Source: a virus. From it: a stretch of DNA of 64,000 bases. Both the position numbers and the translations under genes were made by a program. The notes beneath the pieces were generated by a model. The model ran no database searches. It was not told where the DNA came from and worked only from the letters and a program-made list of their open reading frames with translations. Of the stretch, positions 1 to 64,000 are shown in pieces (position 1 is the stretch's first letter; the number at the start of each line of letters is the position of its first letter). The stretch spans positions 1 through 64,000 of the IMG/VR virus record IMGVR_UViG_3300011980_000002; one strand, given 5' to 3'.

Positions 1-257
1 TCTCCACTCCCCCTCTATTACTTATATAGTATAATACAAAATAAAAAATAATTTATATTATATTACTCGGTAAAAAAAATATGAAAAATCCATTTTTCAA
101 TTTTCTCTATATATAATATAATAATATTATTATATCTTTTTTCAATCTTTTACCATTTTTTATCTCTTTCTCTCTTTTTATCATTCTCCACCCCCCCTTT
201 ATTATTATATATGTTTATATAATATAAAAAAATATTTTTTATAGATTTTAAAAAATG
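1..257. repeat. Left arm (IR-L) of a long imperfect inverted repeat; nt 1..77 are a perfect reverse complement of 3275..3351
   Basis: I reverse-complemented 1..77 by hand and it matches 3275..3351 exactly. Further blocks match up to about 257 (ttcaatttctctatata, taccattttttatctct, tatataatataaaaaaatatttttt..attttaaaaaatg). It contains the C-rich tract ctccaccccccc (186..197). Confidence 0.85.
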
Positions 258-533
258 ATAAATTGATAAAAAGAAATGGTTCGCCTTATGATATAACATA
301 ATAACATACTATATTACTTAATAATACTATTGTATTTGTTATATTTGTATATTGATTATATCATATCTGTTTATTCTTTATTTACTATAATACATTGAAT
401 TTTTTTTGGACTCCCCCTATTTACATTATTGTTTATAAATTATTTTTTATATTGAATATAATGAAATTTATTAGATAATTTATATATTATATATTTAGAT
501 ATATTATAGAAAGGATTAATGGTGTAATTAATT

Positions 534-998
534 ATGTCTAAAAAGAAAATTAAGAAGAAGAAAATTAAAGATGTTAAATTTGAAAGACCTGTACCAAAAA
601 ATGAAAGAGGTTTATTAGCAGATATAGATAAGAATATTGTGGAACAATATTTAGCATTGGAACAAGATATATCAGATTATCAATATCAATTATACTTAGC
701 AGATAAAAAGACTAAAAAGAAATATAAGAAATATCAAAAGAAAGGTAAACTATTTTATATATCAGATTCTCCTTCCGTTAAGAAGAAGATGGAGATTATT
801 AAGAGTATGGAAGAACATAACTTTTTAGAGACTTGTATTAAGACATTTAATGATATGAGACCAATATTAAAATTACTTGGAAGAACTGTTGCATTATTAT
901 TAACAGCTCTATTATCTATAGATGCTATTAAAAGAAGTATTAAACCTGAAACAATGTCTATGATAGACACTATATTCAATCTATCAATGGCATTATAG
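534..998 (+). CDS. Hypothetical Lys-rich protein with a hydrophobic C-terminal segment
   Basis: ORF of 154 aa. N-terminus is MSKKKIKKKKIK and the C-terminal stretch LLGRTVALLLTALLSI is hydrophobic. GAAAGGA lies upstream. It is the first gene of the IR-flanked cassette. Confidence 0.5.
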   Translation: MSKKKIKKKKIKDVKFERPVPKNERGLLADIDKNIVEQYLALEQDISDYQYQLYLADKKTKKKYKKYQKKGKLFYISDSPSVKKKMEIIKSMEEHNFLETCIKTFNDMRPILKLLGRTVALLLTALLSIDAIKRSIKPETMSMIDTIFNLSMAL

Positions 999-1023
999 AA
1001 AAATATTATGAAAGGTTTAATAT

Positions 1024-1452
1024 ATGAGCATATATGTATTATTGGACAGGTTTAAAAGACCTATTGCATATCATACTAAAAAGAAAGTAATATTTAAGTA
1101 TTATGATAATATTAATAGAGATGATGTGTATGTTGCTAAGACGAATAAAAAACCTATAGACTATGAAGAACTGTATTTAGTTAAATATGGTTCTTCTTAT
1201 GTTCCTAATAACTTAATAACCACATTAGAGGTTATGAATGATGATGAACAACAAGCTTATAGAGATATAATTAATATTATAGATAGTGAAATAGAATTTG
1301 GTAATATTTCTAAAGATGATATTAAATATCTTAACAAAACTGCTAAGTATTTTAAGAATAAAATTAAAGAAATTAAAAATAGACCAGTATCCGAGCAACT
1401 GGTCAGTGAATATAAAAATATGTTAGAATCATTTAAAAGCAAATTCTACTAA
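1024..1452 (+). CDS. Hypothetical protein
   Basis: ORF of 142 aa, closely following the previous gene with GAAAGG upstream. I recognised no motifs. Confidence 0.5.
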   Translation: MSIYVLLDRFKRPIAYHTKKKVIFKYYDNINRDDVYVAKTNKKPIDYEELYLVKYGSSYVPNNLITTLEVMNDDEQQAYRDIINIIDSEIEFGNISKDDIKYLNKTAKYFKNKIKEIKNRPVSEQLVSEYKNMLESFKSKFY

Positions 1453-1592
1453 TAGAGAATTTACTAGAGATAAAGATAATTGGCTTATTAAAGGTCAATT
1501 ATCTTTATTTTTTATAATAACCCCATATATTTACCGAAAAACATAACCATAAGCATATATTAAAAATAAATATGAAAGGTAGATCAATAAAA

Positions 1593-1856
1593 ATGGGAAA
1601 CACAACTGATTTTATTTATGACATAATGCAAGATTTAGTATCATACGGATTGACTATCTATAAAGATGGTATTTACTTTATAGAGAGATTTCCAATCTTT
1701 TATAAGATAAATAAATATCTTAAATTAGATAATAATAATTATAATAATATGATAGAAGAATTATCTTCTAAATATAATGTAGAATTTGAGTATGATAATG
1801 ATAATGATCAATATGTATTTATGTACAGGAACGCAGTATTTAAATTAGTTGAATAA
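1593..1856 (+). CDS. Hypothetical protein (the track ORF starts at 1572; ATG 1593 has the better RBS)
   Basis: The in-frame ATG at 1593 is preceded by TGAAAGG. The ATG at 1572 has no SD. Confidence 0.45.
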   Translation: MGNTTDFIYDIMQDLVSYGLTIYKDGIYFIERFPIFYKINKYLKLDNNNYNNMIEELSSKYNVEFEYDNDNDQYVFMYRNAVFKLVE

Positions 1857-1929
1857 AAAAATGATTAATCCATAATTGTATTTATTTTAATAATTATAAT
1901 TTTTTAATGAAAGGAGTCTTTCTCACATT

Positions 1930-3021
1930 ATGCGAAATATATTCGATGAAATAAATTTAGAAATTGATAATGTGATAAATGAACAATTCTCCGTTGGTAC
2001 GATGTTACCAATTGTACCATTAGAAAATAATAGAGTTAGGGATACTACGATTGCATCTGAATTTAAAGAAATAGATTATGCAAAAGAAGTAGAAGATACT
2101 ATTAGTAAAATTAATGGAGATGAGATTAACAGATTATCACCACCTTCAGATGTTTCCGGTTATGAAGGTAAAAGAATGACTGTGGATTTATTTAAGAATA
2201 GTAATCCAAGTACTAATGATAAGGAATTAATACTTACAGCTAATTATGTAAAATCCATGTGTAGTTCTTATACAAGTAAATTCCAGAATTTAGTTCCAAT
2301 AGAGAATCTGGAGCACAGTTATAATACTACCATGGGGTCAGAGTATAATGAGTCTATACTATTATCATTTAAAAAACTATTTGATGATTTATATAATAAC
2401 CCTAATGGATACTATCCGGTTAAATTTAATGGAAGAATATTCTTTGTATTAAGAAACGATAATGATGTAATTCATGTAGAATTTATTGATGACACTGCAA
2501 GAAGAAATGCACTTTATTACATGACATGGTTATCCATGTTTAATGATTTAAAGTCTAAGCAATTCTTAAATTATCTTTCTTCTATAAAGAATTATCAATC
2601 TTCTATTAATGTGGAAATTACTAATCCTGATGAAGAGAATAAAGATAGCGTAATCAAAGAGTCAAGAGATATCTCTCCGGAGATACAAGATGTAGTTACA
2701 TTATTAAATAATAAAGGATACAAGACAGTATCATCTTCTCCAGGATATGAGAAGTATAGAAATAAGAGAGATACTTATAAAGATGGAATTAAGTATGATT
2801 CATTATATACTACTGCAAGAATAGTATTTGAAGAAGATTACGATATATCAGCTCCCCCAGGATGGGAAAAAAGAAAGTTTGATGGTAAAATAGGAATATA
2901 TCCAGAACCAAGAAAATATAGATACAAGGATGGTGTTCCGGATAAAGCATTTGAAGAATGGAAAAATGACTATATGTCAACATTAAGAGGATGGGCTGAA
3001 AAGTTAAAATCTATCAATTAA
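1930..3021 (+). CDS. Hypothetical protein, 363 aa
   Basis: Long uninterrupted ORF with GAAAGGAG upstream. It is the last gene of the IR-flanked cassette. Confidence 0.6.
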   Translation: MRNIFDEINLEIDNVINEQFSVGTMLPIVPLENNRVRDTTIASEFKEIDYAKEVEDTISKINGDEINRLSPPSDVSGYEGKRMTVDLFKNSNPSTNDKELILTANYVKSMCSSYTSKFQNLVPIENLEHSYNTTMGSEYNESILLSFKKLFDDLYNNPNGYYPVKFNGRIFFVLRNDNDVIHVEFIDDTARRNALYYMTWLSMFNDLKSKQFLNYLSSIKNYQSSINVEITNPDEENKDSVIKESRDISPEIQDVVTLLNNKGYKTVSSSPGYEKYRNKRDTYKDGIKYDSLYTTARIVFEEDYDISAPPGWEKRKFDGKIGIYPEPRKYRYKDGVPDKAFEEWKNDYMSTLRGWAEKLKSIN

Positions 3022-3074
3022 AAAATTAATGTATATAGTACTATCTATATAAAAAATATTTTTAGTGCTATATA

Positions 3075-3351
3075 CATTTTTTAAAATTTAAAAAAATATT
3101 TTTTTATATTATATATACATATATATAATAAAAGAACATGGTGAAAGGGGGAAAGGGAGAGAAGAAAAAGAGAAAGAGATTGAAAAGAGATAAAAAATGG
3201 TAAAAAGATATTATATATATATATATATTATATAGAGAAATTGAAATGGCATATTTTTTATATTATTATAGCAATTTTTTACCGAGTAATATAATATAAA
3301 TTATTTTTTATTTTGTATTATACTATATAAGTAATAGAGGGGGAGTGGAGA
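3075..3351. repeat. Right arm (IR-R) of the inverted repeat paired with 1..257
   Basis: 3275..3351 is the exact reverse complement of 1..77. The inner part is imperfect and includes a purine-rich block (3137..3207). Confidence 0.85.
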
Positions 3352-3470
3352 AGCTCGGGGGTGGATAAAAGAGAGAAAGAGCGAAGAAAGGGAAAAGAAG
3401 AGAGAAAGAAAGAGAGAGAAATAAAAAAAGAGAAAGAGATGGAAAGAGATAAAAAATGGTATAAAAAAAA
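3352..3470 (+). repeat. Purine-rich block, a direct repeat of 3137..3207 and an inverted copy of about 136..197
   Basis: The core gagaaagagat(t/g)gaaa(a)gagataaaaaatggta occurs at 3170..3203 and 3431..3463. Its complement taccattttttatctctttc occurs at 151..170. A G5 tract precedes both direct copies. Confidence 0.75.
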
Positions 3471-3851
3471 TTAAACATGAGAATACGCATTTTAATCTAT
3501 TATCAATTTTTTATGTAAGCATATATAATGATAAAAGATCATTATCAATATAGATAATTTTTTTATTATTATATATACTTATATATTAATAAACGCGTAT
3601 AAGAAATATCTGAATGATTTTACATAGAATAATGCAAAAAACCATATCCAGATGTATTTTTTGATTAACCTGTTATTTTTCAATTATCCATTGCACACAC
3701 TCTATCAAGGAATTAAAAAAATAAATTTAAGATATCATATTCTAAAGGTTTTTGATATATACGCATTTATTAAATTAATTTATAACCAATACTAGATAAA
3801 ATTCTAGTATTGGTTAATTTTATCCGACTTTTATCGAGTTTTGCCGCCGCG

Positions 3852-3877
3852 GGAAATAACCCCTTCGGGATTTCCCT
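3852..3877 (+). terminator. GC-rich hairpin with a UUCG-type loop followed by TTTTT
   Basis: In gggaaataaccccttcgggatttccc, gggaaat pairs with atttccc and ccc pairs with ggg around a ttcg loop, followed by taacttttt. It is a conspicuous GC island (gccgccgcggg) in AT-rich noncoding DNA. Confidence 0.4.
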
Positions 3878-3929
3878 AACTTTTTGAGAAAAATATGTGA
3901 ATTGATAAAATTTGTAAAAAAATAAATTT

Positions 3930-4008
3930 TCAGTAGATAGTAAAAATCAATTTCGTATATATTATTTTTATAAAAATAATATAGTGAATTGAAATTACTA
4001 TCTACTGA
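3930..4008 (-). terminator. Long hairpin downstream of minus-strand gene 4074..4835
   Basis: The arms tcagtagatagtaa (3930..3943) and ttactatctactga (3995..4008) pair. On the minus strand a T-rich run follows (complement of 3911..3929). Confidence 0.5.
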
Positions 4009-4073
4009 ATTTTTTAATCAAAAATATCTGGAATATTCGGATTGAGCTGATTTTTTATCAATTTCTCTATAAT

Positions 4074-4835
4074 CTATTTAATAACAATACCTTTTGGTAT
4101 ATCAAGATGGTAGTTATTATCCCAATCCTCTAATAATGAATTTCGATTATTTCTTGCATCTGCCCAATCATCAATTTTAAGATTAATATTACCATATACG
4201 GTTTCTATACCATCCCAATGCTTTGCTAATTGATAAAATGCATCTTGTACATCATACAATGCTAATTTAAAAAATGATGGTTCTGCTGTCAATGGAATTG
4301 TAGATAATGACTTATGATGTTCAAATGCTAATTCTATACATATTCCATTAGACATTATTAAATCGTAAAGTATCAATGTACAAGGTTCAATAAAGTCAAA
4401 TGTTAATTTTGGATACATGTTACTTTGTAATTGACTAGCTGCATTTGTCAACATCATTTGTTGCATCATATTAATACCCGCATAAGGCATAATTCCATTA
4501 AATCCATATCCACTCATTCCGGTATAAGTAGAATTTCCACTATTACCATTATATTGAACATCTGATACAGTTATTAGATGTCTATTCTTAAATTCCGGTA
4601 ATATATAACCAACTCCATTTCTTTCATTATTATCATACTCTTCTGCTCTTTGTAAATCGTTTACATCTACATATAATAAATCATAATATGGTTGATAAAC
4701 AGAAAAGGTTGGTACTGTGGTTATCTCTATAACTTCTCTAATAAAATCATCTACATTATCTACCGGTAAATGAATACCGTATATTCCCATAGACATTTTT
4801 ATTCTGGTTATTTCTCTTGATAAATTTATTGCCAT
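4074..4835 (-). CDS. Hypothetical protein (possibly a virion component)
   Basis: ORF of 253 aa with AGAAAGGGA 7 nt upstream on the minus strand. I recognised no catalytic motifs. Confidence 0.6.
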   Translation of the reverse strand: MAINLSREITRIKMSMGIYGIHLPVDNVDDFIREVIEITTVPTFSVYQPYYDLLYVDVNDLQRAEEYDNNERNGVGYILPEFKNRHLITVSDVQYNGNSGNSTYTGMSGYGFNGIMPYAGINMMQQMMLTNAASQLQSNMYPKLTFDFIEPCTLILYDLIMSNGICIELAFEHHKSLSTIPLTAEPSFFKLALYDVQDAFYQLAKHWDGIETVYGNINLKIDDWADARNNRNSLLEDWDNNYHLDIPKGIVIK

Positions 4836-4972
4836 TTTTTATGATCCCTTTCTATAAGAATTAGATAATTGTCGTTATATGTCAATATCAGTAATGACTA
4901 CTATAATTAAAAACATTGATGTAAAGATACCCCCTAAATAAAAATCAAAAGAAAGATGAGGTGTAGAACTCT

Positions 4973-5263
4973 ATGAATTTTTTAAAAAGAGTTGATTGGT
5001 TGAATGTTCCAACTGGTACTTATGTTAGGTATTTATTAGCAATCCTTGCGGCTGTTAATGTAATACTTAATGCATTTGGGCTTAAGGCTATCATACTTGA
5101 TGATTCTAAGGTTTATGACGTTGTAAGTGCAGTTATCTTTATACTGATATTATTCGTTAATACTTATAAGGATAATCCAACTTCACCAGAGGCTATAGAG
5201 TCTAATAAGTTTATGAAGAGACTTAAGGCTGAAAATAAGATCAAAGAACAAGAACACCCTTAA
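4973..5263 (+). CDS. Small membrane protein, holin-like
   Basis: 96 aa with two hydrophobic stretches (YVRYLLAILAAVNVILNAFG and VVSAVIFILILFV) and a charged C-terminal tail. The layout resembles phi LC3-type holins as I remember them. Confidence 0.45.
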   Translation: MNFLKRVDWLNVPTGTYVRYLLAILAAVNVILNAFGLKAIILDDSKVYDVVSAVIFILILFVNTYKDNPTSPEAIESNKFMKRLKAENKIKEQEHP

Positions 5264-5408
5264 TTTTTAGATAGAATAAGGTGTTTTCAAAAGAATTTAA
5301 ATTATGAGATATGATACTGATTATAAAGGTATCATATCTCATAATTTTATTTACTTTTATATACTATTACTATATATATTGAATAAATTAATAAAGGTGT
5401 TGTAATAG

Positions 5409-5612
5409 GTGAAATGCATGGACGATAATATGTGTAACGATTTAATGATCAATATGATAGATAGGATATTAGAATTGTCTGAATATATTGATCATGATAG
5501 ATGTATGAGTAAAAAAGATTATAAGAAAAGAATTAAGTATTTAAAGAAGATTAAAAAGAAAATAGAGAAAGGTGGAATATATGCATATAGTAAAGAAAGA
5601 AATTATCCATGA
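5409..5612 (+). CDS. Hypothetical small basic protein
   Basis: 67-aa ORF with a GTG start after AAAGGTG. Its stop overlaps the next start (ATGA). Confidence 0.4.
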   Translation: MKCMDDNMCNDLMINMIDRILELSEYIDHDRCMSKKDYKKRIKYLKKIKKKIEKGGIYAYSKERNYP

Positions 5613-6163
5613 ATAAAGAAAAGACTTATAGATATTATTTGATTTATATTAAGCCAGAATATTATTCATTAATACCAGACCAATATAAATCAAGTTTAAA
5701 TAATTCTTTTACGATGCTTTATGCTTATACAGATAATAAGAAATATTTAAATAAATTTTTAGAATATCGAAATAAGAATTATTATTATATAATAAAGAAA
5801 GATTTAACAAGAGAAGATGTTAACTTCTTATGTAAAGACTATCAGAATTATATAATAAGAAAGAAGAAAGTTACTTCAAGATATAATGTAACTAAATCAT
5901 GTGATAAAGATTTTTATATAACAGAAAAAGAGCATAATATAACTCTTAATTATATCTATCATATATTAAGTGAAGATATGTGGTTATTATCATACGATAA
6001 TATTATTGATATATTTACCGAAGAGTATAAAGAAATATTAACTATATTAAGATTTGATAAGTTACATGATAGACTTAATGAGGGTAATTTAAATTTTAGT
6101 GATTTTATGATACCGGATTTTATTGGTAGTTATATAGAAATCTTTAAGAGTATTTTGATATGA
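5609..6163 (+). CDS. 'LYAxT' paralog family member 1
   Basis: The N-terminal pattern YRYYLIY...TMLYAYTDNKKYLNKFLEYRN is shared with 6195, 6847, 7167 and 50258. Confidence 0.6.
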   Translation: MNKEKTYRYYLIYIKPEYYSLIPDQYKSSLNNSFTMLYAYTDNKKYLNKFLEYRNKNYYYIIKKDLTREDVNFLCKDYQNYIIRKKKVTSRYNVTKSCDKDFYITEKEHNITLNYIYHILSEDMWLLSYDNIIDIFTEEYKEILTILRFDKLHDRLNEGNLNFSDFMIPDFIGSYIEIFKSILI

Positions 6164-6194
6164 TTAAGAAAAGAAAGGAAGTTAGAGAAATTCA

Positions 6195-6809
6195 ATGTCT
6201 AAAGAATATGTGAAAGTATATCTATTCTTTCTAAATAATATTAATATATACCACGAAGTTCTTTATAGATATGGGAATGAATTAGAAAATGAGTATATAA
6301 AAGATTCTAAGTTATTATATGCATGGACATCTAAAAAGAAACTTATGAAGAAATATGCTAAATTAAGAAAAGATATCTTTGATATTATGTCTATTAATAT
6401 AGATATATCTAAGTATAATGACTTTGCAGAAACTTATGAGTTACAAGAAATAATAGATAAGAAGTTTACTAATACTAATGAGAGATTATATCCAACATTA
6501 TATGAGTATACATTAATAGAGGATTATTTTAATGATACTGTATTCATTACATTATCAGAATACACTAAAACATATCCGATGATATTTAAGGATATATATC
6601 GAGAGATGCTAGACATAATATTATATAATAATTCATATTTTATGAGCGAATACTCGTATGAAGATGCTACAGAGGACGAGGAACTATATAGGTATAATTT
6701 AGGTTATGCTATTACTGGGGAGTATGGATATAATCTTACAGATATATTAGATATGATAGATAGAGTAACTCTATATAAATATATCTTCACAGATATATTA
6801 TTAAATTGA
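6195..6809 (+). CDS. 'LYAxT' paralog family member 2
   Basis: VKVYLFFL...KLLYAWTSKKKLMKKYAKLRKDIF. Confidence 0.6.
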   Translation: MSKEYVKVYLFFLNNINIYHEVLYRYGNELENEYIKDSKLLYAWTSKKKLMKKYAKLRKDIFDIMSINIDISKYNDFAETYELQEIIDKKFTNTNERLYPTLYEYTLIEDYFNDTVFITLSEYTKTYPMIFKDIYREMLDIILYNNSYFMSEYSYEDATEDEELYRYNLGYAITGEYGYNLTDILDMIDRVTLYKYIFTDILLN

Positions 6810-6846
6810 TAATTATTATAATGGATAAAAAAGGAGAAAAAGAAAT

Positions 6847-7164
6847 ATGAAAATACGTTGCTTTTATTTAAAATCAAATGATAAGAATAATTTATATGCT
6901 GTCACTATTGATAGAAGTACAGCTAGAGAATTTATGAATAGTAGAGATATGAGTAAATTTATATTTGATGAAATGGAAATTCCTAATGATGATGCCAAAG
7001 ATTTTCTATTGAAAAATGAGTATTGTGAGTTAAGACATAAAATTCTGACTGATATAGATATGGAGTCTCAAAGAGTTGTAGTTATGACAAAGAAGGAATT
7101 TTCATTATTGAAGAATTATACATATCAAGAGTTCTCTGAATTACATAAGGATTTATTAAAGTAA
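6847..7164 (+). CDS. 'LYAxT' paralog family member 3 (short form)
   Basis: IRCFYLKSNDKNNLYAVTIDRSTAREFMNSRDM. Confidence 0.6.
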   Translation: MKIRCFYLKSNDKNNLYAVTIDRSTAREFMNSRDMSKFIFDEMEIPNDDAKDFLLKNEYCELRHKILTDIDMESQRVVVMTKKEFSLLKNYTYQEFSELHKDLLK

Positions 7165-7166
7165 TC

Positions 7167-7745
7167 ATGATATTACATAGATTTTATTTATATGATAAAA
7201 ATATGAGTAAGAAAGATTATATGAAACTTACTAACGGAAGTAATGATAGGAAGCATCTTTATGCTGTTACTACTAATAATAAATTTTATAAAGAATTTAT
7301 TAAGGAAAGAAATATGGATATTTTCATCCATATAAAGAGTAGAGTGAGTAAACAAGAAGCTTCCTATTATATTAATAATCATTACTCATGTAATTTATCT
7401 AGGAATGAATTAGCATATTACCCATATAAATCTAAAAATGATAAATATCGAGTAGATACTCAGGTATTATGTACTAATACAGAAATAGAATCTGTAAGAA
7501 CTATTTCCGATATGTATTACTTAACATTTAATGGAAATTTATCAGATTTCATAAATCCAAAAATATTTAAAGAAGAATATCTTCATAGTTTAATTATGTT
7601 AGATTATTTAACATTAATGAATATTTCTGGAGTAGTAAATTTTCATAACTCATATGATGGTAATTCTGAAATTCCGGATTTACCATCCATATTATTAGAT
7701 GAATTTATGATATTCATAGATTTATATGGGAAGTTATATAAATAA
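7167..7745 (+). CDS. 'LYAxT' paralog family member 4
   Basis: LHRFYLYDKN...KHLYAVTTNNKFYKEFIKERNMDIF. Confidence 0.6.
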   Translation: MILHRFYLYDKNMSKKDYMKLTNGSNDRKHLYAVTTNNKFYKEFIKERNMDIFIHIKSRVSKQEASYYINNHYSCNLSRNELAYYPYKSKNDKYRVDTQVLCTNTEIESVRTISDMYYLTFNGNLSDFINPKIFKEEYLHSLIMLDYLTLMNISGVVNFHNSYDGNSEIPDLPSILLDEFMIFIDLYGKLYK

Positions 7746-7802
7746 CTATATCATTCGACAATGATATAGTTATTTTTTTTATATAGAAAGGTAAATTTTA
7801 TT

Positions 7803-8465
7803 ATGAGTAAAAATAATATAGACATTATAAAATTACCAAAGACAGAAAATATGGAATATAGTGTAGATTATGAAACTCCAAAGTCTAAAAGGAAGTTTAT
7901 TGAAAGATGTAAAAGAACTATAAGGAAGTCTAAAGAGTATAAAGATTATATAAGATTTTTAAAAGATAATCTTGATATGGATAGATGTGCATTCTTTAAC
8001 CAGGTTCATAAAAATAAAGGTATGAGAGTATCTATAGAAATACATCATGAACCATTTGTATTAGAAGACATCGTACAGATTATTATAGAGAAACATCTTC
8101 ATGAAGGAATTACTTTAAATGAATTAGAAATTGCTGATGATGTAATGAAATTACATTATGAGAATAAAGTAGGACTAATTCCTTTATCTAAGACTTTACA
8201 TGAGTTATATCATAATACTACAGGGGAAAATAAATTATTCATTCCAATTTATATGTGCTATGGTAATTATGCAGAATTCATTAAAGAGTATTGGGATTAT
8301 ATGGATGACCAATTAAAGCTTAAAATAGAGAAAAAAATAGAAGAGTCTAAGAATGTAAAACCGGAAGACTATGAAAAACTATTGGAAGCAAAGTTCCAAT
8401 ATATAGAAATGGATGGTGTAGATTTACCAAAGAAGATGGAAATAGAAGAAGAAATGATAGCATAA
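7803..8465 (+). CDS. Conserved His-motif protein, paralog of 52470..53123
   Basis: It shares the pattern Y..Y(I/A).LK......(R/K)C......(V)SIE(I/M)HH.P with the other copy, plus later H-rich positions (LHELYHN vs VHEEVHT). This may be a metal-binding or HNH-like fold. Confidence 0.55.
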   Translation: MSKNNIDIIKLPKTENMEYSVDYETPKSKRKFIERCKRTIRKSKEYKDYIRFLKDNLDMDRCAFFNQVHKNKGMRVSIEIHHEPFVLEDIVQIIIEKHLHEGITLNELEIADDVMKLHYENKVGLIPLSKTLHELYHNTTGENKLFIPIYMCYGNYAEFIKEYWDYMDDQLKLKIEKKIEESKNVKPEDYEKLLEAKFQYIEMDGVDLPKKMEIEEEMIA

Positions 8466-8466
8466 A

Positions 8467-8523
8467 AATAGATGATATAGATAACTTTAGTTTACATATA
8501 CTAAGTTATCTATATCATCTATT
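8467..8523 (+). terminator. Hairpin terminator
   Basis: 21-nt arms aatagatgatatagataactt / aagttatctatatcatctatt, followed by a T-rich tail. Confidence 0.6.
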
Positions 8524-8715
8524 CTATTTTTTGTTAAAAATTATCTATTCAATATTTTTTGTTTATAAAGAAAAGTGTGAGAATATGTTAGTAGGGAAAA
8601 ATAATTCCATATTTAATATTCTTTTATTCAGATGTTATAAATATATATTATTAAAATAGATGCTTAGATTGCCTTAGAATAGGACAAATAGAAAGGAGCT
8701 AGTTTAAGAATAATT

Positions 8716-10089
8716 ATGAGCGGTATTATATTTAATGCCTCTAAAACAAAAGTAATCGTAGACCCAGAAACTGGAGAAGAAATAATAGAAGAACCTAAAG
8801 TCCAAGAAAGGTCTAATGATATAGAGGTAAAGAAAAATAGATTTAGATTTAATGATGAGAAAAGAAAGGAATTAGAAGAATTATATTCAACAGTGGTAGT
8901 TAGAGATTTTGAAGATAATTACCATAAGAAAATTACTACAACATCTCAAGATGTAATTGATGCATATAAGACTATTGGAAGGATGAAATCTAAGTATAGA
9001 AATATCGAAGAGTATATTGTGGTAATGAGAAAATGTGTAGATTTCTTAAAAGTAATTGCTTCTAAGAATACCCTTATTATGAAACCAGAAGAATTTGTAT
9101 CACGAGCATTAAAACGAAAGATACAAATATTTGGTTTTAACCCACCAAAATATATTGGTAGTGATAGAAAAGATATTAACTGGAATGAGGTTGCTAAGTA
9201 TGTATGTGATAAATCATTAGACCCAAATGATTTATCTATACGTAGTAAAGAAATATCTTATTTGGAAGATGATGAATTTGAATCAGATGAAGCAAGACTA
9301 AAGCATTATTTCTCACCAGACCAAATTAAAGAAATATTTGGTAAGAAGATTAATCATTCCGTTACAATGGGATATGATGAAGACTTAGATAAGAAAGGTC
9401 TCGGTTTAGTAACAGCATTCTCTAAGAAAGAAATTAAGAGAATGAATAAAGATATGCCTGAGCTTAATAGAATAATTAAAGATTATAATAAGAAGATGAG
9501 AGCTGAGGATAATCTATTACAATATGCGTATGAGATAGAATCTGATGCATTTGATATTATAAGAAAGATGGATGAGAAGAGAGGATTCTTTAAGAAAGAC
9601 AAATTACCAAAGTTCAAAGGTAAGTTAACATCTAGTAAAGATATTAAGAGATATCTTTATGAATTAGAGAAGTATAGAGAGGAACATGAGTATGTAAATT
9701 ATCGTGGTAATATGATGACCTTGGAAGAATACAATGATGCTAAGACTAAAGATAAGTTAGATGAAGCAGGTTGGAATGTAAGAAAGCTCTATAGAGATAA
9801 AGCTGAGGAGAAGAAACAAAAAGAAGATGAGAAAATGTATAGAGCTAAAGAGAAGAGGTTAAAGAAGAAGTTAGAGAAATTAGATATGAAATACAAAAGA
9901 GAAACAGGTCAGCCATTAGATGAGTATTATATTAATAAAGAAAAGAAGAAAGCTAAAAAGAAATCTAAGAAAAAAGCAGATAGATTTGCCGATTTAGCTA
10001 GTAAAGAAGTATCTAATGGAAAGCATAAATCATTCTCTGAATATGAAGAAGAGATGATGAATATGACTTGGTCTTTTGGAAAGGAGTAA
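8716..10089 (+). CDS. Hypothetical K/E-rich protein, 457 aa
   Basis: Long ORF with GAAAGGAG upstream. The C-terminal third is highly charged and looks coiled-coil-like. Confidence 0.6.
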   Translation: MSGIIFNASKTKVIVDPETGEEIIEEPKVQERSNDIEVKKNRFRFNDEKRKELEELYSTVVVRDFEDNYHKKITTTSQDVIDAYKTIGRMKSKYRNIEEYIVVMRKCVDFLKVIASKNTLIMKPEEFVSRALKRKIQIFGFNPPKYIGSDRKDINWNEVAKYVCDKSLDPNDLSIRSKEISYLEDDEFESDEARLKHYFSPDQIKEIFGKKINHSVTMGYDEDLDKKGLGLVTAFSKKEIKRMNKDMPELNRIIKDYNKKMRAEDNLLQYAYEIESDAFDIIRKMDEKRGFFKKDKLPKFKGKLTSSKDIKRYLYELEKYREEHEYVNYRGNMMTLEEYNDAKTKDKLDEAGWNVRKLYRDKAEEKKQKEDEKMYRAKEKRLKKKLEKLDMKYKRETGQPLDEYYINKEKKKAKKKSKKKADRFADLASKEVSNGKHKSFSEYEEEMMNMTWSFGKE

Positions 10090-10102
10090 TAATAAGAAGT
10101 AA

Positions 10103-11050
10103 ATGAAAAGAAGAATTGTTAGTAAAATAATTGATATCTTTAAACCCGAGATATTAATTAAACTAAATGAAATAAGTTATCAAGCAGAATCGAACAAGGC
10201 TAAGGGTGACATGATAGCTAACCTTTTAACTGAATATAAAATAGAAAGGTTTCTATTAGGTTCTGGTACCAACAGACTAGGAGTTCAAATTGGTGATACT
10301 GTGTTTAAGATAGCCTTGGATAAACATGGTAAAACTGATAATAAACGAGAGTTTAAATATACAGATAAATTGCAACCATATGTAATTAAAGTATATGAAT
10401 GTACTTTTGATGGATTAGTTGCAGCGTGTGAACCGTTTATACCGATGTCACAATCAGATTTCATTGAGAATAAAGAAGGAATAATAGAGATATTAGCAGA
10501 TATCTCGAGGAATTTCTTTATTGGTGATATTGGATATCTTCCGGATAAGAATTATGCAAACTGGGGTTTTAGAAAGACCGATAATTCTATCGGTATATTA
10601 GATTTTGCATATATCTATTCTGTAAACTATAATACCTTTACTTGTACTTGTGAAGGAAAACCATTTCTTTACTATGATGATAACTATGTCAAATTACTAT
10701 GTCCCGCTTGTGGTAGGAAATGGGAATTCAAAGAAATAAGAAAACGTATTAAAAAGGAGGACGAAGAAAAAGAGATTGGAGATATAATGGAATTATCATA
10801 TAATGTAAAAGAGTATGAAAATACTGTAGAGGTTAATGATAATTATACAAGGTCTATTTATACTGACATAAGAGAGCAAGAATTAGAGAAATCTAAGAAG
10901 ATGGCTACTAAACATCGTATAAGAGAAATAATGAGAAAGGCTGATGAAAGAAGAAATAAATCATTTAATGAATTTGAATTAGATGACCCGAGAACTTTCG
11001 ATGAACTCATTAAGTGTATTAAAAGTAGACCTGATGTAAAGACTATCTAA
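10103..11050 (+). CDS. Putative protein-kinase-like protein with an internal Cys4 zinc ribbon
   Basis: It has a Gly-rich loop plus Lys (LGSGTNRLGVQIGDTVFKIALDK), a catalytic-loop-like segment GDIGYLPDKNYANWG and a DFG-like ILDFAY. These are followed by CTCEGK...CPACG. Confidence 0.4.
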   Translation: MKRRIVSKIIDIFKPEILIKLNEISYQAESNKAKGDMIANLLTEYKIERFLLGSGTNRLGVQIGDTVFKIALDKHGKTDNKREFKYTDKLQPYVIKVYECTFDGLVAACEPFIPMSQSDFIENKEGIIEILADISRNFFIGDIGYLPDKNYANWGFRKTDNSIGILDFAYIYSVNYNTFTCTCEGKPFLYYDDNYVKLLCPACGRKWEFKEIRKRIKKEDEEKEIGDIMELSYNVKEYENTVEVNDNYTRSIYTDIREQELEKSKKMATKHRIREIMRKADERRNKSFNEFELDDPRTFDELIKCIKSRPDVKTI

Positions 11051-11138
11051 ATATTTAGATAGTCTTGAATATTTATATAAGGTATATATACTATTTATCT
11101 TGAATAAGGATTTTATATAAAGGAAAGGAAAAAAAGAA

Positions 11139-12287
11139 ATGTCTAAGAAGAAAAAGAAACATAAAAAAGTTAGATTTGTATCAAGTATTAATGTATCCTC
11201 TAAGGGTTTTAATAGTCTATCTAACGATGATAGAGAAGTACTAGCTCAGCAATTATATGAGCTTCGTCAAGCAATGGAAAACGGTGATGTCGATACAGCT
11301 ATGAATGAATTTGAAAATATGAGTTCAGATAATAATGAATCATATACAGAGAATTCTATAGATAATATGATATCGGATTTCTTATATGGAAATACTACAT
11401 CTAATAATAGATGTGATTGTACTAATTCATATAATGAACCGGTTTTCCAAGGTGATAGAGTATTAAATAATAATAAACCTTCAGATACTGATGGTGATAT
11501 CAATCTGTATAGGTATGGTATAAAACATTTAACAGCTCAGACAGATGCTGAAATTAATAATTATATCGCAGATGCCTTATCTGATAATAATAAAGATATA
11601 GATAATGAAGAAGATGAAGATTTTGATGATGAGTATATAACTTGTGATTTAATTACTCATGCAATGAAATCTTATTCCAATGAATTATTTAGTCTTGATA
11701 ATGATACTATCGTTAGTGAAATTGATAATTTCACAGAAGTTATGAAAACCGCGGAAAGGATATATGTAAAAATGTTACTAGCAAATGGATTAGATGTTGA
11801 AAATATATTACTGTTAAGAAAGAGGATGTTTGAAGACATGGGACTTAAAATGCCGGAAGAAATTTCAAATATAGAGTTAGCAAAAGCAAAACTCTATGGT
11901 GATAATGAGACAACAAAATCAGTAAATGATAGTAAACCAGAAGTTAATGAAGAGATAATTAATAATGAACCTGAAATAGAAGAACCTGAAGAAGTTGAAG
12001 ATGATGAGGATTTAGACTTAGATGATAACGGTTGGTCAGATATATCAGTTAATAATTCTACTGAGGAGATATCTGAAGAGATTTCAATGAATATAAAGAA
12101 AGAACCAGAACCTGAAAAACCTAAACCATCTGAAGAGCCTAAACCAACTGTGGAAAATAAACAACCTGAAAAGAAACCTGAAGAACCTGTAGTTCACAGA
12201 AAGACACCAATTGGTGCTCATGTAGAAACTATTAGTGACGAGGAATTAGACAGTGTTGTTATTATGCCACATAGAAGAAAGTCATAA
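11139..12287 (+). CDS. Acidic low-complexity protein
   Basis: 382 aa with D/E/N-rich tracts and a PE/PK-rich tail (EPEPEKPKPSEEPKPTVENKQPEKKPEEP). Confidence 0.55.
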   Translation: MSKKKKKHKKVRFVSSINVSSKGFNSLSNDDREVLAQQLYELRQAMENGDVDTAMNEFENMSSDNNESYTENSIDNMISDFLYGNTTSNNRCDCTNSYNEPVFQGDRVLNNNKPSDTDGDINLYRYGIKHLTAQTDAEINNYIADALSDNNKDIDNEEDEDFDDEYITCDLITHAMKSYSNELFSLDNDTIVSEIDNFTEVMKTAERIYVKMLLANGLDVENILLLRKRMFEDMGLKMPEEISNIELAKAKLYGDNETTKSVNDSKPEVNEEIINNEPEIEEPEEVEDDEDLDLDDNGWSDISVNNSTEEISEEISMNIKKEPEPEKPKPSEEPKPTVENKQPEKKPEEPVVHRKTPIGAHVETISDEELDSVVIMPHRRKS

Positions 12288-12320
12288 GATTTCTATAAGG
12301 TGATTTTAAATTTACATAAT

Positions 12321-12382
12321 AATTAAGTTATAGTGAACTTATTTAGATACGAATATTATCTAAAATTCACTATAACTTAATT
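12321..12382 (+). terminator. Hairpin terminator
   Basis: 17-nt arms aattaagttatagtgaa / ttcactataacttaatt. Confidence 0.55.
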
Positions 12383-12415
12383 ATACTTTTATTATATAGA
12401 AAGGGATAAATTATT

Positions 12416-13072
12416 ATGTCCTTATTATTAATGACTGATAGTAAATTTAATGGTAAGTATTTAAGACATGAGTCTGAAGATACTATAAAAGATACAACTA
12501 TAGTTGTATTATCTGATAAAGTAAGATTAGATGATGAGTTTAGGAGTCAGATTGTAGATGGTTCTCATGCTTTACCGTCAGTTACCACTATAATGGAAAT
12601 AGATGGTGATAGTGATGTTAAACTAAGTTCCAATAGCTCGTATATTAATCATTACTATGAAGAATTAGAAAGTGAGCATATGTTATTTTTCGCTAGACTA
12701 ATTTATATGGTAATTACTAATTCCAAGAAGATGTTTCTTATTGTTACATCTGATAAAGAAGATATGGGATTAAATCTCTTAAAGATAATTGGTAATTGGA
12801 TATATAAGAAGTTTAAGTATCATGCTCATGTATATAAAAAATCATATGATAATTTATTAGATATAAATGTAAAAGTAGATAAGATTGAGAAGAAATGTAT
12901 AAAGAATATTTCTAAGTTTAAGAAAACTTATCCTAGAAAATATTATGAGGGAATTACTAATAAAGAATTCAAATTTGAAGCAAAGAAATTTGGAGTATGG
13001 GATAAGTATAGAAATAGAGCAGATATGATAGAAGATATCTTGTTCTTAATAGATATGGAAGATGGTAAATAA
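12416..13072 (+). CDS. Hypothetical protein
   Basis: ORF of 218 aa with GAAAGGGA upstream. Confidence 0.55.
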   Translation: MSLLLMTDSKFNGKYLRHESEDTIKDTTIVVLSDKVRLDDEFRSQIVDGSHALPSVTTIMEIDGDSDVKLSSNSSYINHYYEELESEHMLFFARLIYMVITNSKKMFLIVTSDKEDMGLNLLKIIGNWIYKKFKYHAHVYKKSYDNLLDINVKVDKIEKKCIKNISKFKKTYPRKYYEGITNKEFKFEAKKFGVWDKYRNRADMIEDILFLIDMEDGK

Positions 13073-13084
13073 TATTTATACTAT

Positions 13085-13867
13085 ATGGAAAATCTATATC
13101 TAAGAACTCTATACACTTCTCAAGATATCACATATTTATTTAATAAAAATATCTATGAATATGATATAAAACAAGCCGGTTTTAACATCAGTAAAGAATT
13201 AAAATTATTACCCGAGCAATTGCTCGATGAGATATATAAAACATCGAAAAACAAGAAAGAAATAGCTATTAAGCTAGGAAATATCCAAAGAAAAGATAAA
13301 ATCTTTAAAGAAAAATTGAATAATGGATTTATATATAGTAGAAAATTATTATTTGAAAATAATGACTTAAAATATGAAGATATTATATCAATTAAAAAAG
13401 ATGCTATCTTAACTACAAAAGCTTGTAGTAAAACTAAATTTGGATATATAGAATTTATTAATAAGAATATTTATACAGATTATATCTTATTAGGAAAATT
13501 AGAATTGTACTATAATAAAGATAGTGATAAATTAGATGTTAAAGGAATAGATGATGAATTGTTAATATCTCATAATAATGATATTATTATCTTTATTAAG
13601 AAATTTATTAATCTCTGTAATTATAATGATAAAGAAAGATTATTAAGATTTACAAGATTATTCTTAGATAAGTATAAGAATAGAAAATTACCAATAAGCT
13701 ATTATAGAGAATTTAATAGTGGTAATTTATTCTATGATATAAATGGTAATAGTTTTGATTATATATTTAATACAGATATTAATGATGTTGATATTAGTTA
13801 TAATTATACTAATATAATAACACCATTAATATCTTTAGCATTATCGATAAGATACGATAGTAAATAA
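13085..13867 (+). CDS. Hypothetical protein
   Basis: ORF of 260 aa with no clear SD; it may be translationally coupled to the previous gene. Confidence 0.5.
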   Translation: MENLYLRTLYTSQDITYLFNKNIYEYDIKQAGFNISKELKLLPEQLLDEIYKTSKNKKEIAIKLGNIQRKDKIFKEKLNNGFIYSRKLLFENNDLKYEDIISIKKDAILTTKACSKTKFGYIEFINKNIYTDYILLGKLELYYNKDSDKLDVKGIDDELLISHNNDIIIFIKKFINLCNYNDKERLLRFTRLFLDKYKNRKLPISYYREFNSGNLFYDINGNSFDYIFNTDINDVDISYNYTNIITPLISLALSIRYDSK

Positions 13868-13890
13868 TTTTTAAATGAATTATTAAATTA

Positions 13891-14346
13891 CTATCGTATC
13901 TTATTATTTTTTGTCGAATCCATATCTCTAGTAGTATATAATAATACGATAGATGATTTTTTTACTATATAAGACATAATATAATCTCTTGTAATAATAG
14001 AATCATCTGAATTTAATTTCTCTAATAATTTAACATTAATTCCATTATAAACTGAAGTAGCAATCTTTTCTACATCTTTATCTATATTAATAAAATTATA
14101 TCCTTTATTATTAAACTGAATTTGTTCTTTTAACACATGAGCTACTTCATTATCTATGAGCCTATCAATTAAATTCAATAAAGCATCTGTACTTTCTATT
14201 GCATCTATTATATTTGTATCATAATCCATCTTAGTAATTCTTGCATTATATTTAACTTCCTCATTATATAGATATAATGAATAAACGGTTAATGGTAAAA
14301 CTGCAATTGCTGATAAAATTAAAATAAATAATAAAAAACTTCCCAT
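13891..14346 (-). CDS. Membrane-anchored hypothetical protein
   Basis: 151 aa with an N-terminal hydrophobic helix, FLLFILILSAIAVLPLTVYSLYLY. Confidence 0.55.
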   Translation of the reverse strand: MGSFLLFILILSAIAVLPLTVYSLYLYNEEVKYNARITKMDYDTNIIDAIESTDALLNLIDRLIDNEVAHVLKEQIQFNNKGYNFINIDKDVEKIATSVYNGINVKLLEKLNSDDSIITRDYIMSYIVKKSSIVLLYTTRDMDSTKNNKIR

Positions 14347-14382
14347 AATATAAATCTCACTTTCTGTATTTTGTAAATATAT

Positions 14383-14410
14383 GTTAGTATACTATTTATA
14401 TGTAAATAAA
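14383..14410 (+). promoter_or_regulatory. Class-1 promoter-like motif (TATACTATTTA-NN-TGTAAATAAA)
   Basis: gttagtatactatttatatgtaaataaa lies about 30 nt before the SD of the 38-codon ORF at 14440. Confidence 0.45.
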
Positions 14411-14439
14411 ATATATTAAAAAAGAAAGGAGAAACTACT

Positions 14440-14556
14440 ATGATGTTTAATGACATAGATAGGTTCTTTATGAGTTTTCTAGGTGGTAGTGGATATTTAG
14501 TCCTTATCACCGTTCTATTTATAGTTTTCACATACTTTCTCAACCCACTTATGTGA
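14440..14556 (+). CDS. Small hydrophobic peptide (38 aa), absent from the ORF track
   Basis: AAAGGAGAAA sits 7 nt upstream. My translation is MMFNDIDRFFMSFLGGSGYLVLITVLFIVFTYFLNPLM. The overlapping minus-strand track ORF 14319..14741 has no SD. Confidence 0.4.
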   Translation: MMFNDIDRFFMSFLGGSGYLVLITVLFIVFTYFLNPLM

Positions 14557-14788
14557 GAAGAGTTTATAAAGTATAATAGAAGAAGAATTAAAAGGTTCTT
14601 CTTCAGAAGAAGACGCAACCGAATGGTGTTAAAATACGCACCAGCTTCTAAGAGAAGCAACGGTGAGCGTCGCAGAGAATTTATTAGAAGATATCGTAAT
14701 AGATAATCTTCTAATAAATAAAAAATATAAGAAATTATCATAATTGATTTTATCTTATATTTTTTTGATTTTTCATTATAATAATAGA

Positions 14789-14811
14789 CATATACTATTA
14801 AGGTGTAATAA
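14789..14811 (+). promoter_or_regulatory. Class-1 promoter-like motif
   Basis: catatactattaaggtgtaataa lies upstream of 14848. Confidence 0.4.
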
Positions 14812-14847
14812 TGATAATATAATTCAAATTAAAAGGAGAAAAGAAAT

Positions 14848-15339
14848 ATGTTTGGAAGAAAAGTAGCGGTTTTTAATTATGCAAATAATGATACTATCAA
14901 CAGGGCAACAAGAGATATCATGAGAAATAATAGCCATAATACTCAGAGAATAATCAACACTATTGTTGGTTGTACTGCTGGTATAGTTGCACTAGCAGGA
15001 ACTCGTATGATATATGAGAAATGGAAAAAGAATAAGCAGCTTGAAGATATTAATGGTACACTCTCAGTAATGTCAGATAATCTTGATGATAATACTGAAG
15101 CTGTGGATTTCTTAAACGATATGCTTGTCGAAGAAAAAGAGGCTAAAGATAGATCTAAGGATCCACTATGGCAAGATGTTATAGATAAGTATAACGAGCA
15201 GTATGAGAAGAACCATTCAAAAGATGCTGATGATAGTCTTGATATTCATGGAAGAGAAGCAAAAGACGAAGTTAAGACAGAAAGTACTGAAACGAAAGAA
15301 ACTGTTACAGAAACTAAGTCTAAAAAGACTTCTAAGTAA
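14848..15339 (+). CDS. Hypothetical protein with one predicted TM helix
   Basis: Consensus leader AAAAGGAGAAAAGAAATATG. It has the hydrophobic stretch IINTIVGCTAGIVALAGT and an acidic, T/K-rich tail. Confidence 0.6.
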   Translation: MFGRKVAVFNYANNDTINRATRDIMRNNSHNTQRIINTIVGCTAGIVALAGTRMIYEKWKKNKQLEDINGTLSVMSDNLDDNTEAVDFLNDMLVEEKEAKDRSKDPLWQDVIDKYNEQYEKNHSKDADDSLDIHGREAKDEVKTESTETKETVTETKSKKTSK

Positions 15340-15345
15340 CGGTTA

Positions 15346-15392
15346 AAATAAATACGATATATAGTTTGATTCCTATATATCGTATTTATTTT
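15346..15392. terminator. Bidirectional hairpin between convergent genes
   Basis: aaataaatacgatatatag / ctatatatcgtatttattt, with a T-run on the plus strand and an A-run before it. Confidence 0.6.
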
Positions 15393-15395
15393 TTT

Positions 15396-16166
15396 TTATT
15401 TATTTTCACTAACCATGAATATTTTTACTACAGGTTTTATAAATGACTCAAATGCAGATAAATATGATGATGGATCATATTGACCACTTTTACCGCCACC
15501 GTTTAAATTAGCAAATAAGAATATCTTATTTTCGTTAGGATATATTATATGATCACTATTAAGTCTGGATAGAAATTTTCCAACTTGTTGTATTCCTAAA
15601 GATGATATTTCATTGTACTTCTCCAATAGCGAAGATGTATCAAATGTCAATTTGATATCTGTATATGACCTAACTCCATTAGCTGTTCCATCCATATGTG
15701 CATAATGACTAAGTACATCGTTAGGAAAATCTATTTCTATATATGCAGTAGCATCAGCATTTTGGAACATACTAGACCAACTATCTCTTCCATAATTACC
15801 ATTAATACCTTTAGCACCAATTGCAATAGTACCATATAACATTCTTCTTTTTATAGAAGAATCTTTACCTGATCTACTTATCACTTCTTGTAGTTTTATA
15901 TCATGAACGGCTGTATCGTCTATATTAGCTATAGTATCAATATTGTAATTTTCTTTATTCAATGCAGTTACAATTTCTCCAGCAGTCATTTTACCACCAC
16001 CAGGTTGTGGGGTCGGTGTCGGTGTTGGAGTAGCTGGACTACCGCCACCTGTATATGGAGTTCCATCGTCATTGACAATATCACTCTTTCGAACTTTTAT
16101 AAAGAATGGTTTTATTTCACCAGTCGTTATATCTCGTTCCATTAAAAACCCTCTATTACAATCCAT
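15396..16166 (-). CDS. Hypothetical structural-type protein with a TP-repeat linker
   Basis: 256 aa with AAAGGTGG upstream. An N-terminal TGEIKPFFIKV motif is followed by the linker GGGSPATPTPTPTPQPGGG. Confidence 0.55.
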   Translation of the reverse strand: MDCNRGFLMERDITTGEIKPFFIKVRKSDIVNDDGTPYTGGGSPATPTPTPTPQPGGGKMTAGEIVTALNKENYNIDTIANIDDTAVHDIKLQEVISRSGKDSSIKRRMLYGTIAIGAKGINGNYGRDSWSSMFQNADATAYIEIDFPNDVLSHYAHMDGTANGVRSYTDIKLTFDTSSLLEKYNEISSLGIQQVGKFLSRLNSDHIIYPNENKIFLFANLNGGGKSGQYDPSSYLSAFESFIKPVVKIFMVSENK

Positions 16167-16180
16167 TTATACCACCTTTC

Positions 16181-17230
16181 TTATAACTTAGATAATTCTG
16201 GATAGAATAGTCTTATGTTCTTATCTTTCTTAATTATATCTGTGAGTATTGTATCATTCAATAAGAATGATCCTTGTATTGTATTTATTATTACAAAGAA
16301 TATATATGGTAAATAATCTAATGCTAATATACAAGCTCCATGATATGTAACCATATATCTTTGTAATACATATTTTACAGATAATTTATCAAATCTTACA
16401 CTTAATGATTTAATAAATAATAATAAATCCACTACGCTTGTAATATTCTTATTAGTATAATCTTCCCATACTAATTTAAGATTATTATAATCCGGAGTTT
16501 TCATATTACTTACAGCAATATTAAACATCGTATCTTGATTATTCATTTCCCAGATTTTCTCTAAATAGAATCTGGATATTACTAAAGACACATTATCATA
16601 TAATCCTTGGTCTAATGATAATGCATATTCTCTTGATAGTATTCTTAAAAACATCTCTGTATAAATACCACAAGTTAATCTTGATAATCCCATAGACCTA
16701 TTTACTCTCATTGGGTTTAAATATATCTGTAATGCTATATAAGCTGACTCCATTAATACATATAATTCTTTAGAATTAATCTTTAATTGGTCATCACTTA
16801 CACTGGAGAAATTTCCTATTAGTATAGTAACTTTAATGTCTTTACTATTACTAGCAGTTCCACCAGCTTTTCTTATTATATACGGAATAGCAGTAGGAAC
16901 TTTTACCATTTTATTATAGAGAATTTCTATATCTCCACTATTATAAGCATTTAACACATTATCTAACAATGGTGATATTTTGACTCTCTTAAATACACTA
17001 ACCTGTTCCTCTATCATTCCTATATCTATAATACTAGCAGTCTTTATATATTTAACAATATCGTCAGTTAGTTTTTTACTCTCATTAAATGTATTAAATA
17101 CATATGAATTCTCTAAACTAGCTGCTTCATACATACAGTCAGATTTATTTATAGATGGAATTGTATATTCCATTAACAAATCAAAGTCTTTAGATATACT
17201 TTCGACTAGTAATTCATCAATATAGTTCAT
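16181..17230 (-). CDS. Hypothetical protein, 349 aa
   Basis: Long ORF with AAGAAAGGGAAGAG upstream on the minus strand. It appears co-transcribed with 15396..16166. Confidence 0.6.
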   Translation of the reverse strand: MNYIDELLVESISKDFDLLMEYTIPSINKSDCMYEAASLENSYVFNTFNESKKLTDDIVKYIKTASIIDIGMIEEQVSVFKRVKISPLLDNVLNAYNSGDIEILYNKMVKVPTAIPYIIRKAGGTASNSKDIKVTILIGNFSSVSDDQLKINSKELYVLMESAYIALQIYLNPMRVNRSMGLSRLTCGIYTEMFLRILSREYALSLDQGLYDNVSLVISRFYLEKIWEMNNQDTMFNIAVSNMKTPDYNNLKLVWEDYTNKNITSVVDLLLFIKSLSVRFDKLSVKYVLQRYMVTYHGACILALDYLPYIFFVIINTIQGSFLLNDTILTDIIKKDKNIRLFYPELSKL

Positions 17231-17274
17231 TATTCAACTCTTCCCTTTCTTAATAATTTTTTATAGATTATCCT

Positions 17275-17286
17275 TATGTTTTTTGG
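17275..17286 (-). promoter_or_regulatory. Class-2 promoter-like motif CCAAAAAACATA (minus strand)
   Basis: The plus strand reads tatgttttttgg. It lies about 45 nt upstream of the start at 17230 and is identical to the motif at 33927..33938. Confidence 0.35.
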
Positions 17287-17318
17287 TTAATATATCGAGA
17301 ATTGCCTAGAATATGTAT

Positions 17319-17327
17319 AAAAAACAT
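17319..17327 (+). promoter_or_regulatory. Class-2 promoter-like motif AAAAAACAT
   Basis: tataaaaaacattc lies about 60 nt upstream of ATG 17387. Confidence 0.3.
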
Positions 17328-17386
17328 TCACTTAACCTGAGAAGTGTTAAAAAATATAACAGAAAGGAGAGAAATAAATATAACTT

Positions 17387-20300
17387 ATGAATATAGATAT
17401 GAACGATACTGAGTTTCGTAAAATGTTAGCTGAGACAGAAGTTAATAATACTTTTGACTTAGATATCGTTGAAGATACTCTAAAAACAACTGTTGAAAAT
17501 TCATATTGGTATTTATATCGTCTTCAAAGAAATGTCTGTAAATATAAGCAGTATTATATTAAGGATTCTAAAAAAGATGGATGGAATGTTAGGAATAATA
17601 TAGAAGCATTTGAGTATTATTTAGATGAGAAAAATAGAGTCTGTATGTATGTAGATGCTGATTTAGTATATGAACATGCTAGAGAAGAATTCTATGCTTC
17701 TAAGTATTATAAGAATGAATTTACTCTAATGGAATTAAATAATCATCCGGAAATATTTGAAAGAATTCCTCTTATTAATATAGACTTTAAGTATCATTTA
17801 GATATTAAAGTTAAAATGGATAATGGACAGACAGTTATTATACTAAATAAACAGAAAGACTTCTTATTCGATAGAGATGATTTAATTCATCATATTACTA
17901 ATATAGAATTAATTACTAATGAAAAAATCTTAATTGGTGAGACTAATAAATCTAATATAGAATTAAGTGAGAATAAAGTTAAAATCTCTAATATATCGTT
18001 TAATGTAAAAGAATTTGAGAAATTTGGTACTTATAAGATTATATTAGCTCCACCGGATAATTATACTGGGAGATTACAATTCTTGGATAAATGGGCATTT
18101 TGTAAAAGTGGTTATTATGATTATCTTAAATCTGGTAATGATAATTATAGAATAGACTCACTAGAAATAGATAATCCAGAGATTGCTAATATATGGTATA
18201 ACTTTTTACAAACTGTGCCTGTAGATTTTAAGGTATATGCTTTTTATTATAAGAATCTTACCCAGTATAAAAGTGCAAGAGATAATTCATATAAAATTCC
18301 TATTCATAAAAAGAATAGTACATCATATGTAGAGCTAATGACTATTCTTAAGAATAATGATACCGGTTATGAGTATGATATGCCTATACCAATAGAGAAT
18401 ATGATTACTTATGGAGTAAATAAAATATTCACCGGAGAAACTAATAGGACTATGAAACATATAGTACCATTATCCGAGAGTATTATAGAAAAAACTTCTG
18501 ATAGTAATTTTAAGTTAATATACCCTGTATTTTATGAGATTAAACATCAATACATGGTAGACTATAATAGAAGAAGATATACTGATATTGGAGAAAATGG
18601 TAATGTAGATTATTATACCTCATATTATTTCTATATGAATATTGAGGGTAGTCATAAGTATAAGAATCTAGCATTCTTAGAGCTATCTTATTTACAGGTA
18701 TTAAGTAATGAAGCTCGTAATTGGCATATTAGCTTTAATAATCTATATCATGATATAGTTACAAATAATGAGGATAATTTCTTTATTACTAATAGAGATA
18801 GTATTAAGACTTACATAATGAATCATATTAATAAGGTTGGTTCGTATGATTATAAGTATAATATAATAGATTATCTTGATTTAAAGAAGAATAATAGTCT
18901 TATTCATTCATATAAATATAAAGTAGATAGATTAATAGAGTTCATTAAAAATGATGGATTTATCTTAAGGGATTATGCAGTTAAACAAAATGATTTAACA
19001 GATACATATACATTAGACCTTCGTAAAATTGGAGAGATTAATTTACAGCGTAGATTAAGAGATAATACCAGTACAGATATAACCGGTATTAATGATGTAT
19101 TTGATAAACCAATGTATTTATTTAAACTCCAGTTAGATAACTATAATGATGTAGTTGTTAATGTATGGGTATATGGATTAAAGCAATATAATCATAAAAT
19201 TTATACCGTAGGAGAAATGATTTATATCTATATACCAAGAGAGTCTATAGATTATATTTATAGACCGTCTGATAATAATGATGATAAGACTATGAATCAT
19301 AATAATTCTCATAGATATATAGAGATAGAGGTTAATCATTCTTTATATTATAAGAGTACGGTATTTTTTGGTAATATTGAAACGAATAAACAAGTACCTG
19401 ATATTATTATTGGTAAAAATAAAAAGGTTATTCCATCTCTTAATGATATTACAATACAACCTAATACCAAAAGAGTTATTTATAGAGACCAGATATATAA
19501 AGCTATATATACTAAAAAGAATACTGATGATGTAGATGATAATAAAAAGGATTTCCAAGTATCAGTAGTAACTAAATTGAGAGATTATAATGATACGATG
19601 ATATTTGCTACTAATAAAGGGAATAATACATCTTATAATAATGACCAAGTTTATCCTAGAGAAATTAGAAAATGGAATGACTCTATGTTTGAGATAGACC
19701 ATGGTAATCAATATTATGTATATAATCCATCTCCTGATAATAAATTACTAGAATATCAGTTAGATTCTCCCAGTGATGTTAAATATGATATTAGTAATAC
19801 AGGTTTTCATAATATGCACTCCAATATTAATCATATAAGATTATATACTGAGAAAGAAGAATTAACCGGTGGTACATTTGGAGATTATTCTATTATAATA
19901 AATAAAGAATCATCTGAGTATAAAGTAAGGATAGATAGATATAGATTTCCAATAATATCTATTTGTGACTTAACTGATAAGATGACATTCAGTGAGGATA
20001 ATTTAAGAATTTGGTATAATGGTAGATTAGTAAGTAGAGATATGTATAAACTGATAGACTATAATACTTTAGATATTCCTTATGATGGATTTTATGAAGA
20101 TGTACATTATCCAAGAGTACAAATATTATTCGAGACTAAAATCGGTGATGAAATTACTGTAGAAATTTATCCGTATAAATTAACTGAAATATATACATTA
20201 GATAATATCGGTCATAATATAAGTGGTAATAAGGTAATAGAATTTTATAGTAGTTTAACAGACTTTGATAAACCGGTTGATATAGACTATTATGATTTTT

Positions 20301-21145
20301 ATGTTAATGGTAGAAAACTAACCAGAAGAGAAATTGCTTTATATAAACCTACTAAAGCAGTATTTATGAATCTTCCATGCACTAATGGACAATTAAGAGT
20401 ATTTAAGAAAGAAAGAGATTATGAATACTTTGGTTGGTTTAGACATACTGAAGGACAACAAGGTTCAGATATTACCGATGATAAAATATATATAAATGCT
20501 TTACGTAATTCCAGTCTATATGATAGAATTTGTACAGGAGTAATTGCTAAGACTATAGCATATTATAACTGGTATTATTATGGATATCCAAGAAATAATA
20601 ACTATGGTACTTTGTGGAATATAACCAATAATCAAGAATATGAGGAATTGGTTAATAAAACTAAAATTCCATATAATGATTATTATAAAGAAAAGATATT
20701 TTATTATGAAGAATTAATAACGATAAGACTAATTAATCCTAATATATTCCAGATTAATAACCATTATCTTAAAACTCTATATTTACCAATTTACAAAGAA
20801 TATATACAGAAATATGGTTTATTTAAATATGGTGATGGTAGACCTACATACGGCTCTTTTATTGATAATACTGACACTGTAATATTTGATAAATTAAAAG
20901 ATTTATTAGATTCACCAGAATTCAATGATGGAGATAATAATTGTGTATATGTACCGATAAGAGAAGATAATGTTAATGTAGTACATCTAAATCCAAATAA
21001 GTTCTGTTATGAATATGATAAATATGGTACTATTACTAATTTCAACACATCTATAGGTAGGGATTATGAAAATAGTAGTTTTGTAAAAGATAAAATGGTT
21101 AATGTAGATGTATATATGTTAGGTAATTATGAAAGTCTTTTATAA
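17387..21145 (+). CDS. Very large Y/N-rich protein, probably a virion structural protein (fibre or baseplate-like)
   Basis: 1252-aa ORF with GAAAGGAGAG upstream. I recognised no enzymatic motifs. It is followed by a cluster of small fibre-like genes. Confidence 0.6.
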   Translation: MNIDMNDTEFRKMLAETEVNNTFDLDIVEDTLKTTVENSYWYLYRLQRNVCKYKQYYIKDSKKDGWNVRNNIEAFEYYLDEKNRVCMYVDADLVYEHAREEFYASKYYKNEFTLMELNNHPEIFERIPLINIDFKYHLDIKVKMDNGQTVIILNKQKDFLFDRDDLIHHITNIELITNEKILIGETNKSNIELSENKVKISNISFNVKEFEKFGTYKIILAPPDNYTGRLQFLDKWAFCKSGYYDYLKSGNDNYRIDSLEIDNPEIANIWYNFLQTVPVDFKVYAFYYKNLTQYKSARDNSYKIPIHKKNSTSYVELMTILKNNDTGYEYDMPIPIENMITYGVNKIFTGETNRTMKHIVPLSESIIEKTSDSNFKLIYPVFYEIKHQYMVDYNRRRYTDIGENGNVDYYTSYYFYMNIEGSHKYKNLAFLELSYLQVLSNEARNWHISFNNLYHDIVTNNEDNFFITNRDSIKTYIMNHINKVGSYDYKYNIIDYLDLKKNNSLIHSYKYKVDRLIEFIKNDGFILRDYAVKQNDLTDTYTLDLRKIGEINLQRRLRDNTSTDITGINDVFDKPMYLFKLQLDNYNDVVVNVWVYGLKQYNHKIYTVGEMIYIYIPRESIDYIYRPSDNNDDKTMNHNNSHRYIEIEVNHSLYYKSTVFFGNIETNKQVPDIIIGKNKKVIPSLNDITIQPNTKRVIYRDQIYKAIYTKKNTDDVDDNKKDFQVSVVTKLRDYNDTMIFATNKGNNTSYNNDQVYPREIRKWNDSMFEIDHGNQYYVYNPSPDNKLLEYQLDSPSDVKYDISNTGFHNMHSNINHIRLYTEKEELTGGTFGDYSIIINKESSEYKVRIDRYRFPIISICDLTDKMTFSEDNLRIWYNGRLVSRDMYKLIDYNTLDIPYDGFYEDVHYPRVQILFETKIGDEITVEIYPYKLTEIYTLDNIGHNISGNKVIEFYSSLTDFDKPVDIDYYDFYVNGRKLTRREIALYKPTKAVFMNLPCTNGQLRVFKKERDYEYFGWFRHTEGQQGSDITDDKIYINALRNSSLYDRICTGVIAKTIAYYNWYYYGYPRNNNYGTLWNITNNQEYEELVNKTKIPYNDYYKEKIFYYEELITIRLINPNIFQINNHYLKTLYLPIYKEYIQKYGLFKYGDGRPTYGSFIDNTDTVIFDKLKDLLDSPEFNDGDNNCVYVPIREDNVNVVHLNPNKFCYEYDKYGTITNFNTSIGRDYENSSFVKDKMVNVDVYMLGNYESLL

Positions 21146-21183
21146 AAGATTATTATATAGAAAGGAAATATGGATAAAGAAAA

Positions 21184-22392
21184 ATGCCTGATAATATAAA
21201 ACCAAATTTAAGATTTGCAACTTCTTTCTTACATAAGAAATTCCATAAGTATTCTGTAACCGGAGAAGTTTTACAAGATGATATGACAGGTGAGATTTTT
21301 GTAAAAAGAAATCCTGATAATAGAATAATCAGCTATACTCAACAGAATAAATATCTTCATGATATGATGGTTGAGCTTAGAATGAATATGAAGGATAATG
21401 AAGATTATAAAATCCCAACAGACCCTAAGTCAGCTTATTATGTAAATGACTATGATATACAAATACTTACTGGAACAAGATTTAATACATTAGCAGATGG
21501 AAATTGTAATCTTGATATAGATATAGAATCATCAATTAATACCAATGGGTTCTTTATTAAACCGTTAACAAGAGTAACTGATAAATCTTATGTAGAAGGA
21601 TTGACTTCTATGTATAATAGATACTTTGATGAAAATGACACTCAAATGGATCCCAATGGTATTAATGGAATTAAACCGTCAGATATTGCTAATGAAATAG
21701 CATTATCTAAAAAAGAAGATTATAGATCATCTAATCTATCCGTACTATTAGAAGTTTCAGTTACTGGTGTTAAATCAGATGGACAAACTACTGTAGTTAA
21801 ATATGAGATAAATAAGAATATCAGATTTAATATGCTTAATTATATTCCATTAGCGAATACTTCTACATCTGTAATTAAAACTATTACTAGAGTAGATATT
21901 AAGATAAAGAGATTTGACTTCCATAAACTTAATATGTGTGGAAATCTTATTACCAGTGGTAGATATCCACATGAAGGATATAAGTTAATATCATCTCCGG
22001 ATTTAATGATAATATTTGATAGATTGCAGATATCTGGATTTGTAGATAGTGTAGATAAAGTCCCAGTAGGAAACCAGAATAGTTATAATTCTATTGCTAT
22101 ATTAGATAATAGATTTATGATGGAACATCTTTATACAATAGATAAACTTGGTCTTAGTAACTCATTTATATTAGCTAATAAAAAACCAAGTGATAGTTTC
22201 TGGGTTCATAATAATGCATGGGTTGAAGCAACTGCTATAATAAGAAATGCTTGGAATATTGTTAACTTAGAGCATCCTACAGATGTTAAAGACTTAGAGA
22301 AATTTATCTATTATAACTCAGGTACAACTACTAGGTTTACTCTCGATAGAACTGAGTTAGCACATATTCTTATTGCTCCTGTAAATCCTTAA
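21184..22392 (+). CDS. Hypothetical structural-type protein
   Basis: 402 aa with an MP start and an N-terminal VTGEVLQDDMTGEIFVKR motif that is related to 15396 and 22895. Confidence 0.55.
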   Translation: MPDNIKPNLRFATSFLHKKFHKYSVTGEVLQDDMTGEIFVKRNPDNRIISYTQQNKYLHDMMVELRMNMKDNEDYKIPTDPKSAYYVNDYDIQILTGTRFNTLADGNCNLDIDIESSINTNGFFIKPLTRVTDKSYVEGLTSMYNRYFDENDTQMDPNGINGIKPSDIANEIALSKKEDYRSSNLSVLLEVSVTGVKSDGQTTVVKYEINKNIRFNMLNYIPLANTSTSVIKTITRVDIKIKRFDFHKLNMCGNLITSGRYPHEGYKLISSPDLMIIFDRLQISGFVDSVDKVPVGNQNSYNSIAILDNRFMMEHLYTIDKLGLSNSFILANKKPSDSFWVHNNAWVEATAIIRNAWNIVNLEHPTDVKDLEKFIYYNSGTTTRFTLDRTELAHILIAPVNP

Positions 22393-22419
22393 ATTATTAT
22401 AAAGAAAGGGTAATTTATT

Positions 22420-22602
22420 ATGCCATACGACCCACATCAAATTCCACCTTATTTAGATATTAAGTATTTTGTGGAAAACTGTGTTACATTAAATCCGGAT
22501 GATAATAGAGATATGTATTACTTAGAGTTAGATGCATCTTCTGTTAAATATGTGGATTTAGAGAAGAGAAAGGATGAAACTATTATTAATATAGATAAAT
22601 AA
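22420..22602 (+). CDS. Small hypothetical protein
   Basis: 60 aa with the leader AAAGAAAGGG-N10-ATGCCA. Confidence 0.45.
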   Translation: MPYDPHQIPPYLDIKYFVENCVTLNPDDNRDMYYLELDASSVKYVDLEKRKDETIINIDK

Positions 22603-22620
22603 GAAGAAAGGATATTTACT

Positions 22621-22863
22621 ATGCCACAACCAAAAGCTAAAAATAACTATAATATCGTAGATACTGTATTACATGGTAAAAATGCTGATAATGAAGATAT
22701 TATAGTTTTACCTACTACAAGATATGAGAATGTAATGGGTAGAATAGAGGTTGTTTCAGATATGTCTAAATATGGTGGTGGTACATTATTTTTTTATAAG
22801 AAAGATAGTGTAGAGGTTAGTAAACCTATATTACAGACCATGATAGGGAATATATTTGAATAA
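22621..22863 (+). CDS. Small hypothetical protein (fibre-associated?)
   Basis: 80 aa with AGAAAGGA upstream and an MP start. It contains IIVLPTTRYENVMG. Confidence 0.45.
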   Translation: MPQPKAKNNYNIVDTVLHGKNADNEDIIVLPTTRYENVMGRIEVVSDMSKYGGGTLFFYKKDSVEVSKPILQTMIGNIFE

Positions 22864-22894
22864 TCTTTTTTATTAAAGAAAGGAATAATTTATC

Positions 22895-23200
22895 ATGCCA
22901 AATGAACATGTTATTTATGGTAAATTAAAAAGTCCTGTTGATGCTGTTACTGGTGAAAGAAAAACTATACTATTACAAACTACGACCGAACATGTTATTG
23001 ACCCTTCTACCGGTAAGAATATAAAAGAATTAGTAGAAGGATTAGTAATGAATATTGTTAATGAAACTAAGTCTGGTTTAATGAGTAGTAGTATGTATAA
23101 TACATTTCTTTCATTAGCAGAAAATGAACCTGTTATATCTGCTACTAATCCTAATAGAGCATGCACATGGCTTAAAATAGAAAATGTTGAAACTGAATAA
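22895..23200 (+). CDS. Small hypothetical protein (fibre-associated?)
   Basis: 101 aa with an MP start. It contains VTGERKTILLQTTTEHVIDPSTG. Confidence 0.45.
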   Translation: MPNEHVIYGKLKSPVDAVTGERKTILLQTTTEHVIDPSTGKNIKELVEGLVMNIVNETKSGLMSSSMYNTFLSLAENEPVISATNPNRACTWLKIENVETE

Positions 23201-23210
23201 ATAGTAAAAC

Positions 23211-23270
23211 AAAGTTATACTAGCTTATAATTCTAAAAAGTGATTTTTAGCTTATAGCTAGTATAACTTT
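23211..23270 (+). terminator. Hairpin terminator ending the structural gene cluster
   Basis: aaagttatactagcttataa ... ttatagctagtataacttt, followed by tt. Confidence 0.6.
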
Positions 23271-23378
23271 TTATGTATTTTATATCATATAATAATACAC
23301 TAAATAGTATTTATAATAAGAAAAATGAATTGTGAATAGATTATAAAGATTAAGGACAGATAAAGTGAATTTTTGATT

Positions 23379-25100
23379 ATGAATACATTGACTATTGATA
23401 AAGAAGTTAATAAATTTAAGTCTGTTATAACGAAACCGTTAAAATTGACATTTGATGCTAGAATGCTAGATAGTATTTTAGCATTTATTTACAAAGACTC
23501 TGCATTAAGAACCAGAAAGGTATTATCTAATATCTACAAGTTGTTTAATGTAATTGATGATGATATTTATGTTGGAAATCCTCAATGCGAATCAAGGATT
23601 TGGATAATAAAGAAAAGTATATATGCAATATTAACTGAGGATTTTACTAATGAAGAAATTATAAAAACTTACTGTAAAGAAAATAATACAGAGAATAACG
23701 AACTTATTAATCATTTAATAGATAATATATCCAATACAAAAATTACTTATGAAGAAAGTAAGTATTTGATAAAACAACTAGAAGATAGATTGATGTATGG
23801 ATATATCTTAAATGTAAAGACTGAATTACAAGAATTATTTGATAAAGTAGATAGTGATGACTTTAAGACTTACAAACAGATTAGTGAAGATATATACGAT
23901 ATATCTATAGCTATTATTAATAATAAAAGAGATAATGCAAGTTTAGATACTGAGCAAACTTTCTCACTGAAAGAAGATAACTTTGATAATGTCATATCTG
24001 AAAGTATGGCTAAGTTAAAAGATAAGAACAAGATATTTACCACTGGTATTAAAAGATGGAACACAATACTTGGTCCAGGTTATATGAGTAAAAGGTTATA
24101 TACTTATTTAGCATTCCCAGGTGGTGGTAAATCACAAATCTTACTTAAGTCTGCTTTAGACATGAAAAAATATAATGGTAGAATAAAGGCTAAAGACCCT
24201 AAAAAAATTCCAGGTATTCTTTATATTACTATGGAGAATGATGTAGATGAAACCGTTGAAAGAATTTTTAATATGGTTGGTAATTCTGACGATATTAGAA
24301 ATTATACTCCTAAGCAAGTTGTTAAGATGCTTAAAAGAGACGGTGGATTGGAAATTACTGATGATAATAATATAGATATTCTTATTAGATATTATCCAAA
24401 TAAATCCATAGATACTAATGACCTATATTCTATCATTAAAGACTTTGAAGATTCCGGTTATGAAATCATAGCCTTAATTTTAGATTATTTAAAAAGAATA
24501 AGACCTGCTGAAAAAGCATCAGCAGAAAAAGAAGAGTTAAAGAATATAACTAATGAGTTAAAAACTTTAGCTAAAATAAAAGACATACCTGTTATAACCG
24601 CACAACAGCTTAATAGAACCGCAGCAACTGTAGTTGATGCAGCTATACAAGCTAAAAAGGAAGATGTAACTAAATTAGTAGGTAGAGATGGAATTGCAGG
24701 TGCATGGGAGATTATAGAGAATTCTGATGTAGTTATTATATTAAACCAAGAGACTAAACAAGATACCGGAGAACTCTTTATGACCTTTAAGATGATTAAA
24801 AGAAGATATAGGTCTTGTGATGATTCTGAGAAGATGAGAAGACTTGATTACTTTAATCATCCATATGCAGATGACAATTCTATATGTCTATTAGATGATG
24901 TTGATTTAGATAAGTCATTATCATTATATAGTCTAGCTACTAAAATAGCTCCAGACCCTAATGTAGGTTCAAGAGGTAGGTATAATGCTATACCAAGAAA
25001 AACTATAGAAGAAATTAGACAAGAGGAAGAACTAAAAAAGAAATTAGCTGAAGAGGATTCTTTTGGAGAATTTAATCCAGATTTAATGAGGAATTTTTAA
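23379..25100 (+). CDS. DnaB-like (RecA-fold) replicative helicase
   Basis: Walker A is AFPGGGKSQILL, Walker B-like is IALILDYLKRI, and the DnaB-type motif ITAQQLNR is present. Confidence 0.7.
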   Translation: MNTLTIDKEVNKFKSVITKPLKLTFDARMLDSILAFIYKDSALRTRKVLSNIYKLFNVIDDDIYVGNPQCESRIWIIKKSIYAILTEDFTNEEIIKTYCKENNTENNELINHLIDNISNTKITYEESKYLIKQLEDRLMYGYILNVKTELQELFDKVDSDDFKTYKQISEDIYDISIAIINNKRDNASLDTEQTFSLKEDNFDNVISESMAKLKDKNKIFTTGIKRWNTILGPGYMSKRLYTYLAFPGGGKSQILLKSALDMKKYNGRIKAKDPKKIPGILYITMENDVDETVERIFNMVGNSDDIRNYTPKQVVKMLKRDGGLEITDDNNIDILIRYYPNKSIDTNDLYSIIKDFEDSGYEIIALILDYLKRIRPAEKASAEKEELKNITNELKTLAKIKDIPVITAQQLNRTAATVVDAAIQAKKEDVTKLVGRDGIAGAWEIIENSDVVIILNQETKQDTGELFMTFKMIKRRYRSCDDSEKMRRLDYFNHPYADDNSICLLDDVDLDKSLSLYSLATKIAPDPNVGSRGRYNAIPRKTIEEIRQEEELKKKLAEEDSFGEFNPDLMRNF

Positions 25101-25229
25101 TTTTCTATATTAATATAACAATATAATTAATATTATGCTTATTAGTGTAATATTGAAGAAATATTCATAAAAAAGATCCATTGTGGAAAGCTTTTTTCTT
25201 AGGCACAATAGACAAGAACTTCCTTTTAA

Positions 25230-25291
25230 GGTAAAATTAACTACCAATATCAAGATTTCACGCCTTTCTTGATATTGGTAGTTCCTTTACC
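25230..25291 (+). terminator. Long hairpin (17-bp core stem plus outer ggtaaa/tttacc)
   Basis: aactaccaatatcaaga (25239..25255) pairs with tcttgatattggtagtt (25267..25283). The tail is cgtctttt. Confidence 0.55.
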
Positions 25292-25376
25292 CGTCTTTTA
25301 ACTAAATAAATCCTTATCTATATCAGATAAAACTATCAATCTAATCATATAAATTAAAAGAAAGGGATAAGATATT

Positions 25377-27962
25377 ATGTGGATTAAACATATTATCCTT
25401 GAAAACTTTGCATCGATTAATGTTGGTATGAAAACCAATAGATTATCAATAGATTTCTCTAATAGAAAAAATAAGATTTGTTTATTAGTAGCTCCTAATG
25501 GATATGGTAAAACTTCGTTATTAAGTAATTTAACCCCATTTGCTACTTTAGGAAATTTAGATATTAGAGATGGTGAATCATTAATAATTAAAGATAAAGA
25601 TGGATATAAAGAATTATCCATTATAGATAATGATAATGAATATTTAATAAAGCATTTTTATACTAGGAATAAAGATAGTCATAGTGTAAAATCATATATA
25701 ATGAAAAATGGAGAAGAATTAAATCCTAATGGTAATGTAACTTCATTTAAGTCTACAGTAGAAACTGAATTAGGATTAGATTTATCTTATCTTAAATTAA
25801 TAAGATTAGGAAATAATGTAACTAATATGTTAGATTTATCCGCTACTGAAAGAAAGAAATTCTTATCTAACATATTATCTGAATTAGATGTATATCTTAA
25901 GTTATTTAATAAATTAACTGATGATAGTAGAGTATTAAAAACACAGATATCTCATGTTACTGATAAGATTAAACATATTGGAATAGATAACTTAGATAAA
26001 GCTAAAAATATCTATAATGAATTAATTAAAGAGATTAATTCTCTTAATATAGAAAGAGATAGATTAATTAAGGATAAAGGTATATTAGAACATAATTTAT
26101 CTGAATATAATATAGATGATATTAAATATAGATATTCTGATATTACTAATAAACTTAATAAGGCTAAAAAGTCTTTAAGTAAATACAGTAATACTTATTC
26201 ATTAGATAAAGTTAATTCTATATTAGAAGATTCTAATAATGAGTTAAATTCTATCAATAACGATTTATCTAATTATAATAATAAATTAAATATGTACTTA
26301 AATAAATTAGATGATTATCTTAAAGAATATAATTCTAATTATAGGGAATTAGATAGGATTAAGAATGATGATTATATAAAATCTTCAAAAGAAGTCTTTC
26401 ATCGACTATCTGTTCAGATAAATGATGAAGAGAAATTATTTAGAGATTATAATGCTAAATATAGTAAGAAAAATATAGAAGATTTGATTATTTCATTGAT
26501 GAATATAAAACAGATTTTAGATATAACTTATGAGTTTGGTAAAGAACCAATAATACAAGTAATAGATTTACTATCTAAGAATATTAATGTAAATAATTAT
26601 ATTAATAACGGATTATATGAAATAGATATGAGAAATAATAATAGGTCTTTATTATTGGATAAATTTATGAAGCAAGCTGAAGATATTAATATAGAATGTA
26701 ATTATCATTCATGTGGACTTTATAAGATTTATGTAGAAATAAAGAATTTATATAAAGAAGAAGAAATCTTAAGAAAGAAAAACACATCTTCGGATTTTTA
26801 TAAGTATATGGATTTAATATATCAGAATATTATGAAGATATTGGATATTATTAAAGATAATAAAGAAGTTATTAAATTATTACCTGATAATTTAAATAAA
26901 GACTTTTTATCTATTAATATATTTGATAACATAAAGAATTTAAATAATATTGTAGATATAAGTAAGTATAATGATTTATTAACAGAAGCTACTGAATATG
27001 AATTATACTTGGATAAAATAGATAAGTGTAAAGAAGCTAAAGTTAGATATGAAACTTTACAAAAGAATTCTAATATAGATTATTTTATTAATAGAGATAA
27101 AGAGTTATCTGTTAATATAGAAAATACTAAATCTGATATAGATAATATAAAATCTACATTAGAGAAATTAGATAATAATAAATTAGAATTATCTGAGAAA
27201 ATAGAAGAATTTAATTCATTATTATTTGCATTAACAGGTCTTACAGAGCTAATAGTCGAAGAAGAAGAAATTAACAAGAATTTAGTAAATTATGAAAAAT
27301 TAAATAGAGAATTATCTGAGGTTAGTAATAAATTAAATTTCATTAATGATAATTTAAATAAGAGGACTAGAGATAAAGATAATATAAATAATGCAATTAA
27401 TAATTATGAGAATTTAAGTAAAGATTTAAATCATTATATGAAGTTATATAATGAAAATACATATATAAAAAAATCCATGAGTGCAAAAGAAGGAATACCA
27501 CTAGAATATATAAATATCTATATGAGTAATATAAAGAATACAATAAATAACTTATTGGATATCGTGTATGATGGAGATATTAATATAGAGGATTTTAGTA
27601 TTAATAGTAATGAATTCAGAATTCCTTATATAAAGAATGGACATCATATTCCGGATATAATAAGCGCAAGTCAAGGTGAAACATCATTTCTATCTATAGC
27701 ATTATCATTTGCAATGATATATGAAAGTATTAATAAATACAATATACCACTATTAGATGAAATGGATAGTAACTTAGATATTAGATATAGGGAAAAATTT
27801 ATAGAGATATTAGAAATATTAATAGATATGATAAATGCTGAGCAGGTATTTTTAATAAGTCATAATAATCTATTTTCTATGTATCCTGTGGATATTGTAC
27901 CATTAGACTTAGAGATGAATGATAATTATAAACTTGCTAATTATATAATACCTGAAGTATAA
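25377..27962 (+). CDS. SbcC/Rad50/T4 gp46-like SMC-type ATPase
   Basis: Walker A is LVAPNGYGKTSLL, followed by a very long coiled-coil-like N/K/E-rich middle. The signature motif is SQGETSFLSIALSFA and Walker B is IPLLDEMDSNLD. Confidence 0.8.
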   Translation: MWIKHIILENFASINVGMKTNRLSIDFSNRKNKICLLVAPNGYGKTSLLSNLTPFATLGNLDIRDGESLIIKDKDGYKELSIIDNDNEYLIKHFYTRNKDSHSVKSYIMKNGEELNPNGNVTSFKSTVETELGLDLSYLKLIRLGNNVTNMLDLSATERKKFLSNILSELDVYLKLFNKLTDDSRVLKTQISHVTDKIKHIGIDNLDKAKNIYNELIKEINSLNIERDRLIKDKGILEHNLSEYNIDDIKYRYSDITNKLNKAKKSLSKYSNTYSLDKVNSILEDSNNELNSINNDLSNYNNKLNMYLNKLDDYLKEYNSNYRELDRIKNDDYIKSSKEVFHRLSVQINDEEKLFRDYNAKYSKKNIEDLIISLMNIKQILDITYEFGKEPIIQVIDLLSKNINVNNYINNGLYEIDMRNNNRSLLLDKFMKQAEDINIECNYHSCGLYKIYVEIKNLYKEEEILRKKNTSSDFYKYMDLIYQNIMKILDIIKDNKEVIKLLPDNLNKDFLSINIFDNIKNLNNIVDISKYNDLLTEATEYELYLDKIDKCKEAKVRYETLQKNSNIDYFINRDKELSVNIENTKSDIDNIKSTLEKLDNNKLELSEKIEEFNSLLFALTGLTELIVEEEEINKNLVNYEKLNRELSEVSNKLNFINDNLNKRTRDKDNINNAINNYENLSKDLNHYMKLYNENTYIKKSMSAKEGIPLEYINIYMSNIKNTINNLLDIVYDGDINIEDFSINSNEFRIPYIKNGHHIPDIISASQGETSFLSIALSFAMIYESINKYNIPLLDEMDSNLDIRYREKFIEILEILIDMINAEQVFLISHNNLFSMYPVDIVPLDLEMNDNYKLANYIIPEV

Positions 27963-27985
27963 ATTAAATAAAAAGGATTAAAGAT

Positions 27986-28219
27986 ATGGAAAGAATAACT
28001 AAAGAAGTTGTTAATAAATATATACATAACTTAAATTCATTAAGAAAAGAAGAACTTCGAGACGGATATCTTGAATTATATATCAAAATAATCAAAGATG
28101 ATATAATTATAAATAAAGACGCAATTAAAGAATATTTTAATAAATTTCCTGAAGATATTGATACTTTAACAGAATGGATAGGATTAGTAAGATATCTTGA
28201 AATGTATGTTAACAGATAA
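27986..28219 (+). CDS. Small hypothetical protein
   Basis: 77 aa with AAAAGGA upstream. Confidence 0.45.
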   Translation: MERITKEVVNKYIHNLNSLRKEELRDGYLELYIKIIKDDIIINKDAIKEYFNKFPEDIDTLTEWIGLVRYLEMYVNR

Positions 28220-28232
28220 TCCTTATTTCCTG

Positions 28233-28263
28233 TATATATCTATATAATATTTACCTGTAATAA
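28233..28263 (+). promoter_or_regulatory. Class-1 promoter-like motif
   Basis: tatatatctatataatatttacctgtaataa lies upstream of the consensus leader TTTAAAGGAGAAAATAAATATG of 28292. Confidence 0.45.
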
Positions 28264-28291
28264 TTATTTTAATTTAAAGGAGAAAATAAAT

Positions 28292-28711
28292 ATGAGAGAT
28301 TTAGCCAGAATTAAAGAACTGATTGAAGTATTTTATAAGAGTAATATAGATGAGTTATGTGATGTAGTTCGTGAATTTATCGAATATCTTTACAGAAATA
28401 GTTTAGATGACGAGTTACCGTTGTTACATAGTATTGAAACTGAACTATCTCAAAGTGAATTAGATTTCGTATTCGATAACAGAGGTATTGAGTATGAACT
28501 TCTTCATATGACATATTCGGATATAGCTGGAGATTATTATATCGTCAGATATTATGATGACGATGATGATAACGATAACGATACCTACTATCTACTATTA
28601 TCTGTAAAAACCACGAGTAAACATAATCCAACTAAATTAGTACTTTTAGATTTAAACAATTTAGAAGAAAACTACCGTTTTGATTTAGAAGAGTTTAGAG
28701 TATTCATATAG
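28292..28711 (+). CDS. Acidic hypothetical protein
   Basis: 139 aa with a poly-D/N tract (YDDDDDNDNDT). Confidence 0.55.
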   Translation: MRDLARIKELIEVFYKSNIDELCDVVREFIEYLYRNSLDDELPLLHSIETELSQSELDFVFDNRGIEYELLHMTYSDIAGDYYIVRYYDDDDDNDNDTYYLLLSVKTTSKHNPTKLVLLDLNNLEENYRFDLEEFRVFI

Positions 28712-28733
28712 ATATATAATAATCCAAATAATA

Positions 28734-28765
28734 ATAACCTTACCACTTAATTGTGGTAAGGTTAT
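28734..28765 (+). terminator. Hairpin terminator
   Basis: ataaccttaccac / gtggtaaggttat, followed by atttttt. Confidence 0.65.
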
Positions 28766-28782
28766 ATTTTTTGTAAGTAAAT

Positions 28783-28810
28783 ATTTATATACTATTTACT
28801 TGTACATTTG
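28783..28810 (+). promoter_or_regulatory. Orphan class-1 promoter-like motif with no SD-led ORF downstream
   Basis: tatttatatactatttacttgtacattt. About 75 nt downstream lies the hairpin 28884..28911. Confidence 0.35.
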
Positions 28811-28883
28811 ATGAAAGCTATATACTCTCATTTTATTATAATTTCAAATTTTGATTATTCAAATGTACATCATATCAGTATTC

Positions 28884-28911
28884 GGTTAGGTTGAATCTAA
28901 CTCACCTAACC
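28884..28911. terminator. Hairpin between the orphan promoter and the 3' end of the minus-strand RNAP gene
   Basis: ggttaggt / acctaacc, with T-rich sequence downstream (28925..28937). Confidence 0.45.
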
Positions 28912-28935
28912 ATTTACTGGTATGTTTTTATTTTT

Positions 28936-31900
28936 TTAATAATCATCTTCTCTGAAATTAGTTTGTCTAATCTCTTCTTCTACATTGTAGTTTAACATCA
29001 ATCCACTATTTACTAAATCAGATCTTAATCCCATTCCTATTAGATAGGTATCTACCGTATTTAGTGTAGTTTTATTTTTTACATCATAAGTTAAATCTTG
29101 ATATCTTACATATCCATTAGTAGCAATCTGTTGCATCATTTCATACTTAGCAACTCTATCATCTGCTCTAGGACCATTTAGTTCTTTTAATGTATCTTCC
29201 AATCCAACTGATACCATTAAGATATTCTCTAAGTCAGTTTCTCTACCATTCTTATCTCCACCAGTAACCTGTCCAGTTAATTCAGATACACTTGTACTAT
29301 TAATACTCATACCATTTTTCTTCATTACTGTCTGTTGTGTTCTCTTAATATGGATATATCCAACTGGTACAGGATTTTGTGTTCCAATTACCATATCTTT
29401 ATCCATAGTCATATGAGGCAAATATACAGTTTCAAATAATGGTATCTTAAGTACATTGGCAGCTCTTTCAATATCTTCTATCTTCATAGTATGCTCATAA
29501 TCAACTATATCCAATATAAGATATTCTTTATCGTTATTAAAGAACTCTTTAAAGAATTTATTAAACTCAGTATCTTCCATACCATCAAATATACCTTTAT
29601 ATTTTTTGGTATTAGTACCAGACTTATCAAAAGCTGTGAAGAATTTATATATTAAATCTTCCATATTCTTTCTTACAGCCGGACTAAATGGAGCTGATTT
29701 ATAAATCTTCTCTAATGACCTTTTTAGTTCTACAATACATTTATTTCCTAAACACATAACGATTATAGATGGTACCATACGTTTAAGAATAGAGTTAGAT
29801 GCAATTATAGTAGATATTTCTTCATCTGGTCTAAATTCACCATATGGTTCATAACCCTCTGGAACTATTTCTCCTATAGTATTTTTAAGAGCAGAGAAGT
29901 TAGCTATCTTACTACCAACCTCTAACGGCTCACTATGTTTAATGTAGAATTCTACTAATACGGAATCATCTACTTTATTACCTTTAATTACTCCATACTT
30001 AGATGGTTTAATAGCACCAGTAGGGTCTGTTATTAACATACCACATTTATAGATACTATCGGACTTGTCATACTTATCAAGTAATTTCTTTTTATCACTT
30101 ACCTTATCATAGTACTTCTTAATTATCTTTCTTAAAGATGGAGACATCTCTTCTAATTCTACAGTAGAATACACTTTAATATCTTCTATAACTCCACTAT
30201 ATTTAGATTTAATAATATTCTTACTACCAGCATCGATAGCATCTTTTATAGTAGGGTCTTTAGATAGAGTATCTAAGAAAGCATTCAACGATGCATCTTC
30301 AAATGAAGTGTCAAACTCTAATAATGAATCTCCAATTTGTATATGGTCTCCAACTTCTACCATTTTAAGTATATTGGAATTCTTACCGATATTAGCAGCT
30401 TTTTGGAATGTCATTTCTGTACTAGCTTCTCTTGCTAATTTGTGAGTAATAAATGTGGAGTCTTCCAATGTGTTATAAGTAGACATTAGTGCTACCTTAG
30501 TTAAAGTACCCAAGTTTAATCTACATCCATTGATATCTGACTTAGTAAAGAAATCTTTATTCCACGCTAATGGTTGATTAACTGTAAATTTCTGTCCTAC
30601 CTTTAAATCTGTAGTTAGTATATTAGACTCATAGAAACCACCACCACCATTCTTAACTATAACTGGAGCTAAGTTAATGGCTTGATGTTCCCCATTCTTA
30701 TATTCTACTACCATGATTTTTTTATTCTCATCTATCTCTAATACTTTACCATTATCTTTAGCATTAACAACAAAGTCTGTAGATAGATGATAACGACAAG
30801 CTTCCTCTACACCATTAGAAATTAATACAGGAGAAGAATTCTCTACTGGGATAACATGCTTAGACTGCTTTATAGCATGACCAATTCTTATTGGGTCATC
30901 ATATGTAGCTGCTGTAGGCATAGTTAATTCACCAGGACTAAATAAGTTAGCATCTTTTAAACTATCCAAATCTTTATCATCAGTCACCTTCATATAACCT
31001 CTAACTGAAGTTATATTAGGTTCTAAGGTTAGTACTCTACTAACACCTACTGAAGCATCTGGAGATGATATTGGTGATAGAATACCAGTCATTGTCTTAT
31101 CATAACATCTCTTAGGTACACTATAAGCATCGTCTAAGTTTATACCTCTCCAACCTTTATAAGAAGTAGTTCTACATCTTTCTAATTCTTGTACAGGGTT
31201 AAGTGTAGAATAATCTTCTACATTAGGAGATGATAATAATTTAGTAATTACACTATCTCTTGGTATATTAAATTTCTTTCTACCATTAGAATTCTTATAT
31301 GTGATATAATTCTTAGCTATTGTATCATATAATATAGCAGGAATAGTTTCTATAGACCTTATTCTTGCTAAATTTTGATTCATCTCAAAAGTATATTGAT
31401 TATCTGCTAATAGCTTAACTGCATATATTATAAGACTAACTATATCAGTAGGAAGATTCATATCGGTTAAGATTTCTTTAGTAATTGGGTCTATAGTAAA
31501 TTCATAAGTATTATCTAATGCATTAGCGATAGACATTTTTCCATATACTTGTAAGAATAATCTTAAATATGGTTCACTACTATCCATGTCTGCAAATGTA
31601 TATTTTTCAGTCTCTATAACTCTTAAACCATTGATCATTAAACCATATTCAGGTTTATCTTGGTATATCATATAACAATCACTAAACCTTATATAATTTT
31701 CATTAATCTTTAAATCATTAGGTTTCTTATCTGATATACGATATTCAAGATTCATTTTCTTAAGTACTGTAGACAATCCTTCCCATGCGCTACATAACAT
31801 AATCGCAGGTAAGTCTTTACCCATAGTCTTAATCTTTCCATACATTAATCTTTTTCCAGGTTTAACTGTTTTATATTCTTTAATTAATGCTTCATCATTA

Positions 31901-33879
31901 GTAGAGTTAAATATTAAATCTACTATACCTAAATCATCATCAGTAGTCTGAGTTTCTAAATCTATATAAACAGGTTTACCTTCACTAAACCCAATTAACA
32001 GTTTTCCTTCAGGTACTTTAATCTTCTTTAAAGCAATTTGTTTATATATATCTTCTTGACTGAAGAATATCTGTAATTTAGGAGATTTATATGCCCAGAA
32101 TATTTTAGATAATTCATCATACTCTATAGTGGTAATTCTATTATTATTCGTAACCATAGCATTACCCATTTCAAATCTCTTAGCAAAATCACTATTCTTA
32201 GCTAATATCTTTTTAAGTATAGCTATAGAAGATAATGTCTTAATATCTACTCTTCTAACGAACATCTTATTATAGTTAGTAACTATCTGTACAGTATCTT
32301 CTCCGGTTTTTACTAATGGTAAAAGAAACTCTTGGTTCATTATAAGTTTCTTATTACCACCTAAATACATAAATTTATTATCTATGAATTTAGGTATATC
32401 AAATTTCATAGTAGTTCTTTGTCTATTACCATCTTCTAATTCTACAGTGTATGTATCTACATAGTTAAGTTCATCTGATGTATCTTCTACTTTAATATTT
32501 CTTATAAAGATAGGTAATGATTTATCTGATAATGATGTTATTGCCTCAGATATATCTTTAGGCATTACTTTCTCTATATAAGTCTTATTATGATTAACAA
32601 ACTTAGACTTAGCCATATTTTTATTAGTAGACTTAATATGGTTAGATATATCGGTAGATGGTATTTCTACTTTATTAGTATTTAATTCATGTAAAGCTTT
32701 TAATGTCATATTACCAAGCATTATCTTCTCTTGGTTCTTTCTTAGTAATTCATCCCTAGCTGTACTTGCAGTAGACTTGGCTACTGTCTTTTTACCAAAT
32801 GAAGATTTATATAATTTCTCTATAGCTTTATTATCTTCTTCAGTAGCCATTTCAACTTCATTAGCGATAACTTCTTCTATTTCATCATCACTAGAGTTTT
32901 TAGCTACATCAGAACTCATTATTTTCTCTTCAACATCTTTAATCTTATCTTTAATGATATTAGCTACTTCTTTATCATCATCTTCAGTTTCTTCTTCCTC
33001 TTTATTATACTCCTCTAAATCAGTAACTTCATTTGGGTCTTCATTAATATCAGTATCTTTATCACCAGTAACTCTTTGCTTAATATTAGATACAATAGTA
33101 TCGTGAAGTTCATCCTTATTGATAGTCTCTTCATCAAGTTCTTTCTCTATACTAATATTAGCAGTTCTGTATAATCTCTTAAGTTCTGTCATTAATGTCG
33201 TATATGACTTATCATCACATTTTGATGGGTTAACTCTTACCGTATGAAGTTTATTAAAGATATAAAAATCTAAATTTATATCTTTAATTAATTCAGGTCT
33301 TTTAAGTAAGGTATAATATAACATATACACAGGATTATCTATTAATTCAATCACTCTTCCTTTAATGATATTCCTAAAGTTATTAATGTCTATTAATACC
33401 ATCTTCTCATTATACTTCTTTATTCCTGGAGTATTGAGAATTCCTTTAAAATAATCCCAGAAAGTTTCCATTTTAACTCTTGGTAATAATTTTTTAGTAA
33501 ATGTCTTATATATTTCAAAATACTTACTAAAGTCAAAGAATGTATTCCTATTCATATCATTCATATTAATATCTTGATATGGATAAGGATGTATAGAAGT
33601 TTTATTTTCTATCTCATTCTTAAATTCTCTTTTCTTGTTAAGTAAGTTTATATTATAGACTTTATGATATAACTTACCTCTATATCTTAATGGATAATAA
33701 TAATATTTATAATTATTGGTAGCAATATAATTGGTCTTATCATTAATGATATTAAACGACTCATTTCTGTTATTAGTCATTAATATAATAATATTATCTT
33801 TACCCATTGGATTTCCATTAGGTAAGGTTACCTTTTTTCTTGTAAATTTTAATTCAGGTATATCCTTTGGAGTTATCAT
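28936..33879 (-). CDS. Multisubunit RNA polymerase beta-like subunit, full-length (N and C halves fused), with a long acidic N-terminal extension
   Basis: NPVQELERCRTTSYKGWRGINL...GILSPISSPDASVGV matches the bacterial beta pattern NPL.E..H.RR.S..GPGGL...GR.CP.ETPEG.N.GL. DPIRIGHAIKQSKHVIPV matches the beta pattern NRALMG.NMQRQAVP. LTGQVTGGDKNGRETDLENILMVSVGLEDTLKELNGPRADD matches the beta C-terminal pattern QP..GK..FGGQRFGEME.WAL.AYGA...L.E.L...SDD. Confidence 0.75.
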   Translation of the reverse strand: MITPKDIPELKFTRKKVTLPNGNPMGKDNIIILMTNNRNESFNIINDKTNYIATNNYKYYYYPLRYRGKLYHKVYNINLLNKKREFKNEIENKTSIHPYPYQDINMNDMNRNTFFDFSKYFEIYKTFTKKLLPRVKMETFWDYFKGILNTPGIKKYNEKMVLIDINNFRNIIKGRVIELIDNPVYMLYYTLLKRPELIKDINLDFYIFNKLHTVRVNPSKCDDKSYTTLMTELKRLYRTANISIEKELDEETINKDELHDTIVSNIKQRVTGDKDTDINEDPNEVTDLEEYNKEEEETEDDDKEVANIIKDKIKDVEEKIMSSDVAKNSSDDEIEEVIANEVEMATEEDNKAIEKLYKSSFGKKTVAKSTASTARDELLRKNQEKIMLGNMTLKALHELNTNKVEIPSTDISNHIKSTNKNMAKSKFVNHNKTYIEKVMPKDISEAITSLSDKSLPIFIRNIKVEDTSDELNYVDTYTVELEDGNRQRTTMKFDIPKFIDNKFMYLGGNKKLIMNQEFLLPLVKTGEDTVQIVTNYNKMFVRRVDIKTLSSIAILKKILAKNSDFAKRFEMGNAMVTNNNRITTIEYDELSKIFWAYKSPKLQIFFSQEDIYKQIALKKIKVPEGKLLIGFSEGKPVYIDLETQTTDDDLGIVDLIFNSTNDEALIKEYKTVKPGKRLMYGKIKTMGKDLPAIMLCSAWEGLSTVLKKMNLEYRISDKKPNDLKINENYIRFSDCYMIYQDKPEYGLMINGLRVIETEKYTFADMDSSEPYLRLFLQVYGKMSIANALDNTYEFTIDPITKEILTDMNLPTDIVSLIIYAVKLLADNQYTFEMNQNLARIRSIETIPAILYDTIAKNYITYKNSNGRKKFNIPRDSVITKLLSSPNVEDYSTLNPVQELERCRTTSYKGWRGINLDDAYSVPKRCYDKTMTGILSPISSPDASVGVSRVLTLEPNITSVRGYMKVTDDKDLDSLKDANLFSPGELTMPTAATYDDPIRIGHAIKQSKHVIPVENSSPVLISNGVEEACRYHLSTDFVVNAKDNGKVLEIDENKKIMVVEYKNGEHQAINLAPVIVKNGGGGFYESNILTTDLKVGQKFTVNQPLAWNKDFFTKSDINGCRLNLGTLTKVALMSTYNTLEDSTFITHKLAREASTEMTFQKAANIGKNSNILKMVEVGDHIQIGDSLLEFDTSFEDASLNAFLDTLSKDPTIKDAIDAGSKNIIKSKYSGVIEDIKVYSTVELEEMSPSLRKIIKKYYDKVSDKKKLLDKYDKSDSIYKCGMLITDPTGAIKPSKYGVIKGNKVDDSVLVEFYIKHSEPLEVGSKIANFSALKNTIGEIVPEGYEPYGEFRPDEEISTIIASNSILKRMVPSIIVMCLGNKCIVELKRSLEKIYKSAPFSPAVRKNMEDLIYKFFTAFDKSGTNTKKYKGIFDGMEDTEFNKFFKEFFNNDKEYLILDIVDYEHTMKIEDIERAANVLKIPLFETVYLPHMTMDKDMVIGTQNPVPVGYIHIKRTQQTVMKKNGMSINSTSVSELTGQVTGGDKNGRETDLENILMVSVGLEDTLKELNGPRADDRVAKYEMMQQIATNGYVRYQDLTYDVKNKTTLNTVDTYLIGMGLRSDLVNSGLMLNYNVEEEIRQTNFREDDY

Positions 33880-33926
33880 ATTAACTTAATTAGTACCCCT
33901 TTCTTTAATTTTCATAGACTTAAATC

Positions 33927-33938
33927 TATGTTTTTTGG
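33927..33938 (-). promoter_or_regulatory. Class-2 promoter-like motif CCAAAAAACATA (minus strand)
   Basis: The plus strand reads tatgttttttgg. It lies about 48 nt upstream of the start at 33879. Confidence 0.35.
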
Positions 33939-34023
33939 ACATATTATTAGCTTTTATAAATAAAATCACATTTAGATATAATATAATCTATAATTATGAA
34001 AGGAATGAAAGATTTAAATAATT

Positions 34024-35196
34024 ATGGGAATTGAATTAAATAATGAACAAATCATGGCTACATATAAAGCTGAGTCATGGTGGAAATCAAGAGATAAACA
34101 AGTATTTGAAATATCCGGAGCTGCTGGAACAGGTAAAACTACATTAGTATGTTATTTAATAGAGAAATTTGGTTTAGATATGGATGAAGTATTATTTGTT
34201 GCATATATGGGAAAAGCTGTATCCCAATTAAGTAAACATGGTTTACCTGCTAAAACTATACATTCCACAATATATGACTATGAAAGAGTTCCTGATAAAG
34301 ATGAAGATGGGAATATAATCTTTAAACCTAATGGAAGAATTAAAATGGTTGGAAGATTTACATTAAAAGAAAAAATCTCTAAGAAGATTAAATTAATTAT
34401 AGTAGATGAAGGGTCTACTGTAGAAAAGAAAATGGGACAAGATTTATTATCATTTGGAGTTCCTATTATAGTATTAGGAGATTTAAACCAGTTACCACCC
34501 CCATTCGGAACTTCTATATTCTTAGATAAACCAGATATTATATTATCACAAATAATGAGACAAGCTGAGGGTGACCCTATAGTATGGTTATCTCAACAAG
34601 TACTCCATGGTAAAAGATTATCTGTAGGAGTTTATGGTAATTCTTCTGTTATTAATAAAGACAATATGTCAGATTTTATACTTAAACAAGCAGATATAGT
34701 TTTAACAGGGACTAATTTATTAAGATATCATATGAATAATCATTTCAGGGAAAATATTAAGAATTATAAAAATTTAGATTTTCCACATATTGGAGAAAAA
34801 TTAATCTGTAGAAAGAATAACTGGGATAGAATTATAGATGATGGAATTTATTTAACTAATGGAACTACTGGAGTATGTACATACTTTGAAAAAGAGTCTT
34901 ATAATGGTAAAACTTGTGTTATAGATTTCAAAAGTGATTTTAGTAAAAAGGAACTTAGAAATTTAAAGATAGATTATAATAGACTTAAGACACAAAATAC
35001 TATGGAAGAAGGATATAGTGACTATACATTAGATGTATTTGAATATGCTTATGCAATTACCGTACATAGTTCACAAGGTAGTCAATATCCAAATGTAATA
35101 CTATTAAATGAAGAATTCTTAAGTAAAGCTGATTATAAGAAATGGTTATATACGGGAATAACCAGAGCAATGAAATCTGTTACAGTAGTATTATAA
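34024..35196 (+). CDS. SF1 DNA helicase, Dda/RecD-like
   Basis: Walker A is GAAGTGKTT and Walker B is LIIVDEGS. The late SF1 motifs YAITVHSSQGSQY and LYTGITRAMKSV are present. Confidence 0.8.
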   Translation: MGIELNNEQIMATYKAESWWKSRDKQVFEISGAAGTGKTTLVCYLIEKFGLDMDEVLFVAYMGKAVSQLSKHGLPAKTIHSTIYDYERVPDKDEDGNIIFKPNGRIKMVGRFTLKEKISKKIKLIIVDEGSTVEKKMGQDLLSFGVPIIVLGDLNQLPPPFGTSIFLDKPDIILSQIMRQAEGDPIVWLSQQVLHGKRLSVGVYGNSSVINKDNMSDFILKQADIVLTGTNLLRYHMNNHFRENIKNYKNLDFPHIGEKLICRKNNWDRIIDDGIYLTNGTTGVCTYFEKESYNGKTCVIDFKSDFSKKELRNLKIDYNRLKTQNTMEEGYSDYTLDVFEYAYAITVHSSQGSQYPNVILLNEEFLSKADYKKWLYTGITRAMKSVTVVL

Positions 35197-35202
35197 AAGA
35201 AA

Positions 35203-35248
35203 ATAATTATAGACTATAGTAGAATTAACTACTATAGTCTATAATTAT
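35203..35248 (+). terminator. Hairpin terminator (about 20-bp stem)
   Basis: ataattatagactatagtag / ctactatagtctataattat. Confidence 0.6.
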
Positions 35249-35395
35249 TAAAAAAGCGTATTTATGAAAAAAGAAGATTTAGCTAAAAATATTATATACC
35301 GTATAATATTTACTAATATGTTATATAAGATATTAATATTAGCTATATAATATTAAGATGTAATATAAATATAAATTTTAAAGGAGAAAATAAAT

Positions 35396-36139
35396 ATGAG
35401 AGTTGATGTTTTTGATATAATAAATACTCACGCAAGTCTAGTGAGTAAAGATGAGATTTGTAAACTAATGGAAGATATATGGTCAGAAATGGATTACTTC
35501 GAAGTAGATTCATTTTTACCAATATTATTTAAGAGACTTTTTAGCATGGAACGCTTCGATCCAATTGCTATGGAAATATCATCAAATAGCTGCAATATTA
35601 GTATTCGTATTGATGGTTATCCAGGTTGTATGGTTGATTTCGATTATACACTTAGTAGATATTCGGATGGGTTCATTATACAATTAACATCTGTTGATGA
35701 TATACTATTCTTCAACTCCAAAGGATTTCCATTGATATATAGATTGAAAATAGGTGATATGATTAAAAAGAATAGAACTGAGGAATTTACTAAGCTTGAA
35801 TATTTACATTTAGTAGGCAAAGTCAGTCCCGAAGACTACAATACAATTGGAGATATGTTTAAATCTATACCGTCTACAGCTATGATAAATCCTTACAAAA
35901 TTTTTAATATATTAACAAATTACTATTCTAGGTATGCGAGGAGTGAAACAACAGTATATCTAGGCAATGCAGATATTGGTAAATACATACTAGATATCGT
36001 TATTAAAGATCATGATCTTATCCTCAAATATGGGATTTCTCAATCATACGAAGATAATTCGTGTTATGCGAAACTTATTAGTACCGACTATGAGAATTTA
36101 AATTTTCCAATAATATATGATTTTGGTATAAAACTCTAA
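35396..36139 (+). CDS. Two-domain array protein, member 1 (N-type plus C-type ~115-aa domains)
   Basis: Consensus leader TTTAAAGGAGAAAATAAATATG. The N-terminus, MRVDVFDIIN...LMEDIWSEM..FEVDSFLPILFKRLF, is related to 38338. The domains end in FPLIYRLKIGD and FPIIYDFGIKL. Confidence 0.65.
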   Translation: MRVDVFDIINTHASLVSKDEICKLMEDIWSEMDYFEVDSFLPILFKRLFSMERFDPIAMEISSNSCNISIRIDGYPGCMVDFDYTLSRYSDGFIIQLTSVDDILFFNSKGFPLIYRLKIGDMIKKNRTEEFTKLEYLHLVGKVSPEDYNTIGDMFKSIPSTAMINPYKIFNILTNYYSRYARSETTVYLGNADIGKYILDIVIKDHDLILKYGISQSYEDNSCYAKLISTDYENLNFPIIYDFGIKL

Positions 36140-36148
36140 AAAAAAAAC

Positions 36149-36186
36149 ACTACCAGATAGTGCTTTATATAATATTATCTGGTAGT
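36149..36186 (+). terminator. Hairpin terminator
   Basis: actaccagata / tatctggtagt. Confidence 0.5.
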
Positions 36187-36222
36187 AATAAAAATATTAG
36201 TTAATTCAAAGGAGAAAGAAAT

Positions 36223-36579
36223 ATGGAAATAAAGAAGTCTAACAATAAAATTTTATCATTGCAATTATTTGGCAATGTTTTATTAAGAGATTACGAGTAC
36301 ATAGAAGAAGTATTTGGTAAAATAGAATCTGATCGTTTACAAGATAGTATATTTGAAGCAATGTATACGGTATATAGGGGACGTCCAATATTGACAGTAA
36401 ATCGATATCAAAATGCACAAAATTGTATATATGTGAGTATCGGTAATGTTACAATCGACTATTATACAGAGTTTGATCGTTCGACTAATATATTAACAAT
36501 AAAAGCAGGTTCTATTGAAGGTGCTGATGCTAATAGATATCTGATAATTAGATCATTATCTGTAAAAATAAATAATTAA
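36223..36579 (+). CDS. Array protein, member 2 (single C-type domain only)
   Basis: ILSLQLFGNVLLRDYEYIEEVF ... YLIIRSLSVKINN. Confidence 0.65.
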   Translation: MEIKKSNNKILSLQLFGNVLLRDYEYIEEVFGKIESDRLQDSIFEAMYTVYRGRPILTVNRYQNAQNCIYVSIGNVTIDYYTEFDRSTNILTIKAGSIEGADANRYLIIRSLSVKINN

Positions 36580-36600
36580 ATTTTAAAGGAGAAAATAAAT

Positions 36601-37311
36601 ATGAGAGTTGAAACTGAAATACTTTACAAACCTGATGGAAAAACTATAAAAGTTATAACTGAAGATTATGTAAAATATTTAATAGATGAATCTTCTCGTA
36701 AGTATAATTGTACTGATGAGTCATTTATAATGTGTTCATTGTTTAATGATACTGGAGACATAGACCATTTTGAAAAGAGCAGTAATGGTACTCTTGTGAT
36801 ATTTTATAAAAGTAATTGTAGTGTAAACTATTATTACAGCTTTAAAGATAATCTTATAGATTTAAGATTGTGCAATATATCTAACTTTCAGTATTTTGTA
36901 GATAATGGTATATTAATATATGAAAAAATATTAATATCGAGAATCAATGATAAAATAAAGAAGTTTGACAATGAAATTTTATCATTACAATTATTTGGTA
37001 ATGTATCATTGGAAGATTATAGATGTATAGGAAATGCATTTAGTGAAATGGTATATAGCCCAATACATCCGTTTGATAAATTAATTGAGGTGATGTATGA
37101 CATATCTCCGAAATGTGAACCTTTACGTATTAAGCATGATTTTGAACCATTTGATACTTTGTATGTAGAAATTGGAGATACTGAAATTGAGTATTGTTCA
37201 GAATTTGACACGAATACTAATATATTAAAAATAAGGCTAGTTTCTATTGATAATTTTAATGATAATAAATATCCGATAATTAAAGAATTATCTGTAAAAA
37301 TATATAATTAA
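36601..37311 (+). CDS. Two-domain array protein, member 3
   Basis: ILSLQLFGNVSLEDYRCIGNAF ... YPIIKELSVKIYN. Confidence 0.65.
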   Translation: MRVETEILYKPDGKTIKVITEDYVKYLIDESSRKYNCTDESFIMCSLFNDTGDIDHFEKSSNGTLVIFYKSNCSVNYYYSFKDNLIDLRLCNISNFQYFVDNGILIYEKILISRINDKIKKFDNEILSLQLFGNVSLEDYRCIGNAFSEMVYSPIHPFDKLIEVMYDISPKCEPLRIKHDFEPFDTLYVEIGDTEIEYCSEFDTNTNILKIRLVSIDNFNDNKYPIIKELSVKIYN

Positions 37312-37401
37312 GTTTATTGGGGTATATTATCATGACAGAAATAAATGATATTGATAAGTGCTGTATTAAATAAAAATTATAACTTATCCGTATTATTTCA
37401 T

Positions 37402-37430
37402 TATATATATACTATTTATGTGTAAATAAA
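37402..37430 (+). promoter_or_regulatory. Class-1 promoter-like motif with an upstream ATCCGTAT box
   Basis: atccgtat (37386) is followed by tatatatatactatttatgtgtaaataaa. The same two-part layout occurs at 39982/40001 and 50827/50851. Confidence 0.5.
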
Positions 37431-37460
37431 AAAATATATCAATTCAAAGGAGAAAGAAAT

Positions 37461-38216
37461 ATGAGAATTAAGAAATTGGAGTTAGTAAATAACAGTAAAT
37501 ATGAAGGAGCTTTAAATGTAATATAAACCATGAATGAGCATATTGAAGAGTTTAATCCTGTTGAGTATATAAATAGACTCTTTAGGAAACTCCTTGTATT
37601 TAATGATAATTACGAGGATGTAAAAACTTGTGTAGATATGAACAAAGGTATTGTTACAATAAAGTGTGATTATGAAAGAGTCGTCATTGTATATAATATT
37701 AAAGTTAAATACGGTGACCTAGAATTATCTCTAAAATCTGTTAATGATTTTGAATATTTTGCAAATAGAAGTCTTTCAGTAATTCATAAACTTATTATAA
37801 CAGATTTACCGGAAGGTATTGAAGATGAGGATCGTGAATTATATAATCATGAAATATCCAATATGATACTTATCGGAAATGTAATGTCTAGGCATTATGA
37901 AATTATCAGAAATAAATTCTTATCAATTAAACCTGATAAAGATTTAGATGTTTATAAAGTGGTTAATAGGTTATATGACCATTATGACAACTATAGAAAT
38001 GCCTCAGTTACCATAACTGAGACAGCTATAGATCAATTTAAATATAATGTAACTATAACTATGGGAAGTGGCTATCAGAAGCTTGAGTATATAATCTCAT
38101 TAAATCAGAAAGATAATACTATAAGTATTAAGCTTATTGAGGATGAAGATGATGAGATAGAAGCTAATTACCCAGTGATAGCTGCTGTTGATATTAAACT
38201 CAATAAAGAAAGGTAA
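37461..38216 (+). pseudogene. Two-domain array protein, member 4, interrupted by an in-frame TAA at 37524..37526 (long ORF resumes at ATG 37530)
   Basis: The consensus leader CAAAGGAGAAAGAAATATG drives the 21-codon ORF MRIKKLELVNNSKYEGALNVI, which aligns with the N-termini of 35396 and 38338. It is in frame with 37530..38216, whose ATG has no SD. Confidence 0.55.
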
Positions 38217-38221
38217 TAAAA

Positions 38222-38268
38222 AATACCAGTTGATACTTATTATAGTTATTGACTGGTATTTTTTTTTT
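38222..38268 (+). terminator. Hairpin plus T10 terminator
   Basis: aataccagt / actggtatt, followed by tttttttt. Confidence 0.65.
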
Positions 38269-38337
38269 ATAGTTATGAACATCATCTATATAATATTAAT
38301 TTGTAATAAATAATTAATTTTAAAGGAGAAAAGAAAT

Positions 38338-47607: not shown

Positions 47608-48891
47608 GGAGATCTTGATACTAAACCCGGTGTTGCAGCACAATCAATTCTCGATAAAACTGTAAGATGGCATGACTCATTTTATGATAAAACATATACA
47701 GAAATTAAAGAATTATTAGATGCAAACAGGTCTAATGGTATTCTTTATATAGAGTATCATTATAATCAAATTGGATTAACGAACGAATGGTTAAAGAATA
47801 TATCTGATAAAATTGGTAATATGCTTACTGTAAGAAGAGAGATTCTCTTACAGAGAATGCATGGTTCAGATTTATCACCATATTCAAGAGAGTCTATAGA
47901 ATTCATTATGAGTTCTAAATGTGAACCTGTCGACCAGTTATTTATTAATGAGTATTTCATGTTTGATATTTATGAGCCATTAAAAAGGACTATTCCTTAT
48001 ATAGTAGGTATCGACTGCTCTACTGGTACAAGTTCGGATAATAATGCAATTACAATATTAAACCCTTATACAGTAAGACCTGTGGCAGAGTTTAAATCTC
48101 CATATATCGGAGAAACGGATTATGAAAACCTAATAGAAACATTGGTGTTAGAATATATTCCAAGAGCTATAGTATGTGTAGAGAGAAACCATGTTGGGGA
48201 TAGTATAATTGACCACTTATTAAATAAGTCAAGGATTGCTAATAACTTATATTTTGATAAGGATAGAGATTTAGTAGAAGCTAAGATGAGAGAAGCAGAA
48301 ACTGTAGAGTCAATGCTTAAAGCTAAGTCTAAAATAAAAACTACATATGGTGTATATACAACCGGTAAGTCAAGAGAAACGATGTTTGCAATACTATCAA
48401 GAAGAATTGAAGAGAATAATGAAGATTTCGTTACTGCTCATATTATTGATGATATTGCTGGTTTAATAAGAACTCCATCTGGTAAAATAGAAGCAAGACC
48501 TGGTGGACATGATGATAATATTATGTCTTACTTAATTGCGATGTATATTTATACTCATGGAAATAACTTAGCATACTTTGGTTTTTATAAGACAGATTTA
48601 TATGAAGATGTAGAAGAGAATCAAGGTATTATTACTTCTGATAGAGCTAGGGGTGTTCTTCCTAATGAAGTCGTATCGTCTATAGAAATTGAAGAAGAAA
48701 AAGATAGGATTCTTAATTATGAAGATATATTAAGAACTGCTATAAGTAATTCTCAACAAGGTTCTATGAGATTACATAGAAGTAGTGTTGGTAGTGATAA
48801 TCATTTTGATAATACACCAAATGGAATTGTTGAAGAAGAGTACTTTGAAGAATTGAATATGGATATATTTGATACACTTAATGGATTCTAA
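47608..48891 (+). CDS. terL: Large terminase, exon 2 (end of ATPase domain plus RNase-H-like nuclease domain)
   Basis: The acidic nuclease-type motifs IVGIDCSTGTSSDNNAITI and GGHDDNIMSYLIA are present. There is no independent SD or ATG; the track start at 47605 is a TTG inside the intron end. Confidence 0.75.
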   Translation, partial: GDLDTKPGVAAQSILDKTVRWHDSFYDKTYTEIKELLDANRSNGILYIEYHYNQIGLTNEWLKNISDKIGNMLTVRREILLQRMHGSDLSPYSRESIEFIMSSKCEPVDQLFINEYFMFDIYEPLKRTIPYIVGIDCSTGTSSDNNAITILNPYTVRPVAEFKSPYIGETDYENLIETLVLEYIPRAIVCVERNHVGDSIIDHLLNKSRIANNLYFDKDRDLVEAKMREAETVESMLKAKSKIKTTYGVYTTGKSRETMFAILSRRIEENNEDFVTAHIIDDIAGLIRTPSGKIEARPGGHDDNIMSYLIAMYIYTHGNNLAYFGFYKTDLYEDVEENQGIITSDRARGVLPNEVVSSIEIEEEKDRILNYEDILRTAISNSQQGSMRLHRSSVGSDNHFDNTPNGIVEEEYFEELNMDIFDTLNGF

Positions 48892-48906
48892 ATAATACGA
48901 TAATTA

Positions 48907-48950
48907 ATTAGAGAATAGATATTTATCTTAAATAATATCTATTCTCTAAT
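48907..48950. terminator. Bidirectional hairpin between convergent genes
   Basis: attagagaatagatatt / aatatctattctctaat. Confidence 0.6.
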
Positions 48951-48959
48951 TTATCTTTG

Positions 48960-49589
48960 TTAAGTATCATTATTATCTTCATCAAGACTTTTAACAACAT
49001 CAAGCTTTCTAAGGTTGGACATCATCAATTGAACAAATGAATCACCACCTTCTTGAAGATATATATCATAGACCTTTTCTAAAGTTTCTAATGTATACAT
49101 ATCAATCTTCTTATACCTATAAAAGTATTTATTATAGTTATCTGTTATATAAGCCTTTTTATCTTCCATATCAGATTTTAATAAAAACTCTATTTTTTCT
49201 GAGAAGTTACCTAATTGTAAGTTAACCGTTTGACTAACACTCCCTATATCTGTTTCTATTTTACTAATAGAACTATTTATATTAGACTGGGTATGTCTTA
49301 TATTCTCTAACTCTTTGGTTAAATCATCCATTAATTTTCTTATATCATTAACTTCAGTAGAACCATGCTCTGTGTTTTTATCAGTATTATCATTTTGTGG
49401 AGAAATGTTATTTGAGTTTGTATCAGTTTCGTTATCTTTTTCCAAAGTCTCACCTTTATAATATCTCCTAAGAAAAGTTCCTATCTGCTCTCTATTCTTA
49501 TATATAAATTGATATAATATAAATAATACAAATAAGATATTCAAAGGATGAATATTTTTAATGTCAAGAAAGTCTTTAGCTTCTGGCAT
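48960..49589 (-). CDS. Hypothetical membrane-anchored protein (start moved to ATG 49589)
   Basis: TAAGGAAAAA lies upstream of ATG 49589 on the minus strand. There is an N-terminal hydrophobic stretch LNILFVLFILYQFIY and a coiled-coil-like remainder. Confidence 0.55.
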   Translation of the reverse strand: MPEAKDFLDIKNIHPLNILFVLFILYQFIYKNREQIGTFLRRYYKGETLEKDNETDTNSNNISPQNDNTDKNTEHGSTEVNDIRKLMDDLTKELENIRHTQSNINSSISKIETDIGSVSQTVNLQLGNFSEKIEFLLKSDMEDKKAYITDNYNKYFYRYKKIDMYTLETLEKVYDIYLQEGGDSFVQLMMSNLRKLDVVKSLDEDNNDT

Positions 49590-50115
49590 CTGATTTTTCC
49601 TTATCGTTATTATCCACTTCATGATATGGATTTGTTATAGAAAGTTTAATAGCATTAGTCCTACTATCTAAATCTTTTTTGTATAAATCCTTCATTCTTT
49701 TATTATAAATATCCATATACTTAAAACAACCATTATCTTCAGATGTTAAGTCTTCTTTTGTAAAATCATAAAGATTATCATCTTCTATATTATTGTCTTT
49801 AGTAGTTTTATCACATTTAGATTTCATAATATCATTAATCATGTCAGCAGACTTTTTAATTTCTTTCTCTTCACAGAATGGATAAATTGATTCATATTTT
49901 GTGGATAATCTTTTGTTATAATAATCAAGTTCATTTTTAACAGATTCTTCGGTTATTAATTCCATATCAGCTATAACACTAATAACTTCATCATCATTAT
50001 CTGAATATAAACTTTCAATATTATCTTCCGGATTATCATCAGTACGAGATATATCATTAATATCATCAATATCATCTTTTATAGATATTGAATCTAATTC
50101 GTTATCAAATGACAC
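49576..50115 (-). CDS. Acidic hypothetical protein
   Basis: 179 aa, D/E/N-rich. Its end overlaps the next gene's start by 14 nt. Confidence 0.55.
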   Translation of the reverse strand: MSFDNELDSISIKDDIDDINDISRTDDNPEDNIESLYSDNDDEVISVIADMELITEESVKNELDYYNKRLSTKYESIYPFCEEKEIKKSADMINDIMKSKCDKTTKDNNIEDDNLYDFTKEDLTSEDNGCFKYMDIYNKRMKDLYKKDLDSRTNAIKLSITNPYHEVDNNDKEKSDARS

Positions 50116-50257
50116 TTTATTTATCCTCGCTTTCTTCAGATTTATTATTCTTAGTAAACTGTTAAATCATGGGTTTTACAAGGTGTTAATTAAAATTTAT
50201 ATAATATTTATCTATATACATAAATTAAATTAATGGAAAGGATAAAGAAATAAATAT

Positions 50258-50824
50258 ATGAAAATGTGGAAATTTTACTATCATCCTCACTTAAATGAGA
50301 GGAGTACAAATCATGACCATAACTTCTATGGATTTACCAATGATGAAAAAATTGCTAAGAGATTTATTAAAGAAAGAGACCCTGATTATTTCACTTATGT
50401 TGTAACAGATGTTGATAAATCTCGTTATAATGAATTTAAAGAAAAAATGAGATATAGTGAACTTAAGTATCATGAATTAAAAACACGAAACCCATATGAA
50501 GAAACTTCATTAATAGATATTAGAATAGTAGACATAGATTTCAGTATGATACGAATGGTATTATACGGGATATATAAAAATACCCTAGGAAATGAAGAGT
50601 TTCATGAAATAGATGTATATACTCTATTATTAGATAGAATACAGAGATTACATACCCATCTATTCAAAGAAGAGTATAGAAATAGTCTATATGATATAAG
50701 ATGTAATAATACAACTAATAGATATTTCAATACTTGTATGGATAGTATGGAATTAGATGAGTTTAATATATATAGAGCTTTTAGAGCTTTAGGATATAAG
50801 AAAGAATATCAATTAGAATATTAA
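50258..50824 (+). CDS. 'LYAxT' paralog family member 5 (dispersed copy)
   Basis: MWKFYYHPHL...HNFYGFTNDEKIAKRFIKERDPDYF aligns with 7167 (HLYAVTTNNKFYKEFIKERNMDIF). Confidence 0.6.
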   Translation: MKMWKFYYHPHLNERSTNHDHNFYGFTNDEKIAKRFIKERDPDYFTYVVTDVDKSRYNEFKEKMRYSELKYHELKTRNPYEETSLIDIRIVDIDFSMIRMVLYGIYKNTLGNEEFHEIDVYTLLLDRIQRLHTHLFKEEYRNSLYDIRCNNTTNRYFNTCMDSMELDEFNIYRAFRALGYKKEYQLEY

Positions 50825-50850
50825 TAATCCGTATTTCCTATATATATAGG

Positions 50851-50876
50851 CATATAATATTTATGTGTAATAAATA
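50851..50876 (+). promoter_or_regulatory. Class-1 promoter-like motif with an upstream ATCCGTAT box
   Basis: atccgtat (50827) is followed by catataatatttatgtgtaataaata and then an (AT)n run. Confidence 0.45.
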
Positions 50877-50911
50877 AAATATATATATATATATATGCTA
50901 CATTATGTAGC

Positions 50912-50944
50912 AGGGTGGAGATAACATCAAGAGCCCAAAAAGGA
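50912..50944 (+). promoter_or_regulatory. GC-rich conserved 5' leader element, copy 1
   Basis: agggtggagataacatcaagagcccaaaaaggag compares with tagggcggagatgatatcaagagccaacaaaggag at 53241..53275. Confidence 0.45.
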
Positions 50945-50950
50945 GTTAAT

Positions 50951-51202
50951 ATGTTAAACTTAATGACAGTTGCTGATGTGAAGGGTACTTTAAATTTCTA
51001 TAGAAGTTTATATGAGTTCTGTAAAGATAATGATGTATATTCAAAATATGCATCATACTATTCTGATTCAATGGAATATCTTGAAGTACTCCTTAACAAT
51101 GGAAAAGTTTCTGATATGACTGACGAAGTCTATCAAGAACTTCTATCTGAGTTGAAAAGAATTCAGCTAGACTTCTTAGATCTTATGATAGTATTTGCAT
51201 AA
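50951..51202 (+). CDS. Small hypothetical protein (start moved from 50915 to ATG 50951)
   Basis: AAAGGAG lies 6 nt before ATG 50951. The track start is a GTG inside the leader element. Confidence 0.5.
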   Translation: MLNLMTVADVKGTLNFYRSLYEFCKDNDVYSKYASYYSDSMEYLEVLLNNGKVSDMTDEVYQELLSELKRIQLDFLDLMIVFA

Positions 51203-51290
51203 GATCTAAGAAAAAAGAATACTTGTATGATACCACTCATTATAAGTATTCTTTTTTTTTTGTAAATTTACTTTAATGATTATATCTTCT

Positions 51291-51320
51291 TATACATATA
51301 ATATTTATTTGTAAAATAAT
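51291..51320 (+). promoter_or_regulatory. Class-1 promoter-like motif
   Basis: tatacatataatatttatttgtaaaataat. Confidence 0.45.
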
Positions 51321-51342
51321 AAGTATTAAAGGAGAAAGAAAT

Positions 51343-51621
51343 ATGAGAAAGTCTGATATTTTAAATTACATGAATACGATAGATGATATGGAATGCTCTT
51401 GTAATCATATCATGAATATGCTTAAAGTTGGTATGTTAAATGAATTCGAAATTAGTTATCTTGAGAGATTTCTAAATAAAGAAGTTGTTGGTTTGAGTTA
51501 TATTGTGAAAGATCTTGGTGTCGAGATATTGGTTAATAAAACTAATGATATTATTACAGGAATGAAGTATATGATAAATATGATACGAAAAATTAAATCT
51601 AAAGAAGAAATAAATCATTAG
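51343..51621 (+). CDS. Small hypothetical protein
   Basis: 92 aa with the consensus leader TTAAAGGAGAAAGAAATATG. Confidence 0.55.
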   Translation: MRKSDILNYMNTIDDMECSCNHIMNMLKVGMLNEFEISYLERFLNKEVVGLSYIVKDLGVEILVNKTNDIITGMKYMINMIRKIKSKEEINH

Positions 51622-51670
51622 ATTATTACAAATTTTTTATGTTTCCATAGAATTCGTAATTTCTCTTAAT

Positions 51671-51700
51671 ATATATATATAATATTTACTTGTAAAATAA
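51671..51700 (+). promoter_or_regulatory. Class-1 promoter-like motif
   Basis: atatatatataatatttacttgtaaaataa. Confidence 0.45.
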
Positions 51701-51728
51701 ATATTATATATAAAAAGGAGAAAGAAAT

Positions 51729-52007
51729 ATGAAAACATTAACAAGATTAGAGGAATTGGAAGTTCTGGAAAAGGTTAGTAACCTCATAAAAGCTGCTGAT
51801 GATATTTATACTGGCAGCTTAAAAGTTAAGCTCTCTGATGAGAGATTAGCAAAGCTTCTCAGATATTCAATAAGAGCTGGTGAAGATATGAAGAGAGTTA
51901 GGCTTCTTGTGAGTGATATGTATATTCAGTCACAAGTTGACAGATGCATCAAGAATATGGGATACTTGGAAAAGCATCTCATAAAGCAAATCGCAGATAA
52001 TCAATAA
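51729..52007 (+). CDS. Small hypothetical protein
   Basis: 92 aa with the leader AAAAGGAGAAAGAAATATG. Confidence 0.55.
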   Translation: MKTLTRLEELEVLEKVSNLIKAADDIYTGSLKVKLSDERLAKLLRYSIRAGEDMKRVRLLVSDMYIQSQVDRCIKNMGYLEKHLIKQIADNQ

Positions 52008-52022
52008 TCAAAGGAGAAAAAT

Positions 52023-52451
52023 ATGAGAAATAATTGGAGAATATATCTAAATGGAAGAGGTCTTGGTGGTTATAGACCTTTCTTAGAATGGGTTAAAAAG
52101 AACGTGAAATTGAGAACTGATAGAAATGGTCATCAGTTCATATTTGTAAACGACCTTTTACCATATAAAGGTAAAATGGTCGGTACTAATATTCATAACA
52201 GTAATTATCTGAATATTAGCACATGGTTCAACTCCAAGTTAATAGCATTCAAAGAGGCTGACAAGTTTGTTGAAATGATATTAATTGGAGAAGAATTGAA
52301 TGATCATCAAAAGAAAGTTGTTTCTAAAAACTATCCAATGTATGATCATATAAATCAACTCTGGCTCTACGATTCCAAAGCTGAGGAAAGGAGAAAGTGG
52401 TTGAGTTCAGTAGGTCTCGAAGACTGGGCTGAGTTCACATACATCGGTTAA
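52023..52451 (+). CDS. Hypothetical protein
   Basis: 142 aa with the leader CAAAGGAGAAAAATATG. Confidence 0.55.
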   Translation: MRNNWRIYLNGRGLGGYRPFLEWVKKNVKLRTDRNGHQFIFVNDLLPYKGKMVGTNIHNSNYLNISTWFNSKLIAFKEADKFVEMILIGEELNDHQKKVVSKNYPMYDHINQLWLYDSKAEERRKWLSSVGLEDWAEFTYIG

Positions 52452-52484
52452 ATAATATAGGGTATTAATTTACCCTATATTATT
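52451..52484. terminator. Bidirectional hairpin between convergent genes
   Basis: aataatatagggta / taccctatattatt, followed by tttttt. Confidence 0.6.
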
Positions 52485-53123
52485 TTTTTCTTGTAATTCG
52501 TATATTTTATTACTTAGTCCTAATATACCATTATCTGTACTATCATAAATTATAGATTTATCTATATATCTATTTAACTTTTCTTTATGATCCTCAGTAA
52601 ATGCTATACCATATTTTTTTATAAATGCGTTTAAATCACCATGAGCTTGTCTGTAATTGATAAATAGATTTCTTGTATGAACTTCTTCATGTACTGTGGT
52701 AGATAGCATTACTACTTGTACATGATTTCTTTGGTGCTCATCTAATACTACATTGGCAATTTTAAATGTGCTTATTTGCCAATTCTTTAATATAAAATAT
52801 TCTAATACTATACTACAATAATCGTATAAATTAAATATTGGACCATGATGCATTTCTATACTAACATCATCATCTGTTAAATTATGTAATACTTGACACT
52901 TATTAAGTTTTACTTGGTTCTTTAAATAGGCAATATACTTATTATATCTATCATCAGTTCTTACTAATTTCTCTATCTCTTTAACATAACTATTATAAAC
53001 CTCTAAATTTGCAAAATATTCTTTAGTCTTATAAAATGGTAATATATAATTAGAAGAATCTGAGTCTATTGCTAAATTATTCCTATCTTTTAAATAAATT
53101 ATATTTGGTAAATCTTTTGCCAT
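52470..53123 (-). CDS. Conserved His-motif protein, paralog of 7803..8465; transcribed divergently from the tubulin gene
   Basis: DRYNKYIAYLKNQVKLNKCQVLHNLTDDDVSIEMHHGP aligns with KEYKDYIRFLKDNLDMDRCAFFNQ..MRVSIEIHHEP. Confidence 0.55.
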   Translation of the reverse strand: MAKDLPNIIYLKDRNNLAIDSDSSNYILPFYKTKEYFANLEVYNSYVKEIEKLVRTDDRYNKYIAYLKNQVKLNKCQVLHNLTDDDVSIEMHHGPIFNLYDYCSIVLEYFILKNWQISTFKIANVVLDEHQRNHVQVVMLSTTVHEEVHTRNLFINYRQAHGDLNAFIKKYGIAFTEDHKEKLNRYIDKSIIYDSTDNGILGLSNKIYELQEKNNIG

Positions 53124-53190
53124 AGTTCTTAAACATTCCTTTACTGTATATTTGAATTAATTTAAATGTCTTATAAAATTACATAATATA

Positions 53191-53214
53191 CATATACTAT
53201 TAATTTGTAAATAA
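53191..53214 (+). promoter_or_regulatory. Class-1 promoter-like motif upstream of the tubulin gene
   Basis: catatactattaatttgtaaataa. Confidence 0.4.
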
Positions 53215-53240
53215 TTTCTATTTACACGACAAAATAATTT

Positions 53241-53275
53241 TAGGGCGGAGATGATATCAAGAGCCAACAAAGGAG
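53241..53275 (+). promoter_or_regulatory. GC-rich conserved 5' leader element, copy 2
   Basis: tagggcggagatgatatcaagagccaacaaaggag lies immediately upstream of ATG 53286. Confidence 0.45.
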
Positions 53276-53285
53276 AAACAGAATT

Positions 53286-54416
53286 ATGTTACAAGCAGGA
53301 GTAATAGGAATAGGAAATGCAGGAAGCCAGGTAGCAGTTTTAGCTGCACAGAATAATATTAAATCTGTAGTTATTAACTCATCTGAGAATGACTTAGCAG
53401 TAATCCCAGAATCTGTTCATAAGTTCCTAGTAGGTGACTCAAGAGGAGCCGGAAAGAACAGAGACGCTGCTAAAGGATTTTTAAAGAGTTCCATAACTTC
53501 TATTCTTAATAAAGAAGATTTCATGGAGTTTATGGATGGAAATGATGTTACTTTTGTAGTATCATCAACAGGTGGTGGAACCGGTTCAGGTATTGCACCA
53601 ATAATGACAGAGATTTTATCTCAAGCATTTCCGGATACATTTGTTATACTTGTGGGTATATTACCTACATTAAATGAGGCATATTCAACACAGGTTAATA
53701 CTGTGGCATTTGTTAAAGAGTTATATGAGAAGATTAATAAACCAACTTATATGCTCTATGATAATGAGAAGATGTCTTCAGAACCATCTCATATCATGAT
53801 GGAATCTATCAATCAGTCTATTATAGAAGATATATTAGTATTGGTTGGTAAGTATAATTATGCTACCAAATATTCTTCTATAGATGAGAAAGATATGTCT
53901 ATGATAATATCTACTCCAGGAAGATTGGTAGTATCAAGACTGGTCAATTTCAAAGAGAAAGATTTAGACCAGTCAGGTATTGATAGTAGAGTTGAAGATA
54001 TTCTCAAGAGTAACACTCATGCAGAACTTCAAAGAGATAAGGTTATTAAGAGAAGTGGAGTTATCGCTAATCTTAATGAGTCTATAGCATCTAAGTTCGA
54101 TGACCATATGACAACCTTGCAGAAGTTCGTTGGTGTTCCGGTAGAAGAATTTACCCATATTTCTATCAATGTGGAGAAAGCATTACCTAATAATGTATTC
54201 TTCATTGGTTCTGGTTTATCTCCAGTATTTGATAGATTAACCAAGATTAATGAAAGAATAGAAGAGATTGATGCTTTACAAAATGATAGTGAGAATATCT
54301 CAGATGCACTATCATCTGTAGATATGGATAAAGCTAATGAAAAGAAAGATTATAGACAGAAGAAAGATAATGATGCACCATTAGCTCTGTCAGATATATT
54401 CAAGAACTTTTCATAA
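53286..54416 (+). CDS. Tubulin/FtsZ-superfamily GTPase (PhuZ/TubZ-like phage cytoskeletal protein)
   Basis: The N-terminal nucleotide loop is GVIGIGNAGSQVA. The tubulin signature is SSTGGGTGSGIAPIM. The T7-like segment is SSIDEKDMSMIISTPG. There is an acidic linker and a hydrophobic C-terminal peptide, LALSDIFKNFS. Confidence 0.8.
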   Translation: MLQAGVIGIGNAGSQVAVLAAQNNIKSVVINSSENDLAVIPESVHKFLVGDSRGAGKNRDAAKGFLKSSITSILNKEDFMEFMDGNDVTFVVSSTGGGTGSGIAPIMTEILSQAFPDTFVILVGILPTLNEAYSTQVNTVAFVKELYEKINKPTYMLYDNEKMSSEPSHIMMESINQSIIEDILVLVGKYNYATKYSSIDEKDMSMIISTPGRLVVSRLVNFKEKDLDQSGIDSRVEDILKSNTHAELQRDKVIKRSGVIANLNESIASKFDDHMTTLQKFVGVPVEEFTHISINVEKALPNNVFFIGSGLSPVFDRLTKINERIEEIDALQNDSENISDALSSVDMDKANEKKDYRQKKDNDAPLALSDIFKNFS

Positions 54417-54462
54417 GCAATAATATCAATTATTATCAATGATATTTAGACACTAAACATAG

Positions 54463-54540
54463 TCTAAGGTAGATGTAATATAAATTAATAACCAATATTA
54501 CAATTTGGTAAATTTTATATTACACTACCTTAGATTTTTT
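54463..54540 (+). terminator. Long imperfect hairpin (about 24-bp stem) plus T6
   Basis: tctaaggtagatgtaatataaatt ... aattttatattacactaccttaga, followed by tttttt. Confidence 0.6.
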
Positions 54541-54583
54541 GTGTATGGATATAAATTTTTGTTTATTAAGGAAAGGAGATACA

Positions 54584-55558
54584 ATGGGAAAGAAGAATAA
54601 AGATATCCGTAATAGTAATACTAATAACGGATTTAAAATCCCAGACAGTGTAGTCAGATTTATTAAAATGGACTACAAGAAATTCAAGAAGAAAAACTCT
54701 GGTCTTTATGACAGTAAGAAAGAGACTAAGAGAGCTTATTATTATGAACTACTGGATTTATTTCCAGAGGTTATACAACTTCTTGTTAGATATGGATATG
54801 TAAAAGAAGTTGTTGAAATCAAGAATTCTCTTTATGAGAAATTAATAGACCCTTCATTTATTAAGGTATTAACACATGCTATTGAGAATGAAGAGGATAT
54901 TGACAATATTAAATTATTCCCTATAGTAATTAGGGATGTTGTAGAATCTGCAAAGATTCAAGAAGCTAAGGATAAAGAAGAAGATCCAAATGCTTCAGAG
55001 TATGATGTATCTGATTTAATTGAACTAGCTCAATTGATACTTAAGAAGAAGCTAAAGAAATTAAAGAAGAAAGAAGTTGACCCAGATGTAGCATTTGATT
55101 GCTTATGTATAATACCAGATGATAAGGTATTAGAAGATAAACAGATCATATTTAAGTTAAGAACCCTGATGGCTGTGTTATATGAACATGCTAAAACTAA
55201 GACTATTAACTTTGATGTGTTGATAAAGTCTATGTTCCCTGGAAAGTATGCTAGTCAGATTATAACTTTCTGTCTATTAGAAAGAAAGGATAAATTTGCT
55301 AACTTCGATGATAAACAAAAAGAATTCTTCATTCAGATTAATGAGTGGATATTCAATATCATGGAAGAAATGGATAAGAGCTCAATAGAGTCTATTCTTA
55401 ATTCTTATATAGAAGCAAGAAAGAGAGATGATGGACAAAATAGGGATACCAACAGAAGATATTTCCTTAAATCTTTACCTGAGTCAGAGTATCCAAGAGT
55501 ATATAAAGTGATTAAGCATTTATTAGAAGTAAATCCGGATGCAGATAAATTCTTCTAA
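54584..55558 (+). CDS. Hypothetical K/E-rich protein downstream of the tubulin gene (start moved to ATG 54584)
   Basis: AAGGAAAGGAG lies 6 nt before ATG 54584. The track start 54539 lies inside the terminator tail. Confidence 0.55.
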   Translation: MGKKNKDIRNSNTNNGFKIPDSVVRFIKMDYKKFKKKNSGLYDSKKETKRAYYYELLDLFPEVIQLLVRYGYVKEVVEIKNSLYEKLIDPSFIKVLTHAIENEEDIDNIKLFPIVIRDVVESAKIQEAKDKEEDPNASEYDVSDLIELAQLILKKKLKKLKKKEVDPDVAFDCLCIIPDDKVLEDKQIIFKLRTLMAVLYEHAKTKTINFDVLIKSMFPGKYASQIITFCLLERKDKFANFDDKQKEFFIQINEWIFNIMEEMDKSSIESILNSYIEARKRDDGQNRDTNRRYFLKSLPESEYPRVYKVIKHLLEVNPDADKFF

Positions 55559-55603
55559 TTAAATAAATTTTATTTACATGAATAATTAACAAAATAATTC
55601 AAA

Positions 55604-55657
55604 TTAGAAGTATTAATAAGTCTATTTGATTATAGATTATTGATACTTCTAATTTTT
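55604..55657 (+). terminator. Hairpin terminator
   Basis: ttagaagtattaata / tattgatacttctaa, followed by ttttt. Confidence 0.55.
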
Positions 55658-55681
55658 CATAATGGAAAGGAAATAAGAATT

Positions 55682-56575
55682 ATGTTTATTTATAATTATG
55701 AATTCGGTACTGAAACTGTTAATTGGGGATTAAAAGAATTTAAATCAATGGATTTCATTGGTACAGATTCTATTAAGTTCTACGGTAATAATAACTTCTT
55801 AAGAGTTAATGATAAGACTAATATAGAAGTTAAACATGGTACCTATTATGACCCAGCTATTATTATACCTAACGCTAAGAGTTTACAGATTAATGCTACC
55901 AATATGCATATATCAACTCTTAATGATGATGGTATTGATGATTTAGCTGCAATAATTACATTAGAAAATAAGAATTATCGTTTGGTAAAATATTCAGTGG
56001 GATTTGAAGCTGATAAAGCAGATTGTCAAATACTTAAGCAAGTAACAACTCCTAATCATAGGGTTTTATTATTACTATTTGATGGTAATAGTGAGTCTGT
56101 ATTCACTCTTATTTTATTTAATAATACTCTTAAGAGATATGAGTACTGGACAATATCTCATAATAAAGATGGTAAGTTGATACTTAAGAATTTAACCGGT
56201 AGTGATAAAGAGATTAATAAAGCCTTAGAAGAGTTTGAAACTTATGATAAGAAGAATAAGTGTAAGAGCTGTAAGATTTCTTTATATTATAATTTCCCTA
56301 TGACTTATTATGTAGTTACTACCAACAGTAATACTACTATAGGAAATCTTATAAATGATAGAAACTATAAGATTATTCGTATAGATGATAAGTATAAAGA
56401 GAATTGTACTACTAAGGAAGTAATTGATGCTGTTAATAAAGTATATCAAATTCCTAAAGGTACTATATGCTTATCATTATATGATATTAAACCAAAGGAT
56501 ATTTACAAATATAAAGATGAAAATATTAAGTATATACTTAGATTATATAATGATGCAACTACAACTGATTTCTAG
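55682..56575 (+). CDS. Hypothetical protein (start moved to ATG 55682)
   Basis: GGAAAGGAAA lies upstream of ATG 55682. The track start 55640 lies inside the preceding hairpin. Confidence 0.55.
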   Translation: MFIYNYEFGTETVNWGLKEFKSMDFIGTDSIKFYGNNNFLRVNDKTNIEVKHGTYYDPAIIIPNAKSLQINATNMHISTLNDDGIDDLAAIITLENKNYRLVKYSVGFEADKADCQILKQVTTPNHRVLLLLFDGNSESVFTLILFNNTLKRYEYWTISHNKDGKLILKNLTGSDKEINKALEEFETYDKKNKCKSCKISLYYNFPMTYYVVTTNSNTTIGNLINDRNYKIIRIDDKYKENCTTKEVIDAVNKVYQIPKGTICLSLYDIKPKDIYKYKDENIKYILRLYNDATTTDF

Positions 56576-56590
56576 TAAATCATAATGTAA

Positions 56591-56617
56591 GTTATATACT
56601 ATTTACATGGTAACAAA
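56591..56617 (+). promoter_or_regulatory. Class-1 promoter-like motif (variant)
   Basis: gttatatactatttacatggtaacaaa. Confidence 0.35.
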
Positions 56618-56655
56618 ATTAATAATATAATTTAAATGGAAAGGAAATAAAGCTA

Positions 56656-57153
56656 ATGAAAAAAGCTAAAGTAGCCAGAATTAATCTGGGTGGAAAGAAC
56701 ATCATAGAGTTTCAAACATCTATGCTTAATAAGCATGGAGAACTTAAAGGTAGAAATAAGAAGGAAACTGCTCTTCTTAGAGATACCTGTATGCATCATA
56801 AGAAAAATAAGAAAGGTAAGAATAAGTCAAGAGTAGAACTTGAGGATGGTCAAGCTTGCTGTGCAATGTGTCAGGCAGAGTTTAGAGCTCAACCATATAG
56901 TAAATCTGAGAGAAAAGAAGTAATTGGTGAGGGTAAAGAACTCGCTAACCATACTAAGTTCATGGCAGCAGCTTGTGGAGCTGATGAACAGACTCTTAGG
57001 ACATTAGCAGAAATCTCTGTAGGACTTACTAATCTTGGTAAGATAAATAAATCCTTAACCAAGATAGTATCTAAAGAAGATGCTATTAAGAAGAAGAATA
57101 AGAAGAACAAAGGTAATACTTCTGAAAGCTTAGGAAGCTGGAGAATAAGGTAG
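56656..57153 (+). CDS. Basic Cys/His-containing protein (possible zinc-binding nucleic-acid binder)
   Basis: 165 aa, K-rich, containing CMHH...CCAMC. By eye its GC content is noticeably higher than its surroundings. Confidence 0.5.
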   Translation: MKKAKVARINLGGKNIIEFQTSMLNKHGELKGRNKKETALLRDTCMHHKKNKKGKNKSRVELEDGQACCAMCQAEFRAQPYSKSERKEVIGEGKELANHTKFMAAACGADEQTLRTLAEISVGLTNLGKINKSLTKIVSKEDAIKKKNKKNKGNTSESLGSWRIR

Positions 57154-57264
57154 TAAATTTTGTAGGGTAGTTATAATAAGGGTACTTGATTTATATTGAG
57201 TACCCTTATAAATAAATACATTATTTTTTTTTTATGTGATCCCATATAAGATTTTCATTATAAT

Positions 57265-57290
57265 GATATAATATTAATGTGAGTAACTGA
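57265..57290 (+). promoter_or_regulatory. Class-1 promoter-like motif (variant) at the start of an ORF-free region
   Basis: gatataatattaatgtgagtaactga compares with tatataatattaatttgtaataaaa at 58790. Confidence 0.3.
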
Positions 57291-57675
57291 TAAAAATATA
57301 ATACTAATATATAAATATCCTGAGATGGATAACTATTATAGAAATGAATATAATAGTCTTATTTAATTGATCAATCGTGAAAATCAATTAAGTATAGTTA
57401 CTCCTTTCCATTATAAGATTTATGTAATCTTATATGTCCAGATGAATTAGATAAGTTTCTCCTTTAAAGAAATAATAATGAGAAACATAGATTCACAATA
57501 ACTCCAGAAAAAGACTATATATATTTTATTTTACACCTGTTGAATGCTGTTAATATAAGTCTTTAAATTTATCTAAATCATCTGAAGAATACTAACATTC
57601 GAAGTTAAATAAAAACAAGGCAATCACATTCCTGACTTGTATTTAACAGCATTCAACACAAATTCTAAATCAATA

Positions 57676-57716
57676 CAGATACTACTTCAAATAGTAGTAT
57701 CTGTTTATTTTTTTTT
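57676..57716 (+). terminator. Hairpin plus T-run, closely related in sequence to the terminator at 58733
   Basis: cagatactact / agtagtatctg, followed by tttattttttttt. Confidence 0.65.
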
Positions 57717-57720
57717 GATT

Positions 57721-57745
57721 TATATAATATTATCATGTAACAATA
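57721..57745 (+). promoter_or_regulatory. Class-1 promoter-like motif (variant)
   Basis: tatataatattatcatgtaacaata lies upstream of the leader TTTAAAGGAGAAAGAAATTATG. Confidence 0.35.
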
Positions 57746-57773
57746 AATTTTATTTTTAAAGGAGAAAGAAATT

Positions 57774-58696
57774 ATGAGAAATAACAATCAAGCAACGAGA
57801 GAGAAATTGTATAATATCATTGATATGATGATAAGCAATGGGGATATAAAAGATACCCTCGAGATACATGTCATATATGACAAATTGAAAAAATGCTGTG
57901 ATAATATTGCTGAAAAGATCGCTGATAAGAAATATGAGGTAACTGATATTACTGAATACAGGTCTGAACGTGAGGTACATCGTATAAGAGTGTTAAAAGA
58001 TTTTGGGATGTTAAGAAAGGTGATTTAGGTGGATTTGTATCTTCCTATGATAATCTTTCACAATACGGTGATTGTTGGATATATGATGACGCAGTTGTCA
58101 TGAGTGAAGCAAATATTATCGAAGATGCTAAAATTAAAAATAACGCTACTATATGTGGAACGGCTGTAGTGAGAGGAGATTCTGTAATACAAGATGATTG
58201 TGAGGTATATATGCAATCAATAATAAATGATTCTTATATGTCTGGAAATTGTTGTTTATATAATGTGGAAGTTCATGACAGCAAACTCGAAGGCTGCCTA
58301 TATCTAAATCAATCCAGTATACAGAAAAGTAATATAATAGCAAATGACGCCAGAATACATAATAAAACTTTTATACATGACTCTAAACTTAAGTTAGCTG
58401 ATGATAGTGATATTTATAAAAGCTATATAGATAGGTCAACTATACAAGGATATATTACACTAAATAATGTTGAGTTGAGCAATAGTAAAGTTATTAATAA
58501 AGATGAAGAAGTCTATATTGCTGATAAAATTATTGACGGTGCTAATGTAACAAGTACTAACACTATTACATCATTTTCATTAGATTTATACGATAACCAA
58601 GAAGAATGTGATATAGTCTTCTATAAAAATAGAAATGGTAACACCACTATTACTATATCTCACAAATCTGGTGTTCACGATTCTATTGAAATTTAG
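57774..58696 (+). pseudogene. Left-handed beta-helix (LbH) array gene 1, disrupted by a 1-nt deletion near 58005..58008
   Basis: The gene reads gattttgggatgttaagaaagg where its paralogs read gattttggagatgt(t/g)aagaaagg. The frame-1 ORF ends at 58028 (..RVLKDFGMLRKVI*). The reading continues in the next frame as GDLGGFVSSYDNLSQYGDCWIYDDAVV into track ORF 58100..58696. Confidence 0.6.
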
Positions 58697-58732
58697 ACAT
58701 CTGGTATAAAATCTAGTAAGTAATACAATAAT

Positions 58733-58771
58733 AACGGATACTACTTCAATAGTAGTATCCGTTATTTTTTT
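58733..58771 (+). terminator. Hairpin plus T-run
   Basis: aacggatactact / agtagtatccgtt, followed by attttttt. Confidence 0.65.
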
Positions 58772-58785
58772 ATAATATTAAAGTT

Positions 58786-58814
58786 ATCTATATAATATTA
58801 ATTTGTAATAAAAT
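58786..58814 (+). promoter_or_regulatory. Class-1 promoter-like motif
   Basis: tatctatataatattaatttgtaataaaa. Confidence 0.4.
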
Positions 58815-58840
58815 AATATTATATTAAAGGAGAAAAAAAT

Positions 58841-59812
58841 ATGGAAAAGAATAATAGTATTAATAATAAATACGAAATAACCGATATTGTCGGTTATAGG
58901 TTTAAGAAGAAAGTATATCGTATAAGAGCATTAAAAGATTTTGGAGATGTTAAGAAAGGAGATTTAGGTGGTTTTGTATCTTCCTATGAAAATCTTTCCC
59001 AAGAAAATGACTGTTGGATATATGATAACGCAGCAGTTATGGATAATGCTATATTAGAAGACAATTCTACTATTCATAATAGGGTCATCGTGTGTCATGA
59101 TAGTATTGTCCGTTGTAACTCTAAAATTTCCAAAAGTTGTAGAATATATGACTCTACTAAGATAACAAATTCTACAATATCTGGTAAATCCGTATTAAGG
59201 AATATTAATATAGTTGGAAGTACAATAAATGGAGTTATTCTCTCATACAAAGGTAATGTGTGGATCGAGTACTCTACTATCAGGGGTTCACTATTATTAA
59301 GTGAATCATTAATTTTTAATAGTAAGATTATTTCAGATAGAGCTTCTATATATCAAGACTCGGTAATTATGAGATCGAATATAAGATTATTAAATGGGTC
59401 AGATATATATAGTTCATGGGTATATGAGTATTCTAATATATATGCTAATCTCAAATTACATAATAGCAAGATATATAGATCCGATATTATTGGTGATATT
59501 AATAACATGATTAAAATTGTAAATAAACGAGTAGAGATGGGATATATTACATGTACAGAAGATATCATATCACTTTCAGTTGACATAAATACGATAGGTT
59601 TTGATACATTCAATTATTACCCATCTATTAATTGCCGGAATACTAGAAATATTAAGCTCATAATATCAACACAACTTACATATTATAATAACATAGATGA
59701 TGTAATTAAATCCATTAGTGAACATATGGGAACATCTGCTCCTGCTTATTTTGTAAAAACGCTTAGAAACTTTGACAAGCTCGCTAAAGAATATTTTAAT
59801 ATCACTGAATAA
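58841..59812 (+). CDS. LbH array gene 2 (type B)
   Basis: It has the conserved module NKYEITDIVGYRFKKKVYRIRALKDFGDVKKGDLGGFVSSYENLSQENDCWIYDNA. This is followed by six-residue periodicity (AVMDNA ILEDNS TIHNRV IVCHDS IVRCNS KISKSC RIYDST KITNST ISGKSV), which is typical of hexapeptide left-handed beta-helices. Confidence 0.65.
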   Translation: MEKNNSINNKYEITDIVGYRFKKKVYRIRALKDFGDVKKGDLGGFVSSYENLSQENDCWIYDNAAVMDNAILEDNSTIHNRVIVCHDSIVRCNSKISKSCRIYDSTKITNSTISGKSVLRNINIVGSTINGVILSYKGNVWIEYSTIRGSLLLSESLIFNSKIISDRASIYQDSVIMRSNIRLLNGSDIYSSWVYEYSNIYANLKLHNSKIYRSDIIGDINNMIKIVNKRVEMGYITCTEDIISLSVDINTIGFDTFNYYPSINCRNTRNIKLIISTQLTYYNNIDDVIKSISEHMGTSAPAYFVKTLRNFDKLAKEYFNITE

Positions 59813-59832
59813 ATTAAAGGAGAAAAAGAAAT

Positions 59833-60909
59833 ATGGAAAAGAATAATGAAATACTAAATGAGAATAGGTTAACCGAGAAAACAATTAGCCCTGAAGATTA
59901 TCATAAGCTACTATTAATGCTTGATGATGATAGAAAGAAATTCGTGAACGATCCGATAGATAAAGTCGTTAATATTAATAACAAATATGAGATAACTGAT
60001 ATTGTAGGTTATAGATTTAAGAAGAAAGTCTATCGTATAAGAGCATTAAAAGATTTTGGAGATGTGAAGAAAGGTGATTTGGGTGGATTTGTATATTCTT
60101 ATGAAAACCTTTCTCAAGATGACAACTGTTGGATATACGATAATGCAGTTGTTATGGAAAATGCAACTGTTATCACAGATGCTAAAATTAAAGGTAATGT
60201 TACTGTATATGGAGAAGCTGTAGTAAGAGGAAATTCTATAGTAGAAGATAGTTGTTGGATATATGGGGAATCTTTTATTGTGGATTCTCATATATCTGGA
60301 AAATGCCGTCTATGTGATACAAAAGTTGATAGAAGTAGACTTAAAGGATATATATTAGACATACTCAAAGGTTCCCTTATACAAGATTCATATATTAGAG
60401 GTTGTTTATATCTAAAGTCTTCAGATATTACTAGAAGCAATGTAATATCCGATACTGCGTATATATCCGGTAGGACTTATGTATCAGGTTCTAAGCTTAG
60501 ACTGATGAGAGATAGTGATATTTATAAATCCTACATATCCATGTCATCAACTATACGAGGTTATGTTAAATTAGATTGTGCTAAGTTAGTTAGAAGTGAA
60601 TTCGTTAACATAAAAGAAGAAATTTATGTTAAGAATAAAACTATTGCTGATGGATATATCACAAACACTAATGACGCTATATCATTCTCGGTAGATTTAC
60701 ATGATAAGAAAGAAGAGTATGAGCTATTCTTCTATAAGAATAAAGGTGGTAATATTGTTATATATTACAGATTCTGGATATTTGACTCTATTGATAAACT
60801 GATATCACATATAAAAAATAATAATAAGTCTAATGATAATATTAAAGCCATTGAAGTATTCAGGTATTTTGATAAGGTTGCTAGGGAATATTTTGCTACC
60901 AATAAATAA
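59833..60909 (+). CDS. LbH array gene 3 (type A, closest to the pseudogene copy)
   Basis: The same conserved module follows a 49-aa N-terminal extension. The C-terminal ISFSVDLHDKKEEYELFFYKNKGGN aligns with ITSFSLDLYDNQEECDIVFYKNRNGN of gene 1. Confidence 0.65.
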   Translation: MEKNNEILNENRLTEKTISPEDYHKLLLMLDDDRKKFVNDPIDKVVNINNKYEITDIVGYRFKKKVYRIRALKDFGDVKKGDLGGFVYSYENLSQDDNCWIYDNAVVMENATVITDAKIKGNVTVYGEAVVRGNSIVEDSCWIYGESFIVDSHISGKCRLCDTKVDRSRLKGYILDILKGSLIQDSYIRGCLYLKSSDITRSNVISDTAYISGRTYVSGSKLRLMRDSDIYKSYISMSSTIRGYVKLDCAKLVRSEFVNIKEEIYVKNKTIADGYITNTNDAISFSVDLHDKKEEYELFFYKNKGGNIVIYYRFWIFDSIDKLISHIKNNNKSNDNIKAIEVFRYFDKVAREYFATNK

Positions 60910-60929
60910 TTCAAAGGAGAAAAAGAAAT

Positions 60930-62135
60930 ATGGAAAATAATAGGTCTACTGAAATTAAAGACTTAAAATTCGAGTTAGAGAATTTAATGGTTAATAATGA
61001 TAATATTAAAGAGTTGGGAGACTATATTCACAAATTATCCGGTATATTATTATCTAAAACGATACTAATGAATGAATTATACAACTATTCCGGTGATAAT
61101 AGAAATTATCAAAAATTATTAAGTGAAACTAAGAAAATATCAAAACTTATAATAAGAGCTCAAGATAGAATAGCTCTATTAGATACTCATTATTCCAATA
61201 ATAAATATGAGATAACTGATATTGTCGGTTATAGGTTTAAAAAGAAAGTATACCGTATAAGAGCATTGAAAGATTTCTCAGATGTTAAGAAAGGTGATTT
61301 AGGTGGATTTGTATCTTCCTATGAAAACCTTTCACAATATGGTGATTGTTGGATATATGACAATGCTGCTATTATAGATAATGCTCTATTAGAAAATGAT
61401 TCTACTGTGCATAATATGACTATCGTGTATGATAATAGTATTATTAGAGGGGAATCTAAAGTATATAATAGTACTAGAATATGTGGAAGTTCATATATAA
61501 ATAATTCTAACATATTCGGCAAATCATTTCTAAGAAATGTGTTTATACAAGGTAGTGGAATAAAAGGAAATCTGATAACTGATAAAAATAAATCAAGTAT
61601 TATTTGCTCATATATCAGAGGTTCATTATCTTTAAGAGGTTCTCTTATTTCCGGTTCCAGTATTATTTCTGACATGGCGAATATATATCAGGGTTCATCA
61701 ATAATTAAATCAAATCTGAGATTGTGTAAAAATTCTCATATCAATAACATCTATATGGAGAATTGTGCAACTGTGTGTGGTAAAATGATGTTAAAAAATA
61801 CTACTATAACAGATTCTAAAATAAATGGTAATAATGATAATGAAATTAAAATCATAAATAAGAGAATACTTCATGGATGTATCAAAGATACAAATGATGT
61901 TATCTCACTATCATTAGATGTTGCTGGTGCTATTACAGATTCTACTGATAAATTATGTTATTATAGGAACGAAAATGATAAATTGTATATATCATTTTAT
62001 TTCTCATACTTTAATTCTATTGAAGCTGTAATTGAATTTATAAAAGATCAACAGAGAGTATCATTTACTGAAGATTATATAGAGTTATTGAGACAGTTTG
62101 ATAAGGTTGCACAAAATCATTTCAATAGTAACTAA
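60930..62135 (+). CDS. LbH array gene 4 (type B)
   Basis: The same conserved module follows a 90-aa helical extension. The beta-helix region aligns best with gene 2 (DNALLENDSTVHNMTIVYDNSIIRGESKVYNSTRI vs DNAILEDNSTIHNRVIVCHDSIVRCNSKISKSCRI). Confidence 0.65.
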   Translation: MENNRSTEIKDLKFELENLMVNNDNIKELGDYIHKLSGILLSKTILMNELYNYSGDNRNYQKLLSETKKISKLIIRAQDRIALLDTHYSNNKYEITDIVGYRFKKKVYRIRALKDFSDVKKGDLGGFVSSYENLSQYGDCWIYDNAAIIDNALLENDSTVHNMTIVYDNSIIRGESKVYNSTRICGSSYINNSNIFGKSFLRNVFIQGSGIKGNLITDKNKSSIICSYIRGSLSLRGSLISGSSIISDMANIYQGSSIIKSNLRLCKNSHINNIYMENCATVCGKMMLKNTTITDSKINGNNDNEIKIINKRILHGCIKDTNDVISLSLDVAGAITDSTDKLCYYRNENDKLYISFYFSYFNSIEAVIEFIKDQQRVSFTEDYIELLRQFDKVAQNHFNSN

Positions 62136-62145
62136 TTTATATGAT

Positions 62146-62187
62146 AAAGAAGATAAACTAATATAGTTTATCTTCTTTATTTTTTAT
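62146..62187 (+). terminator. Hairpin plus T-run ending the LbH array
   Basis: aaagaagataaact / agtttatcttcttt, followed by atttttta. Confidence 0.6.
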
Positions 62188-62359
62188 CCGAGTAATAGCT
62201 CGGAGTACTTATATATTTTAGTTTAAACAACTTATTAATCGCTTAACACTAAGTATTTCATTATTATTTTTTATAATAATATTTCCAATTTATATATTAT
62301 TAAATTAGATACTTAAAGTGATTATTAAATAAATTAAAGGAGAATAAGAAATAGGAATT

Positions 62360-64000
62360 ATGGTTAAAGATGTAGAAGTCCAATGGACGGATGATGATAT
62401 TGAGAAAATCCAAAGAAAACCAAATTTATATATTCGTAAATATGGTAATGAAGGATGTAATCATCTTTCTCATGAGATTATACAAAATGCCATTGATGAA
62501 GTTATAGATGAAACTTCCAATGGTGATATGTTGGCAATAAGAATAGATTATCCTTTAGGTAAATTAACCGTAAGTGATAATGGTAGAGGATTTCCGGAAA
62601 CTAAATATCCTTTAGATATATTCTGTACTAAAATACAATCCGGTAGTAAAGCTAATAGAGACCAATCTGGTGGAACTGCCGGAGAATTTGGTATAGGTGC
62701 TACAGTATGTAATGCTTTATCTTCTTATTTTAGAATTACCTCTAATAGAAGTAAAGAGAAGTATATACATACGATAGAATTTGAAAATGGTAAAATGATA
62801 TCAGATAAGAAAAAAGATAATCCTAAGAAACTTCACGGTAGTACTGTAGAGTTTATTCCTAATCCTAAATACCTAGGAAAGAATTCTCATATAGTATATG
62901 AAGATATTCATAAATGGATTAAAGATATGAGCTATCTATTATCTTCGGAGAAGAAATCTATAGAAATAGTATTTGAGGTTTATGATAATGACAAATCTAT
63001 TATTAAAGAGAAAATCAAACCTCAACCATTCTCATCATTATTATCTACTATAGTAAAGAAACAAGCAGTATCTCCAATATCTTTTAATAAAAGAACTAAG
63101 TTTATGGAGACTACTCATTTAAATGAAAAACCTACAGAGAAAGAATTATATTTAGATGTATCATTTACATATGATGATATTACCGATGTTAATGAACCTA
63201 ATATAGTGGAGTCATTTTGTAACTATACAAGAACTACAGATGGTGGTGTTCATGTACAAGCTGTAGATGAAGCTATATGCAGATACTTACAAACAGAAAC
63301 TAAGAAAAGACTATCTGAGAAAGAAAAAGAGAAGATAGATATATTATGGCAAGATGTAAGAACTGATTTAAGACTATTAATAAATCTTACATCCAATGGT
63401 CAGGTACAGTTTGTTGGTAATGCTAAAACTAAAATAGGAAATGAGAATTTTATTCCTATAATAAAAGAATTAGTTAATGAGTCATTAACTAATATCTTTA
63501 ATGATAATGAAGCTTTACTTAATTCATATTGTAAGATAGTTAAGACTAATGCTAAAGCAAGAATAGAGTTAAATAAGGCTAAGAAATCCGTATCTATTAA
63601 AACTAAGTCTAATCCATTCATGGATAAATTATCTAAGAGGTATTATTCATGTAATAATAGAGGTAAGGCTTATAAAGAAATCTACTTAGTAGAGGGACAA
63701 AAATCAGCAGCAGGTTCTATAGCTTCTGGAAGAAATCCAGATGTACAAGCTGTATACGGATTTAGAGGAATGACTGCTAACCCTTATAAGAGAGACAATA
63801 TCTCTATCATGGAAAATGAAGAGTTAAAAGAATACTGTGAAAGAATTCATTATGACATTAAATCTGGTAATGTGGAAGATGTTTATTTTAATAAGATAAT
63901 AATGAGTTTTGATGCAGATAGTGATGGATATGGAATTAGCTCAGGTGTAGCAGCATTCCATGCTAAATTTGCTAGACCTATAGTAGAAGCTGGTTTATTG
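62360..64000 (+). CDS. Type IIA DNA topoisomerase, ATPase plus Toprim subunit (GyrB/ParE/T4 gp39-like); the 3' end lies beyond the window
   Basis: My own translation from ATG 62360 gives the GHKL N-box HEIIQNAIDEVIDE, the G1 box SDNGRGFP and the G2 box GGTAGEFGIGATVCNALS. Toprim is EIYLVEGQKSAAGS (63677, in frame) and DADSDGYG (63911, in frame). The frame stays open to 64000. Confidence 0.85.
   Translation, partial: MVKDVEVQWTDDDIEKIQRKPNLYIRKYGNEGCNHLSHEIIQNAIDEVIDETSNGDMLAIRIDYPLGKLTVSDNGRGFPETKYPLDIFCTKIQSGSKANRDQSGGTAGEFGIGATVCNALSSYFRITSNRSKEKYIHTIEFENGKMISDKKKDNPKKLHGSTVEFIPNPKYLGKNSHIVYEDIHKWIKDMSYLLSSEKKSIEIVFEVYDNDKSIIKEKIKPQPFSSLLSTIVKKQAVSPISFNKRTKFMETTHLNEKPTEKELYLDVSFTYDDITDVNEPNIVESFCNYTRTTDGGVHVQAVDEAICRYLQTETKKRLSEKEKEKIDILWQDVRTDLRLLINLTSNGQVQFVGNAKTKIGNENFIPIIKELVNESLTNIFNDNEALLNSYCKIVKTNAKARIELNKAKKSVSIKTKSNPFMDKLSKRYYSCNNRGKAYKEIYLVEGQKSAAGSIASGRNPDVQAVYGFRGMTANPYKRDNISIMENEELKEYCERIHYDIKSGNVEDVYFNKIIMSFDADSDGYGISSGVAAFHAKFARPIVEAGLL

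Follow-up and report, generated by a model that had tools for sequence, protein, structure and literature searches.

The first kilobases of the window, the 64,000-nucleotide stretch of phage DNA that was analysed, carry four genes without assigned function between the arms of an inverted repeat, and raise the question of whether this cassette inverts and, if so, by what means and with what consequence. The source is a jumbo phage with a genome of ~216-223 kb and 26% G+C that encodes multisubunit RNA polymerases and is distant kin of the AR9/PBS1-like phages. T4-like replication and recombination genes are encoded as well.

The repeat is real and larger than it appears in the window. As an earlier note on this DNA had it, nucleotides 1-77 are matched base for base by the reverse complement of 3275-3351. 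One hundred dinucleotide shuffles of nt 1-6000 never produced an exact inverted repeat longer than 20 nt, the longest per shuffle being 15 nt on average, and the 77 nt observed far exceed what chance would give. Its full extent is seen in a 223,074-bp contig (ena:ERZ27279295:k119_143363; locus L001) that matches window positions 1-13021 at 100%, extends at least 8 kb upstream of position 1 and carries the module at ~143-147 kb of 223 kb. There the perfect core measures 89 nt (window -11..77 and 3275-3363), reduced to 77 nt in the window because the edge truncates the repeat, and the imperfect complementarity, formerly traced to 257 and 3075, reaches about 272 and 3059. The arms are ~0.7-1.0 kb each and about 83-90% identical to one another: the left one occupies L001 7659-8343 (window -412..272), its outer ~410 nt, hairpin cluster included, lying upstream of the window at L001 7659-8071, and the right one spans window 3059-4025, with an additional ~270 nt at 3515-3782 relative to the left.

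The window edge also distorted part of what the earlier note described. The repeat, the open reading frames and the purine-rich motif lie where it had put them, but the window does not start exactly at the repeat boundary, as the arm runs on to the left of position 1 in L001. The motif AGAGATAAAAAATGGTA does have exactly three occurrences in the 64 kb (151-167(-), 3186-3202(+) and 3445-3461(+)); the stretch at 3352-3470, taken for an extra copy beyond the one in each arm, is ordinary right-arm sequence, misread because the edge hides its left-arm partner at L001 ~7960-8071. The purine-rich block that the note proposed to look for upstream of position 1 is present in L001, and the purine blocks total four, two in each arm. 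Nor is this a genome end: L001 goes on upstream, and a 216-kb sister genome (scaffold_38 of ERZ28634329) forms a circle by a 55-nt overlap of its ends.

The module (Table 1) has the order R81, imperfect arm of ~0.7-1 kb, four-gene cassette, mirror arm, R81, the R81 copies being direct repeats that bracket arms and cassette. It is enclosed by two convergent genes of late type, a 388-aa gene (g388) upstream of the window on the left and g253 on the right. Block 2 reads TGATTAAAATGCGTATTCTCATGTTTAATTTTTTTATACCATTTTT on the reverse complement, and the left copy of block 4 (nt 16-37) reads TATTACTTATATAGTATAATAC. Repeated purine tracts peculiar to the locus are found there together with AT-rich blocks.

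All four plus-strand reading frames of the cassette stand as first described. Pfam and PHROG searches with the gene 1 product gave no match; residues ~236-360 of the gene 4 product constitute a widespread uncharacterised C-terminal domain (253 clusters), without a match in Pfam or PDB, and its AF2 model was poor, Foldseek with that model giving no match. No recognisable replication initiator was found among the cassette proteins in the Pfam, PHROG, PDB and Foldseek comparisons. Homologues of genes 1 and 4 occupy the same place beside g253 in relatives at 55-62% identity, where no inverted repeat surrounds them; related genomes thus include the cassette both with and without arms, a distinction that the earlier note had asked for, and it was concluded that the cassette is ancestral at the locus.

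Table 1. Features of the inverted module and its surroundings, in window coordinates
Feature	Position	Strand	Remarks
Left copy of perfect core	1..77		77 of 89 nt, 12 nt lying left of position 1; includes block 4
Left (gp1-side) arm, portion inside window	1..272		middle and inner segments
Left-arm inner purine-rich block	137..195	-	purine strand is minus, reading outward
Block 7 (ATATGTNTATATAATATAAAAAAATATTTTTT)	left 209..240; right 3091-3122		same in all four arms of genomes A and B
Leader between arm and gp1	273..533	+	unique; inside inverted segment; alignment columns in gp1-side arms only
Cassette gene 1	534..998	+	154 aa; Lys-rich N-terminus, hydrophobic C-terminal stretch
Cassette gene 2	1024..1452	+	142 aa; searched against Pfam and PHROG, function unassigned
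Cassette gene 3	1572..1856	+	94 aa, or 87 aa as called; searched against Pfam and PHROG, function unassigned
Cassette gene 4	1930..3021	+	363 aa
Right (gp4-side) arm, inner segment	3059..3274		has block 7 and inner purine block
Right-arm inner purine block	3140-3202	+	purine strand is plus
Right copy of 89-nt perfect core	3275..3363		within inversion-crossover zone; block 4 at 3315-3336
Outer purine block (3364-3450) and conserved block 2 (3451-3497)	3364..3497	+	partner L001 ~7925-8059
Extra ~270 nt	3515..3782		largely restricted to g253-side arm
Terminator-like hairpin (CCAATACTAG stem and T tract)	3783..3816	+	outward-facing
G+C-rich hairpin cluster, outer arm	3839..3876		flank-linked (16/16 comparisons); single occurrence in window
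R81, 81-nt imperfect palindrome	3929..4009		second copy L001 7676-7756, direct orientation, 100% identical
g253, right flank gene	4074..4835	-	253-aa virion structural protein (DUF7484 / phrog_18911); converges on module
UvsX/RecA-like recombinase	40252..41484	+	phrog_97, 1.7e-38; weak Pfam RecA, KaiC and AAA_25 matches

The cassette and the inner parts of its arms have repeatedly changed orientation while this phage recently diversified. Orientation was compared in 16 contigs from nine strains, 80-100% identical, with g253 as the anchor. Relative to the common flank genes, the gene tables place the cassette as in the window in five of the nine strains (L001; L004/L128; L145, with L240; L147; L151/L152) and inverted in the other four (L131/L132; L134/L136/L137; L140/L141; L149), so that the uniformity which the earlier note would have held against inversion is not what related genomes display. 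In blastn comparisons with pieces of L001, the outer arm pieces keep to their flank genes and the cassette is reversed. N-free MEGAHIT unitig contigs carry the window-like state (k119, L001 and L147; k141, L152) as well as the inverted one (k141, L136 and L137), and the longest perfect inter-arm tract in these strains is 34-89 nt, shorter than k; the orientation is therefore not a choice of the assembler.

Orientation has switched more than once: flank protein P0167 (253 aa) accompanies both orientations without a residue of difference (L234 and L235), and L145 (window-like) shares with L134/L136 (inverted) 714 nt of the S80 protease gene without a mismatch. On every one of four gene trees Fitch parsimony requires three to four orientation changes, with a minimum of two among 400 bootstrap trees, a count that can be inflated where recombination between strains carries one inversion over several backgrounds. 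The gene trees are discordant, and recombination between strains is evident from them. Contigs of the same strain (four groups, some of whose members may be re-assemblies of one sample) always share one orientation, which argues against equimolar isomers within a population; either flipping is slow relative to isomerisation of the herpesvirus type, or assemblers give the majority form only. The flip-flop inversion that the earlier note predicted is, on this comparison of assembled genomes, supported at the population level, by both orientations among close relatives, breakpoints inside the arms and gene conversion between them, but the constant agreement of same-strain contigs does not bear it out within one population.

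The breakpoints were located by 16 comparisons between genomes of opposite orientation, in which flank-linked and cassette-linked identity were set against each other. The outer arm segment was flank-linked in 16/16 (identity 89% vs 71%), the variable inner segment was cassette-linked in 15/16, as was block 7, which moves with the cassette, in 12/16, and the linkage of the middle arm blocks (~270 nt) was ambiguous, so that the breakpoints fall within the middle ~270 nt of the arms. This crossover zone holds the 89-nt perfect tract of the window genome, and blocks 2 and 4. The first ~85 nt of the extra sequence at 3515-3782 adjoin g253 in either orientation and are thus flank-linked. Within a single genome the arms are 91.8-98.3% alike over their inner and middle segments, against 80-87% for orthologous arms between genomes. 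The longest perfect tract differs by strain (34, 35, 42, 52, 60, 89, 97, 145 and 185 nt), as does its position, and it is this variation in size and position that points to ongoing gene conversion.

Long inverted repeats with high-identity tracts, both orientations, breakpoints inside the repeats and concerted evolution of the arms are all found here, and the likely explanation is that the arms recombine homologously and so invert the cassette time and again, probably to no selective effect. Inversion would be non-allelic homologous recombination between the two arms, performed by the phage machinery (a UvsX-like recombinase, a Dda-like helicase and an SbcC-like nuclease) during recombination-rich replication, and the similarity of the arms would be maintained by the patchy gene conversion that this process also leaves. 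The RecA-like recombinase claimed earlier for this genome is the UvsX-like gene of Table 1, a candidate catalyst of the exchange; Dda-like and SbcC-like genes are also present. Recombinases were sought in the window reading frames of at least 120 aa and among the recorded genes of L001 and L003, including 8 kb upstream, in all ~72 kb of the ~220-kb genome. The Resolvase, Recombinase, Phage_integrase and transposase families had no match in the former, and no site-specific recombinase or transposase is on record for the latter, in keeping with the earlier statement that no invertase or transposase lies in or beside the cassette. Inversion is thus probably the work of ordinary homologous recombination and not of a dedicated invertase.

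As to consequence, flanks and arms are mirror-symmetric, and whichever way the cassette lies it would have upstream a gene running in its own direction, hairpins and an arm, and downstream an arm, a terminator pointing outward and a gene that converges on it. The two orientations would thus be equivalent, and on grounds of symmetry the polymorphism is probably near-neutral, not an on/off switch.

A programmed switch of the Gin/Hin/Cin or tyrosine-invertase kind, in which a remote recombinase acts on a conserved arm site such as block 2 or 4 and changes how the cassette or the arm transcripts are expressed, is unlikely. Blocks 2 and 4 do suit it, being at least 85% conserved over 18 arms with variable sequence between them and lying inside the crossover zone, and block 2 shows, as read from its letters, the partial dyad symmetry about an 8-nt spacer that a recombinase site would have; with ~72 kb of the genome searched, an enzyme encoded elsewhere is conceivable. 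Invertase genes usually adjoin their invertible segment, however, and no recombinase family was found in the ~72 kb round the locus. The arms measure ~0.7-1 kb, not 14-34 bp; conversion tracts run along whole arms and vary by strain, as homologous recombination predicts; and one arm of genome B is without blocks 2-4 although the rest of the repeat is retained. Moreover, a single gene set points in one direction, nothing alternates, and the mirror symmetry predicts no on/off effect.

An equally improbable proposal as a full account, although compatible with homologous recombination as the source of the inversions, is that the arms are chiefly functional cis-elements, forming either an origin of replication or a pair of outward-directed transcription units (promoter-like block, purine-rich tract and terminator) yielding GA-rich RNAs or R-loop primers, with inversion a side effect. 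Arm elements and purine runs of at least 30 nt are confined to this locus in the 64 kb searched; terminator-like hairpins face outward on both arms (the left-arm mirror at L001 7894-7870, minus strand), and the right arm of genome B substitutes a different 11-bp hairpin at that very position; distant relatives carry in the same place a different non-coding region, 1.7 kb long and filled with repeats, among them a 130-bp tandem array; and the T4-like replication and recombination genes of the phage would accord with such a role. Against this, an Rfam search gave no family match, sigma-70-like promoter matches (54, with 45.4 expected) are not above chance, no turn of the cumulative GC skew coincides with the locus, and neither the outer purine block nor block 4 is present in one arm of genome B.

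Little probability also attaches to a stronger version, in which the module is a dedicated rearranging unit without a recombinase of its own, the outward units of the arms act as R-loop origins or GA-rich regulatory RNAs, and inversion and excision are selected. Each of these mirror-image units may then combine a promoter-like block and a GA-rich tract with a terminator. The direct R81 repeats would permit excision of a 4.3-kb unit, as is suggested by contig L241, a candidate deletion junction in which both flanks are joined via one R81 copy. Were this true, inversion or excision might, for example, set the direction of replication or transcription, or shed the cassette.

Where repeats exceed k, De Bruijn assemblers cannot tell the orientation of the segment between them, and false repeats can arise from foldback chimeras. 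An assembly artefact behind the repeat or the orientation difference is nevertheless very improbable. Many assemblies break inside the arms or yield contigs that hold the cassette only (L002, L127, L133, L142, L143, L146, L148, L150, L153, L236, L242, L243), the perfect tracts of L140/L141 and L145 (145 and 185 nt) exceed the usual SPAdes k, and scaffold L135 is a chimera with bacterial DNA. Yet the repeat, whose artefactual origin the earlier note had named as grounds for abandoning the idea, recurs in more than ten independent assemblies from different assemblers, the N-free MEGAHIT contigs with tracts of 34-89 nt carry both orientations, and random mis-orientation would not yield linkage patterns coherent in 15-16 of 16 comparisons. 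Least probable of all is a mobile or foldback element that ends in inverted repeats, or else a genome terminus or telomere-like structure; the earlier note had entertained mobile or foldback elements and genome ends. Long inverted ends around genes without assigned function, bracketing by 81-nt direct repeats and the excision-like junction of L241 would fit such a reading, but no transposase or integrase was found in the window reading frames of at least 120 aa, the arm sequences have no other copies in the 64-kb window, the direct repeats, at 81 nt, greatly exceed the length of a target-site duplication, the cassette genes keep their place next to g253 in the repeat-less relatives at 55-62% identity, and sequence continues beyond position 1 with a circular sister genome.

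Recurrent inversion by homologous recombination between the arms has counterparts elsewhere. The flip-flop of the chloroplast inverted repeat follows the same general principle. In herpes simplex virus, the L and S segments invert across long identical inverted repeats, giving roughly equimolar isomers in each stock; the enzymes of replication and recombination turn these viral segments round and no site-specific invertase takes part, as is probably true of the phage, but the phage arms are 75-98% alike and each assembled strain has a single orientation, a sign of much slower flipping. The L segment of Halobacterium phage PhiH inverts between two inverted copies of ISH1.8, likewise by homologous recombination over long inverted repeats with both variants known; the PhiH repeats are insertion sequences with transposases, whereas the arms considered here are non-coding and locus-specific.

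Site-specific systems can be compared as well. The G segment of Mu and the C segment of P1, inverted by the serine invertases Gin and Cin (reviewed by van de Putte and Goosen 1992, as cited in PMC13501310), are also phage segments of a few kb between inverted repeats, in two orientations, beside a virion structural gene. Mu and P1 have short repeats (34 bp), an adjacent invertase gene and two opposed tail-fibre gene sets that switch host range; the present locus has kb-scale arms, no adjacent invertase and a single one-way gene set with no alternative product. Bacterial invertons, and the 'putative viral invertons' proposed from metagenomes (PMC13501310; PMC5903667), resemble it in that metagenomic data reveal the polymorphism by differing orientation across inverted repeats. 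They are short promoter or intragenic segments, acted on by site-specific recombinases and present in both states in one population, unlike a four-gene segment of 3 kb whose state is fixed per strain. A further counterpart is found in the polymorphic inversions of the human genome, which recur by non-allelic homologous recombination (NAHR) between inverted repeats (PMC3961182). The phage case differs in being viral, with a 3-kb segment, ~1-kb arms and presumably catalysis of the phage UvsX type, and in being known from assemblies alone, not genotyping. The two share long imperfect inverted repeats, both orientations segregating, breakpoints inside the repeats, recurrence on different haplotypes and gene conversion between arms, in the phage too probably without a dedicated recombinase.

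The four-gene cassette (gp1 to gp4) is enclosed by a true inverted repeat. Nt 1-77 match the reverse complement of 3275-3351 without a mismatch, and imperfect complementarity reaches ~272 and ~3059. When nt 1-6000 were shuffled 100 times with dinucleotides preserved, the best exact inverted repeat had a mean length of 15 nt and a maximum of 20. All features that the earlier note had seen in the sequence, the four plus-strand reading frames among them, are present, though the observation was cut short by the window edge. The gp4 protein is encoded on a 223,074-bp contig, ena:ERZ27279295:k119_143363 (L001), whose stretch 8072-21092 matches window 1-13021 at 100% identity; the window thus starts at an arbitrary cut, ~146.6 kb into the 223-kb contig, and not at the exact repeat boundary that position 1 had been taken for, since the repeat goes on leftwards past it. 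The 77-bp match is thus real but truncated, the perfect core in the full contig being 89 nt, and this length disposes of a k = 77 assembly end as its cause. The purine-rich block read as an extra, third copy pairs instead with a partner in the left arm, beyond position 1, where another such block was to be looked for; each arm accordingly consists of two tandem units of ~260 nt apiece, in which an AT-rich conserved block is combined with a G run and a purine tract. The right arm holds ~270 additional nt. Within the 64-kb window the motif AGAGATAAAAAATGGTA occurs three times, and purine runs of at least 30 nt are confined to two places.

Positions of features at the cassette locus and elsewhere (window coordinates, negative to the left of the window, or own coordinates of the contig named)
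Feature	Position	Strand	Remark
Left arm	L001 7659-8343 (window -412..272)		
Right arm	3059-4025		
Perfect core	-11..77 / 3275-3363		89 nt
Cassette genes gp1-gp4	534-998, 1024-1452, 1572-1856, 1930-3021	plus	
Purine block	3352-3470		partner L001 ~7960-8071
Additional right-arm sequence	3515-3782		
Motif AGAGATAAAAAATGGTA	151-167, 3186-3202, 3445-3461	minus, plus, plus	
Purine runs	3143-3179, 3383-3421		
R81	3929-4009; partner L001 7676-7756		outermost arm element, imperfect 81-nt palindrome
Terminator-like hairpin, right arm	3783-3816	plus	faces outward
Terminator-like hairpin, left arm	L001 7894-7870	minus	faces outward
Tract ORF (example)	3323-3490	minus	55 aa
OrfB/TnpB insertion	L140/L141 322-1569; L147 7971-9211		absent from window genome
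Non-coding repeat region, distant relatives	L007 15620-17300; L130 15704-17435		upstream of gp1 homologue
RNA-polymerase beta/beta'-like protein	28936-33879	minus	multisubunit type; 1647 aa
RNA-polymerase beta/beta'-like protein, second	42585-44891		multisubunit type
UvsX-like recombinase	40252-41484		
HNH plus NUMOD4 homing endonuclease	46618-47430		
Terminase-like ORF	47605-48891		
Tubulin/FtsZ-family (PhuZ-like) protein	53286-54416		Pfam Tubulin, 9e-15

The cassette exists in nature in both orientations. Contigs were gathered via the 14-member 90% cluster of gp4 and via encoders of the flanking 253-aa protein, g253, and 16 of them cross at least one arm. In the window-like orientation the order is S80 protease, g388 (+), cassette (+), g253 (-) (L001; L004/L128; L145(+L240); L147; L151/L152), and in the inverted orientation it is g253 (+), cassette (+), g388 (-) (L131/L132; L134/L136/L137; L140/L141; L149), g388 encoding the 388-aa protein on the left flank. 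Blastn against pieces of L001 revealed that the cassette is flipped while the outer arm pieces keep their own flank gene. The difference is not a choice of the assembler, because MEGAHIT contigs free of Ns exist for each state (k119 L001, k119 L147 and k141 L152 window-like; k141 L136 and L137 inverted) and the longest perfect inter-arm tract in these strains, 34-89 nt, is shorter than k. Among the assemblies, ERZ27279295 and ERZ27279310 have the window-like orientation and ERZ27320301, ERZ27319210 and ERZ21659590 the inverted one. Contigs of the same strain always agree in orientation (four groups), so flipping looks slow at the scale of sampling. The inversion across the arms that the earlier note had proposed is hence supported as a recurrent natural polymorphism among strains. 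The locus is also a systematic assembly breakpoint: public assemblies often break within the arms or at R81 (L127, L236, L242, L243, L145/L240), and the cassette occurs as a separate contig of ~3.0-3.6 kb (L002, L133, L142, L143, L146, L148, L150, L153). Of these, L002 and L148 come from the Logan runs SRR1781914 and SRR1779403 and belong to the two strains assembled in ERZ27279295 and ERZ27279310, for which those runs may be the read sets.

Recurrence is indicated by closely related flanks next to opposite states. An identical flank protein, P0167 (253 aa), adjoins both orientations (L234 versus L235), and L145 (window-like) shares 714 nt of the protease gene without a single difference with L134/L136 (inverted). 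Trees of four loci, built by neighbour joining, need 3-4 orientation changes, and at least 2 in each of 400 bootstrap replicates; these trees are mutually discordant, which means that the strains recombine and that a single inversion could thus reach several backgrounds. Breakpoints were mapped in genome pairs of opposite orientation. The outer arm segment is linked to the flank in 16/16 comparisons (identity 89% vs 71%), the variable inner segment to the cassette in 15/16 (60% vs 47%) and block 7 to the cassette in 12/16, whereas block 2, the outer pyrimidine tract and block 4 are linked to neither. Exchange is therefore placed within the middle ~270 nt of the arms, a zone that in the window genome contains the 89-nt perfect tract.

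The arms bear the marks of continuing exchange. Genome B (IMGVR_UViG_3300008575_000010, L004/L128) is collinear with the window genome, A, at ~80% nucleotide identity, its inverted arms enclosing the same cassette. On alignment of the four arms, the outer hairpin cluster is more alike between orthologous arms of A and B (92-93%) than between paralogous arms (89%), as befits an old duplication that was not homogenised; for the inner segment the order is reversed (86-87% orthologous, 92-95% paralogous within a genome), and the middle segment, 80-83% identical when either A arm is compared with the B left arm, is 98% identical between the arms of A. It follows that sequence was exchanged between arms after the A/B split, homogenising the inner segment in each genome and the middle one within A; the right arm of B has unrelated sequence at the middle segment. 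Over 18 arms from nine strains the conserved elements are the hairpin cluster, block 2 (TGATTAAAATGCGTATTCTCATGTTTAATTTTTTTATACCATTTTT), block 4 (CCCGAGCTTCTCCA...CTCCCCCTCTATTACTTATATAGTATAATA...) and block 7 (ATATGTNTATATAATATAAAAAAATATTTTT), and the purine/pyrimidine tracts that separate them are variable. The longest perfect inter-arm tract ranges from 34 to 185 nt, and its place (block 2, the tract, block 4 or the inner segment) likewise changes with the strain, a pattern left by gene conversion acting repeatedly along the arms. No further copies of the conserved elements occur elsewhere in the 64-kb window, the arms match no Rfam family (all E > 0.7, scores far under gathering thresholds), and a sigma-70 scan stayed at chance level (54 sites vs 45.4 expected), so that no promoter is claimed. 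Scanning IMG/VR with the exact 15-mer CCCCGAGCTTCTCCA, too unspecific a query, yielded chance matches only.

R81 behaves differently from the rest of the arm. In all eight genomes checked its copies are direct, 0-3 edits apart (14-16 if taken as inverted), whereas the arm sequence beside it is inverted and only ~89% alike; arms and cassette are thus also bracketed by homogenised direct repeats. Besides the window genome, L004, L131, L134, L140, L147, L149 and L151 carry the element, and its copies, homogenised within genomes, are ~15% different between A and B. Inverted and direct repeats are both visibly homogenised by gene conversion. On one 2,586-bp contig (L241 1-2586; ERZ28634124 scaffold_26594) g253 is joined to g388 via a single R81 copy, the exact product predicted for loss of the 4.3-kb module between direct copies; either the deletion is a genuine variant or a de Bruijn assembler mis-joined the flanks through the 81-nt repeat. 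One more contig resembles it. Likening R81 to integron attC sites was rejected (no recombinase in the ~72 kb around the locus, no R-box consensus), as was likening it to IS605 ends, since nothing at the TnpB insertion of L140/L147 matches R81. That insertion, an IS605-family OrfB/TnpB (Cas12f-like) gene between the holin gene and g253, is found in some strains, in either orientation.

Inversion would proceed by homologous recombination between the arms, catalysed by UvsX-type machinery of the phage; the RecA-like recombinase that had been invoked is indeed encoded, as a UvsX-like gene. This is the probable route, in light of the kilobase-scale arms, the conversion tracts scattered along them, the lack of an adjacent invertase and the T4-like recombination genes of the phage, all of which make a site-specific switch by a dedicated recombinase encoded elsewhere in the genome unlikely. 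As the earlier note had it, no invertase or transposase lies within or beside the cassette: serine/tyrosine recombinase or transposase families are absent from window ORFs of at least 120 aa, and none is on record in the 8 kb upstream, ~72 kb in total around the locus. The suggestion of a mobile or foldback element fares worse. Three relatives with 55-62% identity in g253 (L007, L129, L130) have no inverted repeat but retain, in window-like order, g253 together with homologues of the gp4 C-terminus and of gp1; the cassette is therefore ancestral here and not inserted. A genome end fails too, as L001 continues upstream and a 216,112-bp sister genome (scaffold_38 of ERZ28634329), with identical 55-nt ends, is a circle; the locus fails the tests for transposon and terminus alike. 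Since the flank genes are convergent and the arms mirror images, the layout is equivalent in either orientation, and from this symmetry only we infer that the polymorphism is close to neutral.

Two of the distant relatives, L007 and L130, have ~1.7 kb of non-coding DNA with a CCTAGG-rich 130-bp tandem array (4.6 copies) and many short TGACAATTTC-like repeats, and a 225-kb contig, ODXQ01000005.1, ends within this region. It could be a cis-acting site, for example an origin, packaging site or centromere.

The cassette proteins match no Pfam or PHROG family and no PDB sequence. The AF2 model of gp4 is poor overall (pLDDT 43.7), residues ~236-360 alone reaching 70-86; Foldseek gave nothing below E = 0.05, and a likeness to T4 MotA-CTD was disregarded at a probability of only 0.1-0.2. 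These residues form a C-terminal domain of ~125 residues that recurs in 253 clusters (50% identity), has no Pfam family and ends proteins of 165-1647 aa; DUF6582 or GNAT are the sole domains carried by its distant homologues. ORFs called over the purine/pyrimidine tracts were judged compositional artefacts, because a pyrimidine run is stop-free by nature, gene callers differ among strains and a ribosome-binding site is absent.

The DNA comes from an uncultured jumbo phage with a distant kinship to the AR9/PBS1 type. The window has 26% G+C and no tRNA genes, and nt 1-6000 have no DNA match among 50,697 GenBank phages. Besides two RNA-polymerase proteins and the recombinase it encodes a DnaB-like helicase, an SbcC-like protein, a Dda-like helicase, an SPP1-type holin and virion proteins; a phiKZ-type prohead protease gene (Peptidase_S80) lies immediately upstream on L001. 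By the large RNA-polymerase subunit the nearest cultured phages are Listeria LPJP1, Staphylococcus SA1, Yersinia phiR1-37 and Bacillus AR9/PBS1 (31-36% aa identity). The 1647-aa polymerase protein matches several separate PHROG RNA polymerase beta subunit families, with a 'hydrolase' family at its C-terminus, which suggests a fusion of subunits split in AR9/PBS1. The PhuZ-like protein is of the kind found in jumbo phages that make a spindle or phage nucleus. The homing-endonuclease gene stands directly upstream of the terminase-like ORF, which matches large-terminase profiles in part only, and the terminase gene may be split or invaded. One scaffold, probably chimeric (L135 1-2972; ERZ28634265 scaffold_1203), fuses Leptotrichia-like chromosomal genes (HtrA-like protease, DUF333, and a zinc alcohol dehydrogenase with 97% aa identity to a Leptotrichia MAG) to the phage arm, the two overlapping by 14 nt where the pyrimidine tract has its outer edge. 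Oral Leptotrichia (~29% G+C) is thereby suggested as a candidate host.

Natural structural polymorphism inside phage genomes is usually explained by mobile elements or dedicated invertases. Here, in contrast, a gene block of a giant phage has undergone several inversions in the wild, and the ~72 kb around it contain no invertase; the flips apparently went through the homologous recombination of the phage itself. The locus is a natural read-out of recombination activity in an uncultured jumbo phage and a well-defined setting in which to measure recombination in AR9-like phages, where three primer pairs can tell either orientation and the deletion apart. Should the conserved arm motifs be origins or RNA genes, the locus would rank with the earliest cis-acting elements to be defined for these phages. 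There is also a practical warning: assembly of such genomes breaks off at this locus or may give the wrong orientation. In principle the inversion is like the flip-flop of herpesvirus or plastid genomes and the inversion of the PhiH L-segment. Unlike herpesvirus isomerisation, it looks slow, and it does not fit a switch of the Mu G or P1 C type, which has an adjacent invertase and alternating gene sets, both absent here, where the arms are of kilobase scale. The literature searched describes no equivalent in jumbo phages. In its behaviour the locus matches inversions that recur through non-allelic homologous recombination across inverted repeats, as exemplified in PMC3961182.

Follow-up and report, generated by a model that had tools for sequence, protein, structure and literature searches.

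The window, by which we mean the whole stretch of 64,000 nucleotides that was analyzed, comes from an uncultured phage with a genome of about 220 kb, and all the features whose positions are given here are on its plus strand. The gene of interest (53286..54416, stop codon included) is an ORF with an ATG start that codes for a 376-aa TubZ-like GTPase of the tubulin/FtsZ superfamily. A Shine-Dalgarno sequence, AAAGGAG (53269..53275), can be read directly from the sequence 10 nt 5' of the ATG. The spacer behind the tubulin gene holds a long hairpin followed by a U-run, which is terminator- or attenuator-like (54442..54552), and three genes come next, namely, d1 (54584..55558; 324 aa), d2 (55682..56575; about 297 aa), and d3 (56656..57153; 165 aa). 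These genes lie among replication genes for DnaB, an SF1 helicase, a RecA-like protein, and an SbcC-like protein, and in relatives GyrB/GyrA are encoded downstream of the module. The gene upstream of the tubulin gene is divergent and codes for 217 aa, which is not the TubR layout.

Membership of the protein in the tubulin/FtsZ superfamily is far beyond chance: it scored 55.8 bits against Pfam PF00091 (Tubulin; cutoff 33) and 30.8 bits against PF13809 (cutoff 27). In a family alignment of 20 sequences with 49-90% identity, residues G8, G10, N11, G13, and Q15 of the T1 nucleotide-binding loop, G8-I-G10-N11-A-G13-S-Q15 (53307..53330), are invariant, and G10 and G13 are invariant across the TubZ, FtsZ, and PhuZ references too. 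The T4 tubulin signature, G96-G-G-T99-G-S-G102 (53571..53591), and the T7 loop with the start of helix H8, S198-I-D200-E-K-D203 (53877..53894), are likewise invariant in this alignment. In a nine-sequence alignment with the references, D200 and D203 correspond to D209 and D212 of E. coli FtsZ and to D197 and E200 of c-st TubZ. Residue T99 lines up with T100 of c-st TubZ, and T100A and E200A are published GTPase mutants of that protein (PMC5322520). The AF2 model (pLDDT 81, pTM 0.83) has the two-domain fold with the core helix H7, and Foldseek matched it to TubZ, CetZ, and FtsZ structures with E values of about 1e-20. There were more than 1000 PDB fold matches at E<=0.001, and the best 50 were all TubZ, CetZ, or FtsZ. 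Thus, the initial annotation was right in calling the product a phage-encoded tubulin/FtsZ homolog with the GGGTGSG signature, the N-terminal glycine loop, and the T7 acids: the profile searches place it in the superfamily and the GTP-binding and T7 residues are intact on a proper alignment.

In all, 776 tubulin homologs were found. The clade to which the window tubulin belongs is large and uncharacterized; it has 178 clusters (50% identity, E<=1e-30) and its members sit on metagenomic phage contigs of 200-295 kb from human- and animal-associated samples. A DNA search of deposited phages with 15 kb gave zero matches, and in a protein search of the phage collection the sole match, even at E<=10, was phage G. 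Since this search gave phage G alone, a cultured close relative appears to be absent.

The tubulin gene and two orphan genes 3' of it belong to a conserved module, which the initial annotation had missed. The first of the orphans, d1, whose ATG is preceded by the Shine-Dalgarno sequence GGAAAGGAGA, is directly 3' of the tubulin gene on the same strand in 57 of 81 tubulin loci, with a median gap of 82 nt, and it also adjoins tubulin in the distant locus L005, where the tubulin is of the IPDFL type described below. Reciprocally, all of the 12 d1-anchored loci were on tubulin-bearing contigs. The AF2 model of d1 is all-alpha and has a pLDDT of 91. Foldseek found no fold match to it in the PDB (best E 0.096), there was no PDB sequence-profile match, and a Pfam scan of 23 members was empty. 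Neither a MerR nor a coiled-coil match nor a recognizable DNA-binding fold was detected in d1, and its charge is nearly neutral (59 K+R versus 57 D+E). By gene linkage, which is no proof of physical contact, d1 is a candidate partner or adaptor of the tubulin. In a nested subclade an unrelated AAA+ ATPase takes the place of d1 while a similar tubulin tail is retained. We considered and rejected remote homology between d1 and this replacement gene of the sister subclade, which codes for about 440 aa (hhalign probability 0.6%). Because d1 can be replaced while the tail is kept, the main target of the tail may be tubulin itself or a host protein.

The second orphan, d3, is a basic protein (22% K+R versus 9% D+E) that is zinc-ribbon-like by its C-x-H...C-x2-C ligand set. 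Of the 57 d1-type loci, 45 carry it, at a distance of about 2.1 kb downstream and on the same strand, and C45, H47, C69, C72, G160, and W162 are kept in 32 or more of the 33 distinct orthologs. Searches of Pfam, PHROG, the PDB, and cultured phages gave no match to d3, which we regard as a candidate nucleic-acid-binding component. Between the two orphans, d2 is a fast-evolving gene in a conserved slot and its membership in the module is uncertain: the slot holds a gene of 295-327 aa in loci L001, L003, and L106-L109, similarity to the d2 sequence could be detected in just 2 of 81 loci, and no family or PDB match was found. Pfam and PHROG scans of ten neighboring genes gave nothing useful. The hairpin in the tubulin-d1 spacer has a folding energy of -39.3 kcal/mol (z = -7.7 versus shuffles) and is nearly identical in relatives with 90% identity, while loci L007, L016, and L035 have equally stable hairpins of unrelated sequence in the same spacer.

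Several lines of evidence show that, among tubulin-like proteins, the window tubulin is closest by profile, fold, and tail to the plasmid and prophage partition protein TubZ. The top PDB fold match was c-st TubZ (Foldseek E 1.3e-20, TMt 0.81), followed by CetZ (1.7e-19), plasmid TubZ, and FtsZ. By sequence, c-st TubZ was also the best PDB match, and the best PHROG was phrog_17961, the family of c-st TubZ itself. When reference proteins were scored against the family profile, the TubZ-like proteins of a B. pumilus plasmid, pBM400, phage G, and c-st gave 131, 127, 118, and 65 bits, respectively, whereas FtsZ gave 22 and phiKZ PhuZ only 8. The profile covers full-length c-st TubZ end to end, including its tail. 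On sequence comparison, then, the nearest relatives are the TubZ-like proteins of Bacillaceae plasmids and phage G, followed by c-st TubZ, and PhuZ is farther away than any other reference by this profile. No NCBIfam model claims the window protein. In a neighbor-joining tree with 100 bootstraps, support was 94% for the family and 91% for the plasmid/phage G clade but only 14-47% at the deep nodes, too low to resolve them, so that the phylogenetic placement among PhuZ, TubZ, and FtsZ that had been called for was obtained only in part. The attachment to PhuZ in this tree was disregarded because its bootstrap support was 14%.

The phage itself, a jumbo phage, encodes multisubunit RNAP, and its RNAP beta is closest to the group of AR9, PBS1, S6, phiR1-37, and LPJP1. 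Whole contigs of relatives, about 200-260 kb, were binned with Lachnospiraceae and Clostridium MAGs. This co-binning, the sole pointer to a host, weakly suggests that the host is probably of the Clostridia type.

Given the kinship with TubZ, the gene could belong to a classical type III partition system like that of c-st, carried by a plasmid-like prophage or pseudolysogen, whose TubR and centromere escape recognition because they have diverged too far or lie too far away. In keeping with this, the nearest relatives that have been studied are without exception TubZ proteins of the partition type, from non-mobilizable Bacillaceae plasmids and the plasmid prophage c-st, and whole contigs of relatives were binned with bacterial MAGs. 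However, the start of the window tubulin gene has no small gene abutting it, whereas pBM400, the B. pumilus plasmid, phage G, and c-st each have one. Searches by blastp and phmmer with c-st TubR, c-st TubY, and three other TubR-position proteins detected neither a TubR nor a TubY homolog, whether in the window or in the 81 loci. As for tubC, no centromere-like iterated repeats were found in 50.8-58.2 kb, where the only repeats were AT-rich ones in two copies. No integrase, ParB, or repressor was recognized among the approximately 44 of 53 window ORFs of at least 100 aa that were scanned, and the relatives by RNAP beta are virulent-type jumbo phages. We therefore consider a classical type III system unlikely.

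The tubulin core is followed by a flexible linker, residues 334-365 (54285..54380), which is variable in the family alignment except for one invariant residue, D346, and has pLDDT values below 50 over residues 336-364. The linker had been described as acidic; it is indeed present, but only its first half is acidic while the second half is mixed and basic, giving 9 D/E and 6 K/R overall. The protein ends with a predicted docking peptide, LALSDIFKNFS, residues 366-376 (54381..54413), in which I371 is invariant and F372 and F375 are at least 90% conserved, and in the AF2 model residues 368-373 form a short helix. Of 167 full-length relatives, 154 (92%) have a phi-phi-x-x-aromatic motif within their last 16 residues, whereas the motif turns up in 2.8% of 16-mers drawn at random from these proteins. 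This conservation indicates that the terminal peptide is a selected feature, and the attention that the initial annotation had drawn to this ending was well placed. The family consensus is [VI]-[DN]-[LVI]-x-[SD]-I-F-x-[KD]-[FY]; the window tail has A where the family has D/N and is thus without the usual acidic residue. It had been overlooked that the window protein shares this tail with c-st TubZ, which has been studied experimentally. The tip of the c-st tail binds TubR-tubC and TubY and contacts the next subunit (PMC5322520).

The resemblance of the ending to the D-I-P-x-F-L peptide of FtsZ, also proposed from the start, holds in register: LALSDIFKNF of the window, IDVASIFDKF of the relative P0075, and IDINDFFSKY of c-st align with LDIPAFLRKQ of E. 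coli FtsZ. It may be, judging from these tails, that the docking peptide predates the split of FtsZ and TubZ. This raises the question whether the protein is an FtsZ mimic whose tail binds host FtsA, SepF, or EzrA, leading to membrane anchoring or a division block. Three hydrophobic positions are common to the family tails and FtsZ LDIPAFLRK, 34% of family tails, versus 0.1% of background, obey a strict pattern to which FtsZ and c-st conform as well, some distant members end literally with IPDFL, and the tail is kept in the subclade without d1. Nevertheless, we find such mimicry quite unlikely. In c-st TubZ this motif is a binding site for TubR-tubC and TubY and not for divisome proteins, the conserved proline of the FtsZ peptide is absent from the window tail and from most family tails, and the protein is far from true FtsZ, scoring 39.5 bits against the FtsZ equivalog TIGR00065 with a cutoff of 295.2. 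In addition, convergence can yield an amphipathic motif of 10 residues. A combined reading, in which a retained or mimicked FtsZ peptide plugs into host FtsA, SepF, or EzrA and d1/d3 provide a TubR-independent link to the genome, seems to us improbable to the same degree; its purpose would be either a membrane anchor for a DNA-positioning filament or a jammed cell division.

It is very unlikely that the tubulin forms a PhuZ-type spindle, with a tail for filament contacts alone, and, like that of phiKZ-like Chimalliviridae, centers and rotates a phage nucleus with a chimallin wall. The phage is indeed a jumbo phage with its own multisubunit RNAP genes, the window protein matches phrog_4733, 'tubulin PhuZ', at 1e-12, and in a review the tails of PhuZ and c-st TubZ are likened to each other (PMC7950403). 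But c-st TubZ matches phrog_4733 equally well, at 1e-14, and this match is therefore generic. The PhuZ-specific Pfam domain PF22334 had no match in the window protein at E<=1, although it gives 128 bits with phiKZ PhuZ, and PhuZ entries are absent from the best 50 of the more than 1000 PDB fold matches. As had been noted from the window, neither chimallin nor TubR is recognizable in it, and the TubY search has now given the same result as TubR. Chimallin was found neither in the 64-kb window nor within 10 kb of tubulin in 80 related loci, and as positive controls Pfam PF25677 and phrog_4795 do detect chimallin. A phmmer search with phiKZ gp054 gave no match, but this query has little power against a divergent shell protein, and with 64 kb of about 220 kb in view such a shell gene may lie elsewhere. 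Finally, AR9-like phages, to which the RNAP beta is nearest, fall outside the chimallin-encoding family according to a 2026 review (PMC13282480). Together with the 8 bits of phiKZ PhuZ against the family profile, these results do not bear out the earlier placing of the element among phages with a PhuZ spindle and a phage nucleus. A CetZ identity, which one source gives as an automatic label backed by no curated model, was rejected: CetZ scores are lower than those of c-st TubZ and every context is a phage contig.

We favor, with somewhat better than even confidence, a TubZ-type cytomotive system that works without TubR and positions phage DNA through phage partners, d1 and possibly d3, docked on its tail. 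Subunits of the TubZ kind would join head to tail in a GTP-dependent filament, in which each subunit holds GTP with its T1 and T4 (GGGTGSG) loops and has its GTPase site completed by D200/D203 of the subunit before it, so that hydrolysis would make the filaments dynamic. The disordered linker of about 30 residues would display the short amphipathic C-terminal peptide, and by analogy with the tip of the c-st tail, onto which TubR/tubC and TubY dock, it would dock partner proteins. The most likely of these are the phage partners co-inherited with the tubulin, namely d1, possibly with d3, and d3 may be the nucleic-acid binder of the pair. Coupled to phage DNA in this way, the filaments could position or partition it in the infected, probably Clostridia-type cell, and the hairpin between the tubulin gene and d1 might set a high ratio of tubulin to partner expression.

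Of phage tubulin systems, two have been studied. In phiKZ-like phages PhuZ centers the phage nucleus, and in c-st TubZ partitions the plasmid prophage together with TubR. The window tubulin represents a large uncharacterized third group, in jumbo phages that resemble the AR9-like, non-nucleus phages, in which the TubZ-type motor and tail appear to have been kept and the adaptor genes exchanged. Confirmation of the d1/d3 module would reveal by what means cytomotive filaments become re-wired to new cargo adaptors, and it would open a way into the little-known cell biology of jumbo phages of anaerobic Firmicutes. Should the combined reading of an FtsZ peptide with d1/d3 prove true, it would be a third kind of phage cytoskeleton, apart from PhuZ with the nucleus and from TubZRC.

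Among known systems, the CetZ proteins (PDB 3ZID, 4B45, and 4B46) are the second-best group, with about 56-58 bits by sequence profile, and their T1 loop is of a similar G-x-G-x-A-G type; unlike the window protein, they are archaeal cell-shape proteins without a phage context. The FtsZ C-terminal peptide (E. coli DYLDIPAFLRKQAD) is, like the tail described here, a short conserved peptide that ends a disordered linker, with the acid as well as the hydrophobic positions in register with the family tails, but the window tubulin has no division-gene context. PhuZ (phiKZ gp039 and 201phi2-1 gp59) is also a jumbo-phage tubulin from phages with their own RNA polymerases, the DxxD motif of its T7 loop is in register, and its C-terminal tail matters for assembly, though the sequence of that tail is different.

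The highest scores among named sequences were those of phage G gp138, P. megaterium pBM400, and the 124-kb plasmid of B. pumilus. These proteins have 23-30% identity to the window protein over nearly the full length, all are about 370-376 aa, and the tails are related (SLSDRLTRF in phage G versus LSDIFKNF), but they form a separate clade and, unlike in the window, a gene of about 100 aa abuts or overlaps the tubulin start as in the TubR layout. Homologs of d1 and d3 were absent from 50,697 deposited phage records, a set that includes phage G. The best match among solved structures is TubZ of the C. botulinum phage c-st (CST189; PDB 3V3T and 4XCQ). It is likewise phage-encoded, with the same order of core, disordered linker, and conserved tail tip, its catalytic T100/E200 are T99/D203 here, and its tip IDINDFFSKY aligns with the family consensus VDLKSIFSKF, although identity is about 21-27%. 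In c-st, tubR is upstream, the MerR-type tubY is downstream, and tubC repeats are present on a 186-kb plasmid prophage, none of which is detectable in the window; here the tubulin has instead the orphan neighbors d1 and d3 in the genome of an RNAP-encoding jumbo phage.

The tubulin gene (53286..54416, + strand) starts with ATG, has an AAAGGAG ribosome-binding site 10 nt 5' of this codon, and codes for 376 aa. The initial annotation placed the product in the tubulin/FtsZ superfamily, and this is correct because it exceeds the curated Pfam thresholds for both Tubulin PF00091 (55.8 bits, threshold 33) and Tubulin_2 PF13809 (30.8 bits, threshold 27). The motifs read from the sequence are also real: in a family alignment of 20 sequences of 49-90% identity, G8, G10, N11, G13 and Q15 of the T1 loop, the T4 signature G96-GGTGSG-102, and the segment S198-I-D200-E-K-D203 are invariant. 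The family profile aligns with full-length TubZ of Clostridium phage c-st (PDB 3V3T) over a stretch that starts at residue 23 and runs to its C-terminal end. Both this alignment and a MAFFT alignment of 9 sequences including references pair T99 with c-st T100, D200 with c-st D197 and E. coli FtsZ D209, and D203 with c-st E200 and FtsZ D212 (residue numbers checked). T100A and E200A are experimentally used GTPase mutants of c-st TubZ (PMC5322520). Since D200 and D203 align with the catalytic acids of c-st TubZ and FtsZ, the T7 catalytic residues are present. The AlphaFold2 model built on the family alignment is confident (pLDDT 81, pTM 0.83) and predicts a globular core up to residue ~333, disorder from 336 to 364, and a short helix (368-373) at the C-terminal end. 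The linker, with 9 D/E and 6 K/R, had been called acidic, which holds for its first half but not for the second, which is mixed to basic.

In the PDB sequence search c-st TubZ was the best match (3e-13 from the protein alone, 9e-19 from the profile), followed by archaeal CetZ and then by FtsZ and B. cereus TubZ, with no PhuZ entry at 1e-3. The fold search with the tubulin model gave c-st TubZ at 1.3e-20 (TM 0.81 on target), CetZ at 1.7e-19, B. cereus TubZ at 2.8e-17, and FtsZ at about 1e-16. In the viral structure library the PhuZ of phage Noxifer was matched at only 9e-12, after two uncultured-phage "cell division" proteins. The best PHROGs family is phrog_17961, to which c-st TubZ, used as a control, itself belongs (827 bits); phrog_4733, "tubulin PhuZ", is matched more weakly, and that match is generic because c-st TubZ matches phrog_4733 equally well. 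The family profile scored 131 bits with the tubulin of a B. pumilus plasmid, 127 with that of P. megaterium pBM400, 118 with phage G gp138, 65 with c-st TubZ, and 22 with E. coli FtsZ. The NCBI FtsZ equivalog model has a cutoff of 295 bits and gave the window protein 39.5. In a bootstrapped NJ tree the family forms a clade (94% support) and the Bacillaceae plasmid and phage G proteins a separate one (91%), the deeper nodes being without resolution. As judged from sequence and predicted structure, the protein belongs to a distinct TubZ-like clade that is neither FtsZ nor PhuZ.

The next gene 3' of tubulin, d1 (54584..55558, 324 aa), is its direct same-strand neighbour in 57 of the 81 loci and is homologous even where the tubulins of the loci are only 30-50% identical; in the reverse search with d1, all 12 loci found were on tubulin-bearing contigs. 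Its predicted structure is all-alpha and very confident (pLDDT 91), but matches neither a PDB fold (best E 0.096) nor any family. A second orphan gene, d3 (56656..57153), codes for a strongly basic protein of 165 aa with conserved C-x-H...C-x2-C ligands and a terminal G-x-W, and is found in 45 of the 57 d1-type loci. Neither gene is in any deposited phage genome. The tubulin-d1 spacer folds into a hairpin of very high stability (-39.3 kcal/mol, z = -7.7) with a U-run after it, and distant loci have hairpins of unrelated sequence in the same spacer. This suggests that attenuation holds tubulin in excess. In a nested tubulin subclade d1 is replaced by an unrelated AAA+ ATPase, which indicates a partner swap inside the family. 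This ATPase (~430-460 aa, Walker A GKPGTGKST) lies directly 3' of tubulin in IMG/VR loci L047-L069, L077 and L083; tubulin tails of this subclade include INPSDIFKKFMK. Between d3 and the gyrase genes is a tandem array of paralogous genes (58100-62135; phrog_5070/phrog_7964, function unknown) with faint Hexapep matches in relatives, and its copy number varies from 3 to 5 ORFs in the otherwise identical strains L106-L108.

In pBM400, the B. pumilus plasmid, phage G, and c-st, a gene of 81-101 aa abuts the tubulin start (the TubR layout), whereas in the window a divergent gene for 217 aa (52470-53123, - strand) takes the upstream position. It matches phrog_12252 (unknown function, E 1e-43) and has an HHGP...HEEVH motif. 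Although 21 of 57 related loci also have this gene, its distance there is typically about 5 kb, so it does not belong to the tubulin module. A perfect 15-bp inverted repeat with a T-run (52450-52485), between this ORF and a convergent 142-aa ORF (+), is likely a bidirectional terminator. A 36-nt AT-rich element, TATACATATAATATTTATTTGTAAAATAATAAGTAT, occurs in two copies 381 nt apart (51291-51349 and 51672-51735), each followed by AAAGGAGAAAGAAATATGA, a ribosome-binding site and start codon, and could be a phage promoter motif before small genes. The earlier statement that no TubR-like gene is recognisable stands, as no TubR- or TubY-like protein was found in the window or the 81 loci; there is also no repeat array near the tubulin gene. 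A classical prophage-plasmid partition system with an unrecognised TubR is possible but unlikely.

The pattern phi-phi-x-x-aromatic is found within the last 16 residues of 154 of 167 full-length relatives, compared with 2.8% of 16-mers drawn at random from these proteins, and the anchored tail consensus is [VI]-[DN]-[LVI]-x-[SD]-I-F-x-[KD]-[FY]. Unguided MAFFT puts four tails in one register, namely, LALSDIFKNF of the window, IDVASIFDKF of the aligned sequence P0075, IDINDFFSKY of c-st TubZ, and LDIPAFLRKQ of E. coli FtsZ, and a strict pattern fitting FtsZ and c-st matches 34% of family tails against a background of 0.1%. The comparison with the FtsZ C-terminal peptide is thus valid at the motif level. 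The window tail is itself slightly degenerate, its acidic position being occupied by A, and a minority of distant family members end in IPDFL. That the tail mimics that of the host FtsZ would fit this register, which the c-st TubZ tail also shares, and is quite improbable.

The window (G+C about 27%, no tRNA genes in its 64 kb) encodes multisubunit-RNAP beta-type proteins, a large terminase, and, for replication, a divergent DnaB, an SF1 helicase, a RecA/KaiC-like ATPase, and an SbcC-like protein. The 1647-aa RNAP beta-type protein (28936-33879, - strand) is related to the AR9-like RNAP; its nearest relatives, at 31-36% identity, are in Listeria phage LPJP1, Staphylococcus SA1/S6/MarsHill, Yersinia phiR1-37, and Bacillus AR9/PBS1, compared with about 25% for phiKZ-type phages. 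It appears to be a fusion of segments encoded separately in AR9-like phages, and its C-terminal part (residues 1388-1542) also matches phrog_23439 ('hydrolase'). AR9-like phages are jumbo phages outside Chimalliviridae and without chimallin (2026 review, PMC13282480), and no homolog of the window tubulin is detectable in them. As initially annotated, no ORF of the 64-kb window, beyond which lies about 150 kb of genome, matches chimallin, although Pfam PF25677 and phrog_4795 both recognise phiKZ gp054; the shell gene is likely absent from this phage. The reading of the protein as a PhuZ-like spindle of a phage nucleus, one of the two options named earlier, is disfavoured and very improbable, because the PhuZ-specific PF22334, which gives phiKZ PhuZ 128 bits as a control, has no match in the window tubulin in the Pfam scan, the family profile gives phiKZ PhuZ 8 bits, and no PhuZ is among the top 50 fold matches of the model.

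The large terminase gene is split into an N-terminal part (45669-46625) and a C-terminal part (47605-48891), with an HNH endonuclease ORF (46618-47430) between them. Among contigs with identical tubulin, L108 has the HNH ORF, and L106 and L107 are without it yet have two terminase ORFs; in the 90% relative L001 the terminase is one intact 705-aa gene. The split resembles an insertion of a mobile intron or a homing endonuclease for which the population is polymorphic. The largest orphan of the window, an ORF of 1252 aa (17387-21145), gave no hit in Pfam or PHROGs.

A word-indexed search yielded 776 tubulin homologs, mostly of about 375 aa and many on contigs of 200-295 kb. When the profile was run exhaustively against 1.84 billion representatives, it matched 178 clusters at E<=1e-30 and 794 clusters at E<=1e-10. 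The exact window tubulin is on contigs of 216 and 223 kb, and one of 90% identity was seen both on a contig of 210 kb and in a Human Microbiome Project scaffold. Contigs of 187-258 kb that were binned with Lachnospiraceae, Herbinix, and Clostridium MAGs carry relatives at 42-49% identity, and more distant ones (24-29%) are present in Bacillaceae isolates; a Clostridia-type Firmicutes host is weakly suggested.

The best-supported reading is that the protein is a TubZ-type cytomotive filament, presumed to polymerise, that would position or partition phage DNA. The place of the tubulin module among replication genes, with GyrB/GyrA next to it in relatives, fits this reading. The tail may dock to the next subunit or to the phage-encoded adaptors d1 and d3, which would have replaced TubR. 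In this variant, which belongs to an uncultured lineage of jumbo phages, a TubZ-like phage tubulin lacks TubR and has putative orphan partner genes. Among homologous tails with studied functions, that of c-st TubZ is the closest to the window tail; experiments show that its tip touches the upper subunit of the filament, binds the TubR-tubC segrosome, and modulates TubY binding (PMC5322520).

Follow-up and report, generated by a model that had tools for sequence, protein, structure and literature searches.

YdcK-like beta-solenoid proteins of an uncultured jumbo phage: a tandem family evolving by birth and death

YdcK of Salmonella and E. coli (2F9C/2PIG; NF040481; PF18836 B_solenoid_ydck) shares with the phage proteins described here an N-terminal head followed by a beta-solenoid, and in both cases no function has been annotated. 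The YdcK match spans only the first ~100–190 residues, and its scores of 67–73 bits fall well short of the 350 required by the equivalog cutoff. Compared with YdcK, the phage proteins have a shorter solenoid, carry added N-terminal extensions that vary, and have a different alpha/beta domain at the C-terminus; their genes are phage-borne and arranged in a tandem array. The same head and head-plus-solenoid plan occur in phage proteins of PHROGs 5070, 7964, 20149, and 5353, such as Streptococcus thermophilus Sfi19 orf229, Liberibacter SC1 gp145/gp150, Bacillus KLEB27-3 gp175/gp176, and Lactobacillus LfeInf_002, which are often multi-copy or tandem-fused and lie in early or accessory regions. PHROGs 5070, 7964, and 20149, all annotated as unknown function, were matched by our proteins (5070 and 7964 at E 1e-30 to 1e-36), but identity was just ~30–45%, and the clade studied here has long N-terminal extensions, a C-terminal domain of its own that bears an FDKxAxxxF tail, and an ABAB gene order beside gyrase genes.

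The proteins studied here resemble the left-handed beta-helix acyltransferases (LpxA, LpxD, and the GlmU C-terminal domain, PF00132) in an imperfect repeat of the hexapeptide type and probably in a solenoid fold, but they lack the conserved catalytic His, the substrate loops, and any above-threshold match to them, and are variable in helix length. Bactofilins (PF04519) are beta-helical rods with a similar coil size, and some homologs of our proteins have been automatically named so, but bactofilins do not have the YdcK head and our proteins do not match them. Bactofilins are right-handed. The pentapeptide-repeat proteins Qnr, MfpA, and AlbG are also solenoid rods, which work as binders and not as catalysts, and some are encoded beside topoisomerase genes; they are acidic DNA mimics with a five-residue repeat, whereas the proteins studied here are mostly basic with a repeat of ~5.7–6 residues.

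The source of the array is an uncultured low-GC jumbo phage (IMG/VR record IMGVR_UViG_3300011980_000002), of which AR9/PBS1 are distant relatives. The window, that is, the whole 64,000-nt stretch analyzed (positions 1 to 64,000 of the record), contains four adjacent paralogs at 57774–62135, all on the + strand and one of them broken. The features of the region are as follows:

57675–57704, + strand: intrinsic terminator 5′ of gene 1, with a 12-pair stem then a T run, kept in relatives
57721–57740, + strand: phage promoter-like motif TATATAATATTAtcaTGTAA, 53 nt 5′ of the gene 1 ATG
57774–58696, + strand: gene 1, type A, acidic, disrupted (orthologs 307 aa); N-terminal extension 57774–57926, module 57927–58093; ends ...SIEI without the conserved tail
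58730–58766, + strand: intrinsic terminator 3′ of gene 1, with a 16-pair stem then a T run
58789–58808, + strand: promoter-like motif TATATAATATTAattTGTAA, 52 nt 5′ of the gene 2 ATG
58841–59812, + strand: gene 2, type B, 323 aa; 8-aa leader, module 58865–59032, solenoid, C-terminal domain 59519–59809
59833–60909, + strand: gene 3, type A′, 358 aa; 49-aa helical extension, module 59980–60147, solenoid, C-terminal domain 60631–60906
60930–62135, + strand: gene 4, type B′, 401 aa; 90-aa extension, module 61200–61367, solenoid, C-terminal domain 61854–62132
62143–62181, + strand: intrinsic terminator closing the gene 2–4 unit, with an 18-pair stem then a T run

The terminator at 57675–57704 ends an upstream non-coding unit. 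A candidate non-coding RNA of ~430 nt, conserved and structured, lies just 5′ of the array. The window contains 16 copies of the motif TATAATATTWNNNKGTAR, where 1.6 would be expected; 14 are on the + strand, mostly ~50 nt 5′ of a start codon. Gene 1 is predicted to be a separate transcription unit and genes 2–4 an operon, both behind this same promoter-like motif; the copy TATATAATATTAattTGTAA would drive genes 2–4 as a single unit. A terminator and a promoter-like motif precede genes 1 and 2, while genes 3 and 4 are preceded by 20-nt Shine-Dalgarno spacers, and the intergenic repeats do not follow an ABAB order.

A preliminary description of this DNA had proposed a tandem array of four beta-helix genes, ABAB by helix type, and this layout was confirmed by the ORFs and by helix nucleotide identities of 61–72% between genes 1 and 3, 57–68% between genes 2 and 4, and 49–54% for the cross pairs. 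The ~56-aa module that it placed in all four genes was recovered by tblastn at 58865, 59980, and 61200 and as a split copy at 57930–58126 in gene 1, and a tblastn search of the window found no copy outside the four genes. The lengths it gave for the N-terminal extensions of genes 2, 3, and 4 (8, 49, and 90 aa) were also correct, and the conserved tail that it noted is present, as FDK(V/L)A.(E/N)(Y/H)F, in genes 2–4 but not in gene 1. This missing tail is ancestral, since intact 307-aa gene 1 orthologs in related phages share the ...SIEI stop. The gene 1 ORF is in two pieces (57774–58028 and 58100–58696, + strand), broken by a frameshift due to a 1-nt deletion in a GGN codon at 58005–58007. Positions conserved in the family are altered (A71, otherwise invariant, has become V, the aromatic Y67 position holds H, and S replaces F), and the omega of ~0.5–1 against orthologs indicates real decay; gene 1 of the window is on its way to loss. 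The gene 3 product is identical to a protein (P0001) encoded on a 223-kb contig.

The proteins are built from four parts: a helical extension at the N-terminus, which varies; a head of ~56 aa, almost invariant and predicted to form a beta-hairpin cap and the first coils; a fast-evolving solenoid of ~170 aa with coils of ~17–18 residues; and a clade-specific alpha/beta C-terminal domain. The six-residue periodicity described earlier is approximate rather than strict, as hydrophobic autocorrelation gave z values of 1.0–3.6 at lags 5–6. Weaker and uneven peaks (z up to 3.5) were found at lags 11–12 and 17–18 in genes 1–3, whereas lags 5–6 alone stood out in gene 4; these peaks indicate coils of ~17–18 residues. 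The resemblance to YdcK, previously suggested, was established by NCBIfam YdcK_fam (E 1e-18 to 2e-20), by PDB 2F9C (E 2e-9 in a sequence search, 2e-19 with the module profile), and by Foldseek, in which 2PIG was the top match. The AF2 model of gene 3 was only moderate as a whole (pLDDT 74; TM 0.26–0.30 to 2PIG) but had a pLDDT of 85–96 over the module. The proteins are YdcK-like beta-solenoids, predicted to be single-chain, with YdcK (2F9C/2PIG) as the sole solved relative; the module profile matched no other PDB entry at E ≤ 1.

The best overall explanation, which we favor only tentatively, is that a birth-and-death YdcK-like family supplies non-enzymatic binders, constant in the head and variable in the body, for host interaction or counter-defense. 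The proteins would be accessory and serve host takeover or counter-defense, with the constant head engaging either a common ligand or a partner that very different bacteria have in common. Solenoid and C-terminal domain together would form a rod-like body able to diversify, and several paralogs would broaden or back up the activity. A constant docking part with a variable surface is a reasonable hypothesis. No publication or experiment in the literature assigns a function to any family member, and the window proteins did not match known anti-defense and defense models. Both negatives weigh against this explanation. So do many conserved polar residues of the head (K51, T55, R68, K73, D74, D77, K79, D82, N92, S94, and Q95), which would suit a catalytic or ligand site just as well, and a helix omega of 0.4–0.5, which also fits relaxed constraint on a mere spacer.

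An enzymatic role is unlikely but is the strongest competitor: the proteins may be left-handed beta-helix acyl- or acetyltransferases that modify a sugar nucleotide, cell-wall precursor, DNA, or host protein. YdcK has been classed with trimeric LpxA-like proteins (PMC4372379), and this counts for such a role, as do a weak Hexapep match (gene 2 at 27.3 bits against a cutoff of 27), weak NCBIfam matches to GlmU, LpxD, and NeuD (E 1e-3 to 1e-6), and the names of many homolog records in databases, such as "glucosamine N-acyltransferase." However, all such matches were well under the curated cutoffs (20–27 bits against 160–700), YdcK was the only PDB match of the module profile at E ≤ 1, and no acyltransferase was among the Foldseek top 50. 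In an alignment of 77 homologs, conserved residues were confined to positions 51–117, and the helix contained no conserved His or other conserved residue. Members range from ~110 aa (the head and a few coils) to >600 aa, which indicates that no fixed helix-borne active site is retained. Overall, no characterized acyltransferase family claims the proteins.

The constant head of the proposed binder invites an explanation of its own. Among genes 2–4, the modules share 87–88% nucleotide and 91–95% amino acid identity, against 51–61% and 34–46% in the helices; module nucleotide identity is therefore higher than in the rest of the gene, as had been reported. The preliminary description took this as homogenization by gene conversion within the array, which did not hold as stated and which we consider improbable. 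Demonstrable recombination in the module speaks for recent conversion, as does the gene 1 module, whose second half is 93% identical to gene 4 against 89–90% to its own orthologs. However, the window modules have high silent divergence (pS 0.44–0.54, dS 0.66–0.96) with a dN of only 0.03–0.045, and paralogs within a genome are no closer than genes between genomes, both being 83–93%. The head consensus, KKYELT..LYRIxALKDFGDVKKGDLGGFVExxxNLSQxGNCWIYDNA, is the signature of the whole family. It is conserved across the 77 homologs, diverse as they are, and in thousands of clusters of proteins from unrelated phages; it also persists in phages of unrelated hosts, out of the reach of conversion. The identity of the head in all copies is explained by strong purifying selection, with an omega of 0.03–0.06 in the head against 0.4–0.5 in the helix (between orthologs), and ~87% nucleotide identity is about that expected for fixed amino acids and near-saturated silent sites. 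The likeness of the heads reflects mainly family-wide selection rather than recent homogenization.

The modules do recombine, but this scrambles orthology instead of homogenizing the array. The orthology signal collapses in the module, and orthologs with near-identical helices carry diverged modules: for W3 and Y3, silent differences come to 17/32 in the module and to 2/109 in the helix, and four tests of this kind gave p = 2e-11 (W3–Y3), 0.0015, 9e-4, and 0.011. In one relative (L095), Z3 is a gene2/gene3 chimera with a 5′ end 100% identical to gene 2, a module 92–93% identical to gene 2, and a helix of gene-3 type. Array copy number also varies, as relatives with the same synteny have arrays of 1, 3, 3, and 4 genes. 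This tandem family of YdcK-like proteins evolves by birth and death, and the head is also the patch of homology at which unequal crossing-over and the swapping of alleles take place; these events shift copy number (1–4 in relatives), create chimeras, and exchange N-terminal extensions. The earlier proposal that a two-gene unit was duplicated is compatible with the similar A–A′ and B–B′ divergences but is not uniquely supported, because the regulatory regions are not ABAB and relatives hold 1–4 genes.

The family is widespread, and its copy numbers and genomic contexts speak for the favored explanation. At least 581 IMG/VR loci encode a relative, and the module profile matched 1,650 clusters at E ≤ 1e-30 and 10,279 at E ≤ 1e-10. 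Among 79 loci fetched, two or more copies lay within ±10 kb in 41 and four or more in 16, at a median spacing of 718 nt, and fused double or triple units made up 110/255 of the top proteins with a strong module match. In small phages, the gene lies among early, regulatory, and replication genes: Sfi19 orf229 precedes the replication module, the Liberibacter SC1 gene follows the repressor near Bro-N, and those of phiNJ2 and a Mannheimia phage adjoin Erf and RecT-exo, Ant, and a methylase, respectively. The copy examined in LfeInf (Herelleviridae) adjoins the terminal repeat. A census of 120 neighboring ORFs returned helicases, antirepressors, and transcriptional regulators; none of the top 25 families was structural. 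Against the favored explanation, no partner gene is conserved beside family members.

These contexts bear on the other roles that the proteins could have. That they are polymer-forming, bactofilin-like rods working with a PhuZ-like tubulin or organizing replication or compartment structures has a small chance of being correct. The PhuZ-like tubulin gene lies three genes 5′ of the array behind the same promoter-like motif (one mismatch), homologs are auto-annotated as "polymer-forming cytoskeletal protein," and some touch the Bactofilin Pfam model at 24–27 bits; but the window proteins had no Bactofilin match at E ≤ 1, most carriers are small phages without tubulin, and a copy number of 1–4 in close relatives with one decaying copy is unusual for a core scaffold. 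Very unlikely is a virion-associated role, as a fiber or spike or as internal proteins injected with the DNA like polyvalent proteins. Beta-solenoids are common in tailspikes and one homolog, a single case, is fused to ART-PolyVal, but the tailspike matches in Foldseek were non-significant (E ≥ 0.12), no tail protein had significant similarity, and every context examined places the genes with replication, regulation, and early functions and never with structural genes. By analogy with Qnr and MfpA, DNA-mimic solenoids modulating gyrase would be a most improbable reading, although gyrB–gyrA lies directly 3′ of the array and adjoins it in all relatives, pentapeptide-repeat gyrase binders are among the weak fold matches (E 0.2–0.7), and gene 1 orthologs are acidic (pI 4.8–5.0), since genes 2–4 are basic (pI 8.4–8.7; helix 8.9–9.3), the family is mixed (median pI 5.6, 14% above 8), and other carriers have no gyrase genes nearby.

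Beside the ART-PolyVal fusion, a further single case counts for the favored explanation: in Bacillus phage KLEB27-3, two copies of the family lie within an operon resembling the NARP1 NAD+ reconstitution operon (bioRxiv 10.1101/2024.02.11.579819).

All four genes of the array lay on the plus strand at the positions that the preliminary description had assigned to them, and they are listed here with the signals that surround them.

57675-57704 (+), intrinsic terminator upstream of gene 1
57721 and 58789 (+), copies of a phage promoter-like motif, one ahead of each array unit
57774-58696 (+), gene 1 (frameshifted)
58730-58766 (+), intrinsic terminator between gene 1 and gene 2
58841-59812 (+), gene 2
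59833-60909 (+), gene 3
60930-62135 (+), gene 4
62143-62181 (+), intrinsic terminator 3' of gene 4

Each protein consists of a near-invariant N-terminal module of approximately 56 aa (the head), a solenoid (the helix), and a C-terminal domain. Modules starting at 58865, 59980, and 61200 were confirmed by tblastn, together with a split copy at 57930-58126; no other copy was found in the window. The N-terminal extensions measured 8, 49, and 90 aa, as described, and the FDKxAxxxF tail was likewise present. The ABAB order of helix types also held, with helix nucleotide identities of 61-72% between genes 1 and 3 and 57-68% between genes 2 and 4 versus 49-54% for the cross pairs. The six-residue periodicity described earlier is real, with z values of 2.0-3.6 at lag 6, but it is not strict. 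Hydrophobic z values ranged from 1.0 to 3.6 at lags 5-6. Only these lags stand out in gene 4; genes 1-3 show weaker, uneven peaks (z up to 3.5) at lags 11-12 and 17-18. The pattern indicates predicted solenoid coils of approximately 17-18 residues.

Gene 1 lacks one base of a GGN codon at 58005-58007 and is thereby disrupted. Its orthologs in four related contigs are intact, 307 aa long, and stop at the identical ...SIEI point, so gene 1 lacked the tail ancestrally, and the frameshift alone is new. In the window copy, some positions conserved across the family are substituted (the invariant A71, for example, is V), and the omega (dN/dS) of this copy against the orthologs is approximately 0.5-1, which argues that gene 1 is most likely a decaying gene rather than a sequencing error. 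A programmed -1 frameshift was considered and judged less likely than decay, since TTT-GGG-A departs from the canonical slippery heptamers and invariant positions are substituted.

From the three terminators and two promoter-like motifs, gene 1 is predicted to be monocistronic and genes 2-4 to form an operon. These regulatory repeats depart from the ABAB order, and the duplication of a two-gene unit, as proposed earlier, could not be distinguished from other orders of duplication. The promoter-like motif TATAATATTWNNNKGTAR occurs 16 times in the window compared with 1.6 expected, 14 of the 16 on the plus strand (sites include 28243, 35346, 36168, 38289, 50853, 51297, 51678, 53193, 57723, and 58791, all plus). 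It mostly lies approximately 50 nt 5' of a start codon and approximately 25-35 nt 5' of the AAAGGAGAAA ribosome-binding site, and it precedes both array units as well as a tubulin gene three genes 5' of the array.

The YdcK resemblance noted in the preliminary description proved correct: NCBIfam YdcK_fam matched genes 2-4 at E values of 1e-18 to 2e-20. Scores against the YdcK equivalog NF040481 were 73.1, 71.3, and 67.1 bits for genes 2-4, below the cutoff of 350, and the matches spanned profile positions 23-129 (genes 2 and 3) or 23-214 (gene 4), comprising the head and first coils. The head signature ...ALKDFGDVKKGDLGG..NLSQxGxCW... is homologous to YdcK residues ~25-100. In the PDB, a phmmer search detected 2F9C (E value, 2e-9), and a module profile detected 2F9C (E value, 2e-19) as its sole match at E ≤ 1. 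Only gene 3 among the window genes matched the YdcK beta-solenoid repeat PF18836, at 17.2 bits and thus under the 30-bit threshold, which was passed by more distant homologs (P0056, 74 bits; gp176 of Bacillus phage KLEB27-3, 35.5 bits). Genes 2-4 also matched PHROG 5070 (E values, 5e-35, 5e-36, and 1.5e-33), PHROG 7964 (6.5e-30 to 4e-34), and PHROG 20149 (~1e-15 to 1e-16), all labeled 'unknown function'. No meaningful match to PADLOC defense profiles was found among the array proteins, a lone 16.5-bit Cas6 match on the gene 4 extension being noise.

An assignment of the proteins to a characterized acyltransferase family, which would have spoken against the preliminary reading, was not obtained. 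Matches to Pfam Hexapep PF00132 (cutoff, 27 bits) were marginal only: 27.3 bits for gene 2, 22.5 for gene 1, 18.4 for gene 3, and 11.4 for gene 4. In an alignment of 77 sequences, the conserved columns were K51, Y52, T55, R68, I69, A71, L72, K73, D74, F75, G76, D77, V78, K79, G81, D82, G84, G85, N92, L93, S94, Q95, C99, W100, and a few hexapeptide alanines; beyond residue 117, there was no conserved column save one isolated alanine, and there was no His column. The array proteins could still be left-handed beta-helix acyltransferases, as the gene 2 score might suggest, but the 77-sequence alignment shows no conserved catalytic His or substrate residue on the helix, and we consider this unlikely. 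Head homology combined with a sub-equivalog score and no conserved His suggests instead that they are YdcK-like in a broad sense, and neither YdcK equivalogs nor recognizable LbH acyltransferases.

The AF2 model of gene 3 (pLDDT 74 overall, 85-96 across the module) comprised a beta-hairpin cap, a solenoid, and a C-terminal beta-sheet with two helices. Only 2PIG (E value, 3.9e-4) and 2F9C (7.5e-4) matched this pLDDT-74 model in the PDB at E ≤ 0.001, with TM values of 0.25-0.30, and a fold search of BFVD returned family members only. Modeled alone (pLDDT 75), the C-terminal domain again gave a beta-sheet and two helices and had no significant PDB match, the best being Spc24/25 and SH2-like structures at E values of ~0.1 or higher.

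The family is catalogued (Pfam PF18836, NCBIfam YdcK_fam, and several PHROGs), and a structural-genomics structure exists. Literature searches found no functional paper for YdcK, PF18836, or Sfi19 orf229, nor one on phage LbH/solenoid anti-defense, phage bactofilins, or jumbo-phage hexapeptide repeats; the family is unmentioned in the polyvalent-protein paper and the EVADES anti-defense catalogue. The array is a new member of this catalogued, functionally dark family and no new kind of system. Taken alone, the window presents a well-behaved multigene family.

The likeness of the modules had been attributed to homogenization, probably by gene conversion. Between window genes 2-4, the module showed pairwise dN of 0.03-0.045 and dS of 0.66-0.96 (pS 0.44-0.54), and the helix dN of 0.47-0.68 and dS ≥ 1.0. 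The module nucleotide identity of ~87% is roughly the expectation for fixed amino acids with near-saturated silent sites. Conservation of the head also extends to phages that infect Streptococcus, Liberibacter, Bacillus, Lactobacillus, Vibrio, Xanthomonas, and Bacteroides. High module dS with a tiny dN, and a head kept across phages of so many hosts, identify purifying selection as the main cause of the likeness; recent concerted evolution as its cause is improbable at such silent divergence, and family-wide constraint with recombination at the conserved patch is the better account. Omega between orthologs was 0.03-0.06 for the module, ~0.1 for the gene 4 extension, 0.35-0.5 for the helix, and 0.23-0.5 for the C-terminal domain.

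Synteny is kept in the related contigs (tubulin, three ORFs, array, and gyrB-gyrA), and array copy number among these phages varies between 1, 3, and 4 genes through gain and loss.

Arrays of related contigs (protein lengths in gene order)
L003: 307 / 323 / 313 / 401 aa
L002: 307 / 369 / 401 aa
L095-L098: 307 / 310 / 396 aa
L011: single gene

By helix, the genes group by orthology (89-100%); module identity is 83-93% throughout, whatever the orthology. In four ortholog pairs, silent differences were significantly commoner in the module than in the helix.

Silent differences between orthologs (W, window genes; X and Y, array genes of related phages)
W3-Y3: module 17/32, helix 2/109, p 2e-11
W2-Y2: module 9/32, helix 6/103, p 0.0015
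W4-X4: module 16/33, helix 18/103, p 9e-4
W1-X1: module 15/33, helix 18/86, p 0.011

These comparisons show that recombination does act within the module. L095 carries a chimeric middle gene. The first 8 codons match L003 gene 2 at 100% identity, the module shares 92-93% identity with gene 2 (dS 0.32-0.34) versus 85-88% with gene 3 orthologs (dS 0.7-1.2), and the helix is of the gene 3 type. Such a gene is what unequal crossing-over in the module would yield, reducing four genes to three. L002 lost gene 2 by another route, near the shared SD-MEKNN start, and the length of the gene 3 N-terminal extension differs by phage (49, 60, or 3 aa).

At 50% identity clustering, the module profile matched 13,504 clusters at E ≤ 1e-3, the weak end of which may take in generic hexapeptide proteins, 10,279 at E ≤ 1e-10, and 1,650 at E ≤ 1e-30. 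IMG/VR holds at least 581 loci with a family member. Among 79 of these loci that were fetched, 41 had at least two strong module copies within ±10 kb and 16 had at least four, with a median spacing of 718 nt. Of 255 top-ranking proteins whose module match was strong, 110 are fused double or triple units. With multi-copy loci and fused units this frequent, the family is generally prone to tandem multiplication. Annotated small phages have the family gene among early, regulatory, and recombination genes, and in LfeInf (Herelleviridae) the examined copy adjoins the terminal repeat. A neighbor census of 120 ORFs included helicases, antirepressors, and transcriptional regulators, and no structural families or constant partner gene. 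Domain fusions among ~20 long homologs (one ART-PolyVal, one HTH) are too few for an argument.

We tentatively propose, from sequence comparison, that the array proteins may be non-enzymatic accessory binders for host takeover or counter-defense. In this proposal, functional contact would be made through the constant head, and the remainder (solenoid plus C-terminal domain) would form a body open to diversification, serving either end. The family is large, lies in early or accessory regions where anti-defense and takeover genes usually occur, and recurs as arrays and fused doublets. A role as a polymer or scaffold is a rather improbable alternative, as none of the array proteins matched bactofilin PF04519 at E ≤ 1, and a virion or injected protein is a still poorer candidate. 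A DNA mimic or gyrase modulator is very improbable: pentapeptide-repeat DNA mimics have a five-residue repeat and are strongly acidic, whereas the array proteins have a periodicity of 5-6, coils of 17-18, and a pI of 8.4-8.7 (genes 2-4). The mixed pI across the family weakens the idea as well, and DNA mimicry was rejected on charge.

Together with its sister phages, the window offers a clean natural experiment, in which the head is constant (omega 0.03-0.06) and the body free (0.4-0.5). The number of copies lies between 1 and 4, one chimera is datable, and one copy is freshly dying. The comparison points to the head as the first part to mutate or to use in pull-downs. Should the head have a single universal partner, this family would be a promising place to find a new mechanism of phage-host interaction. 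A broader and more doubtful extension is that YdcK-like head-plus-solenoid proteins constitute a large unrecognized class of phage host-takeover or counter-defense effectors. Their head would bind a target or signaling molecule common to very different bacteria. Unequal crossing-over in this part would drive the evolution of tandem arrays and fused doublets, so that the solenoid and C-terminal parts diversify under an arms race. Were this true, the window array would be a snapshot of that process: one of its four copies is dying, and sister phages carry chimeras. The array offers a good way into a very large, functionally dark phage family.

In KLEB27-3 (L001, OM634661.1, 5126-9419), the solenoid genes gp176 and gp175 lie between gp177 (Prs-annotated) and gp174 (NAMPT_N+NAPRTase), and metallophosphoesterases adjoin this operon. 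The Prs and NAMPT_N+NAPRTase layout is that of the NARP1 NAD+ reconstitution counter-defense operon (bioRxiv 10.1101/2024.02.11.579819). This NARP1-like context and the homolog with an ART-PolyVal domain are leads, not proof. LfeInf_002 lies ~2 kb from a PnuC NMN-transporter gene.

Homologs of 564-625 aa on very large phage-like contigs (L007, 328 kb, 2939-9755; L008, 8001-10746) contain two head-plus-solenoid units per ORF within clusters of 3-5 family genes. One such cluster adjoins a Cas12f1-like TnpB gene and another a GmrSD_N gene. In Vibrio phage 1.139.A (L093), 'CRISPR spacer' features annotated at 3656-3795 lie inside the repetitive solenoid region of a family gene and may be a repeat-finder artefact rather than a CRISPR array.

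The 620-nt stretch directly upstream of gene 1 is ORF-free and contains a candidate structured non-coding RNA of ~430 nt.

57262-57712 (+), candidate RNA, between ORF 56656-57153 and gene 1

It carries a promoter-like motif, GATATAATATTAatgTGAGTAAC, at 57265 and stops in all three plus-strand frames, followed by the terminator at 57675-57704. Across the entire gap, of which ~400 nt are conserved, identity is 92-96% to the four close phages and 72% to L011; the adjacent gene 1 is ~85% identical between the window and its relatives. The MFE z was -5.7 on the plus strand and -4.3 on the minus strand, and the consensus fold had 98 pairs with 97.4% of cells paired. Compensatory changes occurred at 10 pairs versus 1-2 in slid controls, counted over ~3 independent lineages with a structure derived from the same alignment. 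Rfam gave no match to the candidate even at E ≤ 1, and Rfam and tRNA scans of the window gave none. Two CUCCUUU stretches in it are complementary to the phage Shine-Dalgarno consensus AAAGGAG.

The window has a G + C content of ~27% and encodes homologs of DnaB, UvsX, Dda, and SbcC, in addition to the following genes.

28936-33879 (-) and 42585-44891 (+), multisubunit RNA-polymerase beta/beta'-like genes
46618-47430 (+), HNH_3 and NUMOD4 homing-endonuclease-like ORF, overlapping the end of ORF 45669-46625
53286-54416 (+), PhuZ/TubZ-like tubulin gene (Pfam Tubulin, E value 9e-15; Tubulin_2, 2e-7), kept in all related contigs

The beta-like protein of 42585-44891 shares 31% identity with those of Bacillus phages PBS1/AR9 and 29-30% with those of Staphylococcus jumbo phages. 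No close DNA relative was found among 50,697 phage records, and the gene 3 protein is identical to one on a 223,074-bp metagenomic contig. By these matches, the window derives from an uncultured jumbo phage that is only a distant relative of the AR9/PBS1 group. The HNH_3 and NUMOD4 ORF, upstream of a terminase-like gene (47605-48891), may be a mobile endonuclease insertion.
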